Assembly (NCBI GenBank): GCA_016180235.1 | Contig: JACPBQ010000004.1 | Span: 303,674-367,673, forward strand | From: Candidatus Woesearchaeota archaeon | Lineage (GTDB): Archaea; Nanobdellota; Nanobdellia; Woesearchaeales; GW2011-AR4 | Length of the DNA: 64,000 bases | Direction of reading: 5' to 3' | In this document: in pieces, positions 1 through 64,000 of the stretch | Layout: each line of letters opens with the position of its first letter | Numbering within the stretch: position 1 is the first letter of the stretch | The notes under the pieces: model-generated | What the model was told of the DNA's origin: nothing | Seen by the model: the letters and a program-made list of their open reading frames with translations, nothing else | Database searches by the model: none | Position numbers and translations under genes: made by a program

Positions 1-32
1 CATTTAAATATTATATTTGCAAAAGCAAACCT

Positions 33-788
33 ATGGGACTGCCAGTAGATTTATGGGACAAGCTGAAACGGTATTTTGCATTTACTCCAAATGAAATCCA
101 GGGGCTTATAATAGCAATTTTTGCCACTGCTTTCATAATATCTTTCAATGACTGGGGGAAAGGAAGCGAAGTAAACATAATATCCGGGCTTTTCAATTTT
201 TTTAATGCGATCCTTATAGTGGCATTGTCTTTTCTTTTGCACATATCTGTCCAGAGGATATGGTCCTTAGGAACAGGCTACAGGCTTGAGTGGAGGATGT
301 GGGGTTTTGGATTGCTGTTAGGATTGATATTTGTGTTCCTGACCAACGGCAAATTCTGGCTCATACTTCCCGGAGGCATCATAATCTATCATCTTGGAGG
401 CCACAGGTTAGGTTGGTTCAGGTACGGCATAAACTGGTGGGCTTTGGGCTTGATAGCTTTGATGGGGACTTTTGCGACCATGCTCCTTGCAGTCATATTC
501 AAGGCAGTCAGCGCCGTTTTTGTGAATGCAATGATACAGAAAATGATCACTTTCAACATAGCATATGCAATGTACAGCCTATTGCCGATACCGCCTATGG
601 ACGGGAGCAAGACATTTTACGGCAGCAGGCTGCTGTATGCATTCTCAACAGCAGGGTTAGTTGCTGCAGCTGTAATGTTAACTTTAAATATAAGCATAAC
701 ACTTGCAGTTGTATCATCATTGCTGATAGCAATAGTGCTGTGGGTTATGTATTACGTATTTTTTGAATGGAAAGCATGGTACCCGTAA
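33..788 (+). CDS. Polytopic membrane protein related to site-2 protease (peptidase M50) family, apparently lacking the HExxH metal site
   Basis: 251-aa ORF with several hydrophobic helices. LLPIPPMDGSK near the C-terminus matches the M50 LDG motif, but the expected HExxH position reads HISVQ. Confidence 0.5.
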   Translation: MGLPVDLWDKLKRYFAFTPNEIQGLIIAIFATAFIISFNDWGKGSEVNIISGLFNFFNAILIVALSFLLHISVQRIWSLGTGYRLEWRMWGFGLLLGLIFVFLTNGKFWLILPGGIIIYHLGGHRLGWFRYGINWWALGLIALMGTFATMLLAVIFKAVSAVFVNAMIQKMITFNIAYAMYSLLPIPPMDGSKTFYGSRLLYAFSTAGLVAAAVMLTLNISITLAVVSSLLIAIVLWVMYYVFFEWKAWYP

Positions 789-789
789 C

Positions 790-1122
790 ATGACATCGTT
801 TTTTTTCAAGAGCTGGATGGAATTTTTCTTTTTCGTACTCATGGTTATAGGATTCATACTGTCGCTTTGGGCCTCGTCCAAGAGCGCTTTCATAAGCTAC
901 ATAGTTGTTTTCCTGAGCGGAATGATAGGAGGAAGAATTCTTTACGAGAGGAAAGGAAAACTCACTTTTCCGTATTATATAATAATACTTGGATTCCTCA
1001 TAGGATACCTAATAGGGACATATTATGGCAGCAGGAAAGTTGTGATTGTGCTGTTTGTCCTTGGAGTATTGTTTAGCTACCATCTTTATAATAAGGGATA
1101 CATAAAGGACAGGCTATACTAG
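790..1122 (+). CDS. Small membrane protein, unknown function
   Basis: ORF 763-1122. The ATG at 790 lies 1 nt after the upstream stop. Several hydrophobic helices are present (FFFVLMVIGFILSLW, YIVVFLSGMIGG, IIILGFLIGYLIG). Confidence 0.4.
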   Translation: MTSFFFKSWMEFFFFVLMVIGFILSLWASSKSAFISYIVVFLSGMIGGRILYERKGKLTFPYYIIILGFLIGYLIGTYYGSRKVVIVLFVLGVLFSYHLYNKGYIKDRLY

Positions 1123-1162
1123 CGTCATAATCTATTTAAACAGAAAAGACATTCTCGCGCTT

Positions 1163-3385
1163 ATGGTTGCTATCAGGAATTTTACACCAAGGCTTTACCA
1201 GGAAACAATAATGAATTCCTGTGCAAGGGGAAACTGCTTAATAATATTGCCTACCGGTCTGGGAAAAACAAAGACCGCTATTTTAGCTGCTGCGCAAAGG
1301 CTCAATTCCTATCCGCAGTCAAAGATACTGTTCCTTACCGTGACAAAGCCGCTGGCAGAGCAGATACACAATGAGGCAAAGGAATGCCTTGATATCGATG
1401 AGGATAAAATAGTGCTGTTTACCGGCTCAGTAAGCCCTGCAAAAAGGGAAGAGCAGTGGAAAAATTCCGTCTTTATTGTAAGCACCCCACAATGCATAGA
1501 GAATGACATGATAAACAACAAGATAGACATAGAAAACGTCTCATTGCTTGTAGCGGATGAGGCGCATAATGCAGTCAAGGATTATTCATACACATGGGTC
1601 GCGAAGCAGTACCAGAAAAAATCAAGGTTTGCAAGGATTATCGGGCTGACAGCAAGCCCGGGCTCCGACCTCGAAACAATACAGGAAGTGTGCAAGAACC
1701 TTTTCATAGAGGAGATTGAGATAAGGACTGACCAGGACCCTGATGTAAAGCCTTATGTGTATGAAATCGATATAAAGTGGGTTTCTGTGGAGCTGCCCCA
1801 GATATTCAATGACATCAAGAAGCATCTCCAGGATTTCCTGAAGGAAAGGATGGGAGCGCTGAAAGAACTGGGGATACTCCAAAGGGCAAATACAAGCTAT
1901 GTGAGCAAGACAGACTTATTGCGGCTCCAGGGCGAATTAAGAGGCAGGGCATCAACAGGAGAGAAGGATTTCACAATATGGAACGGCATCTCTATACTGG
2001 CTGAAATAATGAAAGTGCATCATGCGCTGGAGCTGCTTGAAACGCAGGGAATAATCCCATTATACAGGTACATGGAAAAGTTCAATGTTGAGGCAGACAG
2101 CACCAAGGTAAAAGCTGTAAAAAATATCGTCAAAGACCCACACTTCAAGTCAGCTTTCATCAAAGTCGCAAAGCTTCATGAGGAAAAGATCGAGCATCCG
2201 AAATTAATAGAATTGCAAAAAATCGTAGAAAAGGAAATCAGGGATAACAAAGAGAAAAAAATCATCGTTTTCAGCCAGTTCAGGGACAGCGGAATGGATA
2301 TAGCTGAAAAGCTCAATACCATTGGCAATGTAAAGGCAAAATTATTTGTCGGGCAGCTCAAGAAAATAGACACTGGAATGAGCCAGAAGGAGCAGAAAGC
2401 TGTTCTGGATGAATTCAGGAATGGAGTTTTTAATGTTTTAGTCGCAACTTCAATAGCCGAGCAGGGCCTTGACATACCTGAGGTTGATACTGTGATTTTT
2501 TACGAGCCAATACCATCTGCTATAAGGCAGATACAAAGAAGAGGAAGGACCGGAAGGCACGGGGAAGGAAAAGTTATTGTTTTGATGACAAAAAACACGA
2601 TGGACGAGGGCTATAGATGGAGCGCACACCACAAGGAAAAGAGGATGTACAGGAACCTGGAAAACCTAAAAAAGAAGCTTGTCCTTACGCATAGCTCAAA
2701 AGAGGAAAAGATAACAGATTACATGAAAGAAAACAAGATTAAAATTTTTGCTGATTACCGCGAGAAAGGCACTGGAATCTTAAAGGAACTGGTAGAGCAG
2801 GAAGTCGACTTAAAGCTGGATTCCTTCCCGAATGCAGATTACATACTGAGCTCAAGAGCCGGGGTTGAGTTCAAGACTGTGCATGATTTTGTCGAGAGCA
2901 TAATTGACGGAAGATTATTGCAACAGATAAAAAATCTCAAGAATAATTTTGAAAGGCCTTTGTTAATTATAGAAGGGACTGAGGATATTTATTCCGTAAG
3001 GAATGTGCATGCAAATGCAATAAGAGGGGCCTTGTCTGCAGTTGCCGTTGATTTTGGAGTCCCTATCCTATACACGAAGAATGTCAAGGACACTGCTTTG
3101 ATGCTGAAGACGATAGCAAAAAGGGAGCAGGAAGACATTGGAACAGATTTTAATGTGCATCCGGAGAAAAAGAAACTTAGCATAAAGGAACAGCAGGAAT
3201 ACATTGTAAGCTCTCTACCTGGGGTTGGAGTAACTTTAGCAAGGCCTTTACTGAAGCATTTCAAGAGCGTCAAGAATGTCGTAAATGCAGACGCTAAAGA
3301 TCTTGAGGAAGTTGAGAAGATAGGAAAGAAAAAAGCAGATAAGATAAGGGACATACTTGACAGGGAATACCAGACTTTGGAATAA
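1163..3385 (+). CDS. hef: Hef-type helicase-nuclease (SF2 DEAH helicase + ERCC4/XPF nuclease + HhH2)
   Basis: 740-aa ORF. Helicase motifs are LPTGLGKT Walker A, VADEAH box and QRRGRTGR motif VI. The C-terminal ERCC4-like region has ADY...VEFK...D...LLIIEG, followed by LPGVGVTLARPLL...IGKKKADKI helix-hairpin-helix pairs. Confidence 0.85.
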   Translation: MVAIRNFTPRLYQETIMNSCARGNCLIILPTGLGKTKTAILAAAQRLNSYPQSKILFLTVTKPLAEQIHNEAKECLDIDEDKIVLFTGSVSPAKREEQWKNSVFIVSTPQCIENDMINNKIDIENVSLLVADEAHNAVKDYSYTWVAKQYQKKSRFARIIGLTASPGSDLETIQEVCKNLFIEEIEIRTDQDPDVKPYVYEIDIKWVSVELPQIFNDIKKHLQDFLKERMGALKELGILQRANTSYVSKTDLLRLQGELRGRASTGEKDFTIWNGISILAEIMKVHHALELLETQGIIPLYRYMEKFNVEADSTKVKAVKNIVKDPHFKSAFIKVAKLHEEKIEHPKLIELQKIVEKEIRDNKEKKIIVFSQFRDSGMDIAEKLNTIGNVKAKLFVGQLKKIDTGMSQKEQKAVLDEFRNGVFNVLVATSIAEQGLDIPEVDTVIFYEPIPSAIRQIQRRGRTGRHGEGKVIVLMTKNTMDEGYRWSAHHKEKRMYRNLENLKKKLVLTHSSKEEKITDYMKENKIKIFADYREKGTGILKELVEQEVDLKLDSFPNADYILSSRAGVEFKTVHDFVESIIDGRLLQQIKNLKNNFERPLLIIEGTEDIYSVRNVHANAIRGALSAVAVDFGVPILYTKNVKDTALMLKTIAKREQEDIGTDFNVHPEKKKLSIKEQQEYIVSSLPGVGVTLARPLLKHFKSVKNVVNADAKDLEEVEKIGKKKADKIRDILDREYQTLE

Positions 3386-3417
3386 TCATTCTTTTACTGA
3401 ACTAAAAAAGTGAGAAT

Positions 3418-3777
3418 ATGGCGGATATCTCGGATAAAATGCTTCCTGTGGAAGATGATATATTTTCATTCCCGCTTTCTGAAACTATTGCCGGAACATT
3501 TGCCACTATTTTTGGCGCGGAATGGATATTGTCAGCATATATATCCACAACCGCAAACAATAACATGAAGAATTTTGCATATGGATTAGGCGCTGCCCTT
3601 GTTGTCGGAGGAGGCTTTGTATTATCCAAAAATCTAAACGATTATTTCAGGAACATGGCCATACTCAAGAACTGCAAGGCAAAGTTTGGCGATACAGATC
3701 ATGCAATTGAAGTTGCAGAGAGATACATCAGCAGCGGGCCTCTTCTCGGCTATAAAGCAAAAACACACAAACCATAA
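3418..3777 (+). CDS. Hypothetical protein with hydrophobic segments
   Basis: 119-aa ORF in an otherwise empty intergenic slot, with a purine-rich stretch (gtgag) upstream of the ATG. No recognisable motif. Confidence 0.4.
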   Translation: MADISDKMLPVEDDIFSFPLSETIAGTFATIFGAEWILSAYISTTANNNMKNFAYGLGAALVVGGGFVLSKNLNDYFRNMAILKNCKAKFGDTDHAIEVAERYISSGPLLGYKAKTHKP

Positions 3778-3819
3778 ATCACAAATATTTTTATAAATGA
3801 CGCTTCTTCATTAAACTCT

Positions 3820-4554
3820 ATGGTAAAAATTGCAGCTGCGCAGATAAAAGTGACTAAAAATGCCAATGATAATTTTAATAAAATAATTTCCTATATAAAG
3901 AAAGCCGCTTCCAAGAAAGTTGACATAGTCTGCTTTCCAGAGGCTTCATTAATCCATTCCAAAAACAAGAGTTACATTAAGAAAATCCCAATTAATAATT
4001 ATATTAATAAAATAAAAGATTCCTGCAAGAAAAATAAAATACACTGCATTTTCGGCACTGCACTATCGGAACGGAATAAATTATACAATGCCGCTTTCTT
4101 TATTGACGACAAAGGCAGGATTATTTACAAATACTATAAGAAGAATTTATGGAAATCCGAGAGAGGGAAAGCAATCAACGGAAAGAAAAACAAAGTTATT
4201 GATACAAAATTCGGCAAAATAGGCTTAATTATCTGCTGGGACATTGCCTATCCTGAATATGTTAAAGAGCTTGGAAAAAAAGGCGCATGGATTATTTTCT
4301 GCCCAAGCTATGTCATTAATTATAAGAGGGAACTGGAGTCCTATGAACAGCTGCCTTTGGCAAGGTCTTTTGAAAACTCCTGTTATTTTGCGTATTGTGA
4401 TGCTTATACAAAAGATACTGTAAAATACAGCTATATCTGCGGCCCTTCAAGAATAATCAGCAAAATAAGAGGGAAAGAGGGATTAATAACAGCAGATTTG
4501 GACAAAAGAAAAATAATGTTTTTGAAAAGGTATTATGGGCTGGTACAGGCTTAG
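3820..4554 (+). CDS. Carbon-nitrogen hydrolase (nitrilase superfamily)
   Basis: The Glu-Lys-Cys triad context is visible: VCFPEASL, YYKKNLW, LIICWDIAYPE. Confidence 0.8.
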   Translation: MVKIAAAQIKVTKNANDNFNKIISYIKKAASKKVDIVCFPEASLIHSKNKSYIKKIPINNYINKIKDSCKKNKIHCIFGTALSERNKLYNAAFFIDDKGRIIYKYYKKNLWKSERGKAINGKKNKVIDTKFGKIGLIICWDIAYPEYVKELGKKGAWIIFCPSYVINYKRELESYEQLPLARSFENSCYFAYCDAYTKDTVKYSYICGPSRIISKIRGKEGLITADLDKRKIMFLKRYYGLVQA

Positions 4555-5387
4555 AATTTCATAATTTTTAGTTTTTGAATTCTAGAATTTACATCTGGGT
4601 GCGTTGATAAAAGATTCATCAGACCAGAAGATTTGAACGGGTTTAAGATGAACATATGGGCAGTTGCATTATTCCCTAGCCTCATTGGATGAGTTGCCAC
4701 GCTTTTATGTATTTTTTCCAGTGCAGATGCCAGCCCATTTGAGTTTTTAATAATATTTGCCCCAGTAGCATCTGCTAAATACTCGCGGCTTCTTGAGATT
4801 GCAAGCTGAATTATTGTTGCAATCAGTGGGGTTATTATTGCAAGCAAAATCAGGCTTAGAAAATTTGAATGCTCCCTGTCCCTGCCGCCAAATATTGCTG
4901 CCCATTGTGCCATGGTAGCAATGTAGGATATTACTCCTGCTATGGTTCCTGCTATTGTAGAGATAAGTATATCCTTATTCTTAACGTGAGCCATTTCATG
5001 GGCCATAACCCCCTTCAGCTCCTCATGGGTTAGAGCTTTTATAATTCCTGCTGTTGCAGCCACAGCAGAATGGTTTTTTGAACGGCCAGTCGCGAAGGCG
5101 TTTAAAGCATCACTGGGTATAATAAATACTTTAGGCATAGGCAGTTTTGCCATTTCTGAAACTTCCTTTACTATTTTATATAAAGCATGATTTTTATCCG
5201 TAACTTCCTTTGCCCTGTACATCATCAGCACAATCTTGTCAGAGAACCAATAAGAACCAAAATTAAGCATTATGGCAAATATTCCCGCCACTACCAAGCC
5301 TGAAGGACCACCTATCAAATTGCCTACAAAAAGCAACAATGCCGTCAATAAGCCAAGCAATATAACTGTCTTCAGCTGATTAATCAT
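4551..5387 (-). CDS. htpX: HtpX-type zinc metalloprotease (peptidase M48)
   Basis: 278-aa ORF with N-terminal TM helices, the HEMAH zinc motif (MAHEMAHVKNKD) and a C-terminal STHP motif. Confidence 0.9.
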   Translation of the reverse strand: MINQLKTVILLGLLTALLLFVGNLIGGPSGLVVAGIFAIMLNFGSYWFSDKIVLMMYRAKEVTDKNHALYKIVKEVSEMAKLPMPKVFIIPSDALNAFATGRSKNHSAVAATAGIIKALTHEELKGVMAHEMAHVKNKDILISTIAGTIAGVISYIATMAQWAAIFGGRDREHSNFLSLILLAIITPLIATIIQLAISRSREYLADATGANIIKNSNGLASALEKIHKSVATHPMRLGNNATAHMFILNPFKSSGLMNLLSTHPDVNSRIQKLKIMKF

Positions 5388-5450
5388 GAAACCACCAAGA
5401 ATTAAGTATGTTTTCCTTATTTAAAAATTTAATGTTTTCGAAGCAACAAT

Positions 5451-7409
5451 TCACTTTACCCTTCCTTCCTTTAACTTATCAACAACAGAAGGATCAGCCA
5501 GTGTCGTTATATTGCCAACATCTTCCTTGCCTTCCGCTATTGCCTTGAGAACTCTCCTCATTATCTTTCCGCTCCTTGTTTTTGGCAGGTCATCAACAAA
5601 CTGCATCTTCTCAGGCTTTGCAATATGGCCCATGTGATTAGCCACATGATTGATTATTTCCTGCCTTAATTTATCATTCCTTTCAACGCCTTTTTTCAGG
5701 ACAACAAATGCATAAATTGCCTGCCCTTTTATCGGGTCAGGAATCGGGACAACAGCTGACTCGGCAACAGCCTTATGGCTTACAATATGGCTCTCAACTT
5801 CTGCAGAGCCTATCCTGTGGCCCGATACCTTGATAACATCATCACTCCTGCCCATGATCCAGAAATAGCCGTCTTTGTCGTACCTTGCAGTATCACCGGC
5901 CAGATAAATATGCCTGAATTTCCCGAAATACGTCTCTTTGTACCTCTTGTCATTGCGCCACACAGTGCTTAGCATCCCGGGCCAAGGCTTCCTTATGACA
6001 AGCTCACCGCCCTCATCTGGCTTTGCCCTTTTTCCATTCTCTTTCAACACAGCAGCAACTATTCCAGGAAACGGAAATGTCGCAGAGCCTGGCTTTAACG
6101 GAGTGGCTCCAGGCAGAGGCGTTATTAAAATACCTCCTGTCTCTGTCTGCCACCAGGTGTCAACAATAGGGCATCTTTTTTTCCCTATGAGATTATAATA
6201 CCAAATCCATGCTTCAGGGTTTATCGGCTCTCCAACAGTACCAAGCAATCTAAGGCTTTTCAGGCTGCATGAATTCGGCCATTTGTTTCCCTCTTTCATC
6301 AATGCCCTTATTGCAGTCGGAGCCGTATAGAAAATAGTAACTTTATGCCTGTCAACAATCTTCCAGAACCTGTTTGGCCTAGGATAGATTGGAGAGCCTT
6401 CATACATCAAGCTTGTAGCGCCGCAGGACAAAGGCCCGTAAACAATATAGCTATGACCGGTTATCCAGCCGATGTCTGCCGTGCACCAGTAAACATCATC
6501 ATCTTTAATGTCAAAAACCCATCTGAATGTCTGGTATACAAACAATAAATAGCCGGCCTGCGTGTGCAAAACGCCTTTTGGCTTTCCTGTAGTGCCTGAT
6601 GTGTATAGGATGAACAAAGGATTTTCTGCTTCCATGCTTACTGCAGGAAACTCGTCTTTGATGCCTTTTTTTGACATCTGCTGGTGCCACCACAAGTCCC
6701 TTCCCTTTTTCATCTTTACTTTATTCCCGCATCTCTTCACAACAATGACTTTTTTCACGAAACCGCATTTTTCAGCTGCCATGTCAGCATTCTGCTTCAA
6801 AGGTATTATTTTCCCGTTCCTGTAGCTTCCGTCGGAAGTTATCACCAATTTTGCTCTGCAGTCAAGAATCCTGTCCCTTAATGAGTCGGAAGAAAAGCCT
6901 CCAAAAACAACAGAGTGTATAATCCCTGCGCGGGCGCATGAAAGCATCGCTATGGCAAGCTCAGGAATCATCGGCATATAGATGCATACCCTGTCTTTCT
7001 TCCTCAATCCATTTGACTTAAGGACATTTGAGAATCTCGAAACCTCTTTCAGCAATTCAGAATAGGTATATTCCCTGGTTTTTCCGTCCTCTGATTCCCA
7101 TATCAAAGCAATTTTATTTCCATTCCCGGCCTTAATGTGCCTGTCTAAGCAGTTGTATGCAATATTTATCTTGCCGCCGGCAAACCATTTGTAGAAATCG
7201 CCTTTCTTCACAAGAACTTTTTTCCATTTTTTGAACCAGTCTAATTGCAAAGCCTTTTCCGCCCAGAACTTTTCAGGGTTTTTTACGGAATAATTGTAGA
7301 TTTTTTTGTATTCCGCATGGCTTTTTATGTCTGAATGCCTGCTAAAGCTTTTCGAAGGCCTGAAAACCCTTTTTTCCCTGAGAACTGATTTAAAATCCTC
7401 TGCTACCAT
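5451..7409 (-). CDS. acs: Acetyl-CoA synthetase (AMP-forming)
   Basis: 652-aa ORF. AMP-binding signature YTSGTTGKPKG, a C-terminal PKTRSGKIMRR motif, and the typical Acs length. Confidence 0.9.
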   Translation of the reverse strand: MVAEDFKSVLREKRVFRPSKSFSRHSDIKSHAEYKKIYNYSVKNPEKFWAEKALQLDWFKKWKKVLVKKGDFYKWFAGGKINIAYNCLDRHIKAGNGNKIALIWESEDGKTREYTYSELLKEVSRFSNVLKSNGLRKKDRVCIYMPMIPELAIAMLSCARAGIIHSVVFGGFSSDSLRDRILDCRAKLVITSDGSYRNGKIIPLKQNADMAAEKCGFVKKVIVVKRCGNKVKMKKGRDLWWHQQMSKKGIKDEFPAVSMEAENPLFILYTSGTTGKPKGVLHTQAGYLLFVYQTFRWVFDIKDDDVYWCTADIGWITGHSYIVYGPLSCGATSLMYEGSPIYPRPNRFWKIVDRHKVTIFYTAPTAIRALMKEGNKWPNSCSLKSLRLLGTVGEPINPEAWIWYYNLIGKKRCPIVDTWWQTETGGILITPLPGATPLKPGSATFPFPGIVAAVLKENGKRAKPDEGGELVIRKPWPGMLSTVWRNDKRYKETYFGKFRHIYLAGDTARYDKDGYFWIMGRSDDVIKVSGHRIGSAEVESHIVSHKAVAESAVVPIPDPIKGQAIYAFVVLKKGVERNDKLRQEIINHVANHMGHIAKPEKMQFVDDLPKTRSGKIMRRVLKAIAEGKEDVGNITTLADPSVVDKLKEGRVK

Positions 7410-7450
7410 TATCTTTTTCCCTGTTTGGAAATCATTATATAAAATTTTTG

Positions 7451-8515
7451 TTAATAATTTAATTTATACCTTAAAATAGCCGCTATGCCTCCAAGGCCGT
7501 TGAGCTTTTTTCCGGCTTCATGCTCGGAGCTTATGATTATCACATCCCCTTTGGCGTTGTCAGCAGCCTTCATTATATATTCTATTTCATTGTATTTATT
7601 TTCTAATCTTTTCTTTTGTATAAACTCATCTGTTACCAATAAAATCCTTACAGCGCCGGCTTCAGCGGCATTTTTAGTCTCTTCAAGGCCGTAAGAAGCC
7701 ATATTGTTTTTTGCTATCTCGGTAAAAAGCTCCTCAACAATCTTGTATTCCTTTGAAATCCTGTCCTGCTTCAATGCTTCTTCAGTTTCAGGCCTTTTCA
7801 AAACCTCATTTATCGCGTTTTCCCCGACAGAAGAGCATGTTGCTAAAATGATCTTATTTTTTAAATCATCATTCCCCAACTGCTTCATCAGGTCTTCTTT
7901 CCAGAAAGCAGGGCTTGCCAAAATAATCTTATTAATCTCATACCTTTTATCATATTCTTCCAGCTGCCTTATTATATCCCTGTAAAAGGTGCTCTCAATT
8001 TTCTGGCCATCGTCTTTTTTCTGCACATTGCCCTTTATTTCCGAAAGCAGCTGGTAGCCGTATTTTTTCATCATGGCAAAGTAGGCTTCCTCGCGGTCAT
8101 GCACACAGATTAATATTTTTGATTGTATTTCTTTAGATGCTTCTTTCAGCTTGTCAATCTGAAATCTCAGCCAATGAGGCTTTATTATGGTTATAACGGA
8201 ATTTTCCTCTATGCTGAACGTATGGTAAGAGCCCAAAGGCACATCTTCAGGGCCTTCTTTTACAATGCCGGAAACCCGCAGCACATTCGAGGTTTTGCCG
8301 AATTCGACCTTTTCAACCTCAATAAGCAGAAAAACGGGCTTTTTTACTGAATCCTGCTTCCTCTGGCCCTCCTGGCCCATCTTTATCTTCCTGAGAGTCC
8401 TTCCTTTGACCAAATCTCTGGAGTCTATTATCTGGTTAAGGTACCACAAGTCATCCATGTTCTCAACTTTTACTTTCGCTTCCCCGTTCTTGAAATCAGA
8501 ATGCATAAGTTTCAT
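7451..8515 (-). CDS. pelA: Pelota (Dom34) ribosome rescue / mRNA surveillance factor
   Basis: 354-aa ORF. The N-terminus MKLMHSDFKNGEAKVKVENMDDLWYLNQII and an eRF1-like three-domain length are typical of archaeal pelota. Confidence 0.85.
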   Translation of the reverse strand: MKLMHSDFKNGEAKVKVENMDDLWYLNQIIDSRDLVKGRTLRKIKMGQEGQRKQDSVKKPVFLLIEVEKVEFGKTSNVLRVSGIVKEGPEDVPLGSYHTFSIEENSVITIIKPHWLRFQIDKLKEASKEIQSKILICVHDREEAYFAMMKKYGYQLLSEIKGNVQKKDDGQKIESTFYRDIIRQLEEYDKRYEINKIILASPAFWKEDLMKQLGNDDLKNKIILATCSSVGENAINEVLKRPETEEALKQDRISKEYKIVEELFTEIAKNNMASYGLEETKNAAEAGAVRILLVTDEFIQKKRLENKYNEIEYIMKAADNAKGDVIIISSEHEAGKKLNGLGGIAAILRYKLNY

Positions 8516-8662
8516 TTTTCAGCATTTTCTCCATAAATTTTATCATGTTTAACCATTATTCAATTTGTCAGGCATTTACGAAATCTTCAATCAAAAGATT
8601 TAAATATAAAACTATTCATTTTCTACACTTAAGTAAAAAAAATTTAAAAAGGTGACCATATT

Positions 8663-9835
8663 TTGAAGAAATCCCAAGGCGGCTTAAATGCAGCCATTTT
8701 GGTGGCAGTCATAGCAGGGCTTATAATTCTGTATATCCTGTTTCTTCCAGAAACCGAGAGAGAAGCATTGCTGGAAAACAAAACAGTCAAAAAATCAACT
8801 GAAGAGAAGGAAGACAAAGATATCCTGCTGAAAGTCTTCCCCAACAGGCTTGAGGAAGAAGAGAATATACAGGACAAAGACATACCAAACATATTCCTCT
8901 TTGAGACCACAAACGCAAAAGTGCTTGAAAGCATAAACCCGTTCATAGCCAGGAAAGGCTGGTTTGACGAGAAAATAAAAACAGCAGCTTTCACCCTGAA
9001 TAACCTTGAAACGACAGACAATGTGATACTTTCATTCAAAGCCAAAAAGCATGACGGCACACTTACAATAACCCTGAATGGAGCGGTTGTCTTTGAGAAT
9101 GAAATTGAGCAGGAGACAGTTGCACCCATAAGCCTGAGAAAAGAACTCCTTAAAGCGGACAACACTCTTGATTTCTCCGTATCTTCAGTAGGCCTTAAGT
9201 TCTGGAAGACAAACGAATACAGCCTAGAAGACGTCAAGATCATAGGAGATATAACCGACAGGAGCAAGCAGGAAAGCAGAAACATATTCACCCTGACGTC
9301 AAAAGAGCTTGCCGGCATAGACGAGGCCGATTTGAGGTTCGTGCCTTACTGCAACAGCGTGGCTGATGTAGGTACACTGGATATCGACATAAACGGAAGG
9401 AATATATTTTCCGCAGTGCCTATATGCGATGATGCGTACAAGCAGCCAATACCGATAGGAATGCTGGATGCAGGAGAAAACAAGATAATATTCAAGACAG
9501 GCAAGGGAAGCTACAGCGTGGAGCAGGTTAAGATAGAATTCAAGGAAAAGGAAGCTGAAAACAAGCTCTATTATTTTGAGGTGAACCAGAGCCAGATAGA
9601 TGAAATTGATGATGGAGACAAAGATGCAATACTAAGGCTTGAGTTCGTTGACGACAAGGAAAACAAGATGGCAGACATCAACATGAACGACCATTTCATA
9701 ACCCTGGATGATGATGAAAGGGTGTTCACAAAGAACGTCAATGACTTTATAGAAGAAGGCAACAATTTTGTTGAGATAAGGCCCAGGACAAGGCTGGACA
9801 TAGTTGAGCTTAGCGTAAGGCTCGAAGATACATAA
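8663..9835 (+). CDS. N-terminally membrane-anchored secreted protein with three ~90-aa internal repeats
   Basis: TTG start preceded by aaaggtga. TM helix AAILVAVIAGLIILYILFL. Three repeats each end in a similar strand (YSLEDVKIIG / YSVEQVKIEF / LDIVELSVRL) and contain an xIxxNG core. Confidence 0.6.
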   Translation: MKKSQGGLNAAILVAVIAGLIILYILFLPETEREALLENKTVKKSTEEKEDKDILLKVFPNRLEEEENIQDKDIPNIFLFETTNAKVLESINPFIARKGWFDEKIKTAAFTLNNLETTDNVILSFKAKKHDGTLTITLNGAVVFENEIEQETVAPISLRKELLKADNTLDFSVSSVGLKFWKTNEYSLEDVKIIGDITDRSKQESRNIFTLTSKELAGIDEADLRFVPYCNSVADVGTLDIDINGRNIFSAVPICDDAYKQPIPIGMLDAGENKIIFKTGKGSYSVEQVKIEFKEKEAENKLYYFEVNQSQIDEIDDGDKDAILRLEFVDDKENKMADINMNDHFITLDDDERVFTKNVNDFIEEGNNFVEIRPRTRLDIVELSVRLEDT

Positions 9836-9879
9836 CAAAAGAGAGGTGGCTTGGGAAGAGTTCTGCCGGATTTGCTTAA

Positions 9880-12429
9880 TTGAAGATGCCAAAAACTTAT
9901 ATTCAGAAATCAAGGAAGGCTTTTAACGGGAAAAAAGGGCAGGCTAACCTTAATCCCGGGTTTGTCACAAGGGTAGCTTCCCATGTCGAAAAGCACACTT
10001 CCGACAAAGGCACTTATTTCCTGGTTTTAGCTTTCATAATATTCCTGATAGACCTGTCAACGACTTTTTTCGGCTTATTTCCCTTAGGGCCAAGGTACGC
10101 GGGATTTGAATGGGTCTGGGGATTTGATTTTGTAAACATTTTAGCAAATATAGTGGCCTCAGGAATCTTCGGGACATTCGCCCTGTTTTTCATAATAGTC
10201 AAGATTGCCAGGAGAGACCTGCAGACATTAGGCGCAGAGGCAGTCAGCTTCGGCTTTTTTGCCATAGTGATGACTTTCTTCATACTCAACAATAACTGGA
10301 TAGGAACCCCAAAGGCAATTATCCATTTTATTTTTATAATAGTCTTTAGCTTTACATTCATAAAGTCCAATGAAGATGCCCCGGCTTTCTATTTTTTCAC
10401 AGCTCTGCTTTTGCTGATAGATTTTTTCGGATACACTTTACTCAGCAATTTAGTGATTTTGAGGTATTTACCTTTTCTCCTGATTTTTGTGATATTTTAC
10501 ATATACGGGAAAACACAAAATGGATGGTCAATAATGTTCGTCATACTTCTGCTGATAGTGCTGTTCATTTTTGCCTACAAGGATGTCAAGGCGCAGGGAG
10601 GTGACTTGTCTTTCATAGCAAAGACTGATGCGCCCACTCTTGAGCAGACCAAAGACGATTTCTTCAAAGGCCTGCAGAACTTCTATAATTCATGGCAGAT
10701 TTCCCTGCAAAGGCAGATAAGGTATGCAATAACCGGAAAAGTGGAGCAAAACCAGTACGAGCCTCTTGGAGTCTATCTTGAGAAAGTAAAATCTGCTGAT
10801 ACCAAGTATTATGAAAATGAAGATGTTGTAATCTGGGGTACTGTAAGGGCAAGAACCCTTGACGACCCGATAAACGTGAAGATTGGATGCTATGTCAGGG
10901 ACGGCAGCAACAGGGTGCAGACAAAAGATGTCGAGCCCCCAACCGCTTTTCCGGTATTTACACTTGAAGAGCAGGACTTTGCATGCACTTTCAAAAACAA
11001 GGACTTTTTAAACATATTAAAATCAGGCTCCAATTCCATAACAGCTTTTGCAGATTTTAATTTCGAGACATTGGCTTTCCTTAAAGTGTATTTCATGGAC
11101 AGGGAAAGATTAAGGGCCATGACCAGGGAAAACCTTGACCCGTTTGACGAATTCGGGATAAAAGACAAAAAGCCTGTGTCAAAATCCACAAACGGGCCAA
11201 CCCATATCGGGATGGAAACAACAAGTCCATTAGTCGGGGTAGGAAGCAGCTATATAACATTCCCGACACTAAGCATGAGCATACAGAGCAACCAGGGATG
11301 GGAGGGCAGGATAAAGAAATTCAGCGAAATAATACTCCTGCTGCCTAAAGGCGTGGGGCTTACAGACCCGCAAACAGACTGCGGAGAGCGGAAATTCACC
11401 GCTTACGATTCCGGGCAGTGCAAAGAAAGTTCCTGCGGGAAAGTCAATAAAGAATGTACAGATGTGTGTGACAAGGGATATCCCGACAGCCAACCCAACA
11501 GCCAATTTGACAGGGATAATTGCAAGGCGTCATGCAATGAGAAGCTGGCAATTTGCCAGAAAGACTGTGATTTCCTGTTCCAGGAGGAAGGGCAGCAATA
11601 TCTCGGCTTTGCATTGGACAAGTCAGACATAGACAAAATAAATACAAAGCTTGCCAAAGATGATTTTAGTGGCAGCGTGCAAAATTTTGAATTCTTCAGA
11701 TGCAAACTGAGCCCAAAACCAGAAGAAGTCCTGGAAAACTCGCCAATAACTACCAAGTCAATAAGGGCCAAGATAAGGTACGATTACACTGTCGAGAAGC
11801 CGGTAGCAGTTAGAATAGAAAAATTAGGGATAGATGAAAGGACTTCAAAAATAGGAGAAGTATCAGTCACAGGAGCATCAGAAACAGAAAATAAGGTAAT
11901 ACAACTGGCAAATTCATTGTCCAGTAACCCGCCTTTGACAGCTTCGATAGCAAATCGGGAAACAAGGTTCGATCATTGCACTGACGGAACATTAATCTGC
12001 GGAACATCCAATCCACAAAATGTAAACTGCAACCCATCCGGAAGCTGCGGAGTAATGCAGATAAACAAAAATGCACATCCCGACTTGTTCACGCTAGGAA
12101 CCACAAGGCTTAATTCGTTTGGATGCCTAACCGGAGAAACTGCATATGACATTGACTGCAACATAAAATCCGGAATAGGTATTCTGCAATCCTATTATAA
12201 CACTTATGGCAATAATAAGGCGCTGTATGAATCCACTGTTGATGCAAAATGCTCTGCTGCTAATAACTTTGAATTGAATGCAAAATATAAAGCATATATA
12301 AATCCGTGGGACAGGGCATTGAGGGCCTACAATGGCTTCGGATGCACTCCTCCGGGAGCAGACGTAAATTATGTGGAGGAAGTAAACAAAATAAAAGATG
12401 CAAGATATTCGGGGAAGGCAGTCTCCTGA
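9880..12429 (+). CDS. Large polytopic membrane protein with ectodomain, Cys-rich stretch and C-terminal SLT-like lytic transglycosylase domain
   Basis: 849-aa ORF. It has roughly 6-8 TM helices in residues ~45-235 and 11 Cys between nt ~11360-11580. The C-terminus carries the SLT motifs NRETRFD (Glu at 11959-11961), CGVMQINKN, NIKSGIGILQSYY and RAYNGFG. Confidence 0.7.
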   Translation: MKMPKTYIQKSRKAFNGKKGQANLNPGFVTRVASHVEKHTSDKGTYFLVLAFIIFLIDLSTTFFGLFPLGPRYAGFEWVWGFDFVNILANIVASGIFGTFALFFIIVKIARRDLQTLGAEAVSFGFFAIVMTFFILNNNWIGTPKAIIHFIFIIVFSFTFIKSNEDAPAFYFFTALLLLIDFFGYTLLSNLVILRYLPFLLIFVIFYIYGKTQNGWSIMFVILLLIVLFIFAYKDVKAQGGDLSFIAKTDAPTLEQTKDDFFKGLQNFYNSWQISLQRQIRYAITGKVEQNQYEPLGVYLEKVKSADTKYYENEDVVIWGTVRARTLDDPINVKIGCYVRDGSNRVQTKDVEPPTAFPVFTLEEQDFACTFKNKDFLNILKSGSNSITAFADFNFETLAFLKVYFMDRERLRAMTRENLDPFDEFGIKDKKPVSKSTNGPTHIGMETTSPLVGVGSSYITFPTLSMSIQSNQGWEGRIKKFSEIILLLPKGVGLTDPQTDCGERKFTAYDSGQCKESSCGKVNKECTDVCDKGYPDSQPNSQFDRDNCKASCNEKLAICQKDCDFLFQEEGQQYLGFALDKSDIDKINTKLAKDDFSGSVQNFEFFRCKLSPKPEEVLENSPITTKSIRAKIRYDYTVEKPVAVRIEKLGIDERTSKIGEVSVTGASETENKVIQLANSLSSNPPLTASIANRETRFDHCTDGTLICGTSNPQNVNCNPSGSCGVMQINKNAHPDLFTLGTTRLNSFGCLTGETAYDIDCNIKSGIGILQSYYNTYGNNKALYESTVDAKCSAANNFELNAKYKAYINPWDRALRAYNGFGCTPPGADVNYVEEVNKIKDARYSGKAVS

Positions 12430-12446
12430 GATAAAATTACACTAAA

Positions 12447-13397
12447 ATGAAAAAAAGCATTATCTTGATTTCAATACTATTGATTTTTATAATAGCCGGC
12501 TGCAAAGGAAGCACAAGCAGCAAGTCAATAACAGATGAAGATGTGAGGAAAGGCGTTGACGGCCTGACAACTGTGTTTATTAATAATGCCCCTCCGGACA
12601 GGGTCTTTGAGCAGAGCGTTTTCCCCATAGGCATCGAGCTCAAGAATAAAGGAGCCTTTGACATCCAAAAGGGCTTTCTCGTGCTTGGGTTCGAGAAGGA
12701 ATATGTAAATGCGGTTTCAGGACAAGAAAAAGAAACATTTGACATAAAAGGAAAATCGATATTCAACCTTAACGGGGACCAGACATTCATAACAGTAAAT
12801 GCAGCGGCAAAGCAGGTAGGCTCGCAAAGCGAAACACATGCATCCACGATATTTGTTACGGCGTGCTACCCTTACAGGACAGTTTTAGGAACGTCAGCCT
12901 GCATCGACACTGACATCTTTGGCCAGCAGCTGAGGAAAAAAGCGTGTCAGGCAAAAGACCTGCAGTTTGACAAGGGGCAGGGAGGCCCTGTAGCAATAAC
13001 AAAAGTAGAGGTAAGGATGCTGCCTGACGCAGACAATGACCCAAACAAAATTATACCCCATTTCATAATATACCTGGAAAACAAGGGAACCGGAGAGGTA
13101 GTTGCTGCAGACAAGGTAGAAGATGTGTGCTCGAAAAAGCCACTTGGATTCAAAGATTTCAATAAGGTAACTGTGAAAGCATCATTATCAGACAAAGAGC
13201 TTAACTGCAATCTTGGAGAAGCAGAAAATTCCGAATCCAGGCTAAGGGAGAAAAAAGATGTTGTAAGATGCACGCTTGCGGAGGGCATAGACAGAAACAG
13301 GGATGCATTCACCTCACCCTTGAAGATAGAGGTCGATTATGGTTACACATTGACAATATCGAAAGATATAACAATAGAAAAGATTTTGACATATTAA
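12447..13397 (+). CDS. Secreted lipobox protein, paralog A (unknown family)
   Basis: Signal peptide plus lipobox IIAGC. Conserved blocks shared with the next gene: ACYPY...ACID, GGPVAITKVE, SPLKIEVDYGYT. Confidence 0.6.
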   Translation: MKKSIILISILLIFIIAGCKGSTSSKSITDEDVRKGVDGLTTVFINNAPPDRVFEQSVFPIGIELKNKGAFDIQKGFLVLGFEKEYVNAVSGQEKETFDIKGKSIFNLNGDQTFITVNAAAKQVGSQSETHASTIFVTACYPYRTVLGTSACIDTDIFGQQLRKKACQAKDLQFDKGQGGPVAITKVEVRMLPDADNDPNKIIPHFIIYLENKGTGEVVAADKVEDVCSKKPLGFKDFNKVTVKASLSDKELNCNLGEAENSESRLREKKDVVRCTLAEGIDRNRDAFTSPLKIEVDYGYTLTISKDITIEKILTY

Positions 13398-13398
13398 T

Positions 13399-14382
13399 AT
13401 GGCCAGAAATACAGGCATAAAGCTCGGAATCTTTTTTTTCATTATACTTTTAATTCTTGTTTCAGGATGCCAGGCAAAAACAGGAAAGCAGAGCAGCAAA
13501 GACCCTTCAGCAGGGACAGATGGCTTAATAATAAATTTCCTGGCAAACAATCCTCAGGATAATTACATAGTGACAGATGAGCAGGAAGAGCCTATCTCCA
13601 TAATCCTGGAGCTTAGAAACAAGGGATCCTATCCAAGAGACAATGATGTTAATGAGCTTAGCAGAGGCCAGGTTTACATAAGCGGCTTTGACGGTAACAT
13701 CATACACATGGAAGAGGCTGAAAAAAGGCTCGACAGGCAGTTCCTGGAAGGGAGAAGCCCGATAAACCCCGAAGGAGGATTTGACACGATTGAATTCAAG
13801 GGAAACATATACACTTCCGGAATTGTCATAGAAAAATATGAGCCGACTATTTTAGCTACTTTGTGCTATCCTTACGCGACAAAAGCAAGCCCTTCAGCCT
13901 GCATAGACCCTTTTCCATTTGATCAGAAACAGAAGAAAGTGTGCAAAATCGGAAGCCAGACCCTGACAAGCCAGGGGGCACCAATAGCAATAACGAGCAT
14001 TGACCAGGAAGCATCAAGCAGCAAGATACAGTTCAAGATAAACCTCAAGAACGCAGGAAAAGGAGACATAATAAAGATAGAGTCACTGGAGAAATGCAAC
14101 CCTACAGGAGGCCAGGCTCTAGAAAGAAATGATTTTGACAGGATAGAGCTGGTAAGGGCAGAAGCCGGATTAGTTCCGTTGAGCTGCGGCCCATTTACAG
14201 AAGGCAATGGCATAATCAGGATGAGCAACGGGCAGGGATTCATAATATGCAGCATCAATAAGGAAGACTACCAGGATACAAAATCAGCATATACGACCCC
14301 ATTAAACCTTGAATTCAGGTATGGCTACAGGACTACTGCTTCAAAGCCGATAAAGATAACAAAGATAACTTCAACAGGCTGA
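13399..14382 (+). CDS. Secreted lipobox protein, paralog B (unknown family)
   Basis: Signal peptide plus lipobox LVSGC. Blocks LCYPY...ACID, QGAPIAITSID and TPLNLEFRYGYR are collinear with paralog A. The start is 1 nt after the upstream stop. Confidence 0.6.
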   Translation: MARNTGIKLGIFFFIILLILVSGCQAKTGKQSSKDPSAGTDGLIINFLANNPQDNYIVTDEQEEPISIILELRNKGSYPRDNDVNELSRGQVYISGFDGNIIHMEEAEKRLDRQFLEGRSPINPEGGFDTIEFKGNIYTSGIVIEKYEPTILATLCYPYATKASPSACIDPFPFDQKQKKVCKIGSQTLTSQGAPIAITSIDQEASSSKIQFKINLKNAGKGDIIKIESLEKCNPTGGQALERNDFDRIELVRAEAGLVPLSCGPFTEGNGIIRMSNGQGFIICSINKEDYQDTKSAYTTPLNLEFRYGYRTTASKPIKITKITSTG

Positions 14383-14608
14383 TAGCTAAGCTAAATGACA
14401 CAAATATTCCGATTTTTAAGCATAAAGTTTTTGTACGAAAACTTTATATACTAGTTCTGTATGAATTATTTTGTTTTGACTATAGAGTTAAAAATTAGTG
14501 AAACTGAAAAGCAATGAAAGTACTGCAGTGAGGTAAAAAAGCGTAACATATTAATAGTAGTATCAATCCTTTTGTCCCCTTACAATTAAAAAAAGGGGGT
14601 AGGTTTTT

Positions 14609-15303
14609 ATGATAGTAAAAGAAGAGTTTTTGAGCAAGCTAAGAAGATATTTTTCTTTGAATCTGTACGAAGTAAAGATATGGACTGCTCTGCTCTCAAG
14701 AGGAGTAAGCACAGCAGGAGAGCTTTCTGACATAGCCAATGTTCCAAGAAGCAGGAGCTATGACATGATGCAAAAGAAGCGGTAAAAAGGCTTGAAGATC
14801 TTAAAAAAACAGACATAGTGAATGAGCTCAATACTCTGCATACGCAAGGTGTTGAATTAGTTGAGCCCGCAGATCTTTCCGGCTCTTTGAAGGGAAGGCA
14901 CAACCTCTACAATCATTTGGAGCTTACGATAAGGAATGCTGAAAATTCTGTTGACATAATGACCACGAGCCAGGGTCTTATGAGGAAGATAGAAGGCTTC
15001 AAGCCAACTTTTGAGAAATTAAAGAAGAGGGGGGTAAAAATAAGGATTGCAGCTCCCTTGACAAAAGAAACAATGGCAGCAGTCAAGGATATAGGCTCTG
15101 TAGCAGAGATAAGGAACACTGACTCAAAGGCAAGGTTTGTCATTGTTGACGGCAAGGAATTGATATTCATGATAATGGATGACCAGGAAGTCCATCCGAC
15201 TTACGATGTAGGGATATGGGTGAACAGCCCATTCTTCTCCAGCGCACTGGAAAGCCTGTTCAGCACTGCATGGAAAGGAATGAAGACTACAGCAACAAAA
15301 TAA
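14609..15303 (+). pseudogene. TrmB-family transcriptional regulator disrupted by an out-of-frame internal deletion
   Basis: A 58-codon frame from the ATG at 14609 encodes a wHTH up to VPRSRSYD and stops at 14783-14785. The remainder (AKEAVKRLEDLKK... to 15303) is open in another frame from 14764. Confidence 0.6.
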
Positions 15304-15347
15304 AATAATTATCTTTCTTTTTCCTTTATTTATCTTAAACAAAAGAA

Positions 15348-15355
15348 TTATAAAA
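15348..15355 (+). promoter_or_regulatory. TATA-box-like element upstream of transketolase genes
   Basis: ttataaaa lies 25 nt upstream of the ATG at 15381. Confidence 0.4.
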
Positions 15356-15380
15356 TCATAGCCCATTCTATACAGTTAAA

Positions 15381-16205
15381 ATGGATGATAAAAAATTCAC
15401 AGAGCTGAAACAGATAGCAAACGAAATAAGGAAGGAGTCCATAATAATGACCCACAGGGCGCAATCCGGGCATCCAGGAGGCTCTTTGTCTGAAGCTGAC
15501 ATATTGGCAGCTTTGTATTTCTACAAATTGAACATAAATCCGAAAAAGCCTGACTGGAATGAAAGGGACAGGTTTGTACTGAGCAAGGGGCATGCGTCTC
15601 CCGGCTACTATGCTGCCCTGGCACTGAAGGGATTTTTCCCAAAAAAAGAGCTGGAGAATTTCAGGAAGATAAACAGCATGCTCCAGGGGCATCCGGAACT
15701 GAGCACGCCAGGAGTTGATTTTGCCGGTGGCAGCCTAGGACAGGGGGTTCCAGTTGCAAACGGAATGGCGCTTGCAGGAAAATTGGACAAAAAAAATTAC
15801 AAAGTCTATGTTTTGATTGGAGACGGAGAAGCGCAGGAAGGCGTTGTATGGGAAGCTTCTATGTCGGCCGCTTTTTATAAATTGGATAATTTAGTCTATA
15901 TCCTGGATAAAAACCAGGTTCAGCAGACAGGCTTTACAAAAAATATTATGGATATAGGCAATGCAGCAGAAAAATGGAAAGCATTCGACTTTAATGTAAT
16001 TGAAATAGATGGGCATGATATGGAGCAAATAATCAATGCATTGGATAAAGCAGACAAAAACAAAGGAAGGCCGACAATGATTGTTGCCAACACAATAAAG
16101 GGCAAAGGAGTTTCATTCATGGAATTAAATCACAAATTCCATGGAAAAGCGCCCAATGACGGGGAATTCAGGAAAGCAATGGAAGAGCTGAACAGAAATG
16201 GTTGA
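15381..16205 (+). CDS. tkt: Transketolase, N-terminal (TPP-binding) subunit
   Basis: 274-aa ORF with SGHPGGSLS and the GDGEAQEG TPP-binding motif. The split form is typical of archaea. Confidence 0.9.
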   Translation: MDDKKFTELKQIANEIRKESIIMTHRAQSGHPGGSLSEADILAALYFYKLNINPKKPDWNERDRFVLSKGHASPGYYAALALKGFFPKKELENFRKINSMLQGHPELSTPGVDFAGGSLGQGVPVANGMALAGKLDKKNYKVYVLIGDGEAQEGVVWEASMSAAFYKLDNLVYILDKNQVQQTGFTKNIMDIGNAAEKWKAFDFNVIEIDGHDMEQIINALDKADKNKGRPTMIVANTIKGKGVSFMELNHKFHGKAPNDGEFRKAMEELNRNG

Positions 16206-16575
16206 TATAGAATTTCAATACTATGATAAAACTACATGTAAAAGGTGCATATCCACGGATAAATCCGTGAAATTGACATTAAGAGAACTGAAAAAAGCAA
16301 TAAAAAACACCAACATCAGAATCAATTTTAAAGAAAGGAAATTGCCAGAATCAAAAATCCATCTTTCCCCATCCATCCTGATTGATGGCAAAGATGCTGA
16401 AAAAGTATTGAATAAAAATTCAAAGTTAAAGACTAATGAATGCTCAGATTGCTGTCATTTAACAAGCCAACCTGTTGTAAATTGCAGAACTTTCAACTAC
16501 AAAGGGGAAAATTATGATTATATGCCCAAGGAAATGATTACGGAAGCTATAAATCTTGTATTAAAGACCAGATGA
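16198..16575 (+). CDS. Small Cys-containing thioredoxin-like protein resembling DUF2703
   Basis: 125-aa ORF overlapping the tkt-N stop by 8 nt. It has CKRC near the N-terminus, SPSILIDG, CSDCC, and CRTFNYKGENYDYMPKEMI at the C-terminus. Confidence 0.55.
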   Translation: MVDIEFQYYDKTTCKRCISTDKSVKLTLRELKKAIKNTNIRINFKERKLPESKIHLSPSILIDGKDAEKVLNKNSKLKTNECSDCCHLTSQPVVNCRTFNYKGENYDYMPKEMITEAINLVLKTR

Positions 16576-16594
16576 ATTTTATTAATCGACTAAA

Positions 16595-17551
16595 ATGGCA
16601 GGCATTGTAAAGGAAGAAAAAGGAAAAGAAGCGACAAGAGACGGCTATGGAAAAGGCTTGGTAAAGGCAGGCATCAAAAACAATAATGTCGTTGCTCTGG
16701 ACGCTGATTTGAGCGACAGCACAAGAAGCGAATGGTTCAGGGAAAAATTCCCAGACAGGTTCTTCAGCATTGGCATCGCAGAGCAGGATATGATAGGGAC
16801 AGCTGCGGGATTATCTTTGTCGGGAAAGATTCCGTATGCAAGCACTTTTGCAATATTTTCTGAAAGGGCATTCGAATTGACAAGGAACATCATTTCAAGA
16901 AACAAACTGAATGTCAAGATTGCAGGAAGCCATGCAGGACTTTCAACAGGCGAAGATGGAAAAAGCGCGCAGGCAATTGAAGACATAGGCATATACAGAT
17001 GCCTGCCTAATATGGTTGTGATACAGCCTGCTGATGCTGTTGAAGCAGAAAAAGCTGTTGTTGCTTTATTAGACTATAAAGGCCCAAGCTACATGAGAAT
17101 ATTAAGAAATCCTTTGCCAATAATACACGATGAAAATTACAAATATAAAATCGGCGAAGGAGAGATATTAAGGAAAGGCAAGAACGCAGTCATATTCGCT
17201 ACTGGAACAATGGTCCATGAATCATTGAAAGTTGCGGATATTTTAAAAGAAAATAAGACTGATGTTTATGTAGTTAATATCCATACAATAAAGCCGATAG
17301 ACAAGAATCTAATAATAAATTTAGCAAAAAAGACAAACAATGTAATAACTGCAGAGGATCATAATATCATCGGAGGCCTTGGAAGCGCTGTTGCAGAAGT
17401 TTTGTCAGAGAATTATCCCTGCAGAATGCTCAGGATAGGCATGGAAGACAAATACGGAGAGTCAGGAAAGCCCGATGAACTGTATGAGAAGTATGGGTTG
17501 AATGCAGCTCATGTTGCAAGAAAGGTCAAGGATTTTATTAAAAAGAAATAA
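16595..17551 (+). CDS. tkt: Transketolase, C-terminal (pyrimidine-binding) subunit
   Basis: 318-aa ORF with the IGIAEQDMIGTAAGLS motif and the typical length of the C-terminal half. Confidence 0.9.
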   Translation: MAGIVKEEKGKEATRDGYGKGLVKAGIKNNNVVALDADLSDSTRSEWFREKFPDRFFSIGIAEQDMIGTAAGLSLSGKIPYASTFAIFSERAFELTRNIISRNKLNVKIAGSHAGLSTGEDGKSAQAIEDIGIYRCLPNMVVIQPADAVEAEKAVVALLDYKGPSYMRILRNPLPIIHDENYKYKIGEGEILRKGKNAVIFATGTMVHESLKVADILKENKTDVYVVNIHTIKPIDKNLIINLAKKTNNVITAEDHNIIGGLGSAVAEVLSENYPCRMLRIGMEDKYGESGKPDELYEKYGLNAAHVARKVKDFIKKK

Positions 17552-17635
17552 ATTATTAAAGCCAATAAAAACTGATACAATAATTTTAAAAACAATAATA
17601 AATTAACAAATATAAACAAAAATAATAAATCAAAA

Positions 17636-18292
17636 ATGAAAATCTTCCTCGACACGGCAAATTTAGCCGAAATTAAAAAAGCAGTAGATATAGGAATTTG
17701 TGATGGAGTTACAACCAATCCAACTTTGATCATGAAAGAAGGCAAAGACTATAAAAAGACACTGAAAGAAATCTGCTCAATTGTGAAAGGCCCTGTGAGC
17801 GCTGAAACTGTCTCTTTGAATGCAGAGGGAATGGTCAGGGAAGGAAAGGAATTTGCAAAAATAGCAAAAAATATTGTTGTCAAGGTTACAATGACTCCGG
17901 AGGGGATGAAGGCATGCAGGATGCTTACAAAATCGGGAATTAAAGTCAATACAACCTTGGTTTTTTCCGCTAACCAGGCCTTGCTGGCAGCGAAAGCAGG
18001 AACTTATCTTGTAAGCCCTTTTATTGGAAGACTGGATGACATTGGGGAGAAAGGCACTGAATTGATAAGGGAAATAAGGCAGATTTATGACAATTACGGC
18101 TTCAAATCACTTATTCTTGCAGCGAGCATAAGAAATGTGGAGCATGTCAAGGAAGTTGCGATGATGGGAGCGGACATAGCGACTATGCCGTTCAAAGTCT
18201 ATGAGCAGTTGTTTAATCATGCTTTGACGGATAAAGGGATTAAAATGTTTTTGGATGACTGGCAAAAACTGCAGAAGCAGCTTAAGAAATAA
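17636..18292 (+). CDS. tal: Transaldolase / fructose-6-phosphate aldolase (short type 3B)
   Basis: 218-aa ORF with [23 protein letters not shown] and VVKVTMT (Schiff-base lysine context). Confidence 0.9.
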
Positions 18293-18294
18293 AA

Positions 18295-18513
18295 CTAAAC
18301 ATCCTCTATCTCTTCCAATTCCTGCAAGGCTGCATCCAAACCATCATCAAATTCTTGTTCATATTCATCAGCAGCAGGTTCCTGCGCTTCATCAACTATC
18401 TCCATAGCATCAGATATTTCTTTAGTCTCAGAAACTTGTTGCTGGCATCCAATTAAGAATATGGCTAAAACCAACATTGCCAATAAAACCAACAAACTGT
18501 TTTTTATCCTCAT
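18295..18513 (-). CDS. Small acidic lipobox protein
   Basis: 72-aa ORF. A signal peptide ends in the lipobox LIGC and is followed by a very acidic tail. It lies 1 nt downstream of the preceding gene. Confidence 0.4.
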   Translation of the reverse strand: MRIKNSLLVLLAMLVLAIFLIGCQQQVSETKEISDAMEIVDEAQEPAADEYEQEFDDGLDAALQELEEIEDV

Positions 18514-18514
18514 C

Positions 18515-19513
18515 CTAACCTCTTAAATTTTCTTTTGTCGCATCAGTAAAATCCTTCCAATCTTCCCTTACAGCCAAAATAATGTTTTTTCTATCATCTA
18601 TTGCCTTTGCTTCGTTGAATTTTGCCTTGTTCTGTTCTGTCTTTTCAATAAAATCAGCAACAACGGCTTTATCAACAAGCCCTCTGGCCATAAAATCCTC
18701 TGCCCTCTCCTCCAAATCATAGAAATGCCATTTTACCAGGCTATAGACCTTATTTTTTAATTCCCTCACGCATACAGACTTGTTTTCTCCGGTCAATTTG
18801 TTGCATACTTCCTTTTCTTCCTGTATTGTTGCAAGGTTCATCGACCTTTTTGCACAGGAAACCCTTTCATCACCTATCGGGAATTTCCAGCATGTCTGGA
18901 CTGATTTGTAGCGGGCAACGCAGATGCCCCTCTCGCTGCCTGATAAAACCCGGCATTCTTCAGGCAAGTAATAAAGCTCCAATTCCTCTTCCTGATCCTC
19001 TTCCTCCAAATCCAACCTGCATGAAATTCTTTCTTTTAAAGTGCCAAGATTGCCGCATTTTAATTTTGCCTCATCCTGTTTTTCCTCTTCTGCAGTATTT
19101 TCCGAGATTTTTTTACCAGCACCCGGCATGTCTTTAACATCTTTCTCGTTGACAATCCTTATATTTGCAACTTTTCCTTTTATATTTATAAGGTTAAAAT
19201 TTATATCTGCAAGATTATTGCCGTTTAAATCTATAAAATTGTCGCCTTCTTCCAATTGGAAGGATAAAGAGCCGAAAGCTACAGTGGCATTGCCCTCTAC
19301 ATTTATCTTAAGATTGTATCTGGTGCCGTTTTTTAGGGAGAATTTTTGGGAATAATCCTGGTTTGCAAGTATATTCACAGAATCCCTTGAGCCAAAGCCC
19401 AAGCCTGAGCTGCTGGAGCCTCCACCACCGCCTCCAGCGGCAAATACATATACCGGAAGCACTAATAAAACAACCATCCCAAAAGCCATTTTTCCAATAA
19501 TCTCCTTTTTCAT
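18515..19513 (-). CDS. Secreted Cys-rich protein, unknown function
   Basis: 332-aa ORF. An N-terminal hydrophobic signal is followed by a GGGGGGSSSS linker, a beta-rich segment, then 9 Cys in an acidic/helical C-terminal half. Confidence 0.5.
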   Translation of the reverse strand: MKKEIIGKMAFGMVVLLVLPVYVFAAGGGGGGSSSSGLGFGSRDSVNILANQDYSQKFSLKNGTRYNLKINVEGNATVAFGSLSFQLEEGDNFIDLNGNNLADINFNLINIKGKVANIRIVNEKDVKDMPGAGKKISENTAEEEKQDEAKLKCGNLGTLKERISCRLDLEEEDQEEELELYYLPEECRVLSGSERGICVARYKSVQTCWKFPIGDERVSCAKRSMNLATIQEEKEVCNKLTGENKSVCVRELKNKVYSLVKWHFYDLEERAEDFMARGLVDKAVVADFIEKTEQNKAKFNEAKAIDDRKNIILAVREDWKDFTDATKENLRG

Positions 19514-19578
19514 AAGGCAAATATAATATTAAAATTATTTAAAACTTTCCTATTGCGGCTGCATGTCAAATATAAAAC

Positions 19579-19586
19579 TTTAAATA
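19579..19586 (+). promoter_or_regulatory. TATA-box-like element upstream of pheS
   Basis: tttaaata lies 24 nt upstream of the ATG at 19611. Confidence 0.4.
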
Positions 19587-19610
19587 TAGTCCTGATTTCA
19601 ATCGGCTATA

Positions 19611-21140
19611 ATGGATATAGAAAAAACAATAGCAACCTTGCATCCTCTGGAAAGGAAAGTATTGCCAATCCTAAAGACTGAAAACTCCTTTGAAAAAATC
19701 TCAGAAAAGGCAAAACTGCAGAAAGTAGAGGTAATGAGAGCATTGCAGTGGCTGCAGAACAAGAAGCTTGCAAGGATTGACAAGAAGCTCCAGGAGCAGA
19801 TTGTCTTGGATGAGAACGGGCTGAGGTACAGGGAAAAAGGCCTTCCTGAGAGGTCATTTTTACAGGCAATAAAAGACAAGGCTTCTTTGGATGAGATAAA
19901 AAAGAAAGCAAATCTCAGCAATGAGGAGATGGGGATATGCCTTGGAATCCTCAAAGGCAAGGCTGCGTTAGAAATACAAAAAGGCAAAGGAATAGAGATT
20001 TCAATAACAGACAACGGGAAAAAACTTATTGAGAAAGGCTTCATAGAGGAAAAGCTGCTGAAAAAAGATTTCCCGATATATGCTTCTGAATTAAAAGACG
20101 AGGAAAAGCCTGCATTAGAGAACCTGAAAAAAAGAAAAAGCATACTTAAAGTCAACATTGTAAAAATAATAACAGCAGAGCCGACAGAGCTTGGGAAAAA
20201 GATAATCCACCACGGAATTGATGAAAAGAACATACTTGACAGGCTGACAGTTGACATGCTTAAGTCCGGCTCATGGAAAAACAAGAAGATAAGGAGCTAT
20301 GATGTTGCCATCAATGTCCCTAATATTTCCGGAGGCAAGAGGCATTTCGTGAACCAGACCATAGAGTACATAAAGAGGATATGGCTCGACATGGGATTCA
20401 GGGAAATGCAGGGAAATTACGTGCAGACTTCTTTCTGGGACCTTGATGCATTGTTTGTCCCCCAGGACCATCCGGCAAGGGACATGCAGGATACTTTCTA
20501 TATAAAAGACCCCAAAGAAGGAAAACTGCCATTGGAGCTTATGAAGAGAGTAAAGGCAGCGCACGAGAACGGATGGACGACAGGAAGCAAAGGCTGGCAG
20601 TATGAATGGTCGGAAAAAATTGCAAAGGAAAACCTGCTGAGGACGCATACAACGGTATTGTCAGCCCAGGTAATCGCAAAGCTGAAGAAAGAAAATTTAC
20701 CGGCAAAGTTTTTTTCAGTCGGCAAAGTTTTCAGGAATGAAACATTATCATGGAAATCATTGTTTGAATTTATACAGGTAGAGGGAATTGTTGTTGACCC
20801 AAATGCGAATTTCAGGCACCTTAAGGGCTATTTAAAAGAATTTTTTGCAAAGATGGGATTTCCGGATGTAAGGATAAGGCCCGCGCATTTTCCATATACC
20901 GAGCCAAGTGCAGAGGTAGATGTATGGCATCCTGGCAAAAAGCAGTGGGTTGAATTAGGAGGCTCTGGAATTTTCAGGCCAGAAGTCGTTAAGCCGTTAT
21001 TGGGTTTTGAGTGCCCAGTGCTTGCGTGGGGACTTGGGATGGAAAGGACAATAATGGAATATTACAAGATAACTGATGTTAGGGACATTTACAAGAATGA
21101 CATCAAGCAATTAAGAGAAGCAAAATTGTGGATGAAATGA
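19611..21140 (+). CDS. pheS: Phenylalanyl-tRNA synthetase alpha subunit (archaeal type)
   Basis: 509-aa ORF. Class II core motifs GKVFRNETLSWKSLFEFIQVEG and GLGMERTIM, with a long archaeal N-terminal extension. Confidence 0.9.
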   Translation: MDIEKTIATLHPLERKVLPILKTENSFEKISEKAKLQKVEVMRALQWLQNKKLARIDKKLQEQIVLDENGLRYREKGLPERSFLQAIKDKASLDEIKKKANLSNEEMGICLGILKGKAALEIQKGKGIEISITDNGKKLIEKGFIEEKLLKKDFPIYASELKDEEKPALENLKKRKSILKVNIVKIITAEPTELGKKIIHHGIDEKNILDRLTVDMLKSGSWKNKKIRSYDVAINVPNISGGKRHFVNQTIEYIKRIWLDMGFREMQGNYVQTSFWDLDALFVPQDHPARDMQDTFYIKDPKEGKLPLELMKRVKAAHENGWTTGSKGWQYEWSEKIAKENLLRTHTTVLSAQVIAKLKKENLPAKFFSVGKVFRNETLSWKSLFEFIQVEGIVVDPNANFRHLKGYLKEFFAKMGFPDVRIRPAHFPYTEPSAEVDVWHPGKKQWVELGGSGIFRPEVVKPLLGFECPVLAWGLGMERTIMEYYKITDVRDIYKNDIKQLREAKLWMK

Positions 21141-21517
21141 AAGTTACAAAACAAGACAAGGAACTCATGGAAAAGGCTGCGGAATTGATTAAAAAAAGGC
21201 GCCTAAAAGGCAGGATTGACACTGCTTCTGCCTTGATAACGAACAAGGGAAATATCTATCTGGGCGTTGACATTGTCTGCAAAAGCGAGCCTTGCTCCAT
21301 ATGCGCAGAATACTCCTCAGTAGTATCCATGCTTACTCATGGAGAACAGAAAATTAAAACAATTGTTGCGGTCGCAGATGATGGAGCTATACTTCCACCA
21401 TGCGGAAAATGCAGAGAGCTGATTTTTGACGTATCTGGTGGAGACAGCGACATAATTGTAAATAAAAATGAAAAATTCCGGCTGAGAGACCTGGAAAAAT
21501 ACTATTGGCGGGGCTAA
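21137..21517 (+). CDS. Cytidine deaminase-fold protein (blasticidin-S deaminase-like)
   Basis: The ATG at 21137 overlaps the pheS stop (ATGA). Zinc motifs CSICAE and PPCGKCRE are present, with a C-terminal DLEKYYW. Confidence 0.7.
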   Translation: MKVTKQDKELMEKAAELIKKRRLKGRIDTASALITNKGNIYLGVDIVCKSEPCSICAEYSSVVSMLTHGEQKIKTIVAVADDGAILPPCGKCRELIFDVSGGDSDIIVNKNEKFRLRDLEKYYWRG

Positions 21518-21524
21518 AAATAAA

Positions 21525-23180
21525 ATGCCAACAATAAGGATAAACAGGAAAGTATTTGAAAATTATGCAGGAAAAAAGCTTCCGACTGACAAATTGAAAG
21601 ATAGGATTAGCTACTTGGGGACAGACCTTGAGGAAGTCAATGATAATGAAATCATTGTGGAAATATTCCCAAACAGGCCTGACATGCTTTCTGTGCAGGG
21701 CTTTGCAAGGGCTTTCAGCTCCTTTATCGGGGCAAAAACCGGCCTGAGGAATTACAAAGTTGAGCATTCCGGAGAAAAGGTAATAATAGACAAATCTGTA
21801 AAAGATGTAAGGCCTTATACTGCGTGCGCCATAGTGAGAAACATGCATTTTGACGATGAAAAGATAAAGGAAGTAATAGACATACAGGAAAAGCTGCACA
21901 TTACATACGGCAGGAACAGGGAGAAGGTCGCGATAGGAATCTATCCTTACGAGAAAATAAAGACACCGATAACATTCAAGGCAGAAAATCCTGAGGATAT
22001 AATATTCCAGCCATTGGAGTTTGCCAGGGAGATAAATGCTTCGCAGATACTTGAGCAGCATCCTGCCGGCAAGGAATACGGCCATCTGCTTGACGGAAAG
22101 AAAAAATTCCCGGTTTTTAGGGATGCAAACAAAGAGGTATTGTCAGTACCGCCAATAATCAACTCGCACAAGACAGGAAAAATCTCTGAAAAGACAACGG
22201 ACATTTTCATAGAATGCTCAGGCTTTGATCTTGAAACCTTAAAAAAATGCCTCAATATAATTGTTGCAGCATTACATGAAATGGGCGGAAAGGTCTGTTC
22301 AATGGATATAACAGACGGCAATAAAAAATACACCACTCCGGACTTAAAGCCTGAAGAGATAAAAGTTGACATAGGCTTCATAAACAAATGGCTCGGGCTG
22401 GATCTTAATGAGAATGAAATCAAAAAATTCCTTGAGATGATGGGGTACGGGTACAGCGGCAAAAAAGCACAAATACCAGCTTACAGGGCCGATATAATCC
22501 ACCAGACTGATCTTGCAGAAGATGTTGCTATAGCATATGGCTACGAGAATTTCAAGGAAACAATACCGCATGTTGCCACAATAGCTGAAGAGGACGGGCT
22601 TGAAGCCTTCAAGAGAAAAATCTCGGAGCTGTTCGCCGGGTTGGGATTCCTGGAAGCAAGCACTTACCACCTTACAAACCACGAACTCCAATGCAGGAAA
22701 ATGAATGCAGATATGCATTTGATAGAGCTGGCCAACTCAATATCATCGGATTATGACAGGTTAAGGGCATGGGTGATACCATCTTTGATGGAAATATTAG
22801 GCAATAACAGGCACCATGAATACCCTCAAAAAATCTTCACAATAGGGAAGGTTTTCAGGAAAAATGACAATTTTGGCACCAATGTAGAAGAAAACGAAAG
22901 GCTTGCAGCTGTAATAGCGTCTGAAAAAACTGATTACACTGAGATAAGGCAGGCTCTTGATTACCTGTTCAGGAGCATTGATGCAAAGCATGACGTAAAA
23001 GAGACAGAGCACAGCTCATTTATTCAAGGCAGGGTTGCAAGAGTAAGCGTGAATGGAAAGAACATAGCTTATATAGGTGAAATTCATCCGCAGGTTTTGT
23101 CAAACTGGAACATTGAAGTCCCTGTTGCGGCCTTTGAGATAAACATCACAGAACTGTTTGGGATAATAAACAAAAAATAA
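21525..23180 (+). CDS. pheT: Phenylalanyl-tRNA synthetase beta subunit (archaeal type)
   Basis: 551-aa ORF immediately downstream of pheS. The N-terminus MPTIRINRKVFENYAGKKL and the length are typical of archaeal PheT. Confidence 0.9.
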   Translation: MPTIRINRKVFENYAGKKLPTDKLKDRISYLGTDLEEVNDNEIIVEIFPNRPDMLSVQGFARAFSSFIGAKTGLRNYKVEHSGEKVIIDKSVKDVRPYTACAIVRNMHFDDEKIKEVIDIQEKLHITYGRNREKVAIGIYPYEKIKTPITFKAENPEDIIFQPLEFAREINASQILEQHPAGKEYGHLLDGKKKFPVFRDANKEVLSVPPIINSHKTGKISEKTTDIFIECSGFDLETLKKCLNIIVAALHEMGGKVCSMDITDGNKKYTTPDLKPEEIKVDIGFINKWLGLDLNENEIKKFLEMMGYGYSGKKAQIPAYRADIIHQTDLAEDVAIAYGYENFKETIPHVATIAEEDGLEAFKRKISELFAGLGFLEASTYHLTNHELQCRKMNADMHLIELANSISSDYDRLRAWVIPSLMEILGNNRHHEYPQKIFTIGKVFRKNDNFGTNVEENERLAAVIASEKTDYTEIRQALDYLFRSIDAKHDVKETEHSSFIQGRVARVSVNGKNIAYIGEIHPQVLSNWNIEVPVAAFEINITELFGIINKK

Positions 23181-23189
23181 TCATTTATT

Positions 23190-23624
23190 CTACTTTTTGG
23201 CTTTTCTGCCAGGCTTTTTCGGCTTATCCTTCTTTTCTTCCGCGCTAATCTTCTCGTCAATGCCGCTTTCTCCCGATTCCTCTTTCTTCACGGGCTTTTT
23301 CTTCGCTTCTTTCTTCTTTTTCTGCCCTTCTGCCGGTTTTTCTTTTTTCTTCTGCTTAACAGGCTTCTGGGTTTTTTGTTTTGGCTTCGTGTCCCTGGCC
23401 TTTAGTCCAAGCTTTTCGAACTCTTTCTTAATCTCATCATGAGAAGCATTTTTTTTTATCTTGATGACATCTTTCAGCGGCTCCAAATGGAGTATATTGC
23501 ATTTCCTTCTCCTTGTCTCTCCATCTATAAGAACAAACTTATTGTCAAGAATGTCAACAATAACGCATCTTAAGCCGGCATCCCTGCCTGCTGTTTTTAT
23601 GCATAATCTTCCGATTTCGATCAT
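23190..23624 (-). CDS. rpl14e: Ribosomal protein eL14 with long Lys-rich C-terminal tail
   Basis: KOW-like N-terminus MIEIGRLCIKTAGRDAGLRCVIVDILD. About 70 extra K/E-rich residues are present at the C-terminus. Confidence 0.8.
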   Translation of the reverse strand: MIEIGRLCIKTAGRDAGLRCVIVDILDNKFVLIDGETRRRKCNILHLEPLKDVIKIKKNASHDEIKKEFEKLGLKARDTKPKQKTQKPVKQKKKEKPAEGQKKKKEAKKKPVKKEESGESGIDEKISAEEKKDKPKKPGRKAKK

Positions 23625-23825
23625 TTTTTTCCTCCAATCCCCTAAAACAGAGCTATGTTGCCATCAGCTCAGGAGATTTCAATTTTTGTTAGCTTACCTT
23701 TCACAATTATTTGTTAACTTATAACTTAATGCAACCTTAATCCCATTCGGCAACGAAAAACTTTGTTTTTTCTGGGTTTTTTAACAAAAACCATTGAAAA
23801 GACAAATAATTATCCGAAAATCGGC

Positions 23826-24095
23826 TCATAATGATCTTGCTTTCCCGATTATCAATAATCTCATGCATTTGCTGCATAAGCTGCCTGCATAGGGCCTTTC
23901 CGGCCTCTTCTTTGTCTTTGGGATGCTGCTCATCTTATTGGGCCTTTCCCTCAAGACCCCTTTAAGAACTGCTCCGCAACTGCTGCAATGGGCTTTTCCA
24001 GGCTTCCTTTTCCTATAGTGCAGCTTAGTCTTTCCTCCAGGAACCCTAATATGCACCCTTCTCAGGCTTCTTGATCTCTTATACGGCTGCGGCAT
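23826..24095 (-). CDS. rpl34e: Ribosomal protein eL34
   Basis: 89-aa ORF with RSRSLRRVHIRVPGGKTKLHYRKRK and the zinc-knuckle pair CSSCG...CSKC. Confidence 0.85.
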   Translation of the reverse strand: MPQPYKRSRSLRRVHIRVPGGKTKLHYRKRKPGKAHCSSCGAVLKGVLRERPNKMSSIPKTKKRPERPYAGSLCSKCMRLLIIGKARSL

Positions 24096-24195
24096 TTACC
24101 GGAGGAAATGAAAAATGTTTATAAAGCTTTTTATTGGCAGCATTATTAAATTATGAGTATTGCAAAATTTTTAATCTGCCTTCGGCAAATCTAGT

Positions 24196-24380
24196 GAGTT
24201 GCATGCGAGGAAGCTCGTATGCTCGCTTCAATCCCGAAGCCTCGCTGTCTCTCCATGCACGAAAATGCATAGCATTTTCGGCATCCTGAAAATCTCATGA
24301 AAATTAAAAATTTTCAGGAGATTCCGAAAAACCTTGTTTTTCGAGAATCTTTGATTTTCATGACATCGCTCGGCTTCGCC
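24196..24380. repeat. Dense array of short perfect hairpins (degenerate members of the hairpin-module family seen at 48.8 and 56.1 kb)
   Basis: Hairpins are present at 24205-24226, 24225-24240, 24260-24280 (9 bp), 24285-24318 (9 bp), 24325-24343 (8 bp) and 24343-24359. The atctagtg...cgtatgctcgc block resembles module atttagtg...cgttatgctcgc at 48931-48956. Confidence 0.45.
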
Positions 24381-24465
24381 TACTTATTATAGTTTGGCAC
24401 TTAAGTTGAAATTGCCGCATTAGAGAAATCTTTATATATCATGATAGTACAATAAAATCCAAACT

Positions 24466-24957
24466 ATGAGAACAAAATCCCGGCTTAATAAAAGAGGTGT
24501 AAGCCCGTTAATTGCAACGGTACTGCTGATTTCTTTTGCAGTAGCTCTTGGCTCAGTTGTACTGAACTGGGGGAAGAACCTTGACATATCCAAGCCAGGG
24601 GATTCATGCTCCGGGGCAGCCATAAAAATAAGAAACATAGGAGATGGAGAGGTCTGCTATTCCGGCTCAGGCTCAAATGCAGCCATCAGATTCATACTCG
24701 ATAATTCCGGCAGCGTTGATATAGCTGGACTTGGCATATGGATAGTCGGGGATAAAGGAACTAAACTGCTGGACCTTGACAATATAGAGATAAAATCAGG
24801 GGAATTACTGGATGTGAAAGATGACAGGGTAAAATATGACTTCAACGCTTACGGCAGGATAAACCACATACAGTTCATACCTAAAGTAAAGACTCAAAAT
24901 GGGGTTGACATATGCCCAAAAAATTCCGTAAAAGCAGAGAAAATAGCAATATGCTAA
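24466..24957 (+). CDS. Archaeal type IV pilin-like protein (class III signal peptide)
   Basis: The N-terminus KRGVSPLIATVLLISFAVALG matches the archaeal pilin N-terminal motif (K/R-G-x-S-P-[VL]-I-A-T-V-L-L). The remainder is beta-rich with 4 Cys. Confidence 0.65.
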   Translation: MRTKSRLNKRGVSPLIATVLLISFAVALGSVVLNWGKNLDISKPGDSCSGAAIKIRNIGDGEVCYSGSGSNAAIRFILDNSGSVDIAGLGIWIVGDKGTKLLDLDNIEIKSGELLDVKDDRVKYDFNAYGRINHIQFIPKVKTQNGVDICPKNSVKAEKIAIC

Positions 24958-25499
24958 TTTTTTCTTTTGATCAGGCACATGAGTATTAGGATAAGGATGA
25001 AAGCTGTCAGGGCCATCATCGGGATTGTTATGTATCCATATGCAACAGTGTGCTTTATTGTGCATGGAACGCTGGAATCAATTCCGCATGTAGCTGCAAA
25101 AACCCCCGTCTGCAAAAAATAATGGTATAGGGATATCGGAGCTCCAATTATGGCCAAAGCAATTGAGTAGTCAGCTATTTTCCTGTCGTTTTTAGCCAAT
25201 GCCATCCCAAACAAAACCACCAAGGGGTACATGAATATCCTCTGCAGCCAGCAAAGCTTGCACGGCTCATATCCCATCACTTCGGAATAAAACAGGCTCC
25301 CTAATGTCGCGGCCAGGGCAACTATGAATGCAAAAACCAAAGCATACTTTTTCAATAATCCCAAGAAATTTTCAATGAACTCAATTTTATTTCTTAAGAT
25401 AAACCTATATAGGAAATAAATGAACAAGATAACTATTATTATATCGCTTATCAGCGTCAATGCAGACAATACTTCTGGAACAAAAACTTTGACATCCAT
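24954..25499 (-). CDS. Disulfide bond formation protein, DsbB/BdbC family
   Basis: EPCKLCWLQRIFMYP, ISLYHY and a second Cys pair CGIDSSVPC are collinear with Bacillus BdbC-type proteins. There are four to five TM helices. Confidence 0.7.
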   Translation of the reverse strand: MDVKVFVPEVLSALTLISDIIIVILFIYFLYRFILRNKIEFIENFLGLLKKYALVFAFIVALAATLGSLFYSEVMGYEPCKLCWLQRIFMYPLVVLFGMALAKNDRKIADYSIALAIIGAPISLYHYFLQTGVFAATCGIDSSVPCTIKHTVAYGYITIPMMALTAFILILILMCLIKRKN

Positions 25500-25513
25500 T
25501 CTGATTCACTTAA

Positions 25514-25885
25514 TCAATTTCCAGAGACAGAACAGCCGCTAAGCTGGCTTAGCTGCAGGAACGAAAGCTCTCCCTCTATCCTTCTTCCATCGGCAAATTC
25601 CCAAGTATGGTAGGCTTTAATGCCCGCATCTTTGCATACTTTTGTCTGGCCGCTTTTGTCAGGCAATGAGCATTCAATATAATTTACGTTTTCCCAGCTG
25701 CTTCCGAACATCTCTTTTTGGTTCTGGCAGTGAGGGCACCAGAATGCTCCGTACATCTTGGCATTGTTTTCTGTGAGGCATTTTGCAAAAGCGGTATAAT
25801 CTGCTCCTGCTGCTGAGTTTGTGCATCCGGATAAAATAACGGCTAAAACCAGCATAACCCACAATGACGCTGCTTTTTGCACCAT
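25514..25885 (-). CDS. Secreted thioredoxin-like lipoprotein (VKOR-associated Trx type)
   Basis: The start is taken at MVQKAAS, 2 nt after the upstream stop codon. Lipobox ILSGC. YGAFWCPHCQNQKEMFG and IKAYHTWEF resemble the Trx domain fused to cyanobacterial VKOR. Confidence 0.7.
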   Translation of the reverse strand: MVQKAASLWVMLVLAVILSGCTNSAAGADYTAFAKCLTENNAKMYGAFWCPHCQNQKEMFGSSWENVNYIECSLPDKSGQTKVCKDAGIKAYHTWEFADGRRIEGELSFLQLSQLSGCSVSGN

Positions 25886-25887
25886 TC

Positions 25888-26634
25888 TCAATACACCTTT
25901 ATTACCTTCCTTATGATTATGCTGAATGCTATCGCAAGGATGATGTAGGTACCAAGCCACCCGAGTTTCCAGCCGAATAAATTAAGCAGTATCTTTTTTT
26001 TGTATTCAATCTCTATTAATTTTACTGTGCCATCATTCACTTTCTTTAAAGGATCTTTGTAAAGATTCTCTGTTATGACGACTTCCTTATTGTATTTTTT
26101 CCCGTTCATTATATATTCAAGAAGGTATTCCCCCCGGCTGCCGCTTAAGATCCATTCCACCTCATTGCCTTTAATCTCCTTTTTTGCGGCACCATCGATT
26201 TTTATCCCTTCAGGAACGCTCAGCTCTATAAATCCATTTACATCCTTTTCAAAAGTCACTTTCGTCAAGAATCCTTGCCCGGGAATGATGGGCTCATAGG
26301 CAAGATGCGCGTTCATCCAGCCAAAGATAAGGATAATGGGGATAAATGAGTATATCATGCTTCTCATCGACTGCATCATGTACTTTCCGTTTGTACGCAT
26401 AATCTCTTTCTGGACCTTCATGGCCCTTTCAGGGCTGCTCTTGAGCTCCTTCATCTCTTTCTGCAATTCTTTCATTTCGTCCTTCAATCTCTTCATCAGA
26501 TTCTGGTCTGTAGAATATTTGTATATCAATGTTATAATCAATGATATAAGGAAAGAAAGAAGAACTACAGCCCACAATGTGGGAATGGCAAGCAAGGGCC
26601 CAAAGACAGGATTCAATAAATTTTCAAAAACCAT
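25888..26634 (-). CDS. DUF106 / EMC3-TMCO1-like membrane protein (archaeal YidC/Oxa1-like insertase) with extra ~110-aa loop domain
   Basis: TM1 is followed by a coiled coil KRLKDEMKELQKEMKELK and then TM2, a layout typical of DUF106. A beta-rich insertion precedes the last TM. The gene is adjacent to secY, as in many archaea. Confidence 0.65.
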   Translation of the reverse strand: MVFENLLNPVFGPLLAIPTLWAVVLLSFLISLIITLIYKYSTDQNLMKRLKDEMKELQKEMKELKSSPERAMKVQKEIMRTNGKYMMQSMRSMIYSFIPIILIFGWMNAHLAYEPIIPGQGFLTKVTFEKDVNGFIELSVPEGIKIDGAAKKEIKGNEVEWILSGSRGEYLLEYIMNGKKYNKEVVITENLYKDPLKKVNDGTVKLIEIEYKKKILLNLFGWKLGWLGTYIILAIAFSIIIRKVIKVY

Positions 26635-26660
26635 TCAAAACACCTCTTTTTTGCCATGCT

Positions 26661-26817
26661 CAAATCAATTGCCATTTTTATCCACCCATAAACTTTCTCA
26701 TCATCGGATTCATGTCACATCCATCTTTTAAAAAAAGCTGGACCAAAACAAGGATGATTTTCACTTCGTTCAAATCAATCATCCTCCCATAAACTTTCTC
26801 ATCATCGGATTCATGTC
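26661..26817. repeat. Diverged ~110-nt tandem duplication covering the secY 3' end
   Basis: caaatcaat...tccNcccataaactttctcatcatcggattcatgtc occurs at 26661-26716 and again at 26771-26817. The downstream copy still encodes DMNPMMRKFMGG plus a stop. Confidence 0.7.
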
Positions 26818-28194
26818 CATCATGTGCTGCCTTGAGATTTCCTCGTAAAGCTTGTATATTATCATTACCGCCAATAGTATCCCGGTGCCTGAGCTTAAAG
26901 TCCCGGTTATATCTGCAAGACCGGATAAAAATCCTATTGTCAGGCCGCCCATGATAGTTAAGGGCCATATGTACCTGTTAAGCAGCCTTTCCAGAACCCT
27001 TTCATCCCTTCTAAAGCCGGGAATCTGCAGACCGGAAGACATCATGTTTTTCGCCTGGCTCCTTGCATCCATCCCTGCTGTCTGCACCCAAAACATGCTG
27101 AAGACCATAGCACCAAGCATCAAGAATGTAAGGTAAACCAAAGCCTGCAAATAAGGAGCAATGCCTATAAAAATTGTATGCTGCTCGATTATCGTCCTTA
27201 CAATATTAGGCCCCTGCAGCCAATATACGAACCCTGATATGGGCTGGCCGGTAAACTCGCTGAATCTTCCCAGAAAAGGAGTTCCTACATTCTGCAAAAA
27301 TCTTCCAAGCAGCTGGAAGTTTGCAATTAAAGCCGATACCAATATTACCGGAATAACACTTGTGTAGATGAAAGACAAAGGCCATCTTACTCCATGGCCC
27401 CTAACCATTCCAAATGACAAAGGTATTTCGACTTTCATTGCCTGGGCATAGACAGCGATTGCGAAAATAATGACGGTAGAGGCTAAAGTAGCAATCATTA
27501 TTCCTGCTGTTGTAGGATCTCCAGCAGCAAGGCTCTGGAATAAAGCAGGAATTGCCCCGGCAGAATATGTAACTCCAGCCAGCCCTGTCGGGCCAGGAAG
27601 CCAGTTGAATGCCTGGACAAAGATGCTCTTGCTGACTCCGGCTGCTATAAACAATCCTATTCCCGAGCCAAAGCCCCACTTGCTCACAACCTCATCCATA
27701 AACAGTATCATCAAACCGCCTAAAAACAGCTGGAATATAAGGATAAATTCCAATTGGCCGTACAAAGGAGTTCCAGCATAAGCAGGATCAGGAGCCATGC
27801 CGCCCATAAGCACATATATTGCTGACTCAAATATTATGAAGAATACTGCCAATAATTTCTGCAGGCCCTGGAATTTTCTTTTTCCTTCCGACTGGGTAAG
27901 ATCGAGCTTCAATATTCCCGAGCCGTTAAGGAGCTGCAGCACTATAGATGCGGTGACTATAGGGCCTATTCCCAGGCTTATGATGCTTCCAAACTCTGCC
28001 CCTAAAATTATGGATAATGTTTCAAATCTCTGCAGGGCATTAACGCCCATGCCGAATAGCGGCATCAGCCCAAGAGTAAAAAATATGACAAGGACAATAA
28101 GAGTCCACTTAAGCTTTTCCCTGAAAGAAAGATGCTTCTGGGACGGGCCTTCTACCTCCGGGAGGTTGTTTAAGATAGTATTCCACACGGACAT
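26779..28194 (-). CDS. secY: Preprotein translocase subunit SecY
   Basis: 471-aa ORF with 10 TM segments and the SLGIGPIVTASIVLQLL motif, positioned after uL15. Confidence 0.95.
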   Translation of the reverse strand: MSVWNTILNNLPEVEGPSQKHLSFREKLKWTLIVLVIFFTLGLMPLFGMGVNALQRFETLSIILGAEFGSIISLGIGPIVTASIVLQLLNGSGILKLDLTQSEGKRKFQGLQKLLAVFFIIFESAIYVLMGGMAPDPAYAGTPLYGQLEFILIFQLFLGGLMILFMDEVVSKWGFGSGIGLFIAAGVSKSIFVQAFNWLPGPTGLAGVTYSAGAIPALFQSLAAGDPTTAGIMIATLASTVIIFAIAVYAQAMKVEIPLSFGMVRGHGVRWPLSFIYTSVIPVILVSALIANFQLLGRFLQNVGTPFLGRFSEFTGQPISGFVYWLQGPNIVRTIIEQHTIFIGIAPYLQALVYLTFLMLGAMVFSMFWVQTAGMDARSQAKNMMSSGLQIPGFRRDERVLERLLNRYIWPLTIMGGLTIGFLSGLADITGTLSSGTGILLAVMIIYKLYEEISRQHMMDMNPMMRKFMGG

Positions 28195-28195
28195 T

Positions 28196-28651
28196 TTATT
28201 GTTTGCCTGCGCTTACAGCAAGGATTACCTCGCCGCCACTGCCTTTTACCTTGTCAATGGCCTTTTTTGAGGCATAAGGAACCCTTATCCTGTACTTATT
28301 TAAAACTTTGCCGCTTCCCAAAAGCTTGTTGAACCCTAATTTTTCAAGATCAACAGAATAGACATCCTTTTCCTTGGTTATGGAATTTTGCCTGCTCAAT
28401 TTTTCTATATTGGCTTCCAAATACTCTATATTCACAGGCCTGATATCAGTCGTGCTTTTGCTCTTAAAGCCGAACTTGCCGAAATACCTCTCTTCCCAAA
28501 TGCTGGGTTTTTTTGAATCTGCCCTTTTTCCGGAACCGGCCATTCCCCTGCCTCCTCGATTTCCAGCTCCCCTGCGCTTCTTCATGGAACCGCTGCCGTG
28601 AGTCTTGCTGCCCCTGTATCTTGAGGATTTTTTCCTTTTGTTGACTGTCAT
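28196..28651 (-). CDS. rpl15: Ribosomal protein uL15
   Basis: Gly/Arg-rich N-terminus RGSKTHGSGSMKKRRGAGNRGGRGMAG. It occupies the conserved operon position. Confidence 0.9.
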   Translation of the reverse strand: MTVNKRKKSSRYRGSKTHGSGSMKKRRGAGNRGGRGMAGSGKRADSKKPSIWEERYFGKFGFKSKSTTDIRPVNIEYLEANIEKLSRQNSITKEKDVYSVDLEKLGFNKLLGSGKVLNKYRIRVPYASKKAIDKVKGSGGEVILAVSAGKQ

Positions 28652-28660
28652 TTTATTTCC

Positions 28661-29125
28661 CTACACCATCCTTTTTATCAGGTCGTTAATCTTTTCTCCC
28701 CTATAGCCAAGAGCCCCGCCTTTGCCGAACGGGATCTTTATGCCTTTTCTTCCAAAGCCCTTCCTTGGGCTGTTCAGCCGGAAGAATTTTTTTATCGTTT
28801 TTCCATTGACAGATATAAATCCATTATACTTTATCTTCCCTTTTTTGTCTGCGACCTTTCCCTTATAATCCCGGCCTTTCTTCTCTACCAGAAGATCATA
28901 GGTATCATCATCCAGCTCTCCCCAGGTAACATAGTCATTTACCTTATTGACCATTCCCGCATAAGAATCATTCCTTGGAACTACTACGCAACAATTCTTC
29001 TTGTAAAGCCTAAGCTGATTAAGGGTCCAGTCAATCTCATTTTTAGCGTCGATAGATCCCCTAACTCTCACAATGGCAATCTTTCCGCTGTTCTCCCTGC
29101 TTTCTTCTTTTGGCATTTTAATCAC
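28661..29125 (-). CDS. rpl30: Ribosomal protein uL30
   Basis: 154-aa ORF with IAIVRVRGSIDAKNEIDWTLNQLRL, located between uS5 and uL15. Confidence 0.85.
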   Translation of the reverse strand: MIKMPKEESRENSGKIAIVRVRGSIDAKNEIDWTLNQLRLYKKNCCVVVPRNDSYAGMVNKVNDYVTWGELDDDTYDLLVEKKGRDYKGKVADKKGKIKYNGFISVNGKTIKKFFRLNSPRKGFGRKGIKIPFGKGGALGYRGEKINDLIKRMV

Positions 29126-29922
29126 GCATTTATTTTTCCTTCAACAACCCCAAGGCTGTCTGCCGTCTCTTTTTTTATCTTGATTTCTGCAAGCTTCCTC
29201 ATCGCATAAAAGCACGCTTTTATCAAATTGAGCTTTGTCCTTGTCTGCCCTGATGTCTGCGACCACACATCCTTTATTCCGGCTATGGCCAGCATTTTTT
29301 TGCACTCCCTTTCTATGCACAGCCCCGTGCCTCTCGGAGCAGGTATGAGCTTCACTTTAACTGAGCCACACTTCCCCTCTACCGTAAACGGCACGCTATG
29401 CGGATTCCTGCAGCCGCACTGCCAGCTTCCGCAGCCTCTTGTTATCCTGATTATTCCGAGCTTTGCATTTCTTATGGCCTTTTCCCTTGCAGGAACAGTC
29501 TCCTTGCTTTTTCCATACCCTATGCCTATATAGCCATCCTCATTCCCTAAAATCGCAAACGTACCGAAATTCGGCTTGTTGCCTTCCCTGGTTTTCTTCT
29601 GCGTCTGTCTAAAGACGCGTCTTTGGCCTCCGCCAAATTTTCCTTTTGACTGGCCTATAAGGAGCAAGTCTGTGCTTAGGTTAGGCATCAATACATCTGT
29701 GATCTGATGCTCAAGTATGGTGAGCCTGTTGTCTAGTATATAGTCAATACTGTTAATTTCTCCTGATTTGACCTTCTTTCCCAATGAGGTTTTAGGATCC
29801 CATTTTTCTTTGTTGAATTCATGATGATGCCTTCCTACCTTCGCCTCTACTTTTTCCGCTACCTCTGTAACTGCCTCTTCAACCAATTCTACCTGCTCCT
29901 CTGCCTTTACTTTTTCCGCCAT
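29122..29922 (-). CDS. rps5: Ribosomal protein uS5 (acidic N-terminal extension)
   Basis: The conserved core is WDPKTSLGKKVKSGEI ... GIGYGKSKETVPAREKAIRNAK ... IPAPRGTG. Confidence 0.9.
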   Translation of the reverse strand: MAEKVKAEEQVELVEEAVTEVAEKVEAKVGRHHHEFNKEKWDPKTSLGKKVKSGEINSIDYILDNRLTILEHQITDVLMPNLSTDLLLIGQSKGKFGGGQRRVFRQTQKKTREGNKPNFGTFAILGNEDGYIGIGYGKSKETVPAREKAIRNAKLGIIRITRGCGSWQCGCRNPHSVPFTVEGKCGSVKVKLIPAPRGTGLCIERECKKMLAIAGIKDVWSQTSGQTRTKLNLIKACFYAMRKLAEIKIKKETADSLGVVEGKINA

Positions 29923-29926
29923 TTTT

Positions 29927-30520
29927 TTACCCTTTGCTGAAATCTTTATCTATGCTGCTTTTTACCTGCTCAAAATTTTTAGTTATGTTTGACATATCAA
30001 CCTTGCTTTTTATGAAGGCGCCAAACTGATTTCTGAGCGATGAATCATCTTTTTTCAATAACTGAGCATAACTTGCTATATGCGAGCCATTCACCCTTTC
30101 CTTGCTTGGCAGCATTTCCTTGCTGCATGGTATGCTTAATCCGGCATCCAAGGCTCCGGCAAGCACAGCATACAGCCTCGAGCCTTTAACTGACTTGCTC
30201 ATGCCTATATCAAGAATCACATGGTCCAACCTGGCGCTTTTCGCCTTTTTGCCAAGCAGATAGCCCACAAGGTAAGCAGCAGGAATATTTCCTGTGCCAT
30301 AATCCCAGCCGAATTTTTTCAGGTTCTGTGAATGTGTCGCGACTTTTATGATATCTCCTTTTTTATTGTACTCTGCTATGGATGCCTGTATGTTCTTCAA
30401 TGACCTCCTCACGACAAGCCTGGGCCTTTTCGATGAAAGCACCTTTACCCTTTTCCTGTAATTTGTGAGGTTATTTCTTTTTCTCCTGAATCCTAAAGTA
30501 TAAATTCTGTTTCTTTTCAT
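29927..30520 (-). CDS. rpl18: Ribosomal protein uL18
   Basis: RRKRNNLTNYRKRVKVLSSKRPRLVVRRSLKNI is typical of archaeal L18/L5e. Confidence 0.9.
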   Translation of the reverse strand: MKRNRIYTLGFRRKRNNLTNYRKRVKVLSSKRPRLVVRRSLKNIQASIAEYNKKGDIIKVATHSQNLKKFGWDYGTGNIPAAYLVGYLLGKKAKSARLDHVILDIGMSKSVKGSRLYAVLAGALDAGLSIPCSKEMLPSKERVNGSHIASYAQLLKKDDSSLRNQFGAFIKSKVDMSNITKNFEQVKSSIDKDFSKG

Positions 30521-30966
30521 TTTTTGATAAAACCATTTTCTTCCATGTATATCTTAAGGTGCCTTTTGCTCCTGAAAAAGCCACCTTTGCTCTTCATATA
30601 AAGCGACCTGTAACCGGACCTGCCGATCACGTCCTTGTCCCTCAGGTTCTGCAGCAAAGCCCTCTGGGTCCTTATGTGGTTTGCCCATCTTGTTTTTTTT
30701 GTTATCCTTGCAGTCATCCCGCTCTTTCTTGAGCCGGGACCCCTCCTTCTTCCCCTGCTTTTCTGCAGCTGGTTTTTCCTGATCCTGTACCTTGATGTGC
30801 CTATGGTTTTTTTTGCAATTATTGCCCTGTCCTTCACCAGAGATTTGATATCGGCTTTTGTTATCGCCTCCTTGATTTCTTCAAGCCTTCCCGGGTCGAG
30901 CCATACATTGCTCTCTGAGCATTTCAATACCTGGGCTGCAAGCCTTTTTTGTATCCTGATGTTCAT
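30517..30966 (-). CDS. rpl19e: Ribosomal protein eL19
   Basis: MNIRIQKRLAAQVLKCSESNVWLDP followed by a basic helical tail. Confidence 0.9.
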   Translation of the reverse strand: MNIRIQKRLAAQVLKCSESNVWLDPGRLEEIKEAITKADIKSLVKDRAIIAKKTIGTSRYRIRKNQLQKSRGRRRGPGSRKSGMTARITKKTRWANHIRTQRALLQNLRDKDVIGRSGYRSLYMKSKGGFFRSKRHLKIYMEENGFIKK

Positions 30967-30967
30967 C

Positions 30968-31534
30968 TTACCTTTCCCTCTTGGTCAAAAGCTTTTCTTT
31001 TTCCTTCTTTTCAGCTTCTTTCTTATCATCATCTTCAGCTTTGCCGGATAATTTTTCTTCCTTCTTGGACTCTTTTTCCTTCGCATCCCTCTTTTCGTCT
31101 TTCTTCGCTTTCTTTTTATCAGCAATTTCCTGCTCTGCATTTCTTATGTATTCTTCAGGATTGCGGATATTCAATACATTAAATCCCAGCTCTTTTGCCT
31201 TTTTCAGTATTACAATCCTGTTTTTTTTGCCGGTTGAAGACGAAATAATAATGCCATGCTTCTTATTGTCCAAAACATCAAGATGGCTTATGTTAGCCAC
31301 TATCCTTCCCTCAAGCCCTGACTTGTGCAGGCCCCTCACTTCCCTTGGGCTCCCGTAGCCCTTGGAAACTTTTCTTGACTTGCCTCCCTTGTTAAGCCTG
31401 ATCTTCGAATGCAGGCCCTTTGGCTTCCTCCATTTCCTCTTCAAGCCGGGCTTTTTGTGATAGTCCTGCCTGATAAACTCCGGCTTCCTTGATTTTATGC
31501 TTCTCCTTACCTCAAGCAGCCTTTCTGTATCCAT
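30968..31534 (-). CDS. rpl32e: Ribosomal protein eL32 with ~55-aa K/E-rich C-terminal tail
   Basis: KPEFIRQDYHKKPGLKRKWRKPKGLHSKIRL core. The C-terminal tail begins KKKAKKDEKRDAKEKESKKEEK. Confidence 0.85.
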   Translation of the reverse strand: MDTERLLEVRRSIKSRKPEFIRQDYHKKPGLKRKWRKPKGLHSKIRLNKGGKSRKVSKGYGSPREVRGLHKSGLEGRIVANISHLDVLDNKKHGIIISSSTGKKNRIVILKKAKELGFNVLNIRNPEEYIRNAEQEIADKKKAKKDEKRDAKEKESKKEEKLSGKAEDDDKKEAEKKEKEKLLTKRER

Positions 31535-31535
31535 C

Positions 31536-32123
31536 TTATTTTATCTCCTTGCCATCCTTGTCTATTATGTAAATGCCATCCTGGAAAATCCTGAGATCAT
31601 ACCTTGTTCGCCTTGTCAATTGCTCGATGTCGGCGCTTATCTGGCCGGCAGTCTCCTTGCTCGCGCTTTCAACTATTATCTTATCTCCGTCGACCTTTAC
31701 TATTGCCCCTTCCTTGAGCTTCAGCACCCTCGGAACTTTTTCCCCAAGGAAATTTTTCACTGTAAGCTCATTTTTATTGATGGAAACATTTATAGGGAAA
31801 TGGCCGGAGCATATCTTCAGCAAATACTTATGTGTTTCCAGGCTCCCACTGATCATGTTTTTTATATGAGCAGCATACGATTTTATCAGCTTCTTTTTCA
31901 TTTTGCTGAACCTTCCCGCTTTAAGCATAATCAAATCATCTTTGGTCTCTATCGCGACTTTTTTATCTGAAAAATCCCTTTTTATCTCGCCTTTCCTGCC
32001 TTTTATTGCCAATACACTGCTGTCCAGGCTTACGCTCAATCCCTGAGGGACTTTTATTTCCGCAACCAGGTCCTTTTTTTTCTGCTTTTTGCTTTTCTTT
32101 TCAGCCTTCATTTTCAGTAACAA
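31536..32123 (-). CDS. rpl6: Ribosomal protein uL6
   Basis: Two-domain L6 pattern (IKVPQGLSVSLDSSVLAIKGRKGE ... ICSGHFPINVSI). An alternative ATG at 32111 would avoid overlap with rps8. Confidence 0.9.
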   Translation of the reverse strand: MLLKMKAEKKSKKQKKKDLVAEIKVPQGLSVSLDSSVLAIKGRKGEIKRDFSDKKVAIETKDDLIMLKAGRFSKMKKKLIKSYAAHIKNMISGSLETHKYLLKICSGHFPINVSINKNELTVKNFLGEKVPRVLKLKEGAIVKVDGDKIIVESASKETAGQISADIEQLTRRTRYDLRIFQDGIYIIDKDGKEIK

Positions 32124-32506
32124 TAAGCCAGGAGCTTACCCCCAATCTGCTTTTTTTTCGCGTCGTCATGCGACATAATTCCTGCAGGAGTGGATAAAAT
32201 CAGGATTCCCATGCCCCTTGCCAGCAAATACCTTTTCTCGAATTTCTCAAACTGGGTGGTTTTTACGCTGTACCTCGGCTTTACGACTCCGCACTTGTTG
32301 ATATTGCCGAGCAGGTTTATCTTAATCAAATCTCCCCTGCCGTTCTTTGTCTCCTCAAAGCTGCCTATGTAGCCGCTGTCCCTCATGACCCCAAGCACTT
32401 TCCTGATTACCTTCGAGGAAGGAGAGGCCATGCTCTCATGCTTTCCTATCTTCTCGTCATTCAGTATCGATGATAATGCATTTGCTAACGGATCATTCAT
32501 TGCCAT
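32114..32506 (-). CDS. rps8: Ribosomal protein uS8
   Basis: MAMNDPLANALSSILNDEKIGK is the typical S8 N-terminus. 130 aa. Confidence 0.9.
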   Translation of the reverse strand: MAMNDPLANALSSILNDEKIGKHESMASPSSKVIRKVLGVMRDSGYIGSFEETKNGRGDLIKINLLGNINKCGVVKPRYSVKTTQFEKFEKRYLLARGMGILILSTPAGIMSHDDAKKKQIGGKLLAYCY

Positions 32507-32514
32507 TTTTTACC

Positions 32515-32751
32515 TCAGCTGTATTTTTTAAATCCAAGCTTCACGGCATTTTCCCTGAAGCACTGCCTGCACAGTTCAAGGCCATAGCTGCTTATGTGGC
32601 CCCTGATCCTTCCGCACATGACGCATCTCTTCAGGCTTATGCCACAGCTTCTTTTTTTCGGGGAGTTATGCTTGATGAACTTGGCCATCTTCGCAGGCTT
32701 TGCCCTGAGCTGCCTGAATTCCTTTTTATAGTCGCTGTAAGACATTTTCAT
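32515..32751 (-). CDS. rps14: Ribosomal protein uS14 (zinc-binding type, N-terminally extended)
   Basis: CVMCGR...CRQCFRE zinc ribbon and the C-terminal LGFKKYS, located between uL5 and uS8. Confidence 0.85.
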
Positions 32752-33257
32752 TCACCTATCTTCAAATCAAAGCTGCTTTTCATAAAATCAATCGCTTCAT
32801 CTCTCCTGATGCGGTGCTTTTTTGGTATCGCGTGCTTCTTCAAAGCCCTTTTCTTTATCCTGAAGCCGTTCCTTTCGAGAGTTATGCAAACTTGGAAGCC
32901 CATGATGCCTATTTCAGGATTATACTTGACTCCCGGGACGTCGATATATTCGTTAATGCCGAATGATATGTTGCCCTCATCATCAAAATTGCTTTGCTGT
33001 AATGTATTGTCCTTTGACTCAAGCAGCCTTTTCAGCAACTCCAGGGCATTGGTTTTCCTCAATGTCAGCTTGCACCCTATCGGCAGCCCAGGCCTCAGGC
33101 CCCACTCCTGGATCCTCTTTCTCGTGAATGTCTTTACAGGAGGCCTTCCGGCTATGCTGCTAATCAGCTTTATACCTTTCTCTAGCTTGGTCTGGTCCTT
33201 ACCAGCGCCGATGTTAAGCGTTACTTTTTCTATGCTTATCTGCTTCATAGAGTTCAT
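32748..33257 (-). CDS. rpl5: Ribosomal protein uL5
   Basis: [14 protein letters not shown] ... [12 protein letters not shown]. It occupies the conserved operon position. Confidence 0.9.
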
Positions 33258-33258
33258 T

Positions 33259-33954
33259 TTATTTTCCTAATTTAATCAAAGGCTTGTCTTTTCCCACAGG
33301 AAATGCATATTTTTTCAATGTCTCGACAGCATCGCCATTTTCAGCCTTGTATATGATCCTGGCGCCGGCAATGTCCTGGACATTTCCAATTTCACCTATA
33401 TGCTTCCCGCCAGTCAGGAATATCAAAGATCCATTAGCAAGCTTAAGGTGGTCTTTTATGCCAAAGCCCCCGCTATCCAGGCTTACAAGCACAGAATCAC
33501 CGCATTTGTAGCTGTCTTTTTCAACAAAAATGTTTTTCCCGTCATACAGATTAAGCTGAGCCTTTCCTTTCAACATTCTCTTGCCGATTATCTTGCAAAG
33601 CTTAAGGCCACTTTCCTCCTTGCTTATCCTGATAAGGGCCAAAGAGCCTTTTTTGTCCAAAATAACGCGGAAATGCTCGCCTACATCATTAAGTGACAGG
33701 ACATCGAACAAACCAACCGGGAATTTTGGATCCCTTCTTTTTATCCCGTCGACGGTTACGTCCCTGTTTCCCAGCATGAACTTCACTTCCCTGTTTGTTG
33801 CTGCATAGCCAAGCACATCCCTCAAAATGACATTCAGAGGCAATGCCATCCCAATCCTGTGAGGCCCAGGGCTCGGCTTTGTTACATACACTATTCCTTT
33901 CCTCTTTATCTTCCATGATTTGGGCGAAAAATACCGCTTAAGGTGCTTTGTCAT
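33259..33954 (-). CDS. rps4e: Ribosomal protein eS4
   Basis: MTKHLKRYFSPKSWKIKRKG N-terminus with S4 and KOW-like domains. 231 aa. Confidence 0.9.
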   Translation of the reverse strand: MTKHLKRYFSPKSWKIKRKGIVYVTKPSPGPHRIGMALPLNVILRDVLGYAATNREVKFMLGNRDVTVDGIKRRDPKFPVGLFDVLSLNDVGEHFRVILDKKGSLALIRISKEESGLKLCKIIGKRMLKGKAQLNLYDGKNIFVEKDSYKCGDSVLVSLDSGGFGIKDHLKLANGSLIFLTGGKHIGEIGNVQDIAGARIIYKAENGDAVETLKKYAFPVGKDKPLIKLGK

Positions 33955-33956
33955 AC

Positions 33957-34337
33957 CTATTTCCTCTCCATAGTTTTATTTCTCATCTTGTCTTCCATGT
34001 TAAGCTCCGTTACTAAAAGGTTGGAAGGGTGCAAAGGGCGCCTTGCTTTTGTCCCGTCTTTTTTTGATATTTCTATGCCGCTTATGTATACTAAAGTCTT
34101 TTTCAGGTCAACTTCCTCGACCTTTCCCTGCCTGTTCCTGAACTGGCCTCTCATCACTTTTACATTATCGCCTTTCCTCAGGCCTATGCTTCTCTTGCTG
34201 TACTTCTTCCTCAATTCTTTTGAAAGGTGGGCCCTGACGAACTTCTGCCTGACGTGCAATGGGGCGTTATGCCTGTACTTCCTCTGCTTTCTCGGCTGCA
34301 CGCTTTTTTTCCATGATGATGCGAATTTTGTCTTCAT
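33957..34337 (-). CDS. rpl24: Ribosomal protein uL24
   Basis: QRKYRHNAPLHVRQKFVRAHLSKELRKKY followed by the KOW motif GDNVKVMRGQFRNRQGKV. Confidence 0.9.
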   Translation of the reverse strand: MKTKFASSWKKSVQPRKQRKYRHNAPLHVRQKFVRAHLSKELRKKYSKRSIGLRKGDNVKVMRGQFRNRQGKVEEVDLKKTLVYISGIEISKKDGTKARRPLHPSNLLVTELNMEDKMRNKTMERK

Positions 34338-34348
34338 ATCAATCCACC

Positions 34349-34750
34349 TTAAACAACAACGCTTGCTATCTTTGCAACTGCAGGCCAGCGCTCAGTGACT
34401 TCCTTTGCAATAGCGCCCTTGAACATCGTGCCTTTTGGGTTTCCCTTATCATCCTTCAAAACGATTGCAGCATTGTCCTCAAATTTTATCCTTGTGCCAT
34501 CTGCTCTCCTGTACTCTTTCTTCTGCCTGACTATGATTGCATGAACAACCTGTTTCCTCATGTCCGGCCTTCCGCGCTTTACAGACGCCATGACCAGGTC
34601 AGAGACCCCAGCCGAAGAGATACGGCCTTTTGTTGTTTTCAAGCCTACTACAGTAAATATCCTCAGCACCTTGGCTCCTGAATTATCGCAGGTCTCCACT
34701 TCGCTCCCTACAGGCAGGGCTCTCGTCACATCGGCCTTTATCGCTTTCAT
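34349..34750 (-). CDS. rpl14: Ribosomal protein uL14
   Basis: VETCDNSGAKVLRIF ... AIIVRQKK, the typical L14 pattern. Confidence 0.9.
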   Translation of the reverse strand: MKAIKADVTRALPVGSEVETCDNSGAKVLRIFTVVGLKTTKGRISSAGVSDLVMASVKRGRPDMRKQVVHAIIVRQKKEYRRADGTRIKFEDNAAIVLKDDKGNPKGTMFKGAIAKEVTERWPAVAKIASVVV

Positions 34751-35193
34751 TCTTCGATATCCTCCCTGGATTTTTGCGGGCTATCTTTGCCCTCTTCAGG
34801 CTTTTTCGCTTCCTTCTTTACCTTTGATGCCTCTTCAGCCTCCATCCTCTGCTCAAATCCCTTTTCCCTTCCCAAAACTTCTACAACAACAAAGCCCTTG
34901 GTCTTGCTCAACGGCCTGCATTCCATGATCTTAACAATATCCCCTTCATTTGCATTTATGCATGAAGGATTGTGGGCCTTGACCCTGCTCCTCCTTTTTT
35001 CATACCTTTCGTATTTCCTCAGGTAGTTCTGCCATTCCCATTCGACATTCACTGTCTTCTGCATCCTGCCCGATATGACTGTGCCTGTAAAAACCCTTCC
35101 CCTGCACTTCAAGGTGCCATGGAATGGGCAATTATCGTCCTCGCATGCCTTCTTAGGCCTGCTCACTTCCAATCCTATGTTTTTAGTCTCCAT
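34747..35193 (-). CDS. rps17: Ribosomal protein uS17 (charged C-terminal tail)
   Basis: CEDDNCPFHGTLKCRGRVFTGTVISGRMQKTV ... GDIVKIMECRPLSKTK. Confidence 0.9.
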   Translation of the reverse strand: METKNIGLEVSRPKKACEDDNCPFHGTLKCRGRVFTGTVISGRMQKTVNVEWEWQNYLRKYERYEKRRSRVKAHNPSCINANEGDIVKIMECRPLSKTKGFVVVEVLGREKGFEQRMEAEEASKVKKEAKKPEEGKDSPQKSREDIEE

Positions 35194-35196
35194 TTT

Positions 35197-35451
35197 TTAT
35201 TCTGATTTGATTTTAATCCTGTCTTCAGGCTTCATCGAAATTGCCTTTCCGTCAACCTCGACAAAACCATTGGCTGTTTTAACCTGAAACAATGAATTTC
35301 CCTTCAAAACCCTTTTTCTTGCATTTTTTGTCATCACCAAAAAGCTGTTTTTTGTCTCGTCGATTATTTTCCCTTCAATTTTCATTGATGGAATGATTAT
35401 CTGCTTCCCTATGAATTCCCCGCGCAATATCTCTATATCTTCCCTTGCCAT
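35197..35451 (-). CDS. rnp1: RNase P protein component 1 (Rpp29/Pop4)
   Basis: 84-aa ORF with GEFIGKQIIIPSMKIEGKIIDETKNSF...KPEDRIK, at the conserved position before rps17. Confidence 0.8.
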   Translation of the reverse strand: MAREDIEILRGEFIGKQIIIPSMKIEGKIIDETKNSFLVMTKNARKRVLKGNSLFQVKTANGFVEVDGKAISMKPEDRIKIKSE

Positions 35452-35452
35452 C

Positions 35453-35761
35453 TTACCTTACCTCAATTGATTCCGGGGGAAACCCTATCTTGACCAAAAA
35501 GTCCTTGACACGGCTCTTATGGTCGCCCTGAAGCTCTATCTTTCCTTCCTTCGTGGTTCCGCCGCATGCGAACCGCTCCTTGAGCTTTTTTGCAAGATCC
35601 TTGATGTCAATCTCCTTTTTGTCAATGCCTTCAATTATGGTGTAATATTTCCTGAACTTCTTCTTTTCAAGGTACACGTTGATTGTCTGGCTTTCTTTTG
35701 CAATTGTTTCGCAAACGCAAAGCTCTTTCACAAGCCCACATTTGGGACATATCTCACTCAT
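35453..35761 (-). CDS. Translation initiation factor aSUI1 (eIF1 homolog)
   Basis: CPKCGLVKELCVC zinc-knuckle N-terminus followed by the SUI1 fold RFACGGTTKEGKIELQGDH. Confidence 0.85.
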   Translation of the reverse strand: MSEICPKCGLVKELCVCETIAKESQTINVYLEKKKFRKYYTIIEGIDKKEIDIKDLAKKLKERFACGGTTKEGKIELQGDHKSRVKDFLVKIGFPPESIEVR

Positions 35762-36003
35762 GCTTTTTTACCAACCTCCTTTTTTTTTGGCTGCAATGTT
35801 TTTTCATCTTTCCTGGATTTCTTTTCGTGCTCAATCGTGATTATTCTAGCCAAAGTTTTCTTTATCTTCCTTATCTGCCCGGGATTTTTCATGGCAGTCC
35901 CTATTGCTACCTGTGCATTAATCTTAACAAGCTCTTTCTTAAGCTCGGCCATCTTCTCAGCGGCCATATTCTTATCCATTCCCCTTATCTCTTTAACTTT
36001 CAT
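35758..36003 (-). CDS. rpl29: Ribosomal protein uL29
   Basis: MKVKEIRGMDKNMAAEKMAELKKEL, the typical L29 helix pair. Confidence 0.85.
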   Translation of the reverse strand: MKVKEIRGMDKNMAAEKMAELKKELVKINAQVAIGTAMKNPGQIRKIKKTLARIITIEHEKKSRKDEKTLQPKKKEVGKKA

Positions 36004-36742
36004 CTTCCTTTACCTGCTTTTTCCTCGGTTTTTTCGCTTTTGCCTTGCCTTCTTCTTTTGTTTGTTCTGCAGGAACATCATTTGTATTTTTATCCTCTGT
36101 ATCTGCTGCTTTTTCCTCTTCCACTTCTTCAACTTTTTTCTCCTGATCCTTCACAAGCTCCACTTTATCAGGCAGCTTTATGTCGGGAGGCATGATGCTT
36201 ATCTTCACGCCTATCACACCGGTCTTCAGCTTTGCCTGTCCCTGCGACTTATTGACTCCGGTTATTGCAATATCCCCGCATTTTTTCAGGTAGCCCGAGT
36301 AAAATCTCCAGGATTTTGCCCTGCTGCTCGGTATCTTTCCCGACACTATTATCTCAACGCCCAGGGCCCCTGACCTCATCACGTCTTCCATGGACTTATG
36401 GCCTATGGCCTTGAATTTTTCCGCTCCAAACCTCTCCAACGAATCAGTTATTCTTTCAGCGACTATGTTTGCATCCAGATTCAAATTCTCCACTTCGCTT
36501 ATCTCTATCTGCGGATTCTCAAGATTGAATTTTTTCTTCAAATTTGATGTCAGGTCCTTTATGTTCTGCCCTTTTCTTCCGACTATCAGGCCTGGCCTCG
36601 ATGCGTAAATCACGATTTTTTCCCCCAAAGGAGTCTTTACCATCTTCGTATGGCTATGGCCCACGCTTCTGAGGTTCTTGCTTATGTATTCCTCAATCTG
36701 GTACTCCTTCATTTTCTGGGCTATGAACCTTCTTTCAATCAT
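35993..36742 (-). CDS. rps3: Ribosomal protein uS3 (acidic/basic C-terminal tail)
   Basis: KH domain GLIVGRKGQNIKDLT and a conserved C-terminal domain. About 45 extra charged residues follow. Confidence 0.9.
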   Translation of the reverse strand: MIERRFIAQKMKEYQIEEYISKNLRSVGHSHTKMVKTPLGEKIVIYASRPGLIVGRKGQNIKDLTSNLKKKFNLENPQIEISEVENLNLDANIVAERITDSLERFGAEKFKAIGHKSMEDVMRSGALGVEIIVSGKIPSSRAKSWRFYSGYLKKCGDIAITGVNKSQGQAKLKTGVIGVKISIMPPDIKLPDKVELVKDQEKKVEEVEEEKAADTEDKNTNDVPAEQTKEEGKAKAKKPRKKQVKEDES

Positions 36743-37280
36743 TTTTTGGCTTCATCTCCTTTCCTGGATGGCTAACATCAATATTTTTTGCAGTTTCCTG
36801 CTTGCCCTGAATCTCTTTCTTTCCTGGTTCTTTTGTTTTTTTGCCAGCTTTTTCCTTAACGACAATCTCTATGTTGGTCCTCTTGGCTTTCCTGCTTCTT
36901 TTCCTGCCGTAATGCAGGACTGTAGCAGCCTTGTTAGCATTTATGTGGGCTATCACCAGATTCGAGCTGTTCATTCCCTTGAACTGGGCATTTGCCTCGA
37001 CCAGATTTATCAGGTCCAAAATCTCCTTTGATGCCTTCCCGGGATATCTTCCTGCGGCAATCCCCCTTTTATGGCCCATGTTGTCGTTGAATATCCTGAA
37101 AGGAATGGCTTTCTTTTTTTCTATCACCTTATTCAGCACATTTTTTGCATAACTGACCTCCCTGTTCCTTATGAAATTGCATATCTCGATGCTCTGCTTA
37201 AATGAAATCGGCAAAGATTTTCCGACGGCCCTTGCCATGTTATCCTTTGTGTAGCCGCTGTACGAATAGTTTTTTCCCAT
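36735..37280 (-). CDS. rpl22: Ribosomal protein uL22
   Basis: DNMARAVGKSLPISFKQSIEICNFIRN ... KRSRKAKRTNIEIVV. Confidence 0.9.
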   Translation of the reverse strand: MGKNYSYSGYTKDNMARAVGKSLPISFKQSIEICNFIRNREVSYAKNVLNKVIEKKKAIPFRIFNDNMGHKRGIAAGRYPGKASKEILDLINLVEANAQFKGMNSSNLVIAHINANKAATVLHYGRKRSRKAKRTNIEIVVKEKAGKKTKEPGKKEIQGKQETAKNIDVSHPGKEMKPKND

Positions 37281-37282
37281 GC

Positions 37283-37666
37283 TTATTTCACCGACAACGC
37301 TGCACTGGATTTTGTAGCGCCTATTCCCGGAGCGGAGTGCTCAACCCTTCTCCTTGTGCCTGCAAATTCCCCGAGACAGTGCCCGATCATCTCCTCGAGT
37401 ACCACAACTATGACAAATTCCCTGCCGTTATGCACTTTTATTGTCTGCCCGACCATTTCAGGAAGCACTATCATGTCCCTGCAATGGGTCTCTATATTCT
37501 TCTCATTTCTTTTTACCTTCTTCAGGAGCCTTTTCTGCTGCTCTGTAAGTCCGCGCTTTATGCTCCTTCTCCTGCGCGCAGGAAGAAGCTCTGCAATCTC
37601 GTTCAAGCTCAGCTTTCTCAGCTCTTCCATGGTTTTTCCGCGGTAAGTAAATTCCTTTTTTGCCAT
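37283..37666 (-). CDS. rps19: Ribosomal protein uS19
   Basis: [35 protein letters not shown] ... HNGREF. Confidence 0.9.
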
Positions 37667-37678
37667 TTTAACCTTAAA

Positions 37679-38392
37679 TCAGCGCTTTGTCCTTCCAGTC
37701 CTTCTCGGTGCTATCTTTCCGACTTTCCTTCCCGGAGGATCGTTCCTTGCAGCCTGAGTCGGCCTTCCCTTATGGGCCGAGCTCTTTCCCCCGAACGGAT
37801 GATCTACAGCATTCATTGATGTTCCGGATACCTGAGGCCACAATTTGTTCTTTGCCTTCATCGCATAAAACCTTGTGCCTGCTTTCAGGAAAGGCTTTTC
37901 CTTCCTTCCAGAGCCTGTAATAACCCCTATCGTGGCCCTGCAGTCAGGCAAAAACATCCTTGTCTTTGATGATGGAAGCTGAACAACAATCTTGTTTTCC
38001 ATCTTTGCGACTATCTTTGCAAATCCCCCAGTGGTCCTTACGAACTTGCCCCCGTCTCCTGGGTATGATTCTATATTATATATAGCAGCCCCTTCTGGTA
38101 TGTTTTTCAGTGGCATGACATTACCTTTCTTCGCCTCGATATTGTCCCCCATCTCAACTGCATCCCCTACCCTGACTCCTTCAGGAGCCTGCAGCAAAAC
38201 AACCTTGCCGTTGCCATATTCTACCCAGGCAAGCGGAGCGCTATGGCCCTGGCAATGTATAAAATCCTTTATCTTCCCGTTCGATGCTCCCTTATCATTT
38301 GTATACCTGACCTTGCCTTTGTACCTGAAGCTTGGCGCCCTGTACCTTGGGCCGCCTTTTCCTCTCGCCTGCTGAATCAGATTCTTACCCAT
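37679..38392 (-). CDS. rpl2: Ribosomal protein uL2
   Basis: The start is taken at MGKNLIQQARGKGGPRYRAPS (ORF track extends to 38428). The C-terminus has HPFGGKSSAHKGRP. Confidence 0.9.
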   Translation of the reverse strand: MGKNLIQQARGKGGPRYRAPSFRYKGKVRYTNDKGASNGKIKDFIHCQGHSAPLAWVEYGNGKVVLLQAPEGVRVGDAVEMGDNIEAKKGNVMPLKNIPEGAAIYNIESYPGDGGKFVRTTGGFAKIVAKMENKIVVQLPSSKTRMFLPDCRATIGVITGSGRKEKPFLKAGTRFYAMKAKNKLWPQVSGTSMNAVDHPFGGKSSAHKGRPTQAARNDPPGRKVGKIAPRRTGRTKR

Positions 38393-38538
38393 GAGCTTTT
38401 TAACAAAAACACTTGGAAATGTGAACATTTCCTGTGTCCTGAAAATCTATGATTTTCTAGGACCTCGGAAAAACATGTGCGACATTCGCTCACTTCGTTC
38501 GCTCAGTCCCACGAATTTCCTGTTTTTGTTTTACCTCC
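38393..38538. repeat. Unusually long rpl23-rpl2 spacer carrying a hairpin element related to the 24.2-24.4 kb array
   Basis: A 146-nt gap sits in an operon whose other junctions are about -11 to +12 nt. It contains hairpin 38438-38461 (cctgaaaatc tat gattttctagg). The blocks tcctgaaaatct, cggaaaaac and gacattcgctc..cttcg are collinear with 24284-24378. Confidence 0.5.
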
Positions 38539-38796
38539 TTACATCAAACCTAATTGAGTTGCTATGTCGATAGCTGGATTTTTTTCTGAAAACCTGACAT
38601 AAGCCCTTTTTTCACCCTTTCTCACGAATGTTTTTACATTATCCACGCCGACCTTGAACATTTCCTCAACCGCTTTCTTTATCATGTCCTTGTCAGCGTC
38701 TATCTCTACCACAAATACGAGCTTGTTCTGGCTTTCCATCAGCCTTATCGACTTTTCCGTCGATAAAGGGTATTTGATAATCTTATGCGGATCCAT
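38539..38796 (-). CDS. rpl23: Ribosomal protein uL23
   Basis: MDPHKIIKYPLSTEKSIRLME N-terminus. 85 aa. Confidence 0.9.
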   Translation of the reverse strand: MDPHKIIKYPLSTEKSIRLMESQNKLVFVVEIDADKDMIKKAVEEMFKVGVDNVKTFVRKGEKRAYVRFSEKNPAIDIATQLGLM

Positions 38797-38797
38797 T

Positions 38798-39613
38798 TTA
38801 CCTAAACAGCCTTTCTTTCTCCAAAACTTCTATTGCCGGCCTTGTCCATAAAGTCAGCCTTCCAGGCATTGCGCCGGGAGCAAGAAGCTCTGCATTAAGC
38901 TCTTTTACATTCACAATTTCCACTCCAGGGATATTTGCGGCAGCCTTCAAAATTTTGCTGTCACCTGCAACAACAATCAAAGGGCCTTTTTTCGTGACAT
39001 ACTTCCTTCCCCTCGATTTCCCTTTTCCTGCCCTGATTGACTTTACGCTGGCTCTTGCAAGCTCTTTTTCAAGACCGAGCTTTTTCAGCGCTTCCGCCAC
39101 ATCTTTTGTTTTTTCCAGTCCTTCAAATTTCTTGTCGAGCACGAAAGGATAGGCTTCTGGCACGATGTGACCCCTTTCCCTCACGATACCGGACATTACT
39201 GTAGCGGATATCGCGCTCCTTATCGCTTTCCTCTTCTCTTTCTTGTTGATTTTTTTCTCTAAAACCTTTTCCGACTTTGGAGGGTGGGCTCTTCTTCCAC
39301 CTACTGTATTCGGGGCGAATGCTCCTACCCAGAACAGCCTCCTGCCCCTCCTGGACAAGATTTTCCTCGGGGTCCTTGAGATTCCAAAACCATAGCTCCC
39401 CCTATAGCGCCTTCTTCTTTTTGAAAGCGTCGATGAATATCTTTTTCCGGCCTCAGGATGTGATCCGTATTTTTGCCTGCGGGCGCTCTGCAGCGCAAGC
39501 ACAGCCCTTTTTATCAAATCCGGCCTTATGTCCTCTCTGAACTGGCTCGGAAGGCTTATCTCCCCTGCCATGTCATTTGATATCCCGAATATCTGCAGTT
39601 TCATCTTAAGCAT
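38798..39613 (-). CDS. rpl4: Ribosomal protein uL4
   Basis: GEISLPSQFREDIRPDLIKRAVLALQSARRQKYG. An alternative ATG at 39604 would avoid overlap with rpl3. Confidence 0.9.
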   Translation of the reverse strand: MLKMKLQIFGISNDMAGEISLPSQFREDIRPDLIKRAVLALQSARRQKYGSHPEAGKRYSSTLSKRRRRYRGSYGFGISRTPRKILSRRGRRLFWVGAFAPNTVGGRRAHPPKSEKVLEKKINKKEKRKAIRSAISATVMSGIVRERGHIVPEAYPFVLDKKFEGLEKTKDVAEALKKLGLEKELARASVKSIRAGKGKSRGRKYVTKKGPLIVVAGDSKILKAAANIPGVEIVNVKELNAELLAPGAMPGRLTLWTRPAIEVLEKERLFR

Positions 39614-40574
39614 TCACATCCAAATTCGTGCTCTGAATCACCGGGGCTGCAGGCGGAATTTTGCCGCTTGGCCTTATCGGCTCATTGAACCTTATCAGCC
39701 TTTTTTCCGGGCCGGCTACAGAGCCTTTTACCAATATGTACTGATTTTTTACAACGCCGTAGCTTTCAAATCCGCCTCTTCTGCTTATATCGCCGGCCTT
39801 GCCTATCTTCAAAAGCCATTTGTTGTATTCTGTCCTTGTATGATAACCCATCTTTCCTGCTTTTGCAACCCTCCACATGACATGGCCCTGCGCTATCCAG
39901 CCTCCCAAGGTTCCAACCCTTCTAACGCCTTTCTCCGACTTGTGGTTCTTCAGGTTGACGCCAAACCTTCTTACCGGCCCCTGAACGCCTTTCGCTTTTG
40001 TTATAACGTGCATGTCGAGCTGCTGGCCTTCCCTGAAAACCTCTTCTATGATCAGCTCCTTGCCGAGCTTTTCCTGCGCATACTTCATCTGCTCTTCCTT
40101 GTTTCCCCCAATACCAATCTCAAATATTTCCGGCTTTTTCTTCCCGATCCCAGTAAGCTTCGGCTGGGTGTAGACAAGCAGCCTCACGAAATCAAATTCT
40201 TTGCTTTCTTTTGGGTCTTTTTTCTTTGCCAATATTATCTTTCTTCCAAGCTCCTTGTCAGGGTTGTCTGCAAGCGTTTCAGAAACAAGCTTTAAGCCGT
40301 TAATCGTGTTTTTGTAAAATCTTATAGAAGCAGTTTTTAATGGCGGGCATTCGATGATTGTGACCGGGCAGAAAATGTCCATGCCCTTTGTCGTCGAATT
40401 CTTGCTGTTGTCGTTGATTATCAGATGGGTCATGCCGACCTTATAGCCCGCAAATCCCAGAGGCTTGGCATCCTTTGACAATGCCCAGAACCTCACTCTA
40501 GCAAAAGCTGTTTTTGACCTTTTCCTGGGCCAAAACTGCAAGCTTCCTCTTCTCGGCGTTCTTGTTGTCGGCAT
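39606..40574 (-). CDS. rpl3: Ribosomal protein uL3
   Basis: PRRGSLQFWPRKRSK ... FAGYKVGMTH. This is the first gene of the cluster. Confidence 0.9.
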   Translation of the reverse strand: MPTTRTPRRGSLQFWPRKRSKTAFARVRFWALSKDAKPLGFAGYKVGMTHLIINDNSKNSTTKGMDIFCPVTIIECPPLKTASIRFYKNTINGLKLVSETLADNPDKELGRKIILAKKKDPKESKEFDFVRLLVYTQPKLTGIGKKKPEIFEIGIGGNKEEQMKYAQEKLGKELIIEEVFREGQQLDMHVITKAKGVQGPVRRFGVNLKNHKSEKGVRRVGTLGGWIAQGHVMWRVAKAGKMGYHTRTEYNKWLLKIGKAGDISRRGGFESYGVVKNQYILVKGSVAGPEKRLIRFNEPIRPSGKIPPAAPVIQSTNLDVNA

Positions 40575-40650
40575 TTTTTAACTCTTTATTTACTTATCCA
40601 GCGTAGATAAGTGTGAATAAGCAACTGCTTATGCAAAAAGCCTTTTATTG

Positions 40651-40709
40651 ACGTCCTTTAGTAGAAAACAGTCTCTCTCGGAACTGTACTGAAAAGGACA
40701 TCTTTTCAG
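40651..40709 (-). promoter_or_regulatory. Structured 5' leader of the ribosomal protein operon with mutually exclusive hairpins
   Basis: Stem 40653-40659/40693-40699 (gtccttt/aaaggac) encloses stem 40668-40672/40683-40687. It competes with the perfect 8-bp hairpin 40689-40696/40702-40709 (ctgaaaag/cttttcag). Confidence 0.4.
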
Positions 40710-40741
40710 GCTTGTTCTACCCTTCTGGGAATAATAGGCTA

Positions 40742-40749
40742 TTTATAAA
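40742..40749 (-). promoter_or_regulatory. TATA-box-like element for the ribosomal protein operon
   Basis: tttataaa lies just after the primase stop and about 170 nt upstream of the rpl3 ATG. No other TATA-like box lies closer. Confidence 0.4.
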
Positions 40750-40774
40750 GGTTGCTATATGCCAATAAGAGATA

Positions 40775-42136
40775 TTATCCTGTTTTTTTCACTTTCTCCT
40801 GAGGCTTTTCCTTTTTGCCTTCCGGCTCCTTGTTGTAGAAAAAGGCCTTCCTTTGGGCATAGCTCACGGGATTTTTTATCTTTGCGCACAAATTGTCTGG
40901 TTTGCAGACTCCGATGTCAACATAATAATCGAGCTTGTTGCAGTTCGGGGGCAAAATCTTCTTTTTTTGGGATTTGTGGTACCTCAGCTGGCCCACAAGG
41001 TAATTTTCCCTCAACGGCTCAGGATTTTTGCTGTTCCATTCCTTAAGATAAGCCTCAACTTTGTCATAATCCCACCCGACGCTAGTCAGGAAATTTATAA
41101 TTATGAATAAAGCCCTTTTTCTTCCGTCACTGATTCCAATGCTTATGAGTTTAATGCACGGCGGGAAAAAATTTTCCGGCAGGGCAGATTTTATCCCATA
41201 ATCCTTCTTTCCCTCTACTTTTATCTCATCCTCCCTTGAAGAAGTAAAGTCCATGGCCTGGGTCAGCAATTTTGATGCCTCGTTTTTTGCGATATTTCTC
41301 CTGTCAAGAAACCTGAATTTTGAGACTTTTATCTTATTGGGATTTGCATAGTCTTTTTCAAATTCAAGGACATTTTCAGGATCCAATGGCAATGACACCA
41401 AACCGGATTTCTCATGCAATGAGTAAGGCATCCTGAACAAGTGCCGTGAGGAAATAAGTATTGTATCTATGTTGAGGAAAGGCTCCGCATTCACCTGCGC
41501 AACCCTGTCCCCAAGCTCGTTCTTTTCATAATAGACTATCTTGTTCGGATTCTCGCTTGTTTTTTTTATGATCTTGGAAAAATCGTCATTCTCGAATTCC
41601 ATTATTTTCTTTCCCAACGGCTTCTTTATCATCTCTTTTATGTAGAAGGCTATCCTGCGGGGAGCATCAGGGAACATGGAGCTTGTTTTCTGGCCTTTTA
41701 TGGCGTCGGGAAAAGCCTCAAATGGCACTCCAATATGGAATCCCTTGTTTCCGGAAAACTTGCACGATACTGACTTTATGTCGTAGAACTTCAATGCCTT
41801 TATCACCAAGTCAGCTGCAATCCTTGAATATTCAAAGAAGCTGCAGTCAATATCCAGCACCAGATCCCAGCCTATCCTCAAGGAATCCAGCTCATGCTTC
41901 CTAATGCCGGGATTCAGCTGCAATGGGTTTTTCCAAAGCTCTTCCGACGAATGGAATGAGGTCGCTTTCTGCTTTGCAAGCTCCAGTATATCGGCAGGAT
42001 TGTTAAGCGTGTCAGGCCTTGATCCGAACTTGTCATCAAACTTAACAGCTATCTCCCTGCCCTTTGCAGCCTCTATCATCTCTTCCTGAATGTCTCTCCT
42101 CTTGTAATGGCTGAGCGTTACGTTTAATGAAATCAT
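40775..42136 (-). CDS. priS: DNA primase, fused small subunit (PriS) and large-subunit C-terminal Fe-S domain (PriL-CTD)
   Basis: AEP motifs WDLVLDIDC, FSGNKGFHIGVP and RMPYSLHEKSGL. The C-terminal ~125 aa carry FPPCIKLI...GRKRALFIIINFL, then PPNC, VC, LC and KNPVSY, like the 4-Cys PriL-CTD. Confidence 0.8.
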   Translation of the reverse strand: MISLNVTLSHYKRRDIQEEMIEAAKGREIAVKFDDKFGSRPDTLNNPADILELAKQKATSFHSSEELWKNPLQLNPGIRKHELDSLRIGWDLVLDIDCSFFEYSRIAADLVIKALKFYDIKSVSCKFSGNKGFHIGVPFEAFPDAIKGQKTSSMFPDAPRRIAFYIKEMIKKPLGKKIMEFENDDFSKIIKKTSENPNKIVYYEKNELGDRVAQVNAEPFLNIDTILISSRHLFRMPYSLHEKSGLVSLPLDPENVLEFEKDYANPNKIKVSKFRFLDRRNIAKNEASKLLTQAMDFTSSREDEIKVEGKKDYGIKSALPENFFPPCIKLISIGISDGRKRALFIIINFLTSVGWDYDKVEAYLKEWNSKNPEPLRENYLVGQLRYHKSQKKKILPPNCNKLDYYVDIGVCKPDNLCAKIKNPVSYAQRKAFFYNKEPEGKKEKPQEKVKKTG

Positions 42137-42197
42137 ATTTTTGGGATGGTTTTGAAGTATTTAATGATTATCCCTGGCTATTTGAGCGGAGCAAATA

Positions 42198-42205
42198 TTT
42201 ATATA
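42198..42205 (+). promoter_or_regulatory. TATA-box-like element upstream of biotin carboxylase gene
   Basis: tttatata lies 23 nt upstream of the ATG at 42228. Confidence 0.45.
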
Positions 42206-42227
42206 CGGTGAAACAATACTTTTGGCC

Positions 42228-44123
42228 ATGGCAAAGAACGGAAAAAGTAAAGAGAACATAATGAACAAGATAGTCTCTAACCTGAACAAAGGGCTTATCC
42301 CGCTCGAATACTCTTATGACAAGCTAAAAAAACTTGGACAACATATCAAAAAAACAGCCCCCCTGGTTTATGGCGAAGTGGAAAATTTGATCAAAAGCAA
42401 TATTGTCACTATAGAAAAGAAAGGCAAATTATTCAAAAAAAGCAATCTTGCGAAGTTCGGAGAGACGATAACTTCCAGTCTTATCAGGAAAATCCAAAAT
42501 GTTGATGAGAAAGAGCTGATGAGGATAGTCAAGGACAAGAAGTCGCAGACATTCATTGATATCCTGGCAAAAGGACTAAGCACCGGGCAAAAAGAATACG
42601 CAATACTTCCAAAAGAGAAGAAATTCAGCAGGGTCCTGATAGCAAACAGGGGCGAAATAGCATTAAGGATAATAAGGGCATGCAGGGAGCTCGGCATAGA
42701 GACCGCCCTTATTTATTCTAACACAGACAAAAACACACTGCCTGTGAAATTCGCAGACAAGGCTTACTGCATAGGGCCAGCTATCAGCTACCTTGACCTC
42801 AAAAAAATCATAGGAATCGCAAAAAAGACGCAGTCAGATGCAATACACCCTGGCTACGGTTTTCTCTCGGAAAATGCGAAATTTGCCAGAATGTGCGAGG
42901 AAAACAAAATCAAGTTCATAGGTCCCAGCTCAAAGTCAATCGAGCTTCTTGGCGACAAAGTGATGGCAAAGAAGACAGCTATAAAGGCAAAAGTCCCGGT
43001 CATAGAAGGGGCAGTAACAGCATTGAAAAACAGGAAACATGCATTGAAGACAGCAAAGAAGATAGGCTATCCTGTTATCATAAAGGCAGCGTCAGGCGGC
43101 GGCGGGAAAGGGATGAGGATAGTCAGGAGCAAAGAGGAGCTTGACAAGTCATACGAGAGCGCTAAAGCAGAATCCTACCTTTCATTCAAGGACAGGACGC
43201 TTTACATGGAAAAATACCTGGAAAGCCCGAGGCACATAGAATTCCAGATATTGGGAGACCAGTACGGAAACATAATCCACATGGGCGAAAGAGACTGCAG
43301 CATACAGAGAAAGCACCAGAAGCTCGTCGAGGAAGCGCCAAGCCCGTTCATCAATGATGAGCTCAGGGAAAGGATGGGAGATGCTGCCGTAAGGATAGCA
43401 AAAGAGGCAAAGTACGAGGGCGCAGGAACAGTGGAGTTTTTGCTTGACAAGAACAGGAATTTCTATTTTATCGAGTCAAACACAAGAATACAGGTAGAGC
43501 ACGGGGTCACAGAGATGATAACCGGGGTAGACCTTGTTAAAGAGCAGATAAAAATTGCGTCAGGGGGAAAGCTCGCGCTTGAGCAGGACAGCATAAAGCT
43601 GGAAGGGCATGCCATAGAATGCAGGATAAATGCAGAGGATCCTCTGAGCGAGTTTATGCCTTCCACAGGAACTGTAGTAAATTACCTTTCTCCAGGAGGC
43701 CCGGGCATAAGGATAAGCAGCATATGCCATCCAGGATATAAAGTGTCATCAGATTACGATTCCTTATTGTCATTGCTGATATGCCACGGGAGCACAAGGC
43801 ACGAGGCCCTGTCGAGGATGAGGAGGGCCTTGCATGAGTATGCCATAGAAGGCGTAAAAACAACTATACCTTTCCATATGGCTGTTTTGCACAACAAGAA
43901 TTTCATCAAGGGAAATGTGACTACATCTTTTATAGACAGAAACAACATAATCCAGAGCATCAAGGACTATTATTTTGGCAAGGAAAAAGAGCTGGCAAAA
44001 GAGCAGAAAGTGATTTTAGTCACTACAGCAATAGCAAGGTATATGGAAAAGAAGCAGGGCAACAACAAGCCCAACCCATGGGTTGCAGCAGGAAGGCAGG
44101 AGCTCATGGAAAATGAGCAATGA
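42228..44123 (+). CDS. accC: Biotin carboxylase (ATP-grasp) with ~130-aa N-terminal extension
   Basis: The canonical start of the family (RVLIANRGEIALRIIRACRELGIE) begins about residue 135. GGGGKGMRIV and NTRIQVEHGVTE are also present. The ATG at 42228 is preferred over the TTG at 42222. Confidence 0.85.
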   Translation: MAKNGKSKENIMNKIVSNLNKGLIPLEYSYDKLKKLGQHIKKTAPLVYGEVENLIKSNIVTIEKKGKLFKKSNLAKFGETITSSLIRKIQNVDEKELMRIVKDKKSQTFIDILAKGLSTGQKEYAILPKEKKFSRVLIANRGEIALRIIRACRELGIETALIYSNTDKNTLPVKFADKAYCIGPAISYLDLKKIIGIAKKTQSDAIHPGYGFLSENAKFARMCEENKIKFIGPSSKSIELLGDKVMAKKTAIKAKVPVIEGAVTALKNRKHALKTAKKIGYPVIIKAASGGGGKGMRIVRSKEELDKSYESAKAESYLSFKDRTLYMEKYLESPRHIEFQILGDQYGNIIHMGERDCSIQRKHQKLVEEAPSPFINDELRERMGDAAVRIAKEAKYEGAGTVEFLLDKNRNFYFIESNTRIQVEHGVTEMITGVDLVKEQIKIASGGKLALEQDSIKLEGHAIECRINAEDPLSEFMPSTGTVVNYLSPGGPGIRISSICHPGYKVSSDYDSLLSLLICHGSTRHEALSRMRRALHEYAIEGVKTTIPFHMAVLHNKNFIKGNVTTSFIDRNNIIQSIKDYYFGKEKELAKEQKVILVTTAIARYMEKKQGNNKPNPWVAAGRQELMENEQ

Positions 44124-44836
44124 TGCTTAATACTTATTATTTTAAAATACTGGATTCTACGAACATCAAGGCAAGTGAGTTTGCAAAAAAAGGAAACTCT
44201 AATTTAGCCATTGTGGCAGATAAGCAGACAAGAGGCAAAGGCAGATTTAAACGGAAATGGTTTTCCGGGCCAGGAGGGCTTTATATGACAATAAGCCTGA
44301 AAGTTGATGACATCCTCAGGGTTAAATATCTCACTTTCATTGCAGCGGTTTCTGTCTCCAAAACCATAAGAAACATTGCCGGACTGAATGCCCTGGTTAA
44401 ATGGCCGAATGACGTCCTGATTGACGACAGGAAAATATGCGGGATACTTGCAGAGACGATATCCGGCAGGGAGAATTACGCATTGATCGGGATAGGAGCC
44501 AATATAAACCAAAAAAAATTCCCGAAAGAAATAGCCGATAAGGCCACTTCATTATTCCTGAAAACCAACAAGAGATATAATACCAAAAAAATTTCCAATC
44601 TGATAATAAAAGAATTCAATAAACTTTATTCCCAATACACAAAAAGCAATCACGAAAAAATAATAGCCGAGTGGAAAAGATATTCCCACACCCTGGGCAG
44701 GAAAATAAAGGCAAAGACCATGAATAACACTTATATCGGCAAAGCAATTGATGTTGATTACGACTGCAATCTGATATTAAGATTAAAAAACGGAAAGATG
44801 CAAAAAATAACTGAGGGAGACATATTTATCGCTTAG
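44120..44836 (+). CDS. birA: Biotin-[acetyl-CoA-carboxylase] ligase (no N-terminal HTH)
   Basis: The KQTRGKGRFKRKW motif (GRGRxGRxW type), KWPNDVLI and a C-terminal SH3-like tail. The start overlaps the accC stop. Confidence 0.85.
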   Translation: MMLNTYYFKILDSTNIKASEFAKKGNSNLAIVADKQTRGKGRFKRKWFSGPGGLYMTISLKVDDILRVKYLTFIAAVSVSKTIRNIAGLNALVKWPNDVLIDDRKICGILAETISGRENYALIGIGANINQKKFPKEIADKATSLFLKTNKRYNTKKISNLIIKEFNKLYSQYTKSNHEKIIAEWKRYSHTLGRKIKAKTMNNTYIGKAIDVDYDCNLILRLKNGKMQKITEGDIFIA

Positions 44837-45234
44837 TCCTGCATGGCTTTTCTCAATTCTTCCGGAATCCTCGCTGATTTCATAGTTTTCCTGTCGACAA
44901 AGACATTCACCGTATATCCTTCCGCCAGCAATTTGCCGTTTTTCCTGTTTATTATCTCATAACTGAACCTTATGCTGGAATTTCCCATATTTTCAATTTT
45001 TGTCCTTATTATTATGATGTCGTTATATAATGCCGGTCCCCTGTAACTGCATTTCACCTCTACAACAGGGGCTATAAGCCCTTTTTTCTCAAAATCAGCA
45101 TAATTCAATCCTAATTGCCTTAAAATCTCTGTGCGGCCTATCTCGAACCATTTCAGGTAGTTTGAGTAATAGACTACACCGCCATGGTCCGTGTCAGCAT
45201 AATAGACTCTTTGCTCGGTCTCGTTGGTTTTCAT
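44833..45234 (-). CDS. Acyl-CoA thioesterase, 4HBT/YbgC hotdog family
   Basis: RVYYADTDHGGVVYYSNYLKWFEIGRTE is the typical YbgC N-terminus. 133 aa. Confidence 0.8.
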   Translation of the reverse strand: MKTNETEQRVYYADTDHGGVVYYSNYLKWFEIGRTEILRQLGLNYADFEKKGLIAPVVEVKCSYRGPALYNDIIIIRTKIENMGNSSIRFSYEIINRKNGKLLAEGYTVNVFVDRKTMKSARIPEELRKAMQD

Positions 45235-45370
45235 ATTATCTCAATTTTTGCCGGATTATATTGATTATTACCCGGGTATTTAAACTTTTTACTGAAATCT
45301 CCAAGGCCGGCTTTTGGCTTTGGGCAAACTTTAAAAAGGGAGTCGCTAATCTAATAGGGGTGATATATTA

Positions 45371-45604
45371 ATGGCTTTATTAGAAAAAGTACCGTTCCTT
45401 AAAAGAATGCTTGAAATGGGATATACCCTAGCTTTGGTTATTGTGATAAGCGGCATTGTGGGTTTGGTTCTGGCTTATCCTGTCAAGCTGCTGTGGAACT
45501 TTGTCTTTGGAAGCATACTGACGATAAATGTCCTGCAGGCATGGGCTCTGAACGTCCTGATGGGAATTCTTTTTGGCAACAGGACTTCTAACGGCAAAAA
45601 ATAA
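45371..45604 (+). CDS. Small two-helix membrane protein
   Basis: 77-aa ORF preceded by ggggtgat (Shine-Dalgarno-like), with two hydrophobic helices. Confidence 0.4.
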   Translation: MALLEKVPFLKRMLEMGYTLALVIVISGIVGLVLAYPVKLLWNFVFGSILTINVLQAWALNVLMGILFGNRTSNGKK

Positions 45605-45605
45605 A

Positions 45606-46328
45606 TCAAATAATCAGTATAACGACTATAATCAATATCGACAAAGACAGATAATCCTTCAATACCATCTTTATAGGGTTAAAATATGAAGCCCTTTTTC
45701 CATTGTAATTTCTCGATATTAACGCGTCGCTTACAGTTGAGGCGCTATTGAAGATCCTTTCAAGAAGCCTTATAATGAAAATTTTTACCTGCTTTGGCTT
45801 TCTCATGCTGCCTAATCTTGCGCTCTGCGCGTCCTTAATCCTGCCTGCGTAAAGGAACAAAGCTGGAATAAATCTTATTGTCATGGCTATCAGCAAGGAA
45901 AAGTTCCTTATGTTTATCCCAGTTATTTTTAACGGCTTCAATAATCTCTCAATAGCGGTTATAAGACCGGTTATTGTCGTTGTAAAGGTAAGCATGGAGC
46001 CAATCGATATGAAAAGAATAAATTTCCAGATGCTTAAAATGCCAACGCTTAATTCATCTCTTGAGAAAATCGCGTACATTGCCAATATGAAGATGAAAAT
46101 GAAGAAAAAAGGCCTTATATTCCTCAATAATTCCTGGAATTTCAATTTTGAAATTAGTATAAATAATATTATAAGAGCCGAAAAAACTGTTATTTTATTA
46201 TAGGAATCAATGAGGAAAGCAGCTGCGCTAAGGATTATGACTGATATTATCTTTATCCTTGGATCAAGCCTGTGGATTATCGAATTTTTATATGAATACT
46301 GCCCAAATGCCAGCTTCCTAAACATCAA
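45606..46328 (-). CDS. bioN: ECF transporter transmembrane (T) component, BioN/EcfT/CbiQ family
   Basis: SIIHRLDPRIKII N-terminal signature, 5-6 TM helices, located downstream of the ATPase gene. Confidence 0.75.
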   Translation of the reverse strand: MMFRKLAFGQYSYKNSIIHRLDPRIKIISVIILSAAAFLIDSYNKITVFSALIILFILISKLKFQELLRNIRPFFFIFIFILAMYAIFSRDELSVGILSIWKFILFISIGSMLTFTTTITGLITAIERLLKPLKITGINIRNFSLLIAMTIRFIPALFLYAGRIKDAQSARLGSMRKPKQVKIFIIRLLERIFNSASTVSDALISRNYNGKRASYFNPIKMVLKDYLSLSILIIVVILII

Positions 46329-47022
46329 GACCAGCCCTCTTTAAAACAGATTTGGTTAATTTTGACTTATTCCCGTAGAAGGAAACTCTGCCCCTGTTCA
46401 GGACTATTACCTTATCAGAATCTTTTATGTCTTTGATTATGTTTGTCACCAATATTATCCCAATATGATTTTTATTCAGCTTTTTTATCATTGCCATGAT
46501 GGTTTTCTTGTTTTTGTTGTCCAGCATTGTAGTTGGCTCGTCAAAGACAATGTATTTTGGATTCATCACCAGGATTCCGGCTAAAGCGACAAGCTGCTTC
46601 TGGCCCAGGGAAAGCATGTTGACATTCTTTTTTGCCAGGCTTTCAATGCCAAGTCTTTTCATTATCCTGGATACTGTGCTTCTCATCTTTGCTGTTTCCA
46701 TTCCCAGATTTTCCAGGCCGAAAGCGATGTCTTCATCCGCAATGGAATAAACAAGCTGGTCCTCTGGGTTCTGGAAGACAAAGCCCACTTTTTCCCTTAT
46801 TTTTTCCGGATTCTTTTTAGTGTCTATATCATCCACAATCACAGAGCCTTTAGCCGGCAGTAGAAGAGAATTAAGGTGCTTTGCCAGGGTTGTCTTTCCT
46901 GAGCCGTTTGCGCCTATAATTGCAGTATAGCTGCCTTCGTTTATATTGAGATTGATATTTTTTAAAATCATCTCATCTTCATACCTGAAGCTTAAGTTTT
47001 TGATTTGTATCATCTTATTCAA
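46318..47022 (-). CDS. bioM: ECF transporter ATPase component, BioM/EcfA
   Basis: Walker A GANGSGKTT, signature-like LSLGQKQ and Walker B IVFDEPT. Confidence 0.85.
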   Translation of the reverse strand: MNKMIQIKNLSFRYEDEMILKNINLNINEGSYTAIIGANGSGKTTLAKHLNSLLLPAKGSVIVDDIDTKKNPEKIREKVGFVFQNPEDQLVYSIADEDIAFGLENLGMETAKMRSTVSRIMKRLGIESLAKKNVNMLSLGQKQLVALAGILVMNPKYIVFDEPTTMLDNKNKKTIMAMIKKLNKNHIGIILVTNIIKDIKDSDKVIVLNRGRVSFYGNKSKLTKSVLKRAGLDV

Positions 47023-47767
47023 AAGAGAATGAGTATATCCTTAAATTCTTATTTGTTGCTAATTCCAATGTTTTTGTGCTTTTTGACTCTGCAATCCTGT
47101 ATAATTTCGGGCCATTGACTTTTAAGTTTTTTGTGAACCTGTTATCTGCCTTTATATTGACAATTACCGGCTTTTTATTTCCGGATTCTGCAACAAAATT
47201 GACTATTTTTCCTCTTGTTGATATTTTTAATGAGCCTTTTATTTCCAGGAATTCTTCATTTTGCCTGTATTTTCCATCGACATAGATGATTCCGAATTTT
47301 AGATTATTTTTTATTTCCTTAATTTTGCCTTTTTTCCTTTTTCCCGCATAAACTGTGGGAAATTCAGAGTATTTTGGCTCATTATGGAATATGCTGCTTT
47401 TTTTTATTTCAAGATGTTTTCTTATATTGTTTTCCAAAATCCTGTAATTGCCCTCTCCGATATGCTTATAGACGACCTTATTGTTTTTTAATAATAATTG
47501 CGAGGGCCAGAAATTTACTTTTAATTTCTTTATAAGTTTTTTATTACTATCATTTTTGACCTGGAAGCTTATTTTCTGGCTTTTAACCTGGCTATGAATA
47601 TTGCTTTTGTTTTTCTCAAAATCCCACTCAGGAACATGCACTATGATTGTCTTCAAGCCGTATTTTTTGTATTTATTGCCTAATTTCTTAATATATTCTA
47701 ATGATCTTACGCAGTTCATGCAGCTGTAAGAGAAGATGTCCAGCAGCAGCAGTTTTTCAGAATTCAT
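47015..47767 (-). CDS. Thioredoxin-fold protein with C-terminal beta-sandwich domain (resembles the DipZ C-terminal region), no signal peptide
   Basis: The FSYSCMNCVRSLEYIKKL CxxC context is followed by IIVHVPEWDFEK and WPSQLLL. The C-terminus ends in SFSFE, like the FTFG end of that family. Confidence 0.55.
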   Translation of the reverse strand: MNSEKLLLLDIFSYSCMNCVRSLEYIKKLGNKYKKYGLKTIIVHVPEWDFEKNKSNIHSQVKSQKISFQVKNDSNKKLIKKLKVNFWPSQLLLKNNKVVYKHIGEGNYRILENNIRKHLEIKKSSIFHNEPKYSEFPTVYAGKRKKGKIKEIKNNLKFGIIYVDGKYRQNEEFLEIKGSLKISTRGKIVNFVAESGNKKPVIVNIKADNRFTKNLKVNGPKLYRIAESKSTKTLELATNKNLRIYSFSFE

Positions 47768-48345
47768 TTCATGTATCTTTTCACATCAACTTTATTGGCG
47801 ATGTAAGCTGCTACCAGGAGCTTTATTGTGTCTCCTATTATGAACGGCAATACCCATCCTGCCATTATCGCTACAAATCCCAATCCTGTTACAACCATTC
47901 CCCATCCAGCGCCTAATGTGTAGATTATTGCTGTTCCTGCTATCATTGCCAGGACATAATCAAGGTATTTTGGAGTTTTTCTCATTTGCAGTATTTTTCC
48001 TATAGCAAAAGCGGCTATGAAGTAGCTGAATAAGTAACCTCCTGTTGGGCCTAATAGCGCTCCTATGCCTGAACCACCTCCAGCGAAAACCGGCAGTCCT
48101 AAAGCGCCTACAGTAACATAAAGTATCATGGACAAAGCGCCATAATAAGGGCCGAGCATCGCTCCTGACAATAATACAACTAAAGTCTGCAATGTTATGG
48201 GAACTGGAGTGAATCCTAGCGGGATTTTGAATGGAGCCACTGCTGCAAGCAGAGCCGCAAACAATGCCGCGAAAACCAATGGCTTGAGGTTATTAACTGG
48301 TGTATTTTTTTTTGGTTCTGATTTTTTTGCTTTCTTTTTTGCCAT
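47764..48345 (-). CDS. bioY: Biotin transporter substrate-binding (S) component BioY
   Basis: PITLQTLVVLLSGAMLGPYYG and six hydrophobic helices. It is the first gene of the bioY-trx-bioM-bioN string. Confidence 0.85.
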   Translation of the reverse strand: MAKKKAKKSEPKKNTPVNNLKPLVFAALFAALLAAVAPFKIPLGFTPVPITLQTLVVLLSGAMLGPYYGALSMILYVTVGALGLPVFAGGGSGIGALLGPTGGYLFSYFIAAFAIGKILQMRKTPKYLDYVLAMIAGTAIIYTLGAGWGMVVTGLGFVAIMAGWVLPFIIGDTIKLLVAAYIANKVDVKRYMK

Positions 48346-48426
48346 TTGATTGCCTCCAATTCCAAATTAAATTTTTTAAATCCGGGATTTATTTTTTATT
48401 TAAAATTGACTATTTTTAATTGCCTC

Positions 48427-48810
48427 TTATTCTATTATTATCAAAACATCGCCTTTGTTGACTATATCATTCTTTTTTACTTTTATTTCCTTGATTTTTC
48501 CGGCTTTAGGAGCGGTTATGTTGTTTTCCATCTTCATTGCTATCAGTTTTATCAAAGTGTCTCCTTCTTTTACGCTTTGCCCTTCTTTCACGCTTACCTC
48601 GTATACTGTTCCCGGCAACGGAGAAGTTATTGTTCCTGTGGCTGATTCAGCGTGCTTTTGCTTTAAGGTTTCAAAAATAGCTGCTTTTGAATGTCCTGTT
48701 TCCACTTCATAGACATCCCCGGCGCAGTGTATAAGGACCCTTCCGTCCTCGGTTTCCTCCACTTTTACATGGTATTCCTGGCCGTCGACATTGATGGTTA
48801 ATTCTTCCAT
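48427..48810 (-). CDS. Biotin carboxyl carrier protein (biotinyl domain)
   Basis: The biotinylation motif IAMKMEN lies in a C-terminal lipoyl/biotinyl fold (PLPGTVYEVSVKEGQSVKEGD). Confidence 0.85.
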   Translation of the reverse strand: MEELTINVDGQEYHVKVEETEDGRVLIHCAGDVYEVETGHSKAAIFETLKQKHAESATGTITSPLPGTVYEVSVKEGQSVKEGDTLIKLIAMKMENNITAPKAGKIKEIKVKKNDIVNKGDVLIIIE

Positions 48811-48841
48811 TGTTGAAAAGGATATTTTAATAAAAATAATC

Positions 48842-49014
48842 CCTTGAATTTAGGCTCGCCACATTACGGGCTCGCATCATTGGAATGGATTTTTATCCAA
48901 CCGCCCACAATACGGGGCGTTTGTGATGGCATTTAGTGCCGCGACGTTATGCTCGCGGCTGTGAACTATTCCAGCGCAATGATGCGCCGGCGTATTGCCC
49001 GGCGCCTAAATATG
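48842..49014. repeat. GC-rich hairpin-module array, copy 1 (four modules, 7-nt terminal inverted repeat tttaggc/gcctaaa)
   Basis: Modules lie at 48848-48875, 48901-48919 (5-bp stem), 48931-48959 (7-bp stem gccgcga/tcgcggc) and 48984-49011 (7-bp stem gcgccgg/ccggcgc). Loops are related to CGTWWTG / ACAWTACG. An inverted copy lies at 56022-56153. Confidence 0.75.
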
Positions 49015-49053
49015 CCTGGAATTATTATTGTTTTTTATATCTCTAAAAAAATC

Positions 49054-50553
49054 CTATAAAGGCATATTGCCGTGCTTTTTTGCAGGCCGTTTTTCCCTCT
49101 TTGCCATCAGCATTTCCAGGCAGCTTATGAGGGTTTTTCTCGTGTCCTTCTCCTCTGCTATAATGTCAACCCTGCCGTGCTTTGCCGCATCATAGGGGTT
49201 AAGGAATTTTTCCTTGTACTCTTCTATTTTCTGCTTTTTTACCTTTTCAGCGTCTTTTCCCTGCAGTTCTTTCCTGTGTATGATATTAACTGCCTGCTCT
49301 GCTCCCATTACAGCGATTTCAGCATCAGGCCAGGCTATGACCCTGTCGTATCCCATCTCTTTGGAGACTAAGGCTATGTATGCACCACCGTATGCTTTTC
49401 TCATCACTAATGAGATTTTAGGGACTGTTGCTTCTGAGTAAGCATACAGCACTTTTGCTCCGTGCCTTATGATGCCGCTATGCTCCTGGTCCACTCCGGG
49501 AAGGTAGCCTGTAACATCAACCAGATTTATTATCGGAATATTGAAGCTGTCACAGAATCTTACGAACCTTGCAATCTTGTCTGATGAGTTGATATCCAAG
49601 CATCCGGCCAATACGCTTGGCTGTGTAGCCACTATGCCCACTGTATTGCTGTTTAATCTTGCCAATCCTATTACTGCGTTTTGCGCGTATAACTGCTGTA
49701 TCTCAAGGAAAGTGTTTTTATCCATAATTTCCTCTATTGCCTGCTTTATGTCATAGACTTTTTTAGGGTCTTTTGGGACTATCTTTGCCAAATTATTGTT
49801 TTGCCTCTCAGGCTTGTCATTCGTGCTTATGAAATTGGGGTTTTCCAGATTGTTCTGCGGCAGATAGCTTAACAGCAATTTTATCAGCTGGAAGCAGTCT
49901 TTTTCATTTTCTGTTATGAAATGGGCTACTCCTGACTTTTCGTTATGGACTAAAGGCCCTCCTAAACCTTCAAAATCTATCTTTTCCCCTGTAACTGACT
50001 TTATCACATCCGGGCCTGTTATGAACATATTGCTGATCTTTTTTGTCATGAAGATGAAGTCAGTTAAAGCCGGGGAGTAGACTGCTATTCCTGCGCATGG
50101 GCCTAAAATAACTGAGATTTGAGGTATAACTCCAGATGCTAAAGTGTTGTTTTTGAATATCCTTCCACCAGAGTCTAAAGCATGTATTCCTTCCTGGATT
50201 CTTGCTCCTCCGCTGTCAAATAATCCTATGATTGGGCATCCTGTCTTTAATGCATGCTCCTGGAGCTTTGCTATTTTTTCGTTGTGCATCTCTCCCATAG
50301 AGCCTCCCATGAAAGTGAAATCCTGGGCGAAAATGGAGATTTGTTTTCCGCTTATTTTTCCATGGCCTGTTATGACTCCGTCTCCAGGCTGCTTTTTTTC
50401 CTGTAAATCGTAGTTTATTGAGCTTAATTCAGCTAACTGGCCTAATTCTGTAAAAGTGCCCTTATCCAAAAGCAGATCTATCCTTTCCCTTGCTGTCAAT
50501 TTGCCCTTGTCGTGCTGGGCCTTTGCAGCTTCCTTGCCGTTATTTTTTGCCAT
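49054..50553 (-). CDS. Acyl-CoA carboxylase carboxyltransferase subunit (PccB/AccD5-like)
   Basis: The start is taken at MAKNNGKEAAK (ORF track extends to 50637). KLTARERIDLLLD, GGARIQEG and the crotonase-fold duplication length (~500 aa) support the call. Confidence 0.9.
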   Translation of the reverse strand: MAKNNGKEAAKAQHDKGKLTARERIDLLLDKGTFTELGQLAELSSINYDLQEKKQPGDGVITGHGKISGKQISIFAQDFTFMGGSMGEMHNEKIAKLQEHALKTGCPIIGLFDSGGARIQEGIHALDSGGRIFKNNTLASGVIPQISVILGPCAGIAVYSPALTDFIFMTKKISNMFITGPDVIKSVTGEKIDFEGLGGPLVHNEKSGVAHFITENEKDCFQLIKLLLSYLPQNNLENPNFISTNDKPERQNNNLAKIVPKDPKKVYDIKQAIEEIMDKNTFLEIQQLYAQNAVIGLARLNSNTVGIVATQPSVLAGCLDINSSDKIARFVRFCDSFNIPIINLVDVTGYLPGVDQEHSGIIRHGAKVLYAYSEATVPKISLVMRKAYGGAYIALVSKEMGYDRVIAWPDAEIAVMGAEQAVNIIHRKELQGKDAEKVKKQKIEEYKEKFLNPYDAAKHGRVDIIAEEKDTRKTLISCLEMLMAKREKRPAKKHGNMPL

Positions 50554-50739
50554 ATACTTGATTTGAATAGACATCAAGGTTAAGAAGGAGTGTTTAAAAA
50601 GCTTGTGGGAAAGAGGAGAAGAGGGAAAAGGGCGCATAACTACCTTTTTGCGAATATTTTATGTTTGGAAAAAGTATGTTATGAGAACTTTTCCCAAGGC
50701 ATGGCAGTGTGTGCGGCTTATGATTTACCGAAAGATTTA

Positions 50740-50765
50740 AATATGATAATCATATTAATATGATT
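50740..50765. promoter_or_regulatory. Palindromic operator-like element overlapping the promoter of the AbrB-type gene
   Basis: aatatgat a atcatatt (perfect 8-bp arms, 50740-50756) is followed by a third half-site aatatgat (50757-50764). tttaaata lies at 50736-50743. Confidence 0.4.
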
Positions 50766-50777
50766 TGGTGATGCAAA

Positions 50778-51038
50778 ATGGAATTTGAAGTTACGAAGAT
50801 GGGAGAGAGAGGGCAGATAGTCATACCGCAGGAATTCAGGAAGGAGATGAATCTCCATAGGGGGGAGAAGTTCATGATCATAAAGCATGACGGCAATCTA
50901 CTGCTGAAAAGGATGGAAGCCCCTACCATTGATGAATTCAATGCCATGATTAAGAAAGGCCATGCAAGGGCTAAAAAGCTTGGAGTGACTCCTGAAGACA
51001 TGGAATCCGCAAGAAAGAGGGCAAGAGCCAAAAAATAG
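50778..51038 (+). CDS. AbrB/SpoVT-MazE family DNA-binding protein (antitoxin-like, no cognate toxin on the same strand)
   Basis: GERGQIVIPQEFRKEMNLHRGEKFMI is a swapped-hairpin AbrB motif. 86 aa. Confidence 0.7.
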   Translation: MEFEVTKMGERGQIVIPQEFRKEMNLHRGEKFMIIKHDGNLLLKRMEAPTIDEFNAMIKKGHARAKKLGVTPEDMESARKRARAKK

Positions 51039-51062
51039 TGAAAAGATTTGTTATGCGGACTT

Positions 51063-51464
51063 TTAAACCATATCTCCGGTTTTCAGCACTTTCACTTTAT
51101 CCTGCCTCTCAAAATGCCTATCGTCAGACCATATAGCTGAACCGCTTATGCTTAATGCAGCCGCAATAAAGACAACATCTTCTTTGTCTATATACTCCAT
51201 TATTTTCTTTGCCTTGCCCCAATTTTTCCTTATCTCTTCTGTCGGCACTAATCTGATGTATTTAAACAAAATAGCCATTAACTTATCATATCCTTTCCCT
51301 GTTAATCCGGATTTTTCCAGAATGTAATCCTTGTACTTTCTGATTTTATGCAAAGAAGGCTCCGGAAAGTAAAAATCAAACTGAGAATTCAAAATTATCT
51401 TTCTGGTTGCCGAATCACGAATCAAGGCAGACAGGATAATATTTACATCCAGAATAATTTTCAT
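51063..51464 (-). CDS. PIN-domain nuclease (VapC-like toxin)
   Basis: MKIILDVNIILSALI (first acidic residue), EDVVFIAAAL and SDDRHF. The stop/start overlaps the upstream small gene. Confidence 0.75.
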   Translation of the reverse strand: MKIILDVNIILSALIRDSATRKIILNSQFDFYFPEPSLHKIRKYKDYILEKSGLTGKGYDKLMAILFKYIRLVPTEEIRKNWGKAKKIMEYIDKEDVVFIAAALSISGSAIWSDDRHFERQDKVKVLKTGDMV

Positions 51465-51685
51465 CTTTTGCTTAATTCTTCAAAAACACCCCTGTTTATT
51501 TTGCGGGCTACTTCATCTACATCTGCCTGCGTCAGCTTGCTTCTTTTTGTTAATTTATCCATTACCTCCAAATCTTCAATTTTCTCAGAAATTGATTTTC
51601 TGACTACCTCGCTCCATCTTATCTCAGAATGCTTCTTCATTTTCTCATGCAAACCTTCTGGTATGGCTAAAGTTACGTTTGGCAT
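51461..51685 (-). CDS. Ribbon-helix-helix-like antitoxin partner of the PIN protein
   Basis: The start is taken at MPNVTLAIPEGLHEKMKKHSEIRWSEV, by alignment with the paralog at 54951-55172. It overlaps the PIN gene by 4 nt. Confidence 0.6.
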   Translation of the reverse strand: MPNVTLAIPEGLHEKMKKHSEIRWSEVVRKSISEKIEDLEVMDKLTKRSKLTQADVDEVARKINRGVFEELSKR

Positions 51686-51863
51686 TTTCATCACCTTCTG
51701 TGGTTTAATGTGATTACACATATTTAAACCTTTCGTTTATGGATGCGATTAGGTTAATTTTTTGGCAGGAAAATTCAGAAAAATAAAAATCATTACTCCG
51801 GAAGAATTCATTAAACTTCTAAAATAACTAGCGACACTCACGAATACCATATCCTAACTTTTC

Positions 51864-53783
51864 CTACACAGCATCAATATCCCTTAAGCAGTTCAGTATT
51901 ATTTCCTGGCAGGATTTGAGGATCTGCTGCAGTCTCATGTCATTTGTTGCCTGCTTTACCTGGCTTATGCGGTCAAGCATCTGCCTGAAGAACCTTATCA
52001 AGTCTCCTTCAAGCAAATTCGTGTTCTTCACAATATCAAATATAGTCTTGCTGTGGTAGCATGGATGTATAAGAGAAGTAAGGTCCTCAATATGATTAAA
52101 TTTCCTGTCTTTGGATATGAAAGCATCATTTTTAATCTTTTTCTTCAAATTATCAAGGAATTCAGAATGGTAAGTCTTGTAGAATTCAGTCTTTTCCCTT
52201 GACTCATAGCAAATACAGGCTATCAAAAGCATTATCTGGTACTCATTCAGGTCAAGGTAAAAAGAAGTTGAAAATAATTCCCCTGTAATAATTTCCTCTG
52301 AGTATATCCTTGAGGAAAACAGGCCTTTTTCAGTAAGCTTACCATCTTTAATATAGCCAAGCTTGCCAAGCTTTAAAGTTAAAGCAGCAAACTTGTGGGA
52401 AAATATGTTTTTCTTGGATGAATCAACCTTTCCATACTTCTGGAAGACAAAGAAGTTCTTGGACAGTATTTCGTCAATCTCAACAGCAGTATGATTATTG
52501 ACCATATTAAGAACAGTATTGACAGACAACTTAAACTGGGATTTTATGGGATCAACATCCTTCAAGCTCATCCTCATTATGGCAGAATAGTCAAAATCCC
52601 TCCTGTTCACCATAGCGTACACAAAGCCTTCATGGTCTATTCCTCTTCTTCCAGCCCTGCCTGCAATCTGGAAATACTCTTTAGAGTTCAAAAAGCGGAA
52701 ATTAACCCCGTCAAATTTCCTTAAAGACTCAAAACACACAGATTTAGCAGGCATGTTTATTCCGACTGCAAAAGTCTCTGTGGTATAAAGGACTTTTATC
52801 AGGCCTTTTGAGAAAAGCTCCTCTACAAGCTCCTTTATCACAGGTATCAGGCCGGCATGATGGAATGCTATCCCGTAAGGAAGGACTTGCCTCAATAACT
52901 TTGTGGATTTAAGCTCATTTATCTCCTTTGGAGCGGAAGAAAGCTTTTCCCTTACTATAGGGCCAATCCTTGGATCAATGGGAAAAAGACTAGCTTTTGA
53001 CAATTCAAATGCGAAATTCTGGCATTTCTGCCTTGAAAAGCTGAAAAAGAAGCAGGGCAATTTGTCCTTTATCTCCTTCACCAAACTGACATGATTAGGG
53101 GCATTTACCCTTGGCCTTCGCTGCCTTGACCTTCCATGAAGATATTTGTAATCCGGTATGTCAATTATTTCCTTAATATCATCCAAACTAGTTATACCAA
53201 GCTCGGAATCATAGAATGACTTGTGCAAAGGCACTTGTCTTTTATCATGCCTTATGACATCAACTTTATGGCCTTTTATGGATGCTATCCAGGAAGCGAA
53301 TTCAGCTGCATTCGGTATTGTGGCTGAAAGGCACAAAAACCTCACATTATCCTTTGAGAAGATTATGGATTCTTCCCAGACATAGCCCCTTTCAATGTCA
53401 TTGATATAATGTATCTCGTCAAAAATAACATAAGATATTTTATCAAGCATCTCATCCTGGGTAAGGGCCATGTTCCTGTATATCTCTGTTGTCATTATAA
53501 GTATAGGAGCAGACTGGTTTTTTGAAATGTCACCTGTAAGAAGCCCGATGTTCTCCTTGCCATAATCCTGGCAAAATTCGCGGTATTTCTGGTTTGAAAG
53601 CGCTTTTATAGGAGCGGTATACACTACTTTGATGCCTTTTTCTATGTCCCTCTTGATTATGTAGTCAGCAATTAAAGTCTTTCCGGAGCCTGTCGGAGCT
53701 GAAACAACAACAGAATGGTTTTTCTCTATAGATATTATTGCATCTTCCTGGAACCTGTCCAGGACAAGGCCCTTGTATTCCAT
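51864..53783 (-). CDS. Ski2-like SF2 RNA helicase (Mtr4/HelY-like core with DSHCT-like C-terminus)
   Basis: LDRFQEDAI, SAPTGSGKTLIADY, YTAPIKALSNQKYREF, LLTGD, MTTEIYRNM, FDEIHYINDIERGYVWEE, LSATIPNAAEFASWI and QIAGRAGRRG. The C-terminus is LLEGDLIRFFRQMLDRI. Confidence 0.8.
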   Translation of the reverse strand: MEYKGLVLDRFQEDAIISIEKNHSVVVSAPTGSGKTLIADYIIKRDIEKGIKVVYTAPIKALSNQKYREFCQDYGKENIGLLTGDISKNQSAPILIMTTEIYRNMALTQDEMLDKISYVIFDEIHYINDIERGYVWEESIIFSKDNVRFLCLSATIPNAAEFASWIASIKGHKVDVIRHDKRQVPLHKSFYDSELGITSLDDIKEIIDIPDYKYLHGRSRQRRPRVNAPNHVSLVKEIKDKLPCFFFSFSRQKCQNFAFELSKASLFPIDPRIGPIVREKLSSAPKEINELKSTKLLRQVLPYGIAFHHAGLIPVIKELVEELFSKGLIKVLYTTETFAVGINMPAKSVCFESLRKFDGVNFRFLNSKEYFQIAGRAGRRGIDHEGFVYAMVNRRDFDYSAIMRMSLKDVDPIKSQFKLSVNTVLNMVNNHTAVEIDEILSKNFFVFQKYGKVDSSKKNIFSHKFAALTLKLGKLGYIKDGKLTEKGLFSSRIYSEEIITGELFSTSFYLDLNEYQIMLLIACICYESREKTEFYKTYHSEFLDNLKKKIKNDAFISKDRKFNHIEDLTSLIHPCYHSKTIFDIVKNTNLLEGDLIRFFRQMLDRISQVKQATNDMRLQQILKSCQEIILNCLRDIDAV

Positions 53784-53826
53784 GAAAGCAGAAAATATGG
53801 GCTATTTATTAAGTTTGTTTTTAAAT

Positions 53827-54138
53827 TCACTTCGCTTTCCTAAATTCCCCTTCCATGTCGCAGAAAATAGAAACAAATTTCCTTGTAGAGTCCTTTAATT
53901 CCTTTTCCCCTGATTTTGTAAGCCTGTATTTTTTTACCTTGCCCTTGTCCTTTATCTCCTCTATCCAGCCGTATTCCTGCAGGCTTTTTAATACAGGATA
54001 GATAGTGCCTGGGCTTGGCTTCTGGCCTTTCCTCCTCTCCAGCTCTTTTCTCAGGTCATCCCCTGACATCGGCTTCTTGCCTATCAGCCATAAAACAAGG
54101 AATGAAAGAAAACCCCGCATATCGCAGCATCTGTCCAT
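53827..54138 (-). CDS. PadR-family transcriptional regulator
   Basis: MRGFLSFLVLWLIGKKPMSGDDLRKEL...PSPGTIYPVLKSLQEYGWIE is a typical PadR wHTH. Confidence 0.85.
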   Translation of the reverse strand: MDRCCDMRGFLSFLVLWLIGKKPMSGDDLRKELERRKGQKPSPGTIYPVLKSLQEYGWIEEIKDKGKVKKYRLTKSGEKELKDSTRKFVSIFCDMEGEFRKAK

Positions 54139-54178
54139 TTTACCGTCTATAATGCAAAATGCTTTCTAGTATAAATAA

Positions 54179-54268
54179 ATATCGCATGACCAATATCCAG
54201 AATAATATATATCGTACAACCGATATATTTATATATAAGCCATGCTTCCAATATCGTATAACCGATAC
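54179..54268. promoter_or_regulatory. Three ATATCG-N6-CGATAT operator-like palindromes in the PadR / DUF5320 divergent promoter region
   Basis: The sites are 54179-54196 atatcgcatgaccaatat, 54209-54226 atatcgtacaaccgatat (perfect) and 54251-54268 atatcgtataaccgatac. The TATA-like tttatata at 54228-54235 lies between sites 2 and 3. Confidence 0.55.
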
Positions 54269-54283
54269 AGCGGAGGTGAGAAA

Positions 54284-54439
54284 ATGGGATATGGAAATAC
54301 CTGCGGATGCAGCTGCGAAGCGCCCAGAGGGTTCCTTACCAAGGAAGAGAAAGTAGAGATGCTTAAAGAGTACAAGCAGAGCCTTGAGAAGGAAGCCAAA
54401 GGAGTTGCAGAAAGGATCAAAGAAATAGAGAAAGATTAA
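54284..54439 (+). CDS. Small protein resembling DUF5320 (Cys-rich N-terminus, coiled-coil C-terminus)
   Basis: The ATG at 54284 is preceded by ggaggtga. The protein starts MGYGNTCGCSCEAPRGFLTKEEKVEMLKEYKQSLEKE. It is divergent from PadR, a pairing I recall for this family. Confidence 0.55.
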   Translation: MGYGNTCGCSCEAPRGFLTKEEKVEMLKEYKQSLEKEAKGVAERIKEIEKD

Positions 54440-54537
54440 TTCTTTCTCTTTTCTTTTTTATATTCTTTAACGGGGCTTATTGGCATAAAAGAGTTTGAGC
54501 ACCCCCTTTCTTTTTTATGCCTGTAATGCCTCCTTAA

Positions 54538-54954
54538 TCAATTTTTGATGTATTCAGCGAATTCTTCTGTATTCAGGACTTGTACTTTCGGCTGCCTTTT
54601 CAGTCTTTTATCATCTGACCAGATAATGCTGTTTTTGTAAGCCAATGCGCATGCAAAAAACAAAACATCATCAGGATCTATAGCTTTAACAATCTCATAG
54701 GCCTCTTCTTTGTATGGCAACAGAACCTCGTTTGGGACTATGACCGCTTTCTTAAGAACCAGCTGAAGAAGCTTATTCAAGTCATTTTCAGCCATTCCAG
54801 ATTTTTTCAGCAGTTCGGCCTTGTGTTTTTGCATCTCAATAAAAATATAAGAAGGAAACAAGAACAAACCATCATAATCTAGGATAATCCTTCTTGTTGT
54901 TGAGTCCTTGATTAAAGCTGAGAATAGAGTATTGGAGTCAATGATTACATTCAT
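54538..54954 (-). CDS. PIN-domain nuclease (VapC-like toxin), paralog of 51063-51464
   Basis: MNVIIDSNTLFSALIKDSTTRRIIL, DDVLFFACALA and SDDKRL. It is collinear with the first PIN protein. Confidence 0.75.
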   Translation of the reverse strand: MNVIIDSNTLFSALIKDSTTRRIILDYDGLFLFPSYIFIEMQKHKAELLKKSGMAENDLNKLLQLVLKKAVIVPNEVLLPYKEEAYEIVKAIDPDDVLFFACALAYKNSIIWSDDKRLKRQPKVQVLNTEEFAEYIKN

Positions 54955-55172
54955 GCAAGGAACCTCTTGGTTGCCTCAGATTTTATTTTTTTGCTGAATT
55001 CCATTACATCTTTCTCAGTAATTTTACTTTTCTTGGCCAAGCTTTCCGCCAATCTTAAAGCTTCAATTTTTTCTATTATAGCTCTCCTTGCCACTTCGCT
55101 CCACTTGACTTCTGAGAAATGCCTCATATTCTTGTGCACTTCATCCGGAATGGATAATGTTATATTTCCCAT
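54951..55172 (-). CDS. Ribbon-helix-helix-like antitoxin, paralog of 51461-51685
   Basis: The start is taken at MGNITLSIPDEVHKNMRHFSEVKWSEV (ORF track extends to 55256). It overlaps the PIN gene by 4 nt. Confidence 0.6.
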   Translation of the reverse strand: MGNITLSIPDEVHKNMRHFSEVKWSEVARRAIIEKIEALRLAESLAKKSKITEKDVMEFSKKIKSEATKRFLA

Positions 55173-55252
55173 ATCAAATAAATATGTGATAACACATATA
55201 TAAATGTTTTGATTTGTGCAATGAGTTAGCACAATCGGAATTTTCCAGCGTT

Positions 55253-55966
55253 TCAAAACAGCCTGAAACCCCTTCCTTCTGTAGTGCCTATGATGCCTCC
55301 TTCAACGATCTTAAAGATAATCTCGCTGTTTTCGGGAATTGACCTGTGCATCTTTATGATGGCGCGCCTGTTTCCTGCAGGAGTAATCTGCAGTTCTATA
55401 AGGCACTTTGAAGCGTACTTCAATAAATCACCGCCTACCATATTCACCTTGTCTTTTTCCTCAAAATCCGCATAGACCTGGTTAGTGACCAGAACAGGTA
55501 TGTTCTTTTTCCCGGCAATTTCCTTGAGGCAGGAAAGCTGGTTTGCAAGGTCATTGTTCACCTCAAACACATCTTCTGACTTTCCAATCTCAAGCCTGTA
55601 AAGCATGGCTATTGAATCAACAATTACAAGGCCTACCTTGCTATTAATGGTATCTTTCAGCTTCTCAAAGGTCTTTTTCTGCTCCTCAAAAGAATTTGGC
55701 TTAAAAAAAGCCATGTTGTTTATTATCTTCAGATGGTCTAAGTTTATAGAATTGCATATCTGCCTGAACCTTTCAACAGAGAAATTGTTTTCTGTGTCTA
55801 TATAGATGACTTTTTTCCCCATCCTGGATGCATTGACTGCGCAAAGTATGCACAAATTGGTCTTTCCGGAGCCTGATGGGCCGTATATTGTCGTTATTAT
55901 GTCAGACTCATAACCCTGATCCAGAAGCTTGTCAAGTATCTTGCTGCCTGTAGGTAATTTAATCAT
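55253..55966 (-). CDS. radB: RadB (archaeal RecA/Rad51 paralog)
   Basis: 237 aa with LPTGSKILDKLLDQGYESDIITTIYGPSGSGKTNLC (Walker A), VIYIDTE and LVIVDS (Walker B). It lacks the N-terminal HhH domain of RadA. Confidence 0.8.
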   Translation of the reverse strand: MIKLPTGSKILDKLLDQGYESDIITTIYGPSGSGKTNLCILCAVNASRMGKKVIYIDTENNFSVERFRQICNSINLDHLKIINNMAFFKPNSFEEQKKTFEKLKDTINSKVGLVIVDSIAMLYRLEIGKSEDVFEVNNDLANQLSCLKEIAGKKNIPVLVTNQVYADFEEKDKVNMVGGDLLKYASKCLIELQITPAGNRRAIIKMHRSIPENSEIIFKIVEGGIIGTTEGRGFRLF

Positions 55967-56021
55967 AAAAGCTAAGAATTGTGTTCAGAATATAAAATTT
56001 TACTAAAATTTCAATCCTTGA

Positions 56022-56153
56022 GTATTTAGGCGCCAACAATACGTTGGCGCATTCATCGCTCAGGAACTTTGCCCACCCGCCACAATTGGGCGGGGTGTGA
56101 AGATTACATTTCAATGCTGCGAGCCCGTAATGTGGTGAGCCTAGAATTTAAGG
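56022..56153. repeat. GC-rich hairpin-module array, copy 2 (three modules, inverted relative to copy 1)
   Basis: The reverse complement aligns with 48842-49014 minus one module. Hairpins are 56029-56049 (gcgccaa/ttggcgc) and 56075-56093 (cccgcc/ggcggg). The end block gcgagcccgtaatgtggtgagcctag lies at 56118-56143. Confidence 0.75.
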
Positions 56154-56197
56154 TATGATATTATTACTATCTAGACTCTTATTATCTTTTCCGCAAT

Positions 56198-56205
56198 ATT
56201 TATAT
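56198..56205 (+). promoter_or_regulatory. TATA-box-like element upstream of the GT2 gene
   Basis: tttatata lies 24 nt upstream of the ATG at 56229. Confidence 0.45.
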
Positions 56206-56228
56206 AATTACCAGCCAAATATTTTTCA

Positions 56229-57482
56229 ATGGCCGAGATATTAAAAATAATACTTTGGATAGCTTATTTCATATCACTGTATTTTGCAGTATTCTGGTTC
56301 ATGGTCCTGCTGGAGGACAAGCCAAAAAGAAAGGCAAAGAAGCTCCAAAAGCTCCCTTTTGTCAGCATAGTCATACCTGCATTCAACGAGGAGAAGAAGA
56401 TAAGGCCGACAGTAAAATCAGTTTTGGAGCTGGAATATCCAAGGGACAAATATGAAATAATAGTGGTCAATGACGGGAGCACGGACAAGACACAGGAAAT
56501 AACAAAAAGCATAATCAATGAATACAAAAGCCATGATATAAAGCTGATAAGCCAAACCAATAAAGGCAAGGGAGCGGCATTAAACAAAGGCCTGAGGAAG
56601 GCAAAAGGAGAATATTTCATATGCCTGGATGCGGATTCTTACGTCTCCAGGGATGCTTTAAGCAAAACGCTGCCGCACTTCACAAATGAAAAGATAGCTG
56701 CTGTCCTGCCATTACTGAAAGTAAGCAACCCAAAGACATTGCTGCAGAAGATGCAGTGGCTTGAATATATAGTCAACATGTTCTACAAGGAGCTGATGGG
56801 CAAGCTTGACTGCGTGCATGTCGCTCCAGGGCCTTTCAGCATATACAGAAAATCCATACTGGGAAAAATAGGAGGATTTGACGAAAAAAACCTCACAGAA
56901 GACCTGGAAATAACGCTCAGGCTGCAGAAGCACAACTACAGGATTGTGCAGCTTCTTAACACTGATGTCTACACGATAGCCCCATCAAGCTTCAGGGAAC
57001 TGTACAGGCAGAGGAACAGATGGTACAAGGGATCGGTCATGAACGTGATAACATACAGGAGGATGATGTTCAACAAAAATTACGGGGATTTTGGCATAAT
57101 ACAGATGCCCACAATCATAATCTCGGGCTTAATCGCAATAATAATCTTCATATCGCTGGCTTATTACGCCCTGAAGCCGCAGCTGCAGTACCTTTACAAC
57201 CTCAGCTTTGTCAATTTTGACCTTATCACATTGATCAAGAACTTTACCCTCAACCTGCATTACCTTGACTTAAACTATATGACATTCCTGCTGGTAGCTG
57301 TCATGCTCGGGGTCTCATTGTACATGATAAAAAAATCGCATGCAAAGACCAATGAGCATAAAATCACAAAATACGGAATATTTTCATTTTTATGCTACCT
57401 CATACTGTATTTTTTCATACTGGGACTGGTATGGATAGGGGTTGTTTTTGACCTGATAACTGGCAAGAGGCAGAAATGGTGA
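56229..57482 (+). CDS. Membrane-embedded family 2 glycosyltransferase with processive-synthase motif
   Basis: VVNDGSTD, LDADS, TEDLE and QRNRWYKG (the Q-x-x-R-W motif of cellulose/chitin/PNAG-type synthases), with N- and C-terminal TM helices. Confidence 0.85.
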   Translation: MAEILKIILWIAYFISLYFAVFWFMVLLEDKPKRKAKKLQKLPFVSIVIPAFNEEKKIRPTVKSVLELEYPRDKYEIIVVNDGSTDKTQEITKSIINEYKSHDIKLISQTNKGKGAALNKGLRKAKGEYFICLDADSYVSRDALSKTLPHFTNEKIAAVLPLLKVSNPKTLLQKMQWLEYIVNMFYKELMGKLDCVHVAPGPFSIYRKSILGKIGGFDEKNLTEDLEITLRLQKHNYRIVQLLNTDVYTIAPSSFRELYRQRNRWYKGSVMNVITYRRMMFNKNYGDFGIIQMPTIIISGLIAIIIFISLAYYALKPQLQYLYNLSFVNFDLITLIKNFTLNLHYLDLNYMTFLLVAVMLGVSLYMIKKSHAKTNEHKITKYGIFSFLCYLILYFFILGLVWIGVVFDLITGKRQKW

Positions 57483-58168
57483 AAAGGAAAACAAGCAAGG
57501 AGAAATACATCGTAGCAGCGCTGATAACCGGAGGAATATTTACTTTGGGGCTTCTTCTCGGCCTGCTTGTAGATGGGCAGAGAGCAGCTTACATAGGAGA
57601 GATCAGCAGGCAGCAAAACCTTGATTTCAGCAGCCTTCAGCTGCAATATGCATATATCGACCAGCTGAGCCAGGAAAACAACTGCCAGGCTGTTTCAAAA
57701 ACATTTGAAAAGAACATAGAAGAGCTGGAAAACACAAGACTCAGGCTTGAGAATTTTGACCAGGACGCGACCCTGAACAAGCAGGATTTTGACTTGTTGA
57801 AAAGGGAATACATACTTGCGCAGATAAGGTACTGGCTTTTGGCTGAAAGGACCAAGGATCTCTGCGGCAATGACGCGGTCTCAATACTTTATTTCTTCTC
57901 CGATGAGCAGGAATGCCAGCAATGCGACAGCCAGGCTTTCATCCTCACATTCCTGAAAAAGCAGTTCAAGGAAAAGCTGCTCATTTTCTCATTTGACAGC
58001 AAATTCTCCCAGGAGCCCCTGATAAGCATACTCCAAAGCACATATGATATAACCAAATACCCCACATTGATAATAGGGGGGAAAAAATACGAGGGAATAA
58101 CCGGAAGAGACGACATACTGGGGGAAATATGCAGGCATTACAAGCAAAGAACGGAAGAATGCACCTAA
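57476..58168 (+). CDS. Membrane-anchored protein with thioredoxin-like C-terminal region (CQQC)
   Basis: Single TM IVAALITGGIFTLGLLLGLLV, a coiled-coil segment, then FFSDEQECQQCDSQ and KYPTLIIGGKKYEG. It overlaps the GT2 stop by 7 nt. Confidence 0.5.
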   Translation: MVKRKTSKEKYIVAALITGGIFTLGLLLGLLVDGQRAAYIGEISRQQNLDFSSLQLQYAYIDQLSQENNCQAVSKTFEKNIEELENTRLRLENFDQDATLNKQDFDLLKREYILAQIRYWLLAERTKDLCGNDAVSILYFFSDEQECQQCDSQAFILTFLKKQFKEKLLIFSFDSKFSQEPLISILQSTYDITKYPTLIIGGKKYEGITGRDDILGEICRHYKQRTEECT

Positions 58169-58178
58169 TAAAGGTAAC

Positions 58179-59600
58179 ATGCCAAATTACAAATACATTT
58201 TCGGAAATAAAAATTCCCTATTATTCCTGGCATTGTCATTATTCTTCATTTCCAATCTGATATTGCTGCTTCTTGCAAATAATGTATGGTGGGACGCTTC
58301 CGTCTATGCAGGCATGGGAAAATATATCTTTTCCTCTGGAAATGCGGGATTATGGGAATCGTCAAGGCCTTTGGCGTGGCCAATAATCCTCGGATTTATA
58401 TGGAAACTGAACCTTGATGCTGTCTTATTCGGGAAATTAATCTCATTGTTTTTTTCAGCTGGAATATTATTATTTACCTATATAATCGGAAAAGAAATTT
58501 TTGGCAGGAAAACAGCTTTATTGTCAGTTTTACTCCTGGCATTGACCCCTACATTCTTCTTTTTCAGCAAGATCATGCTTTCAGAGACAATATCGACTTT
58601 TTTCATCCTTGTTGCGGTCTATTTACTAATCAAAAAGAAATATCTTTTTTCCGGGCTGTTTTTCGGCATAGCTTTCATGACGAGGTTTTTGCAATTGGTG
58701 CCATTTTTAGCAGCCATAATTATATTTTTAATTTATAACAAAGCCGGCAAAAAACCGATAAAAGACATCTTAAAAATAATCATAGGCTTTATTATTCCCG
58801 TTGCCCCTTATCTGGGATTGAATTATACCCTTTACAATAATCCATTATTCCCTTTTATCCAGCAAATTTTCCTGACACAGAATACGGGATGGATGTGGAT
58901 TGAGCCGTGGTGGTTTTATTTCCTGCAGCTTTTCAAGGAGAATTTCCTTTACATATTTGCATTTTTGGGTATTTATTTCCTATTCAAGGATAAGATGGAT
59001 TACGAGAAAAGCCTGATTTTTTCCCTTTTCCTGATGCAATTGCTGCTTTTCATCCTGATACCGCACAAGGAAATGAGATTTTTGATAGCTGTCATGCCAT
59101 TCATGTACATGGCTGCTTCATACGGCATAACTGGGTTTTTTGAATTCAATAGAAAATTCATGGCATTGCTTTACCTCCTAATAATCCTATTTGCCGTTAA
59201 CTCGTCTGCCATCATATATTCCAATGAGAAGGAAGAGATTGGGAAAAACAGCAACTTAATTGCTTTTCAGGAATACCTTGAAAAAGAAAATCTTGGAAAT
59301 ATATGGATATCAAATCCTGCATATGCCGCTTATTCCGACAAAAAAATTGACACTCTAATCTACTATCCTGCATTCGACAGGCAAAGAGCCGATTTTTTAA
59401 ATTCTAATCTATTAAATGCCGATACAATATTATTGGATACTTGCGATATACCTTGCCATCCAATGGATTCAGAGTGCCAGCGGGAAAAAGAAAACTTCAT
59501 TAATAATGCCAAAAATCAATTCAAGGCTCATTACAGCAGAAAATACGGCAGCTGCGAGCAGATTATAGCCAAGGAAGCTAGGATTTTTTCCTTATCTTAA
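58179..59600 (+). CDS. GT-C fold glycosyltransferase (ArnT / PMT-like, family 39/83-type)
   Basis: 473-aa ORF with about 11 TM helices, an early loop WWDASVYAGMGKY and a soluble C-terminal domain. Confidence 0.7.
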   Translation: MPNYKYIFGNKNSLLFLALSLFFISNLILLLLANNVWWDASVYAGMGKYIFSSGNAGLWESSRPLAWPIILGFIWKLNLDAVLFGKLISLFFSAGILLFTYIIGKEIFGRKTALLSVLLLALTPTFFFFSKIMLSETISTFFILVAVYLLIKKKYLFSGLFFGIAFMTRFLQLVPFLAAIIIFLIYNKAGKKPIKDILKIIIGFIIPVAPYLGLNYTLYNNPLFPFIQQIFLTQNTGWMWIEPWWFYFLQLFKENFLYIFAFLGIYFLFKDKMDYEKSLIFSLFLMQLLLFILIPHKEMRFLIAVMPFMYMAASYGITGFFEFNRKFMALLYLLIILFAVNSSAIIYSNEKEEIGKNSNLIAFQEYLEKENLGNIWISNPAYAAYSDKKIDTLIYYPAFDRQRADFLNSNLLNADTILLDTCDIPCHPMDSECQREKENFINNAKNQFKAHYSRKYGSCEQIIAKEARIFSLS

Positions 59601-60030
59601 TAAAATGACCTAAGGTAAAGCCTTCTGATTTCGCATGCCCTAATTTCTCATGCTTTTCCTCGTATTCCTCCAAAAGGCTGATTCCGAGGGCTTTTTGCAG
59701 CTTTTTTGCGAGGATAATGTCCGGATGGAAATTTCCGGATTCAATCTTGTGCACAAGTGATTCCTTCTCATTTATCCTTTTTGCAAATTCCTGCTGGGTC
59801 AATCCCAGCTCCTCCCTTTTCTTCTTTATCCTTCCTGCATAATCTTCAACTATAAGATCCATCACTTCGGGCTCTTCTGCCCTTTTTAGCGGCTTTTTTT
59901 CCTCTTCATGCTGCCTTACCGGGCCAAGAACCGTGCCGAACCTGCTGCATTTTCCGCACACTGTCAATATAGCGCCTTCTACCTCGGCTTTAAGCATGCT
60001 TCCAGAGCTGCCGCACATGTCGCATATCAT
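59578..60030 (-). CDS. Archaeal multiprotein bridging factor 1 (aMBF1: zinc ribbon + HTH)
   Basis: CDMCGS...CGKCSRFG zinc ribbon and the cro/C1 HTH LGLTQQEFAKRINEKESLVHKIESG. Confidence 0.8.
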   Translation of the reverse strand: MICDMCGSSGSMLKAEVEGAILTVCGKCSRFGTVLGPVRQHEEEKKPLKRAEEPEVMDLIVEDYAGRIKKKREELGLTQQEFAKRINEKESLVHKIESGNFHPDIILAKKLQKALGISLLEEYEEKHEKLGHAKSEGFTLGHFIKIRKKS

Positions 60031-60432
60031 TCAATCACCCAGAACAGTAACGGCAATACTCCTTTTCCTCGGGCCGTCCAATTCAAAAAGCATGATGCCC
60101 TGCCACGTCCCTAACTGCAGCTTTCCGGCTTTTACAGGTATAGTCTCTGACGGGCCCAATATGGTAGCTTTTATGTGCGCATCAGCATTGCCATCCAGCT
60201 TATCGTGCCTCCAAATCCCCTTTTCAACCAGCTTATTTAAAGCGTCTATGGTATCGAGGCAGATGTTTGTATCAGCATTCTCATTTATCACTATGGCAGC
60301 GGTTGCGTGCATTGCATAGACATTGCACAATCCATCCTTGATACCTGATTTTTTTACCATAGATGAAACTTTTGCTGTTATGTCAATCATCTCCTGGCTT
60401 TTAGAAGTTGATACAGTTATGCTCTCCTGCAT
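60031..60432 (-). CDS. YjbQ/UPF0047 family protein
   Basis: The start is taken at MQESITV (ORF track extends to 60489). HATAAIVINENAD, DAHIKATILG and GTWQGIMLFELDGPRKR are present. Confidence 0.8.
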   Translation of the reverse strand: MQESITVSTSKSQEMIDITAKVSSMVKKSGIKDGLCNVYAMHATAAIVINENADTNICLDTIDALNKLVEKGIWRHDKLDGNADAHIKATILGPSETIPVKAGKLQLGTWQGIMLFELDGPRKRSIAVTVLGD

Positions 60433-60521
60433 AATGGGGTAAATATCATGGTATTTTTTAAATCTTTCTTTGCACGGCAAAATAAACAATGTTTAAAAAT
60501 AAGTTGGTTTAATCCACATAT

Positions 60522-61079
60522 ATGAAAATAATTATTATAACAGGGACCCCCGGAACCGGAAAGACCGCGTTATCAAAAAAATTAGCCAGCAAACTGGATT
60601 TCCATTATATTGATGTAAATAGGATGATAAGCAAATATGGGGTTTCAGAAGGTTATGACAAAAAGAGGAAAACGAAAATCGTGGATATCAAAAAACTGAA
60701 TAAAATGCTTATCAGGGAAATCAACAGCATAAAAAATGCCAATAAAGATGCAACAAAACATCCAAAACAAAAAAATAAACCCAATAAAAAATCAAAAAGC
60801 AAAATTATTGCCGGGGTTATAATAGACTCCCATCTAAGCCATTACCTGCCGAAAAAATATGCTGATCTGTGCATAGTGACCAAATGCAGCCTGAAAGTGC
60901 AGCAGAAGAGGCTCAAAAAAAGAAAATACTCAAACGAGAAAATCAGGGAAAACCTTGACGCGGAAATATTTGATGTCTGCCTTAACGAGGCAAGGGAAAA
61001 CGGGCATAAAATCATCGTTTTTGACACGACAAAAGGCATTGGCATCGACAAGATCTGCAATAAAATAAAACATCTATAA
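60522..61079 (+). CDS. Fap7 / adenylate kinase isoenzyme 6-type NTPase with Lys-rich insertion
   Basis: MKIIIITGTPGTGKTALSKKLA P-loop, IIDSHLSHY and a C-terminal region typical of AK6. The insertion is NANKDATKHPKQKNKPNKKSKSK. Confidence 0.7.
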   Translation: MKIIIITGTPGTGKTALSKKLASKLDFHYIDVNRMISKYGVSEGYDKKRKTKIVDIKKLNKMLIREINSIKNANKDATKHPKQKNKPNKKSKSKIIAGVIIDSHLSHYLPKKYADLCIVTKCSLKVQQKRLKKRKYSNEKIRENLDAEIFDVCLNEARENGHKIIVFDTTKGIGIDKICNKIKHL

Positions 61080-61163
61080 ATTCAATAAAAAGAATCATGC
61101 CAATAATACTGCTAACAATACAAAAAACAATAATAAGAAAACCCGGAAAACCTGAAAATAGAA

Positions 61164-61532
61164 ATGAGAATAAAAATAATATCCGGAAACTTTGAATCAC
61201 TGGCAGAATTAAAAAACACAGCAACTGCAAAAGCAATTTACGGAAAGCTGCCTATAGAAAGCACAGCATGCAGATGGGGAGATGAGGTATATTTTGAGAT
61301 TCCAGTTTCTCTGAAAGCAGAGGAAGATGCAAAAGAAATTGTGGAAAAAGGGGATATAGCTTACTGGCCCGATGGCAGATGCTTCTGCATCTTCTTTGGA
61401 AGGACCCCTGCTTCCTCGGATGAAAGGCCAAAAGCCGCTTCGAAAGTGAATGTTTTCGGCAGGATTATGGGAAATTATGGTGTTTTCAGGAAGATAAATG
61501 ATGAAGATAAGATAATTGTTGATAAGGCATAA
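61164..61532 (+). CDS. Cyclophilin-like fold protein (unknown function)
   Basis: 122-aa ORF. LNDTATAKAIYxxLP-type start (ELKNTATAKAIYGKLP), RWGDEVYFEIP and GDIAYWPDGRCFCIFFG. Confidence 0.55.
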   Translation: MRIKIISGNFESLAELKNTATAKAIYGKLPIESTACRWGDEVYFEIPVSLKAEEDAKEIVEKGDIAYWPDGRCFCIFFGRTPASSDERPKAASKVNVFGRIMGNYGVFRKINDEDKIIVDKA

Positions 61533-61536
61533 TATT

Positions 61537-61624
61537 AAAAAAGGACATTAGTTATTGGACATTTGTGTCCTTTTTTAAGATAGTAAAAGACAAATAAATT
61601 GTCCTAAAATTTGTGTCTTTTACT
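61537..61624 (+). terminator. Two tandem, related long stem-loops with T-runs after the cyclophilin-like gene
   Basis: SL1 is 61538-61547/61566-61575 (aaaaaggaca/tgtccttttt). SL2 is 61582-61592/61614-61624 (agtaaaagaca/tgtcttttact). Both loops contain a ttgKMC box. Confidence 0.4.
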
Positions 61625-61638
61625 ATATTTGAATTAAA

Positions 61639-61646
61639 TTTATATA
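61639..61646 (+). promoter_or_regulatory. TATA-box-like element upstream of the NFACT gene
   Basis: tttatata lies 23 nt upstream of the ATG at 61669. Confidence 0.45.
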
Positions 61647-61668
61647 CCCGGTTCTTTACTTTTTACCA

Positions 61669-62787
61669 ATGGCAAAGCAAATAAGCTCTATCGACCTGCA
61701 TTTTCTCATCAAAGAGCTCAAAGACCTGGAGAAGTCAAAAGTAGACAGGATTTATAACGTGGAAAATGAAGAGATGTATATGCAGTTCCATAAGAGCAAT
61801 GCCGGGAAAAAAATTCTCAGGATAATGCTGGGAAAAGGGATTTTTATTTCCGAGGAAAAATCCTCCGATGAAAAGCCATCGCATTTCTGCACAATGATGA
61901 GAAAGCACCTTGAAGGCAAGATACTGGAAAGCATAGAGCAGATAAAGCCGGAGAGGATAATAAAATTTGCTTTAAAGTCAAAAGAAGAGGAAAAAATACT
62001 TTACGTTGAGATTTTCGGCAAGGGAAACGTGATACTGTGCAATAAAGATGGCATCATAATCGAGGCACTGCTGAAGCAGAAATTCAGGGAAAGGTCAATA
62101 CTTCCAAAAGAAAAATATAAGCATCCAATAATGCAGTACAATGTTTTTGACCTGGGCAAAGACAATATCCGCAATTTATTAAAAAGTTCCCAAAAAGACA
62201 AAATGGTGACTTTATTGGCGACAGAGCTGGGCCTTGGGGGAGTTTACTCTGAGGAAACATGCTTATTGGGAAACATAGACAAAAATGCGAGCCCGGGAAA
62301 AATCACTGAGAAGGAAATTTCCGCAATTTCAGATTCAATCAAAAAAATAATCAATAAAAAAACAAGCCCGGGCATAATATACGATGATCATGGTGCTGTT
62401 GATGTTATTCCTGCGGACTTTGAATTCTACAGAGGCCATGAAAAGAAAGAATTTCCGAGCTTCAACTCTGCCCTTGAACACTATTTCACCAGGGAAGCAA
62501 AAATTTTGGAGAAGAAAAAAGACCCGTATGAGAAGCAGATAAATGAGCTCAGAAGGATAATAGAAGAGCAGGAATCCACTTTGAAAGGCCTTGCCGAGAA
62601 GGAAGATGACTGCAGGAAAAAAGCGGAGCTTATATACGGCAATTACAAATTAATAAGCGAAATCCTGGCAGAAATCAACAGGGCAAAAGAAAAGCATTCA
62701 TGGGAAGAGATAAAAAAGAGGCTTAAAGGCCATAAGATAGTCAAAGATATTGATGTGAAGGAAAAGATGGTGGTGGTTGAGGTTTAG
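61669..62787 (+). CDS. NFACT-family (RqcH/FbpA-like) protein, N-terminal part only (NFACT-N, HhH, coiled coil); NFACT-R/DUF814 part absent
   Basis: The MAKQISSIDLHFLIKELKDLEKSKVDRIYN start, GKGNVILCNKDG and LGLGGVYSEE (HhH) are followed by a long coiled coil ending IVKDIDVKEKMVVVEV. The ORF stops at 372 aa. Confidence 0.7.
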   Translation: MAKQISSIDLHFLIKELKDLEKSKVDRIYNVENEEMYMQFHKSNAGKKILRIMLGKGIFISEEKSSDEKPSHFCTMMRKHLEGKILESIEQIKPERIIKFALKSKEEEKILYVEIFGKGNVILCNKDGIIIEALLKQKFRERSILPKEKYKHPIMQYNVFDLGKDNIRNLLKSSQKDKMVTLLATELGLGGVYSEETCLLGNIDKNASPGKITEKEISAISDSIKKIINKKTSPGIIYDDHGAVDVIPADFEFYRGHEKKEFPSFNSALEHYFTREAKILEKKKDPYEKQINELRRIIEEQESTLKGLAEKEDDCRKKAELIYGNYKLISEILAEINRAKEKHSWEEIKKRLKGHKIVKDIDVKEKMVVVEV

Positions 62788-62971
62788 GATACAATTGTCC
62801 GGTTTTTGAATCAATAACATAAACTCCGGGATCATTACCAGCCGCTCCAGCAAGCGCTCTTCCCAAAATCACATCTTGAGGTTTATTAGAAGCAATCAAT
62901 GCAGCAGCTCTCCTGACATTATTGCCAGAATCTGCTGTTACGACAATCTCAAGCGGTTTTTGATCTTCCAT
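62741..62971 (-). CDS. Doubtful small ORF (76 aa) between NFACT gene and 5S rRNA
   Basis: This is the only ORF in this gap. Its composition is non-repetitive (EIVVTADSGNNVRRAAALIASNK...), but its 3' end overlaps the NFACT gene by 47 nt and no motif is recognised. Confidence 0.2.
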   Translation of the reverse strand: MEDQKPLEIVVTADSGNNVRRAAALIASNKPQDVILGRALAGAAGNDPGVYVIDSKTGQLYPKPQPPPSFPSHQYL

Positions 62972-63004
62972 GATATAAAACCTACCGGAAAGAAATCCAT
63001 AACC

Positions 63005-63012
63005 TTTATAAA
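63005..63012 (+). promoter_or_regulatory. TATA-box-like element upstream of 5S rRNA
   Basis: The palindromic tttataaa lies about 22 nt upstream of the predicted 5S 5' end. Confidence 0.5.
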
Positions 63013-63032
63013 TACTTTTCCCTTCCCAGCAA

Positions 63033-63148
63033 TTGGACGGTCATAGGGGCTTGGTTCACCGGATCCCGTTCCGATCTCCGAAGTTAAGCAAGCTTCCGTT
63101 CCTGGCTGTACTGCATTTAGGTGTGGGAAACCGGGAAAGCTGTCCACC
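63033..63148 (+). rRNA. rrf: 5S ribosomal RNA
   Basis: ggacggtcatagg...cccgttccgatctccgaagttaagc...tgtactg...gggaaaccgggaaagctgtcc. The terminal helix is GGACGG/CTGTCC, and the conserved CCGAAGTTAAGC and GTACTG...GGGA loop-E context are present. A T-run (ttttattt) follows. Confidence 0.85.
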
Positions 63149-63271
63149 TTTTATTTAAAATGGGATTAAGAGCCTCATTTTTTATTTTTTAAGCCAGCCT
63201 TCTTATATGTGACTTTCCTGAATTTGATTATAGGCAAGATTTTTAAATGAAATTCTATTTGCAATGCTAAA

Positions 63272-64000
63272 ATGAATATAAGCGTTATAGGCACAGGGTA
63301 CGTTGGACTGGGGACAGCAGCGGTTTTTTCCGAGCTCGGAAACAATGTAATAGGAGCGGATATAGATGAAACTAAAATAAAAAATCTAAATAAGGGAATA
63401 ATGCCGATTTTCGAGCCTGGACTGAAAGAATTGATCGAAAGGAACCTGAAGGAGAAGAGGCTCAGATTTACCCATGACAACAAGGAAGCGATAATGCACG
63501 GGGATATAATATTCATCTGCGTTGGAACCCCGCCAAAGGAAAACTGGGAAACGGAGATGAAGCATGTTGAGGCTGTGGCAAAGGAAATTGCAGAGAATAT
63601 GGATTCTTACAAGGTCATAGCCCATAAAAGCACAGTCCCTGTTGAGACCGGAGAGAAAGTCAAGGATATTATAAAAAGCAACCTGAAAAATGATGTTGAG
63701 TTTGATGTTGTAAGCAATCCAGAATTCCTGAGGGAAGGGACTGCTATCTCTGATACTCTGAATCCTGACAGGATAGTAATAGGGATTGAGAGCGAAAGGG
63801 CAGCAGAGATGATGAAGAAATTATATAATCCTATCAAAGCTCCAATAATAATGACTGACATAAAGAGCGCTGAGCTGATAAAGCACGCTTCCAATGCATT
63901 TTTAGCGACCAAAATATCCTTCATAAATGCAATCTCCCAGATATGCGAAAAGACAGGGGCTGATGTTGAAAAGGTTGCGGAAGGCATGGGCTATGACCAG
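63272..64000 (+). CDS. ugd: UDP-glucose 6-dehydrogenase (5' partial, runs off the window)
   Basis: Absent from the ORF track because there is no stop in the window. ATG at 63272, then MNISVIGTGYVGLGTAAVF (GxGxxG), FICVGTP, NPEFLREGTAI and LATKISFIN. The frame is open for 243 codons to the window end. Confidence 0.85.
   Translation, partial: MNISVIGTGYVGLGTAAVFSELGNNVIGADIDETKIKNLNKGIMPIFEPGLKELIERNLKEKRLRFTHDNKEAIMHGDIIFICVGTPPKENWETEMKHVEAVAKEIAENMDSYKVIAHKSTVPVETGEKVKDIIKSNLKNDVEFDVVSNPEFLREGTAISDTLNPDRIVIGIESERAAEMMKKLYNPIKAPIIMTDIKSAELIKHASNAFLATKISFINAISQICEKTGADVEKVAEGMGYDQ

What the first reader, a model, noticed from the sequence alone, without database searches (positions are those of the whole stretch)
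8663..14382. Co-directional four-gene envelope module built from secreted domains I cannot assign to any named family
Four + strand genes are separated by only 44, 17 and 1 nt. (i) The first is a 390-aa N-terminally anchored protein made of three ~90-aa repeats. (ii) The second is an 849-aa protein with about 6-8 N-terminal TM helices, a large ectodomain, an 11-Cys stretch (nt ~11360-11580) and a C-terminal SLT-like muramidase domain. (iii, iv) The last two are paralogous lipobox proteins. The ectodomain of (ii) ends with IRAKIRYDYTVEKPVAVRIEKL. This is the same terminal strand motif that closes both lipoproteins (LKIEVDYGYTLTISKDITIEKI and LNLEFRYGYRTTASKPIKITKI). Three consecutive genes therefore appear to carry one shared uncharacterised domain. 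In an archaeon with otherwise minimal gene content, this looks like a dedicated cell-surface apparatus. It might serve contact with, or attack on, a peptidoglycan-bearing partner cell. This is my best candidate for an undescribed system in the window.
Basis: partly seen in the sequence, partly recalled or inferred. Interest (0 to 1): 0.75.

Follow-up and report, generated by a model that had tools for sequence, protein, structure and literature searches.

The report
Conserved Woesearchaeal cell-surface complex operon
These four genes are one copy of an operon kept by nearly all Woesearchaeota-type DPANN archaea; it encodes membrane-anchored surface proteins from families with no name, and here one of them carries an enzyme that cuts bacterial cell wall, which suggests direct physical contact with bacteria.

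Summary
Four co-directional genes (gaps 44, 17 and 1 nt) encode the following:
- g1: a bitopic protein with three related ~90-aa beta-rich repeats.
- g2: a 7-TM protein with a two-lobed beta-sandwich ectodomain, a 9-Cys helical hairpin and a C-terminal GH23/SLT domain with intact catalytic motifs.
- g3 and g4: two paralogous lipobox proteins.

Structure prediction and profile comparison show that the whole g2 ectodomain, not only its last strand, has the same fold as the lipoproteins.

The order g1-g2-lipoproteins recurs in 40 of 44 sufficiently long loci from species-representative Woesearchaeota/Nanoarchaeota genomes. It usually sits beside pelota and diverges in step with pelota. The lipoproteins form three ancient orthologous groups that keep their position in the operon; this genome has groups 1 and 2 only.

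No Pfam, NCBIfam, PADLOC, PHROG or PDB family matches anything except the SLT domain. That C-terminal "payload" varies: SLT, amidase, glucosaminidase, M23, fn3, crystallin, unknown or absent. About one third of orthologues carry a murein hydrolase.

Best reading: a vertically inherited, membrane-tethered hetero-oligomeric surface platform that here presents a murein-cleaving enzyme to bacteria in contact. Assembly and target are inferred, not shown.

The parts
8599..8606 (+). TATA-box-like TTTAAATA, preceded by a purine-rich BRE-like stretch, in the 147-nt pelota/g1 divergent intergenic region; candidate operon promoter (inferred)
   Evidence: Sequence read directly. The sigma-70 scan is not applicable to archaea.
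8663..9835 (+). g1: 390-aa bitopic (N-in, C-out) protein and the most conserved member of the module
   Evidence: ORF. 550 homologues, the listed ones 61-86% identical with near-fixed length. Median 49% identity across 35 species, against 61% for pelota. No Pfam, NCBIfam or PDB match.
8672..8758 (+). g1 N-terminal membrane anchor (aa 4-32) with invariant Q5, N9, L13, Y24 and P29
   Evidence: Hydropathy; alignment A3.
8960..9256 (+). g1 repeat 1 (aa ~100-198), containing the invariant FW.TNEY motif
   Evidence: hhalign R1-R2 E 4.2e-8, prob 95%. Weak CBM-like Pfam hits in many family members (DUF4979 in 14 of 44).
9275..9550 (+). g1 repeat 2 (aa ~205-296)
   Evidence: hhalign R1-R2 E 4.2e-8; R2-R3 E 1.6e-4.
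9560..9832 (+). g1 repeat 3 (aa ~300-390)
   Evidence: hhalign R2-R3 E 1.6e-4, 83 columns.
9880..12429 (+). g2: 849-aa polytopic protein (7-TM anchor, ectodomain, payload)
   Evidence: ORF; 99 homologues; AF2 mean pLDDT 88.
10006..10593 (+). g2 seven-helix membrane domain (aa 43-238). It is the least conserved part but has near-invariant D58, G75, H149 and D181 at the outer-leaflet level
   Evidence: AF2 helices; conservation; no Pfam or PDB match.
10768..11820 (+). g2 ectodomain (aa 297-647): a two-lobed beta-sandwich joined by two 25-residue strands, with the same fold as g3 and g4
   Evidence: AF2; Foldseek gives only generic tandem Ig-like hits; homology to the lipoproteins.
11380..11580 (+). 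Cys-rich helical hairpin inserted in lobe 2 (aa 501-567; 9 Cys; helices 511-533 and 541-567)
   Evidence: Cys positions; AF2 secondary structure.
11881..12408 (+). g2 C-terminal GH23/SLT lytic-transglycosylase-like domain (aa 668-843). Candidate catalytic Glu is E694 (nt 11959-11961); GVMQIN at aa 724-729; RAYNG at aa 815-819
   Evidence: PF01464 at 24.3 bits on the isolated tail, cut-off 21.3. Profile against PDB: EtgA 1.4e-4, MltC 2.8e-4. Motifs. Foldseek MltE prob 1.0.
12447..13397 (+). g3: lipoprotein of orthologous group 1 (LpA), with lipobox IAGC (Cys19, nt 12501-12503)
   Evidence: AF2 pLDDT 90. Best hit is the position-1 gene in 33 of 33 three-paralogue loci.
13399..14382 (+). g4: lipoprotein of orthologous group 2 (LpB), with lipobox VSGC (Cys24, nt 13468-13470)
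   Evidence: Best hit is the position-2 gene in 31 of 33 three-paralogue loci.
14383..14480 (+). T-run-rich spacer after g4; probable end of the transcription unit (inferred)
   Evidence: Sequence read directly.

Best explanation
The four genes are this genome's copy of a vertically inherited operon of Woesearchaeales-type DPANN archaea. Its full form is g1 - g2 - LpA - LpB - LpC; here LpC is missing from the locus.

Inferred mechanism:
- All products sit on the outer face of the cytoplasmic membrane. g1 is held by an N-terminal helix, g2 by a 7-helix bundle, and the Lp proteins by a lipid on the lipobox cysteine.
- The g2 ectodomain and the Lp proteins are ancient paralogues with the same elongated two-lobed beta-sandwich. 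They pack into a hetero-oligomeric stalk or cage of fixed composition.
- g1, with three CBM-like beta-sandwich repeats, acts as a partner or glycan-binding subunit.
- This platform holds a variable C-terminal payload of g2 away from the membrane.
- In this genome the payload is a GH23 lytic transglycosylase with an intact Glu/GVMQ/AYNG site. Archaea make no murein, so its substrate should be bacterial wall. The enzyme stays tethered to the cell, so it can act only on a bacterium, or wall debris, in direct contact. The purpose would be attachment, feeding or killing.

Shown: gene order and its conservation, paralogy, folds, lipoboxes, SLT motifs and payload swapping. Inferred: co-transcription, physical assembly, lipidation, enzyme activity and target.
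For: - Conserved order in 40 of 44 informative loci from different species; also in L001 and L003.
- Divergence tracks pelota: Spearman 0.85 for g1 and 0.87 for g3.
- The three lipoprotein orthogroups keep their operon position: 989/1056, 998/1054 and 990/1051 best hits on the diagonal. This fits non-redundant subunits and not recent duplication.
- g2 ectodomain and the lipoproteins share a fold.
- A signal peptide ending in Cys is present in all 134 homologues. Archaeal lipobox lipidation is established, and AliA is reported in DPANN (PMC12462473).
- The SLT domain passes the Pfam cut-off and keeps its catalytic motifs.
- SLT, Amidase_2, Glucosaminidase and M23 occur at the same C-terminal position in different lineages, a repeated fusion of murein-directed enzymes to this one scaffold.
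- The family is large: the lipoprotein profile finds 3,051 cluster representatives at 50% identity.
- The module is absent from viral contigs.
Against: - Only about one third of orthologues carry a recognisable murein hydrolase, and 9 of 47 have no tail. Wall attack therefore cannot be the core function.
- No multimer model, expression data or protein-protein evidence was obtainable.
- g1 has no structure model.
- Conservation close to housekeeping level (g1 49% against pelota 61%) is unusual for host-interaction proteins, which normally evolve fast.
- The near-invariant D58/H149/D181 in the membrane domain hints at a catalytic or transport role that this explanation does not use.
- Hosts of Woesearchaeota are unknown.
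Confidence: 0.45

Rival explanations
1. Housekeeping envelope scaffold. The complex is a structural element of the Woesearchaeal cell envelope, for example a spacer or anchor for an S-layer or pseudo-periplasm, or a shape or division element. The murein hydrolase tail is a secondary add-on for scavenging wall fragments.
For: Near-universal presence, single locus, fixed position beside pelota, and divergence in step with pelota. Fixed, ancient subunit set. The core is retained without any payload in 9 of 47 species. Conservation is much higher than is typical for host-contact proteins.
Against: It does not explain why four different classes of murein hydrolase were fused to this particular protein. 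A tethered enzyme is a poor scavenger of diffusible substrate. There is no lattice-forming or S-layer signature in any library.
Confidence: 0.25
2. Uptake or processing machine. The 7-TM domain of g2 is an enzyme or conduit, with its D58/H149/D181 site at the outer leaflet. The lipoproteins and g1 capture a substrate, such as muropeptides, glycans or host lipids, and hand it over. A more speculative variant is that g2 processes its own lipoprotein partners.
For: Three polar residues are at least 94% conserved in an otherwise fast-evolving membrane domain, and all lie on the outer side in the AF2 model. The arrangement of lipoproteins plus a polytopic partner recalls binding-protein-dependent systems. 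CBM-like weak hits in g1.
Against: The membrane domain is the least conserved part (median 30% identity). It has no fold or sequence match to any transporter or intramembrane enzyme. The presenilin hit (E 0.026) does not align the conserved Asp or His and is compositional, and the TgpA_N hits are marginal. No ATPase or energy-coupling gene is in the operon. The beta-sandwiches show no obvious ligand pocket class.
Confidence: 0.12
3. Self-directed wall remodelling. The organism has a murein-like wall of its own, and the module is an elongasome- or divisome-like assembly with an autolysin.
For: SLT, amidase, glucosaminidase and M23 are the classic autolysin set. The best PDB relatives of the SLT domain are 'specialised' transglycosylases that open a cell's own wall (EtgA).
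Against: By established knowledge archaea lack murein. No mur or PBP genes are seen in the 64-kb window. Two thirds of orthologues lack any hydrolase. The literature treats these enzymes as directed at bacteria (PMC8204110, PMC9723730).
Confidence: 0.05
4. No system: unrelated generic secreted adhesin genes that happen to be adjacent.
For: Each fold on its own is generic (Ig-like, CBM-like) and Foldseek TM-scores are low.
Against: Order and composition are conserved across at least 40 species, orthogroups are position-specific, and the genes are paralogous to one another.
Confidence: 0.02

Closest known systems
Large extracellular SLT-domain proteins of Woesearchaeota/Pacearchaeota (fam00969 of Castelle et al. 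2021, PMC8204110; AR20 'murein transglycosylase'; GH23 in Vigneron et al. 2022, PMC9723730)
   Same: DPANN archaeal, surface-exposed, GH23/SLT domain, proposed to bind or degrade bacterial wall. g2 is very probably one of the proteins those studies counted.
   Different: Those reports treat a single enzyme-bearing protein. They do not describe the 7-TM anchor, the conserved ectodomain, the g1 partner, the three paralogous lipoproteins, the conserved operon, or the fact that the SLT domain is an exchangeable tail absent from most orthologues. I could not verify membership of fam00969 itself.
Specialised lytic transglycosylases of secretion machines (EtgA of T3SS, VirB1 type) and MltC/Slt70 (GH23)
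   Same: Same catalytic domain with E-S/T, GLMQ and AYNxG motifs. EtgA and MltC are the best PDB sequence matches.
   Different: The bacterial enzymes are periplasmic or lipoproteins and act on the cell's own wall. Here the domain is the C-terminal tail of a 7-TM archaeal protein in an organism without murein, and it has extra Cys pairs.
Polymorphic effector systems with exchangeable C-terminal murein hydrolases (T6SS Tae/Tge-type effectors, CDI/Rhs-type C-terminal toxins)
   Same: A conserved N-terminal 'carrier' with C-terminal domains swapped among amidase, muramidase/glucosaminidase and peptidase classes. The SLT domain shows no co-divergence with the carrier (Spearman 0.05).
   Different: There is no secretion ATPase, needle or immunity gene. 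The downstream genes are conserved paralogues of the carrier whatever the payload. The payload stays tethered and is often absent.
Tandem Ig-like surface modules (CARDB/DUF11 repeats of archaeal surface proteins; integrin calf/thigh, complement MG and transglutaminase beta-barrel domains)
   Same: Beta-sandwich fold class. Motifs of the 'v.v.N.G.g.v' type occur in both lobes. These are the best Foldseek hits.
   Different: TM-scores are only 0.15-0.25. There is no Pfam CARDB match (2 of 52 members at E 0.11). The unit is a fixed pair of lobes stitched by two 24-25-residue strands, with conserved Cys pairs and a lipobox.
Archaeal lipobox lipoproteins (Hong et al. 2025, PMC12462473)
   Same: N-terminal signal peptide with [LVI][ASTVI][GAS]C. 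Thioether-archaeol anchoring by AliA is reported for Euryarchaeota, and AliA is reported as present in DPANN.
   Different: Known archaeal lipoproteins are mostly solute-binding proteins. These form a new family, present as three fixed paralogues in an operon with a TM-anchored fourth paralogue.

Membership tests
GH23 / SLT lytic transglycosylase (PF01464) - g2 C-terminal domain | Profile score above the curated cut-off | tested here: met
   24.3 bits (cut-off 21.3) when the tail aa 650-849 is scanned alone, but only 19.0 bits in the context of the full protein. 14 of 38 orthologous tails match, best E 1.9e-14.
GH23 / SLT lytic transglycosylase (PF01464) - g2 C-terminal domain | Catalytic Glu in an E-S/T motif, plus the GLMQ and AYNxG motifs | tested here: met
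   ANRE694T, G724VMQIN and RAY817NG. These positions are invariant or at least 90% conserved in 14 orthologues and align to the E-S and GIMQIN of EtgA.
GH23 / SLT lytic transglycosylase (PF01464) - g2 C-terminal domain | Lysozyme-like alpha-helical fold | tested here: met
   AF2 gives an all-helical domain at aa 668-843 with pLDDT >90. Foldseek hits MltE 6ghy_A with prob 1.00 and TM 0.45 on the target.
GH23 / SLT lytic transglycosylase (PF01464) - g2 C-terminal domain | Cleavage of murein glycan strands | not testable with these tools
   Needs a zymogram or sacculus digestion with the purified tail and an E694Q control.
Lipobox lipoproteins (g3, g4) | Signal peptide ending in [LVI][ASTVI][GAS]C | tested here: met
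   IAGC (Cys19) and VSGC (Cys24). Cys19 is invariant in A2. 118 of 134 homologues fit the pattern, and by eye the other 16 also have Cys directly after the h-region.
Lipobox lipoproteins (g3, g4) | Lipidation machinery present (AliA) and actual thioether-lipid attachment | not tested
   AliA is reported in DPANN (PMC12462473), but I did not look for it. Only 64 kb of a 437-kb contig is available. Lipidation needs biochemistry.
   2 of 52 family members at E 0.11. Only fold-class resemblance in Foldseek, with TM 0.2-0.25.
Type IV pilin-like (class III signal peptide) proteins - g1 | Class III signal: charged n-region, [KR][GA] cleavage site, then a hydrophobic helix (the QxSxExxxL type of PF04021) | tested here: inconclusive
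   g1 has K-[AS]-Q5-G-G-x-N9-A-A-I-L13 with Q5, N9 and L13 invariant. The spacing resembles QxSxExxxL (recalled from the Pfam description). No PF04021 or Pilin_N hit appears even at E 10. No TFF ATPase or platform gene is in the operon.
Secretion or conjugation machines with a dedicated transglycosylase (T3SS/T4SS/T7SS, archaeal TFF) | ATPase and platform/channel components encoded with the module | tested here: not met
   In the Pfam-annotated loci L001 and L003 the module's neighbours are pelota, ACS and RFC only. My module HMMs show the same gene order in about 40 further loci. A marginal TrsH/TraH hit (E 0.07) covers the signal peptide only.
Polymorphic toxin/effector systems | Variable C-terminal toxin followed by a cognate immunity gene | tested here: not met
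   The variable tail is present. The downstream genes, however, are three conserved orthogroups independent of the tail type.
Anti-phage defence systems / phage proteins | Match to PADLOC or PHROG families, or presence on viral contigs | tested here: not met
   Only chance-level hits. No relative in IMG/VR.

The most novel reading that the evidence does not exclude
The module is the lineage-defining contact organelle of Woesearchaeales. It is a membrane-tethered hetero-oligomeric stalk made of four ancient paralogues plus a glycan-binding partner. It docks the archaeon onto bacterial hosts and carries an exchangeable wall-breaching head (lytic transglycosylase, amidase, glucosaminidase or M23). 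The D-H-D site of its 7-TM base acts in transfer or processing of material taken from the host. This would be the first described archaeal apparatus for contact-dependent attack on, or parasitism of, bacteria.
Probability: 0.2. Interest if true: 0.85.

Novelty: categorically new. Interest (0 to 1): 0.62.

Why it matters
Woesearchaeota are among the most abundant and least understood DPANN archaea. None is in pure culture, and whether they live on bacteria, on archaea or freely is an open question.

Earlier genome surveys noted 'large SLT-domain proteins' as a hint of dealings with bacteria. This analysis shows that such a protein is one subunit of a conserved, vertically inherited, multi-subunit membrane module built from three protein families with no name. 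The lipoprotein family alone has more than 3,000 cluster representatives at 50% identity. The murein hydrolase is an exchangeable head on that module.

This gives concrete, testable targets:
- enzyme assay of the tail;
- multimer modelling;
- antibodies or cryo-ET to locate the contact site;
- use of the payload type as a predictor of host type.

Even if the module turns out to be a structural envelope element, it would be the first defined envelope complex of this lineage and a large new family of archaeal lipoproteins.

Tried and rejected
1. Library searches. Pfam, NCBIfam, PADLOC and PHROGs on all four proteins, and Pfam on every member of the g1, lipoprotein and TM-domain alignments. Only SLT is real. 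The hits to FliC-like_3rd, ZinT, TrsH, RTas337, Csx19, TgpA_N and Mpo1 are isolated and below cut-offs.

2. PDB sequence and profile searches of g1, the lipoproteins and the TM domain found nothing. A Presenilin-1 hit of the full g2 profile (E 0.026) looked interesting given the two conserved Asp. I rejected it after reading the alignment: it has low posterior probabilities, and neither the conserved Asp nor the His is matched to catalytic residues.

3. Foldseek of g2 and g3 against PDB, and of g3 against BFVD, gave only generic tandem Ig-like matches with TM 0.1-0.25. I therefore did not file the shared unit under CARDB, integrin or MG.

4. A single-sequence PDB search of the SLT tail found nothing. 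The profile search was needed.

5. The first hhalign with the raw alignments gave prob 0.4%. The comparison became informative only with 132 lipoproteins and 51 trimmed ectodomains.

6. The g1 repeats were not significant with the shallow alignment but were with a more diverse one.

The permitted alignment is too shallow (Neff about 2), so I spent the last job on g3. As a result g1 and the isolated TM domain have no fold search.

8. Test for co-divergence of the SLT domain and the ectodomain: no correlation (Spearman 0.05). This is inconclusive at about 31% identity. It fits domain swapping but does not prove it.

9. The sigma-70 and intrinsic-terminator scan is not meaningful for an archaeon, and the counts are at shuffle level.

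10. A viral-contig scan found no relatives.
Full report
**1. What is in the sequence**

| Gene | Coordinates | Length |
|---|---|---|
| g1 | 8663-9835 | 390 aa |
| g2 | 9880-12429 | 849 aa |
| g3 | 12447-13397 | 316 aa |
| g4 | 13399-14382 | 327 aa |

- The gaps are 44, 17 and 1 nt.
- pelota and acetyl-CoA synthetase lie upstream on the opposite strand.
- A TrmB-type regulator, split transketolase and transaldolase lie downstream.
- The 147-nt pelota/g1 spacer contains TTTAAATA at 8599-8606 and a GGTGA 8 nt before the TTG start of g1.
- T-runs follow g4.
- No gap inside the module is long enough for an obvious promoter. One transcription unit is likely but not shown.

**2. g1**

- g1 has a single hydrophobic segment at aa 4-32. 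This is too long for a cleaved Sec signal, so it is most simply an N-in/C-out anchor.
- The helix is very conserved, with Q5, N9, L13, Y24 and P29 invariant.
- The three repeats are real. With a diverse alignment, R1-R2 gives hhalign E 4.2e-8 (prob 95%) and R2-R3 gives E 1.6e-4. R1-R3 is linked only through R2. A shallower alignment had not shown this.
- No library names the family.
- Weak hits recur across members to beta-sandwich carbohydrate-binding-type families: DUF4979 in 14 of 44, plus DUF6805, PL4 CBM-like and the sialidase N-terminal domain. These suggest a CBM-like jelly-roll, which is a lead and not an assignment.
- I could not model g1.

**3. g2**

AlphaFold2 with 89 homologues gives mean pLDDT 88. 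The model contains:
- a disordered, basic N-terminus;
- seven membrane helices (aa 43-238);
- a long helix (aa 254-281);
- a beta-rich ectodomain (aa 297-647) made of two sandwich lobes joined by two 25-residue strands (383-407 and 623-647);
- a helical hairpin (511-533 and 541-567) inserted in lobe 2;
- an all-helical C-terminal domain (aa 668-843).

The 'Cys stretch' is this hairpin. It carries 9 Cys, not 11 (C501, 514, 519, 526, 530, 548, 552, 559, 563). The spacing fits four disulfide rungs between the two helices.

Evidence that the C-terminal domain is a GH23/SLT domain:
- The isolated tail passes the Pfam cut-off (24.3 against 21.3 bits). The full protein scored just below it.
- A 14-sequence profile hits EtgA (1.4e-4), MltC (2.8e-4), g-type lysozyme and Slt70.
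- E694-T, GVMQIN and RAYNG are conserved.
- Foldseek finds MltE.

The membrane domain has no sequence match anywhere and could not be searched by fold on its own. It is the least conserved part of the module (median 30% identity). Even so, D58, G75, H149 and D181 are at least 94% conserved. In the N-in model all three polar residues lie at the outer-leaflet level. This is unexplained.

**4. g3, g4 and the shared domain**

- g3 and g4 are paralogues (29% identity, E 8e-30) with lipoboxes IAGC and VSGC.
- A signal peptide ending in Cys is present in all 134 full-length homologues from other genomes.
- The g3 model (pLDDT 90, pTM 0.81) is again two beta-sandwich lobes with two 24-residue strands (130-153 and 288-311).

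The homology in fact covers the whole ectodomain:
- hhalign of 132 lipoproteins against 51 ectodomains is colinear over 245 columns (P 0.003).
- The score of 30.1 exceeds all 30 block-shuffles (maximum 26.5) and the reversed control of 15.7.
- The lipoprotein HMM hits lobe 2 of some ectodomains at E 8e-6 in a 51-sequence search.
- When the sequence alignment is used to superpose the two independent DSSP strings, 62% of positions agree, against 28-47% for shifted registers. The long strands coincide to within a residue.
- Both models draw the same generic Foldseek hits: integrin alpha legs, complement MG domains, transglutaminase/protein 4.2 barrels, RbmA and HSV gC. TM-scores are only 0.1-0.25. 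The top hit in the viral library is a DUF11 protein.

The unit therefore belongs to the Ig-like/CARDB-like fold class but to no named family.

**5. Recurrence elsewhere**

All three families are confined, as far as names are available, to Woesearchaeota, Nanoarchaeota (Nanobdellota) and 'DPANN' metagenome-assembled genomes. NCBI locus tags already showed adjacency (V1831_04450/55/60; IH934_02070/80/85).

A scan of GTDB species representatives with the g1 profile returned 68 loci:
- 44 have at least 4.5 kb downstream of g1.
- In 40 of these, g2 follows directly with lipoprotein genes after it.
- 2 more keep the lipoproteins but have an inserted or unrecognised gene in between.
- 2 are rearranged.

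pelota is the divergent upstream neighbour in at least 35 loci. Identity of g1, the g2 ectodomain and g3 to the window proteins tracks that of pelota (Spearman 0.85, 0.69 and 0.87). This indicates vertical inheritance.

Median identities across the 35 loci are:

| Protein | Median identity |
|---|---|
| pelota | 61% |
| g1 | 49% |
| g2 ectodomain | 39.5% |
| g3 | 39% |
| g4 | 34% |
| g2 TM domain | 30% |

The modal locus has three lipoprotein genes (33 loci). They form three orthologous groups that keep their rank in the operon. Best cross-genome hits fall on the diagonal in 989/1056, 998/1054 and 990/1051 cases. g3 is group 1 and g4 is group 2. Group 3 is absent from this locus and from the closest complete relative, L007. 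In L007 the same TrmB-transketolase block follows g4, as it does here.

The lipoprotein profile finds 3,051 cluster representatives (50% identity clusters) in 1.84 billion proteins. It finds none on viral contigs.

**6. The variable tail**

Among 47 complete g2 orthologues from different species:
- 9 end at the last strand of the ectodomain;
- 38 have tails of at least 50 aa;
- 14 of those tails are SLT, and one of these also has Amidase_2;
- 1 is Glucosaminidase, 4 carry fn3 and 1 a beta/gamma-crystallin;
- about 17 match no Pfam family.

The wider metagenomic set adds Peptidase_M23. Identity among SLT tails does not correlate with identity among the attached ectodomains (Spearman 0.05). This fits exchange of tails but is weak evidence at this level of divergence.

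The murein hydrolase is therefore an accessory head on a conserved carrier. Enzymes of several unrelated catalytic classes, all directed at bacterial murein, have ended up at this one position.

**7. Interpretation**

Shown:
- a conserved, vertically inherited module;
- four paralogous two-lobed ectodomains, one TM-anchored and up to three lipobox-anchored;
- a conserved bitopic partner with three repeats;
- an exchangeable C-terminal domain, which here is a catalytically plausible GH23 enzyme.

Inferred:
- The fixed set and order of ancient paralogues argues for non-redundant subunits of one assembly and against recent duplication or variation.
- All parts are tethered to the outer face of the membrane, so a hetero-oligomeric stalk or cage is the simplest picture.
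- A tethered murein hydrolase in a murein-less organism can only act on a bacterium, or wall debris, in contact.

I therefore favour a contact platform that in this genome presents a wall-cutting enzyme (confidence 0.45). The rivals are:
- a housekeeping envelope scaffold with an add-on enzyme (0.25);
- an uptake or processing device that uses the D-H-D site (0.12);
- self-wall remodelling (0.05);
- chance adjacency (0.02).

The main argument against the favoured reading is that two thirds of orthologues lack a recognisable hydrolase, and that conservation is close to housekeeping level.

**8. Relation to what is known**

[quoted passage not shown] Those papers do not describe, in the passages I retrieved:
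- the carrier architecture;
- the g1 and lipoprotein partners;
- the operon;
- the exchangeability of the enzyme.

My literature searches found no description of the module. Archaeal lipobox lipidation is now experimentally grounded, and AliA is reported in DPANN (PMC12462473). This makes the lipoprotein prediction reasonable.

Membership tests for CARDB, TFF/pilin, secretion machines, polymorphic toxin-immunity pairs, defence systems and phage proteins were not met or were inconclusive. Only the SLT domain and the lipobox class are met.

**9. Verdict**

- The 'dedicated surface apparatus' reading is supported by synteny and paralogy.
- The 'attack on peptidoglycan-bearing partners' reading is plausible for this genome but cannot be the core function.
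- As a system it matches no described kind, although its parts use familiar folds.
- Function remains unproven, so I score interest at 0.62.

Noticed in passing
window 14609-15303 (+): The TrmB-family regulator downstream of the module is split by an in-frame stop. A 58-aa HTH piece (PF01978, E 9.5e-10) ends near 14785, and a 161-aa C-terminal piece (PF11495, E 2.5e-7) starts at 14818. Relatives have one gene of 271-276 aa (L001, L003, L007). This could be a pseudogene, a recoding event or an assembly error.
   Followed up: partly
window 14383-18292, compared with L001 and L003: In most relatives ACS, TrmB, transketolase and transaldolase lie beyond pelota on the other strand, and the RFC small subunit follows the lipoproteins. 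In the window, and in L007, TrmB-TKT-TAL follow g4 directly. This is a local rearrangement whose breakpoint coincides with the missing third lipoprotein (LpC).
   Followed up: partly
window 10051-10422 (g2 aa 58, 75, 149, 181): D58, G75, H149 and D181 are at least 94% conserved in an otherwise poorly conserved 7-TM domain. They all lie at the outer-leaflet level in the AF2 model, which makes them a candidate metal or catalytic site. No family match was found.
   Followed up: partly
window 11380-11580 (g2 aa 501-567): The Cys-rich insert is predicted as two antiparallel helices of 23-27 residues. The Cys spacing is C514/519/526/530 and C548/552/559/563, as in a disulfide-zipped alpha-hairpin projecting from lobe 2. 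The shortest orthologues (for example L064 and L065, about 490 aa) appear too short to contain it.
   Followed up: partly
window 8672-8701 (g1 aa 4-13): The g1 N-terminus K-[AS]-Q-G-G-x-N-A-A-I-L has Q5, N9 and L13 invariant. The spacing recalls the archaeal class III signal motif QxSxExxxL. No Pfam hit supports this.
   Followed up: partly
window 24466-24957 (+): A 163-aa protein has a typical archaeal type IV pilin-like start (MRTKSRLNKRG|VSPLIATVLLISF). It has no Pfam hit at E 10.
   Followed up: no
window 56229-59600 (+): Three co-directional genes: a membrane GT2 (chitin-synthase-like, 417 aa, E 1e-39), a 230-aa TM protein, and a GT-C type Alg9/PMT_2-like glycosyltransferase (473 aa). This may be a surface glycan synthesis cluster.
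   Followed up: partly
window 18515-19513 (-): A 332-aa secreted protein has a signal peptide followed by a Gly/Ser-rich run. It has no family match.
   Followed up: no
P0021 / P0054 / P0251 (NCBI locus tags CMO94_02970, CMO94_02050, CMO94_02055): One MAG appears to carry two g2 paralogues (753 aa and 1389 aa), and the 1389-aa copy is tagged next to a g1 gene. Either some genomes have two modules or the bin is mixed.
   Followed up: no
L039 and L060 (g1 at ~8000-9180 and ~7500-8700): These are the two loci where g1 is not followed by g2. A lipoprotein-family gene lies 3-5 kb upstream instead. They are rearranged versions of the module.
   Followed up: no

What the first reader, a model, noticed from the sequence alone, without database searches (positions are those of the whole stretch)
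11896..12429. Lytic transglycosylase (SLT)-like domain fused to a polytopic archaeal membrane protein
The last ~177 residues of the 849-aa protein carry the SLT / goose-lysozyme-like motif series in the correct order. These are the catalytic-Glu context ANRETRFD (Glu codon 11959-11961), SCGVMQINKN, DIDCNIKSGIGILQSYY and ALRAYNGFG. The substrate of this fold is the murein glycan strand, which archaea do not make. No pseudomurein-related gene is visible here either. The domain also contains about 9 Cys, unusual for SLT domains but consistent with the nearby DsbB/Trx system. An enzyme displayed on the archaeal surface and aimed at bacterial cell wall would fit an episymbiotic or predatory lifestyle.
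Basis: partly seen in the sequence, partly recalled or inferred. Interest (0 to 1): 0.65.

Follow-up and report, generated by a model that had tools for sequence, protein, structure and literature searches.

The report
Membrane-anchored bacterial-wall cutter in DPANN archaeon
A tiny Woesearchaeota-type archaeon, which makes no bacterial-type cell wall, carries at the outer tip of a membrane-anchored surface protein an apparently intact enzyme of the kind that cuts the sugar strands of bacterial cell wall; the gene is real, but such enzymes are already reported in these archaea.

Summary
ORF 9880-12429 (+) encodes 849 aa, and its last ~180 residues are a divergent SLT/GH23 lysozyme-like domain.

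- **Domain identity.** Alone it passes Pfam SLT (24.3 bits; cut-off 21.3). A 38-sequence profile hits MltC (E 1.7e-6) and Slt70 (1.3e-4). It puts invariant Glu694 (codon 11959-11961) on Slt70's catalytic Glu478. An AlphaFold model (pLDDT 89.6) matches almost only GH23 structures.
- **Anatomy.** K/R-rich N-tail, 7 TM helices, beta-sandwich stalk, SLT tip. All 20 Cys lie in the predicted outer part.
- **Host genome.** A 1.04-Mb DPANN genome with no Mur-ligase hit and two copies of the domain.
- **Carrier.** The 7-TM/beta-core carrier and its four-gene neighbourhood are conserved. It occurs in 137 of 301 sampled genomes of the phylum; only 8 of these fuse this domain to it.
- **C-terminal slot.** Other orthologues carry canonical SLT, SLT plus Amidase_3, other domains, or nothing. 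This swapping of murein-specific enzymes is the best evidence that bacterial wall is the target.

Activity, substrate and ecological role are inferred, not shown. Murein lytic transglycosylases in Woese-/Pacearchaeota are published (Castelle 2021; Vigneron 2022). This is therefore a new member of a known kind, with a carrier I did not find described.

The parts
9880..12429 (+). Whole gene: 849-aa membrane-anchored protein with C-terminal SLT domain (start TTG 9880, or ATG 9886)
   Evidence: full-length AlphaFold model pLDDT 86.4, pTM 0.53
9880..10008 (+). N-terminal tail, residues 1-43, predicted cytoplasmic (10 K/R, low model confidence)
10009..10593 (+). Polytopic membrane block, residues 44-238, seven predicted TM helices, so the C-terminus is outside
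   Evidence: hydropathy, model helices, loop charges
10768..11820 (+). Conserved beta-rich ectodomain core, residues 297-647. It includes a Cys-rich helical hairpin (residues 511-567, nt 11410-11580). This is the carrier part shared by orthologues with and without SLT.
   Evidence: Foldseek gives only generic Ig-like/beta-sandwich matches.
11881..12408 (+). SLT/GH23 lysozyme-like catalytic domain, residues 668-843, with 8 Cys
11959..11961 (+). Codon of Glu694, the predicted catalytic acid/base (E-T variant of the family-1 'ES' motif). It lies at the C-terminal end of helix 684-695.
   Evidence: Invariant in alignment A2. Aligned to Slt70 Glu478 and to the MltC 'TES' motif. Helix position.
12049..12066 (+). 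GVMQIN (residues 724-729), the 'GLMQ' motif on the beta-hairpin. Ser722 occupies the position of hen lysozyme Asp52.
12325..12345 (+). AYNGFGC (residues 816-822), the 'AYNxG' motif of family-1 lytic transglycosylases
8663..9835 (+). Upstream gene of the conserved module: 390-aa N-terminally anchored protein. Its N-terminus (KKSQGG-LNAAILVAVIAGLIILY) resembles the pilin-like proteins elsewhere in the genome.
12447..14382 (+). Downstream genes of the conserved module: two paralogous lipobox proteins (316 and 327 aa; 29% identity, E 8e-30). Relatives have three.

Best explanation
The gene encodes a surface-displayed glycan-strand cutter for bacterial peptidoglycan.

**Anatomy.** A cytoplasmic K/R-rich tail and seven TM helices anchor the protein in the archaeal membrane. 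A roughly 400-residue beta-sandwich stalk follows, with a helical hairpin probably stapled by disulfides. It projects a 180-residue GH23/SLT domain outward.

**Chemistry.** The domain uses a single catalytic Glu (Glu694, in ANRETRF) to cleave the beta-1,4 MurNAc-GlcNAc bond. It has Ser, not Asp, at the hen-lysozyme Asp52 position. It therefore most likely works as a lytic transglycosylase or goose-type enzyme, not as a two-carboxylate lysozyme. Its 8 cysteines are presumably oxidised by the DsbB/thioredoxin-like pair elsewhere in the window.

**Role.** The archaeon has no murein of its own and the enzyme is tethered. It can therefore act only on a bacterial wall in physical contact: to breach it, to hold on to it, or to release material from it.

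**Shown:** domain identity, conserved active-site residues, architecture, synteny, and swapping of murein enzymes in the same slot.
**Inferred:** topology, activity, substrate and ecological role.
For: **Domain identity**
- Pfam SLT hit above the cut-off for the isolated domain, and in 15 of 16 homologues.
- Profile hits to MltC (E 1.7e-6 and 3.5e-5) and Slt70 (1.3e-4). The family 'akqESsf' motif is aligned on Slt70 'ARQES', which contains Glu478.
- Glu694 is invariant in 38 sequences whose mean column identity is 24%.
- Among 89 family domains the residue after the Glu is S in 73, T in 8 and N in 5. The GxMQ and AYNG motifs are also conserved.
- Domain model pLDDT 89.6. Ranks 1-48 of the PDB Foldseek list are GH23-type lysozyme-fold enzymes. 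Named BFVD hits are LT_GEWL/SLT proteins, tail lysins or endolysins.

**Outside location**
- 10 K/R in the N-tail, 7 TM helices, no Cys in residues 1-336 and 20 Cys in 337-849.

**Murein as target**
- The same carrier slot holds canonical SLT (P0218, 75.6 bits) and SLT plus Amidase_3 (P0217, 73.7 bits) in orthologues.
- P0007 carries Amidase_2 behind the same Cys-rich SLT domain.

**No endogenous substrate**
- No Mur_ligase_M hit in the own genome.

**Published parallel**
- PMC8204110 and PMC9723730.
Against:
- Structural similarity is moderate (TM 0.35-0.47), and a GH23 chitinase gives the best target-normalised TM score (0.59). Fold alone therefore does not exclude a chitin-like substrate.
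- The motif is E-T rather than the canonical E-S.
- Many carrier orthologues lack any enzyme tail. The carrier's main function is therefore something else and remains unknown.
- The genome shows no hit to LdcA-type peptidase, Amidase_2 or NlpC/P60. A feeding role thus has no visible downstream pathway.
- The genome is only 81% complete.
- No bacterial host is known for this lineage.
Confidence: 0.7

Rival explanations
1. The domain cuts a non-murein beta-1,4-linked GlcNAc polymer. Candidates are chitin-like material, the archaeon's own surface glycan, or an archaeal host's envelope glycan. It would then serve envelope remodelling or attachment to an archaeal host.
For: - GH23 includes a chitinase, and that structure (3w6f) gives the best target-normalised TM score and lowest rmsd among the hits.
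- The carrier sits in a conserved envelope-type operon next to housekeeping genes.
- Known DPANN hosts are archaea (my own knowledge).
Against: - The same slot and family recruit MurNAc-L-Ala amidases (Amidase_3, Amidase_2), whose bond exists only in murein.
- Sequence-profile hits are to murein lytic transglycosylases and lysozymes, not chitinases.
- Only 8 of 137 carrier-bearing genomes fuse this domain to the carrier, so it is not needed for the carrier's own assembly.
- The pseudomurein glycan is beta-1,3-linked and lysozyme-resistant (established knowledge).
Confidence: 0.12
2. The domain is a catalytically weak or inactive murein-binding module. It would work as an adhesin that holds the archaeon on a bacterial surface.
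For: - The motif is E-T instead of E-S.
- Other orthologues carry non-enzymatic tails in the same slot: fn3, beta/gamma-crystallin and a weak, sub-threshold DUF5050 match. This suggests that binding modules fit there too.
- Castelle et al. also propose 'attachment' (PMC8204110).
Against: - The catalytic Glu is invariant across the family at 24% mean column identity, and the GxMQ and AYNG motifs are conserved. This is the pattern expected of an active enzyme.
- Thr for Ser is a conservative change found in 8 of 89 members.
Confidence: 0.1
3. The enzyme scavenges dead bacterial wall debris as a nutrient source and is not used to attack living cells.
For: Peptidoglycan of dead bacteria has been proposed as an amino-acid source for Pacearchaeota (PMC11537232).
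Against: - The enzyme is membrane-tethered, not secreted.
- The genome shows no Peptidase_S66, Amidase_2 or NlpC/P60 hit to process muropeptides.
- The second copy sits at the end of a cluster of proteins with pilin-like N-termini, which suggests contact-dependent use.
Confidence: 0.08

Closest known systems
[quoted passage not shown] 2021, PMC8204110; GH23 genes of Vigneron et al. 2022, PMC9723730; earlier Rinke 2013 and Castelle 2015 as cited there)
   Same: - Same organism group.
- Same enzyme domain.
- Same proposed role: binding or degrading bacterial wall.
- Same patchy distribution. The domain occurs in 56 of 301 sampled genomes of the phylum. Frames carrying it reach 2,838 aa.
   Different: - Here the domain sits on an 849-aa 7-TM carrier with a conserved beta-core, inside a conserved four-gene module.
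- The C-terminal slot of the carrier is exchangeable.
- I found no description of this carrier in the papers read. I could not check whether fam00969 includes this protein.
Bacterial family-1 lytic transglycosylases (Pfam SLT PF01464, CAZy GH23): Slt70, MltC, MltE, MltF
   Same: - Lysozyme-like fold.
- Catalytic Glu at the end of a helix, followed by Ser/Thr.
- GLMQ-type and AYNxG motifs.
- Profile E-values of 1e-6 to 1e-4.
   Different: - Only about 12-17% identity in the structural alignments.
- A Cys-rich insertion of about 13 residues (HC.DG...CG..N..V.CN) lies between the Glu and the GxMQ motif. The C-terminal part also carries extra helices.
- 8 Cys in the domain.
- Motif-based scan found it only in DPANN archaea (32 of 32 loci).
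- The host has no murein, so the role cannot be housekeeping wall turnover.
Specialised lytic transglycosylases of bacterial envelope-spanning machines (EtgA of type III secretion, VirB1, FlgJ) and C-type lysozyme
   Same: EtgA and hen lysozyme are recovered by the family profile around the beta-hairpin (E 0.0025 and about 0.05). A minority of family members carry Asp at the hen-lysozyme Asp52 / EtgA Asp position (D[FYW]GVMQIN; 11 of 89). The paralogue in this genome is one of them.
   Different: The window protein has Ser722 at that position. The archaeon has no wall of its own to open, so any hole-making would be in another cell's wall.
Bacterial polymorphic effector/toxin systems and murein-hydrolase effectors (e.g. 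the T6SS effector Tse3, seen among the fold hits)
   Same: A conserved N-terminal carrier has a variable C-terminal enzymatic module that targets murein. Tse3 appears in the fold list.
   Different: - No secretion apparatus or immunity gene is evident.
- The carrier is an integral membrane protein that is not released.
- Many carriers have no enzymatic tail.

Membership tests
SLT / GH23 family-1 lytic transglycosylase (Pfam PF01464) | Score at or above Pfam's gathering cut-off (21.3 bits) | tested here: met
   The isolated domain scores 24.3 bits, E 2.4e-5. The genome search gives 24.4 bits 'with its neighbours in the frame'. In the full-length protein the score is only 19.0 bits.
SLT / GH23 family-1 lytic transglycosylase (Pfam PF01464) | Catalytic Glu followed by Ser ('ES' motif), aligned with Slt70 Glu478 | tested here: met
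   Glu694 is invariant in A2. The family motif is aligned on Slt70 'ARQES'. The window protein has E-T, as do 8 of 89 members; 73 of 89 have E-S.
SLT / GH23 family-1 lytic transglycosylase (Pfam PF01464) | 'GLMQ' and 'AYNxG' motifs in order after the Glu | tested here: met
   GVMQIN at residues 724-729 and AYNGFG at 816-821. Both are conserved in the family. That these motifs define family 1 is my own knowledge (Blackburn & Clarke 2001).
SLT / GH23 family-1 lytic transglycosylase (Pfam PF01464) | Lysozyme-like alpha+beta fold with the Glu at the C-terminal end of a helix facing the groove | tested here: inconclusive
   The top Foldseek hits are GH23-type (probability up to 1.00), but TM scores are 0.35-0.47. 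Glu694 lies at the end of helix 684-695.
SLT / GH23 family-1 lytic transglycosylase (Pfam PF01464) | Produces 1,6-anhydroMurNAc from murein | not testable with these tools
   This needs an enzyme assay with LC-MS analysis of the products.
DPANN large extracellular murein-like LT proteins (fam00969, Castelle 2021) | Woese-/Pacearchaeota protein with a murein-LT domain, predicted extracellular | tested here: met
   Homologues are named Woesearchaeota, Nanoarchaeota or Pacearchaeota. Formal membership in fam00969 was not checked.
Polymorphic effector with exchangeable C-terminal module | Conserved carrier with different C-terminal domains in orthologues at the same locus | tested here: met
   Among 65 carrier orthologues: 27 carry the Cys-rich SLT, 2 carry canonical SLT (one with Amidase_3), about 14 have no tail, and the rest have other tails. 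Synteny is conserved.
Polymorphic effector with exchangeable C-terminal module | Cognate immunity gene and a release or delivery step | tested here: not met
   The downstream genes are conserved lipobox paralogues that are present whatever the tail. No cleavage or release signal was seen. An organism without murein would not need immunity.

The most novel reading that the evidence does not exclude
The conserved four-gene module is an undescribed Woesearchaeal cell-surface apparatus. It comprises a 390-aa protein with a pilin-like N-terminus, the 7-TM/beta-core carrier, and two or three lipobox paralogues. The carrier's C-terminal slot would be a polymorphic 'warhead' position, loaded in some lineages with murein-cutting enzymes: the Cys-rich SLT, canonical SLT, or SLT plus amidase. 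Together with a second SLT copy carried at the end of a pilin-like gene cluster in the same genome, it would give these archaea a contact-dependent, cross-domain tool for opening bacterial walls. That would imply bacterial hosts or prey for part of the Woesearchaeales.
Probability: 0.3. Interest if true: 0.75.

Novelty: new member of a known kind. Interest (0 to 1): 0.38.

Why it matters
Whether some DPANN archaea live on or prey on bacteria, rather than on other archaea, is an open question. So far it rests only on gene annotations. This protein offers a compact domain of about 190 residues with a clear predicted active site, Glu694, which could be expressed and tested on bacterial sacculi.

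The carrier architecture suggests the enzyme works only at cell-cell contact. The exchange of different murein-specific enzymes at one slot of a conserved carrier is stronger comparative evidence for murein as the target than a single annotation. The general claim is already published, however, so the added value is anatomical detail and a testable construct, not a new principle.

Tried and rejected
- **Single-sequence PDB search.** phmmer of the domain against PDB found nothing relevant. Only family profiles worked.
- **Annotation libraries.** NCBIfam gave no family for the protein, its paralogue or the neighbours. Pfam gave nothing for the N-terminal membrane block or the beta-core.
- **Full-length fold search.** It returned only generic Ig-like/beta-sandwich matches for the core (MSCRAMM adhesins, complement MG domains, transglutaminase barrels). 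These give no functional lead.
- **Genome-collection scan.** Alignment A2 was too diverse for the scan, so A1 was used instead.
- **Phage origin.** One weak IMG/VR locus, and BFVD structures no closer than the PDB ones. No recognisable recent phage or bacterial donor was found. I did not build a tree, because the nearest bacterial sequences are too distant to root one meaningfully.
- **Apparent non-DPANN carriers.** Six loci carry the label 'uncultured Methanosarcinales archaeon'. Two of the four I checked coincide with genomes of the window's own family or order in the phylum sample. The checked genomes are 0.8-2.1 Mb. The labels therefore look unreliable.
- **Pilin-like cluster.** Pfam recognised no pilin family in the cluster around the paralogue. 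'Pilin-like' rests on N-terminal sequence pattern only.
- **Muropeptide-processing enzymes in the own genome.** Peptidase_S66, Amidase_2 and NlpC/P60 all gave no hit.
- **Groove geometry.** Model coordinates are not exposed in the Python box, so the position of the Glu in the groove could not be measured.
Full report
**1. Observation**

The window contains an 849-codon ORF at 9880-12429 on the + strand. It opens with TTG-AAG-ATG, so the real start may be the ATG at 9886. The finding's coordinates, 11896-12429, correspond to residues 673-849.

The four quoted motifs are present in the stated order:
- ANRETRFDHC, with Glu694 at codon 11959-11961.
- SCGVMQINKN.
- DIDCNIKSGIGILQSYY.
- ALRAYNGFG.

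The domain has 8 cysteines, not about 9. The whole protein has 20, and none lies in residues 1-336.

**2. Is it an SLT/lysozyme-like domain?**

Sequence evidence:
- The full-length protein scores only 19.0 bits on Pfam SLT, below the 21.3-bit cut-off.
- The isolated C-terminal 199 residues score 24.3 bits (E 2.4e-5). 15 of 16 homologous domains also hit SLT.
- A single-sequence search of PDB found nothing relevant.
- A profile of 38 diverse family members (alignment A2, mean column identity 24%) hits MltC (E 1.7e-6 and 3.5e-5) and Slt70 (1.3e-4). EtgA and C-type lysozymes follow more weakly.
- In those alignments the family's 'akqESsf' motif lies on Slt70 'ARQES'. Counting from the printed coordinates, that Glu is Slt70 Glu478. 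That Glu478 is the catalytic residue is my own knowledge.
- Glu694 is one of only eight invariant columns in A2.
- Among 89 family domains, the residue after the Glu is Ser in 73, Thr in 8 (including this protein) and Asn in 5.

Structure evidence:
- An AlphaFold2 model of the domain has mean pLDDT 89.6.
- Ranks 1-48 of the Foldseek PDB list are GH23-type lysozyme-fold enzymes: MltF, goose-type lysozymes, Slt70, MltE, a GH23 chitinase, phiKZ gp144 and the muramidase effector Tse3. Probability is up to 1.00, but TM scores are only 0.35-0.47.
- Named hits in the viral structure library are LT_GEWL/SLT proteins, tail lysins and endolysins, with similar scores.
- In the full-length model Glu694 sits at the C-terminal end of helix 684-695, and GVMQIN lies on the following beta-hairpin. 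This is the arrangement known for lysozyme-type enzymes.
- I could not inspect the groove, because model coordinates are not exposed.

The fold and active-site assignment is well supported. The family is a divergent branch. It has a Cys-rich insertion of about 13 residues between the Glu and the GxMQ motif, and extra helices at the C-terminus.

**3. The rest of the protein**

The full-length model was built from 65 orthologues (pLDDT 86.4, pTM 0.53). It shows:
- a disordered N-tail (residues 1-43);
- helices spanning residues 44-238;
- a long helix (254-290);
- a beta-rich core (297-647) containing a helical hairpin (511-567) that carries several of the cysteines;
- a short linker;
- the SLT domain (668-843).

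Three features argue for an N-in, C-out topology, but this is an inference:
- the N-tail has 10 Lys/Arg;
- there are seven hydrophobic helices with very short loops;
- all 20 Cys lie after residue 336.

The core matches only generic Ig-like beta-sandwich proteins. Pfam and NCBIfam give nothing for the membrane block or the core.

**4. Organism and genome**

- Named homologues come from Candidatus Woesearchaeota, Nanoarchaeota and Pacearchaeota.
- The window lies in a 1.04-Mb, 9-contig assembly that is 80.75% complete.
- The genome has no match to Mur_ligase_M, while 12 of 14 control genomes do, including two archaea. There is therefore no sign of murein or pseudomurein synthesis.
- It has two SLT-type domains: this gene and a 561-aa paralogue (P0013) at C9:248171-249856.
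- It has no match to Peptidase_S66, Amidase_2 or NlpC/P60.

**5. Relatives and context**

The gene order is kept in Woesearchaeota contigs whose SLT domain is only 38-45% identical:
- pelota (-);
- a protein of about 390 aa, N-terminally anchored (+);
- the carrier (+);
- two or three lipobox paralogues of about 320-343 aa (+).

The two lipobox proteins in the window are paralogues (29% identity, E 8e-30).

A search with residues 1-650 found 72 orthologues of the carrier. The 65 that were aligned divide as follows:
- 27 carry the Cys-rich SLT.
- About 14 end right after the core.
- The rest carry other tails:
  - canonical SLT (P0218, 75.6 bits);
  - canonical SLT plus Amidase_3 (P0217, 27.8 and 73.7 bits);
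  - a weak phage-tail-lysozyme match (P0176, below the cut-off);
  - beta/gamma-crystallin;
  - fn3;
  - a weak, sub-threshold DUF5050 match (25.2 bits against a 27-bit cut-off).

In the paralogue family, P0007 carries Amidase_2 behind the same SLT domain.

In an even sample of 301 genomes of the phylum:
- the carrier core occurs in 137;
- the Cys-rich SLT occurs in 56;
- comparing coordinates, only 8 genomes have the two on the same frame.

The SLT is therefore an accessory module on a widespread carrier. Murein-specific enzymes of different families have been placed in the same slot.

A motif-based scan of one genome per species (185,579 species) found 32 loci. None carries a bacterial label:
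- 23 are labelled Woesearchaeota, Nanoarchaeota/Nanoarchaeia, Pacearchaeota or Aenigmatarchaeota.
- 3 are labelled only 'archaeon'.
- 6 are labelled 'uncultured Methanosarcinales archaeon'.

I checked four of the six 'Methanosarcinales' loci. Two coincide with genomes of the window's own family or order in the phylum sample, and the checked genomes are 0.8-2.1 Mb. Only one weak viral contig matched. No recent bacterial or phage donor is recognisable.

**6. Mechanism**

The best-supported reading is a membrane-tethered, outward-facing enzyme that cleaves the MurNAc-GlcNAc bond of bacterial peptidoglycan, with Glu694 as the single acid/base.

At the position of hen-lysozyme Asp52 (two residues before the Gly of GxMQ; alignment) this protein has Ser722. 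So do 61 of 89 family members. Eleven have Asp, as in hen lysozyme and EtgA, and the paralogue P0013 is one of them. The window protein therefore looks like a lytic transglycosylase or goose-type enzyme. The paralogue might be a true hydrolase. This distinction is inference.

The enzyme is tethered and the cell has no murein. It can therefore act only on another cell's wall at contact.

The evidence does not settle the purpose:
- **Breaching.** This fits the absence of any visible muropeptide-processing enzymes.
- **Anchoring.** This is not excluded.
- **Feeding.** This has no visible downstream pathway.

**7. Rival explanations**

- **A chitin-like or archaeal glycan substrate.** It is not excluded by fold, since a GH23 chitinase gives the best target-normalised TM score. 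The amidase fusions and the profile hits argue against it.
- **A binding-only role.** The invariant Glu and conserved motifs argue against it.
- **Scavenging of dead wall material.** Tethering and the lack of downstream enzymes argue against it.

**8. Comparison with what is known**

- Castelle et al. [quoted passage not shown] They propose binding or degradation of bacterial walls and cite earlier sightings (Rinke 2013; Castelle 2015).
- Vigneron et al. 2022 (PMC9723730) report GH23 genes in Woesearchaeota MAGs and propose predation.
- Later papers repeat the point (PMC10936187, PMC11537232, PMC12352652).
- None of the passages I read reports an enzyme assay. None describes this 7-TM carrier, its operon or the exchangeable slot.

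Earlier notes of this scan describe the same theme in other genomes. One describes what looks like the same carrier with SLT plus Amidase_2, and several describe pilin-type carriers. I treated these as leads only. My own searches arrived at the same picture for this locus.

**9. Verdict**

The principle is already published, so this is a new member of a known kind. Its useful extras are a defined carrier architecture, slot polymorphism as comparative evidence for the substrate, and a compact domain with a named catalytic residue for a direct assay.

Noticed in passing
G000:C9:248171-249856 (-) = L039:8171-9856 (outside the window): A second copy of the Cys-rich SLT domain (P0013, 561 aa, 42% identical over the domain) is the last gene of a co-directional run. 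The run holds about 12 small proteins whose N-termini look pilin-like: a short basic stretch, G/A, then about 20 hydrophobic residues, e.g. NRKAQG-LSINTIIIAAIALIVLVV. Pfam recognises no pilin family there. P0013 has Asp at the hen-lysozyme Asp52 position (GKDFGVMQIN), unlike the window protein.
   Followed up: partly
window 8663-9835 (+): The 390-aa upstream protein has a strongly conserved N-terminus: MKKSQGG-LNAAILVAVIAGLIILYILF. It is the same in orthologues at L001 and L004 and resembles the pilin-like N-termini of the cluster around the paralogue. It may be a class III (prepilin-type) signal. No cleavage-site test was made.
   Followed up: partly
window 12447-14382 (+); L001:10830-13998; L004:10684-13703: The two lipobox proteins (IIAGC, LVSGC) are paralogues (29% identity, E 8e-30). 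Relatives have three copies in the same place. Their C-terminal '...Y.Y...I.K.' strand weakly resembles the end of the carrier's beta-core (E 0.06). No family is assigned.
   Followed up: partly
L022, L017 (genome-contig loci): Six MAG records are titled 'uncultured Methanosarcinales archaeon'. L022 and L017 coincide by contig and coordinates with genomes G181 and G178, which the genome tool places in the window's own family and order. The four genomes I checked are 0.8-2.1 Mb. The NCBI labels look wrong.
   Followed up: yes
P0212 (carrier orthologue, 690 aa): A source names this orthologue 'rod shape-determining protein MreD [bacterium]'. NCBIfam gives it no family at E <= 1. The name and the 'bacterium' label are probably annotation errors.
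   Followed up: partly
window 14818-15303 (+): The TrmB-family ORF here is only 161 aa and matches only positions 6-134 of the 233-position Regulator_TrmB profile. The syntenic TrmB gene in L001 is 273 aa.
   Followed up: no
window 9880-9888: The ORF begins TTG AAG ATG. The nearest purine-rich stretch (GAGAGGTGG, 9842-9850) is about 30 nt or more upstream of either candidate start, so the start codon is uncertain.
   Followed up: no
P0176 tail (carrier orthologue): The 364-aa tail of this orthologue has a weak Phage_lysozyme2 match (E 4e-4, below the cut-off). Before it lies a Cys/His-rich segment with an 'HTH' triplet that might be a metallopeptidase remnant. It is unassigned.
   Followed up: no

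Follow-up and report, generated by a model that had tools for sequence, protein, structure and literature searches.

The biology of REP, BIME and REPIN elements has been worked out in bacteria, and these repeats are among the closest comparisons for the element described here. Like them, it is built from GC-rich imperfect palindromes of 22-35 nt whose 5' foot carries a short conserved tag (TAGGC in this case, which contains TAG); like them, it belongs to an extragenic, multi-copy family of composite mosaics in which units alternate in orientation and inverted pairs form a larger hairpin; and, again like them, the family has sub-families with complementary stem changes, persists for long periods at the same sites, and is often found inside operons. 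It differs in having an archaeal host, in its tag, which is YTAGGC rather than GTAG (or CGTC), in its loops of 7-8 nt with a CAWTRC motif, and in that the two ends of the full element are consistently different from each other (A and B, below). For bacterial phyla, there is a catalogue of REP super-families (PMC3733652). MITEs, including those of archaea, are also similar, in that they are short, non-coding and intergenic, have imperfect terminal inverted repeats, and are patchily distributed with empty sites. In a large MITE census, a Woesearchaeal genome ranks among the most MITE-dense of archaea (PMC11602168), so such repeats in DPANN archaea are not wholly unreported; the author of an earlier note on this DNA was not aware of any there. 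Specific to this family are the TAGGC tag, the A/B asymmetry, inversion in place between species, modules nested within loops, and a 1-Mb genome in which no matching transposase was found.

The CT-BCCP element

The window, by which we mean the whole stretch of 64,000 nt analysed here, comes from a Candidatus Woesearchaeota genome of 1.04 Mb in nine contigs that is about 81% complete (G000); its congener is referred to as G001. A detail of the contigs of G000 may be noted in passing: the 99 nt at C9:436740-436838 and C2:1-99 are identical, and the two contigs therefore join end to end. Within the window, the earlier note had described a GC-rich array of hairpin modules between the genes for the carboxyltransferase (CT) and the biotin carboxyl carrier protein (BCCP), the latter being followed by BioY. 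This array is real and not a product of chance. The four modules and the tttaggc/gcctaaa termini can be read directly in the sequence (Table 1), modules 3 and 4 do have perfect 7-bp stems and 8-nt loops (CGTTATGC and CGTATTGC, respectively), and the island stands out from AT-rich DNA as described, with a GC fraction of 0.51-0.58 between 48850 and 48999; the flanks have 0.34-0.37, and the genome as a whole 0.396. Two details require revision. The termini that were taken as the bounds of the element are inverted, but its true extent is larger, at about 48828-49031, with AATAATCCC and GGAATTATT as outer inverted cores. Modules 1 and 3, which were called direct copies, have the ATTTAG tag in common, but the loop of module 3 is inverted, such that the loop motif CAWWACG has one orientation in modules 1 and 2 and the opposite orientation in modules 3 and 4.

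The ends of the element are imperfect terminal inverted repeats of ~58 nt, each with a TAGGC-tagged hairpin, and both follow a common frame of AATAATTCC, ~8 nt, TAGGC, a hairpin and GCATCATTGG. The hairpin of the A end has the stem GCTCGCC/GGCTCGC, which includes a conserved T.C/C.T internal loop, and the loop ACATTACG; in the hairpin of the B end, GCGCCGG-CGTATTGC-CCGGCGC, the stem is fully paired. Across the family, the A end reads AATAATTCC-N8-TAGGCTCG-hairpin-CTCGCATCATTGG, and the B end shares this frame, but its stem is fully paired. Full-length copies carry one to three GC-rich hairpins between their ends, with loops that keep the CAWTRC motif; those of the CT-BCCP copy are hairpin X and unit Y, and unit Y recurs, in inverted position, in the copy at C9:435976-436175. 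The predicted fold, which is the same for either strand, consists of a closing helix, TTTAGGC/GCCTAAA, that encloses the A hairpin, a 9-bp helix (GCATCATTG/CAATGATGC) around X and Y, and the B hairpin.

Table 1. Positions of the element, its parts, the neighbouring genes and related features. Numbers without a contig name are positions in the window.
Feature	Position	Strand	Details
CT gene	49054-50637	-	527 aa; PF01039 (Pfam); transcriptionally upstream of the element
BCCP gene	48427-48810	-	127 aa; PF00364 (Pfam); downstream of the element
Spacer, CT stop codon to BCCP start codon	48811-49053	.	243 nt; both genes on the minus strand; from open reading frames
A7 run	49045-49051	+	T7 in the mRNA, directly after the CT stop codon
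Module 1	48848-48875		atttaggctcgccacattacgggctcgc; read in sequence
Module 2	48901-48919		ccgcccacaatacggggcg; read in sequence
Module 3	48931-48959		atttagtgccgcgacgttatgctcgcggc; read in sequence
Module 4	48984-49011		gcgccggcgtattgcccggcgcctaaat; read in sequence
Left terminus	48849-48855		tttaggc
Right terminus	49003-49009		gcctaaa
A-type end (left terminal inverted repeat)	48828-48885	+	Covariance model R1, 70.8 bits
A end, core	48835-48843		AATAATCCC
A end, tag	48851-48855		TAGGC
A end, hairpin	48854-48875		
A end, motif	48874-48883		GCATCATTGG
Inner hairpin X	48902-48919	+	CGCCC-ACAATACG-GGGCG; homologous X units elsewhere have covarying stems
Inner unit Y	48931-48965	+	ATTTAG tag, hairpin GCCGCGA-CGTTATGC-TCGCGGC (48938-48959), then TGTGAA
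B-type end (right terminal inverted repeat)	48974-49031	-	R1, 59.2 bits, minus strand
B end, motif	48977-48985		CAATGATGC
B end, hairpin	48984-49005		
B end, tag	49004-49008		GCCTA
B end, core	49018-49026		GGAATTATT
Second full-length copy	56004-56166	-	B end 56004-56060 (+), A end 56109-56166 (-), one inner hairpin
Module Z, loci in G000 (among others)	C1:88280, C9:177145, C2:14673, C2:59240, C5:166381, C6:4236, C6:85151, C6:117176, C9:220915, C9:370051		

A dispersed family at inserted sites

A genome-wide census of the module, which the earlier note had suggested, was made by blastn of the genome, then with an nhmmer profile, and then with a covariance model of the end (R1). It found 17 ends at about 13 loci in G000, and nhmmer and the covariance model together found 13 ends in the congener; such a number of loci per genome is at the low end for REP families. 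The alternative outcome named in the same note, of only two copies and a match in Rfam, was not what we found, since the family is dispersed and has no Rfam match. Among the other genomes of the host's taxonomic family, 10 of 68 have one to three ends, while a DNA search of 16 genomes of other families found no copy. The end pattern is also present on 17 metagenome contigs. The relatives are MAGs that bear the label Candidatus Woesearchaeota or Nanoarchaeota. When viral contigs were scanned twice by pattern, no viral carriers were revealed. A match in the gammaproteobacterium Psychrosphaera algicola was rejected; it has neither the stem nor the flanking motifs, and ~0.3 such matches are expected by chance.

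Every copy is intergenic and nearly fills its spacer, in co-directional, divergent and convergent contexts; the second full-length copy in the window, for example, occupies a divergent spacer, with a minus-strand gene on one side and a plus-strand gene on the other. All nine full-length copies have one A end and one B end in inverted orientation, with inner units in either orientation. Matches to the model in inverted orientation lie 146-251 nt apart, with the outer cores AATAATYCC and GGRATTATT, and the full-length copies compared are non-coding and roughly 150-250 nt long. In short forms, what follows the A end is either an X-type hairpin, or (G/T)(T/A)AGAAC with a hairpin after it. The tag is (T/C/A)TAGGC, with no G before TAG in A and B ends; some second hairpins carry GTAGAAC. 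Two of these properties set the family apart from MITEs, namely the long (~58 nt) inverted repeats, each with its own covarying hairpin, and the short forms with one end only. G000 also has other hairpin-rich repeats, found as pairs of 150-170 nt with 97-98% identity (C1:86200-86366 and C1:79947-80111; C1:71623-71772 and C5:70476-70624; C6:4192-4353 and C9:369934-370094), and it thus carries several small repeat families besides the TAGGC one.

In 10 relatives, -1 to 33 nt separate the CT stop codon from the BCCP start codon (e.g. taaaaATG), as compared with 243 nt in G000, and it is for this reason that we regard the CT-BCCP element as an insertion. The corresponding spacer is about 170 nt in G001, where it holds a short form with its A end in the same position, 145 nt in G004 (with a related tagged unit), 217 nt in G007 (with a B-like end) and 106 nt in G012. 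All of the expanded junctions fall in one clade of a tree of the CT and BCCP proteins, and the tight junctions of G008 (2 nt) and G006 (13 nt) fall within that clade, which implies either several gains, or gains together with clean losses. As a separate observation, the reading frame of the CT gene of G001 (L012, the orthologue of window 49054-50637) shifts ~110 codons before its end, reflecting either an assembly error or a pseudogene.

A second junction has a similar history. At C5:11046-11326, between genes encoding 763 aa and 723 aa (ATPase/membrane-protein), four genomes from other genera have a spacer of no more than 1 nt; the two species of this genus, both with an A...B element, have spacers of 281 and 333 nt. 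Orthologues of this junction (L099-L114) have unrelated insertions of 64-363 nt in different genera, and all keep AAAAAAGAGGTGA just before the ATG, a sequence that resembles a Shine-Dalgarno motif although the genes of this genome mostly look leaderless. Three sites that have the element in G001 are element-free in G000, with other, unrelated sequence there instead. By contrast, for five of the eight G001 copies whose site could be placed in G000, the site is also filled in G000, with flanks only about 78-86% identical. Such orthologous retention despite diverged flanks indicates that transposition is rare or old; the long retention of copies could reflect a host function. We inspected the ends of four copies by eye and saw no direct repeat, in AT-rich flanks where the exact termini are uncertain; if real, the lack of a duplication would be a further difference from MITEs.

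Covarying hairpins and rearranged copies

The hairpins of the ends are constrained as structures. We assessed covariation in 55 aligned ends, 46 of type A and nine of type B. For the inner three stem pairs, in an alignment that was fitted to the model and so favours the structure, the counts are GC45/CG9, CG33/GC19 and CG43/GC4/UA3/AU1/UG1, and 1-2 of 55 cells are unpaired. In the same alignment, the covariation score is 0.274 as compared with 0.059 for shuffles, with none of 500 shuffles scoring as high, and it is above those of all slid controls. Compensatory swaps are also visible between orthologous copies in plain alignments. Moreover, two positions that are T.C/C.T in the 46 A ends are G-C/C-G in the nine B ends. 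Second hairpins are nearly all perfect GC stems of 6-7 bp that differ in sequence, with loops such as CATTGC, CAATAT, ACATTACG and ACAATACG. Pairs other than Watson-Crick are too few for a wobble strand bias to distinguish RNA from DNA. Judging from these patterns in the sequence, covarying stems next to a tag and loops that stay constant point to a hairpin that would be read by a protein as a single strand, rather than to a double-stranded operator.

Copies of the element have also been rearranged. The G000 copy at C5:11119-11256 is 91% identical to the reverse of its orthologue in G001 (L033:1398-1539), with flanks that are collinear at 90-93%; the element must therefore have been flipped in place or re-inserted in the opposite direction. 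Similarly, the inner X-Y segment of the copy at C9:435976-436175 is inverted relative to the CT-BCCP copy and two other copies. Over 91 nt, the copies at C5:11 and C5:17 have 94.5% identity in their A-plus-X parts, and in plain alignments these paralogues are closer to each other than to their own orthologues, which indicates sequence exchange between copies. Lastly, a long imperfect hairpin with conserved mismatches, GTGAATTGYGAG...CTCGCATCTCAC (module Z), occurs at at least 11 loci. It is nested within loops, both in A units and in a second hairpin, and at one orthologous locus one genome has it while two others lack it.

Candidate enzymes, rival readings and meaning

We searched for transposases of the Y1, TnpB, DDE_Tnp_1 (IS4/5) and DDE_3 (IS630) families. 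Neither genome of the genus has TnpB, DDE_Tnp_1 or DDE_3, and a comparison of G000 with itself found no repeat that was >600 bp or of IS size. Y1 transposases are found in 39 of the 70 genomes of the family. The one in G000 (C9:194467-194928) lies outside the window, so the earlier remark that the window has no Y1 gene holds; a RAYT, for which the earlier note proposed a search, is not what this gene encodes, with scores of 111 bits for IS200 and 31.8 bits for RAYT (cut-off 80). The Y1 gene of G001, which is not syntenic with that of G000, scores 78.5 bits for IS200 and 20.6 bits for RAYT, against the same RAYT cut-off of 80. Both genes are thus IS200-type, and no RAYT was found in G000 or G001. 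Together with the tag and the low copy number, the missing RAYT link is the part of the proposed REP/BIME likeness that fails; the short GC-rich palindromes, their alternating orientation, the operon spacer and the dispersed extragenic family all bear it out. Since the genome is about 81% complete, a partner enzyme could be missing from the assembly.

Among 13 Y1 loci, none has an element unit beside it that matches the model at E below 3, and so no Y1 gene is flanked by units as in REP systems, whose repeats are mobilised by RAYT Y1 transposases. The presence of Y1 genes does not track that of the element (eight of 12 element-bearing genomes have a Y1 gene, versus 39 of 70 overall). We rejected the word TAGGGCTCGC beside the G001 Y1 gene as a link to the element because it occurs at chance frequency (2 seen versus 2.3 expected). 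G000 has a solo IS200-type element at C9:194429-195079, with the end hairpins TTTGGGC-TTTA-GCCCAAA and CCCCGCAC-TTTA-GTGCGGGG, and the IS200 end hairpins of G000 and G006 are different from, and unrelated to, the element units. Nor did we find an autonomous IS with the same ends as the element, as would be expected for MITEs. There are nonetheless likenesses to IS200/IS605 miniatures: the hairpins are constrained as single strands, no duplication was visible in the copies inspected, short forms have two hairpins on one strand, and the one transposase that turned up in the genus is an IS200-type TnpA. On the other side, besides the unrelated hairpins of the resident IS200, the full-length elements have inverted ends, which IS200/IS605 miniatures, with their subterminal hairpins and single-strand transposition, lack. 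CATTAC, the commonest A-loop word, abuts the left end of IS200 in G000 and G006, and the G006 copy is inserted next to the 3' end of a tRNA; coincidence is estimated at roughly 2-10%, and we treat CATTAC as a lead only to a connection with A units.

The family is inserted, multi-copy, bounded by inverted repeats, constrained as hairpins and recombining, and we consider it probable that it represents a non-autonomous, mobile, hairpin-built palindromic repeat similar to REP/BIME elements and MITEs. A different reading, which we judge distinctly unlikely, is that the copies are small structured RNA genes or cis-acting RNA elements, such as protein-binding hairpin RNAs or sites of mRNA processing or stabilisation, with the tag and loops as protein-contact boxes and the variable stems as structural parts. 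Strong covariation and conserved loops would fit this, as would the fixed order of short forms (A hairpin, ~15-nt linker, (G/T)(T/A)AGAAC and second hairpin), the copies kept at orthologous sites across species, and the folding of the 243-nt spacer, which on the minus (mRNA) strand is significantly more stable than dinucleotide shuffles (z = -4.4). However, the fold is equally good on both strands (z = -4.05 on the plus strand; none of 200 shuffles was as stable on either), the orientation of copies to genes is variable, with one orthologue flipped, which argues against a strand-specific cis-RNA, and module composition varies by gain, loss and inversion of whole units. No copy examined has a match in Rfam: at permissive thresholds, the best E for the CT-BCCP element was 0.75, far below the gathering score, and 12 other copies gave none at E <=0.1. 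A tRNA scan found none. Genome-wide, the peak of TATA-like words is at -32 to -24 relative to start codons, in keeping with leaderless mRNAs. The AT-rich box that is conserved in the ends lies only about 12-19 nt ahead of TAGGC, too near for this TATA spacing and hence in the wrong place for starting an RNA at the tag, and we rejected on these grounds the idea of a promoter plus an RNA gene.

The element may also be thought of as a domesticated spacer with a host function, either as a two-way terminator or insulator that donates a promoter, or as an array for a chromosome-structuring protein; we find this at least as doubtful as an RNA function. In its favour are the persistence of copies at the same junctions in two species, a two-fold symmetric fold that works in both directions, the T7 run after the CT stop codon, which is a candidate archaeal terminator upstream of the element, and an AT-rich box (TTTTTATTAAAATA) at -26 to -13 of the BCCP ATG, within the outer flank of the element. 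Archaeal termination, however, needs oligo-T and not hairpins, and of 13 ends only 8 have a run of T4 or longer just outside the element, nothing unusual for spacers rich in AT. Most relatives, moreover, run the same operons with element-free spacers of 0-10 nt, implying that no such host function is required. On the supporting side, host roles of this kind have been reported for bacterial REP/BIME elements (PMC3733652). Far less credible is a recombination site like the attC sites between integron gene cassettes. The imperfect inverted repeat, the conservation of structure rather than sequence and the location between co-oriented genes would all be in keeping with attC, and the TTTAGGC/GCCTAAA ends resemble the attC core, GTTAGGC/GCCTAAC. 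The core words are reversed, though (RYYYAAC...GTTRRRY in attC, as against TTTAGGC first and GCCTAAA last here), the flanking genes are operon partners conserved across the family rather than cassettes, and copies are found in divergent and convergent spacers as well.

We therefore return to the mobile, REP/BIME- and MITE-like repeat. In this scenario, an element would have inserted into a once-tight CT-BCCP operon junction in an ancestor of this Woesearchaeota genus. Its hairpins would act as extruded single strands, either of DNA during replication or transposition, or of RNA, and would be recognised by a protein, by analogy with the way HUH/Y1 enzymes recognise REP units and IS200/IS605 ends. 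An enzyme of that sort, working in trans, could have spread the units, and recombination between inverted ends could have flipped and homogenised copies. The CT-BCCP copy would then be a passenger in the operon. Elements that split tight operons must affect transcription of the genes they separate. The AT-rich outer flanks of the CT-BCCP copy sit where a CT terminator and a promoter for a leaderless BCCP mRNA would be needed and, given the T7 run and the AT-rich box, transcription of the split operon may now rely on a terminator and a promoter located within the element or next to it.

Tagged, structurally constrained hairpin repeats in genome-reduced DPANN archaea indicate that the same style of element arises or persists even where nearly every spacer is a few bases. 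For annotation, they are a warning that GC islands of this kind should not be read as locus-specific riboswitches or regulators of neighbouring genes. Given that no matching transposase was found, they also raise the question of which enzyme handles single-stranded hairpins in these cells. One answer, which is bolder and rather unlikely, is that TAGGC units are the substrate of a RAYT-free archaeal counterpart of the REPIN-RAYT system, in which extruded hairpins would be acted upon in trans, by an IS200-type TnpA or by a single-strand nuclease that has so far escaped recognition, with the result that units move, elements flip and modules become nested. If this is true, hairpin replicators would exist in DPANN archaea as an independent and long-lived population.
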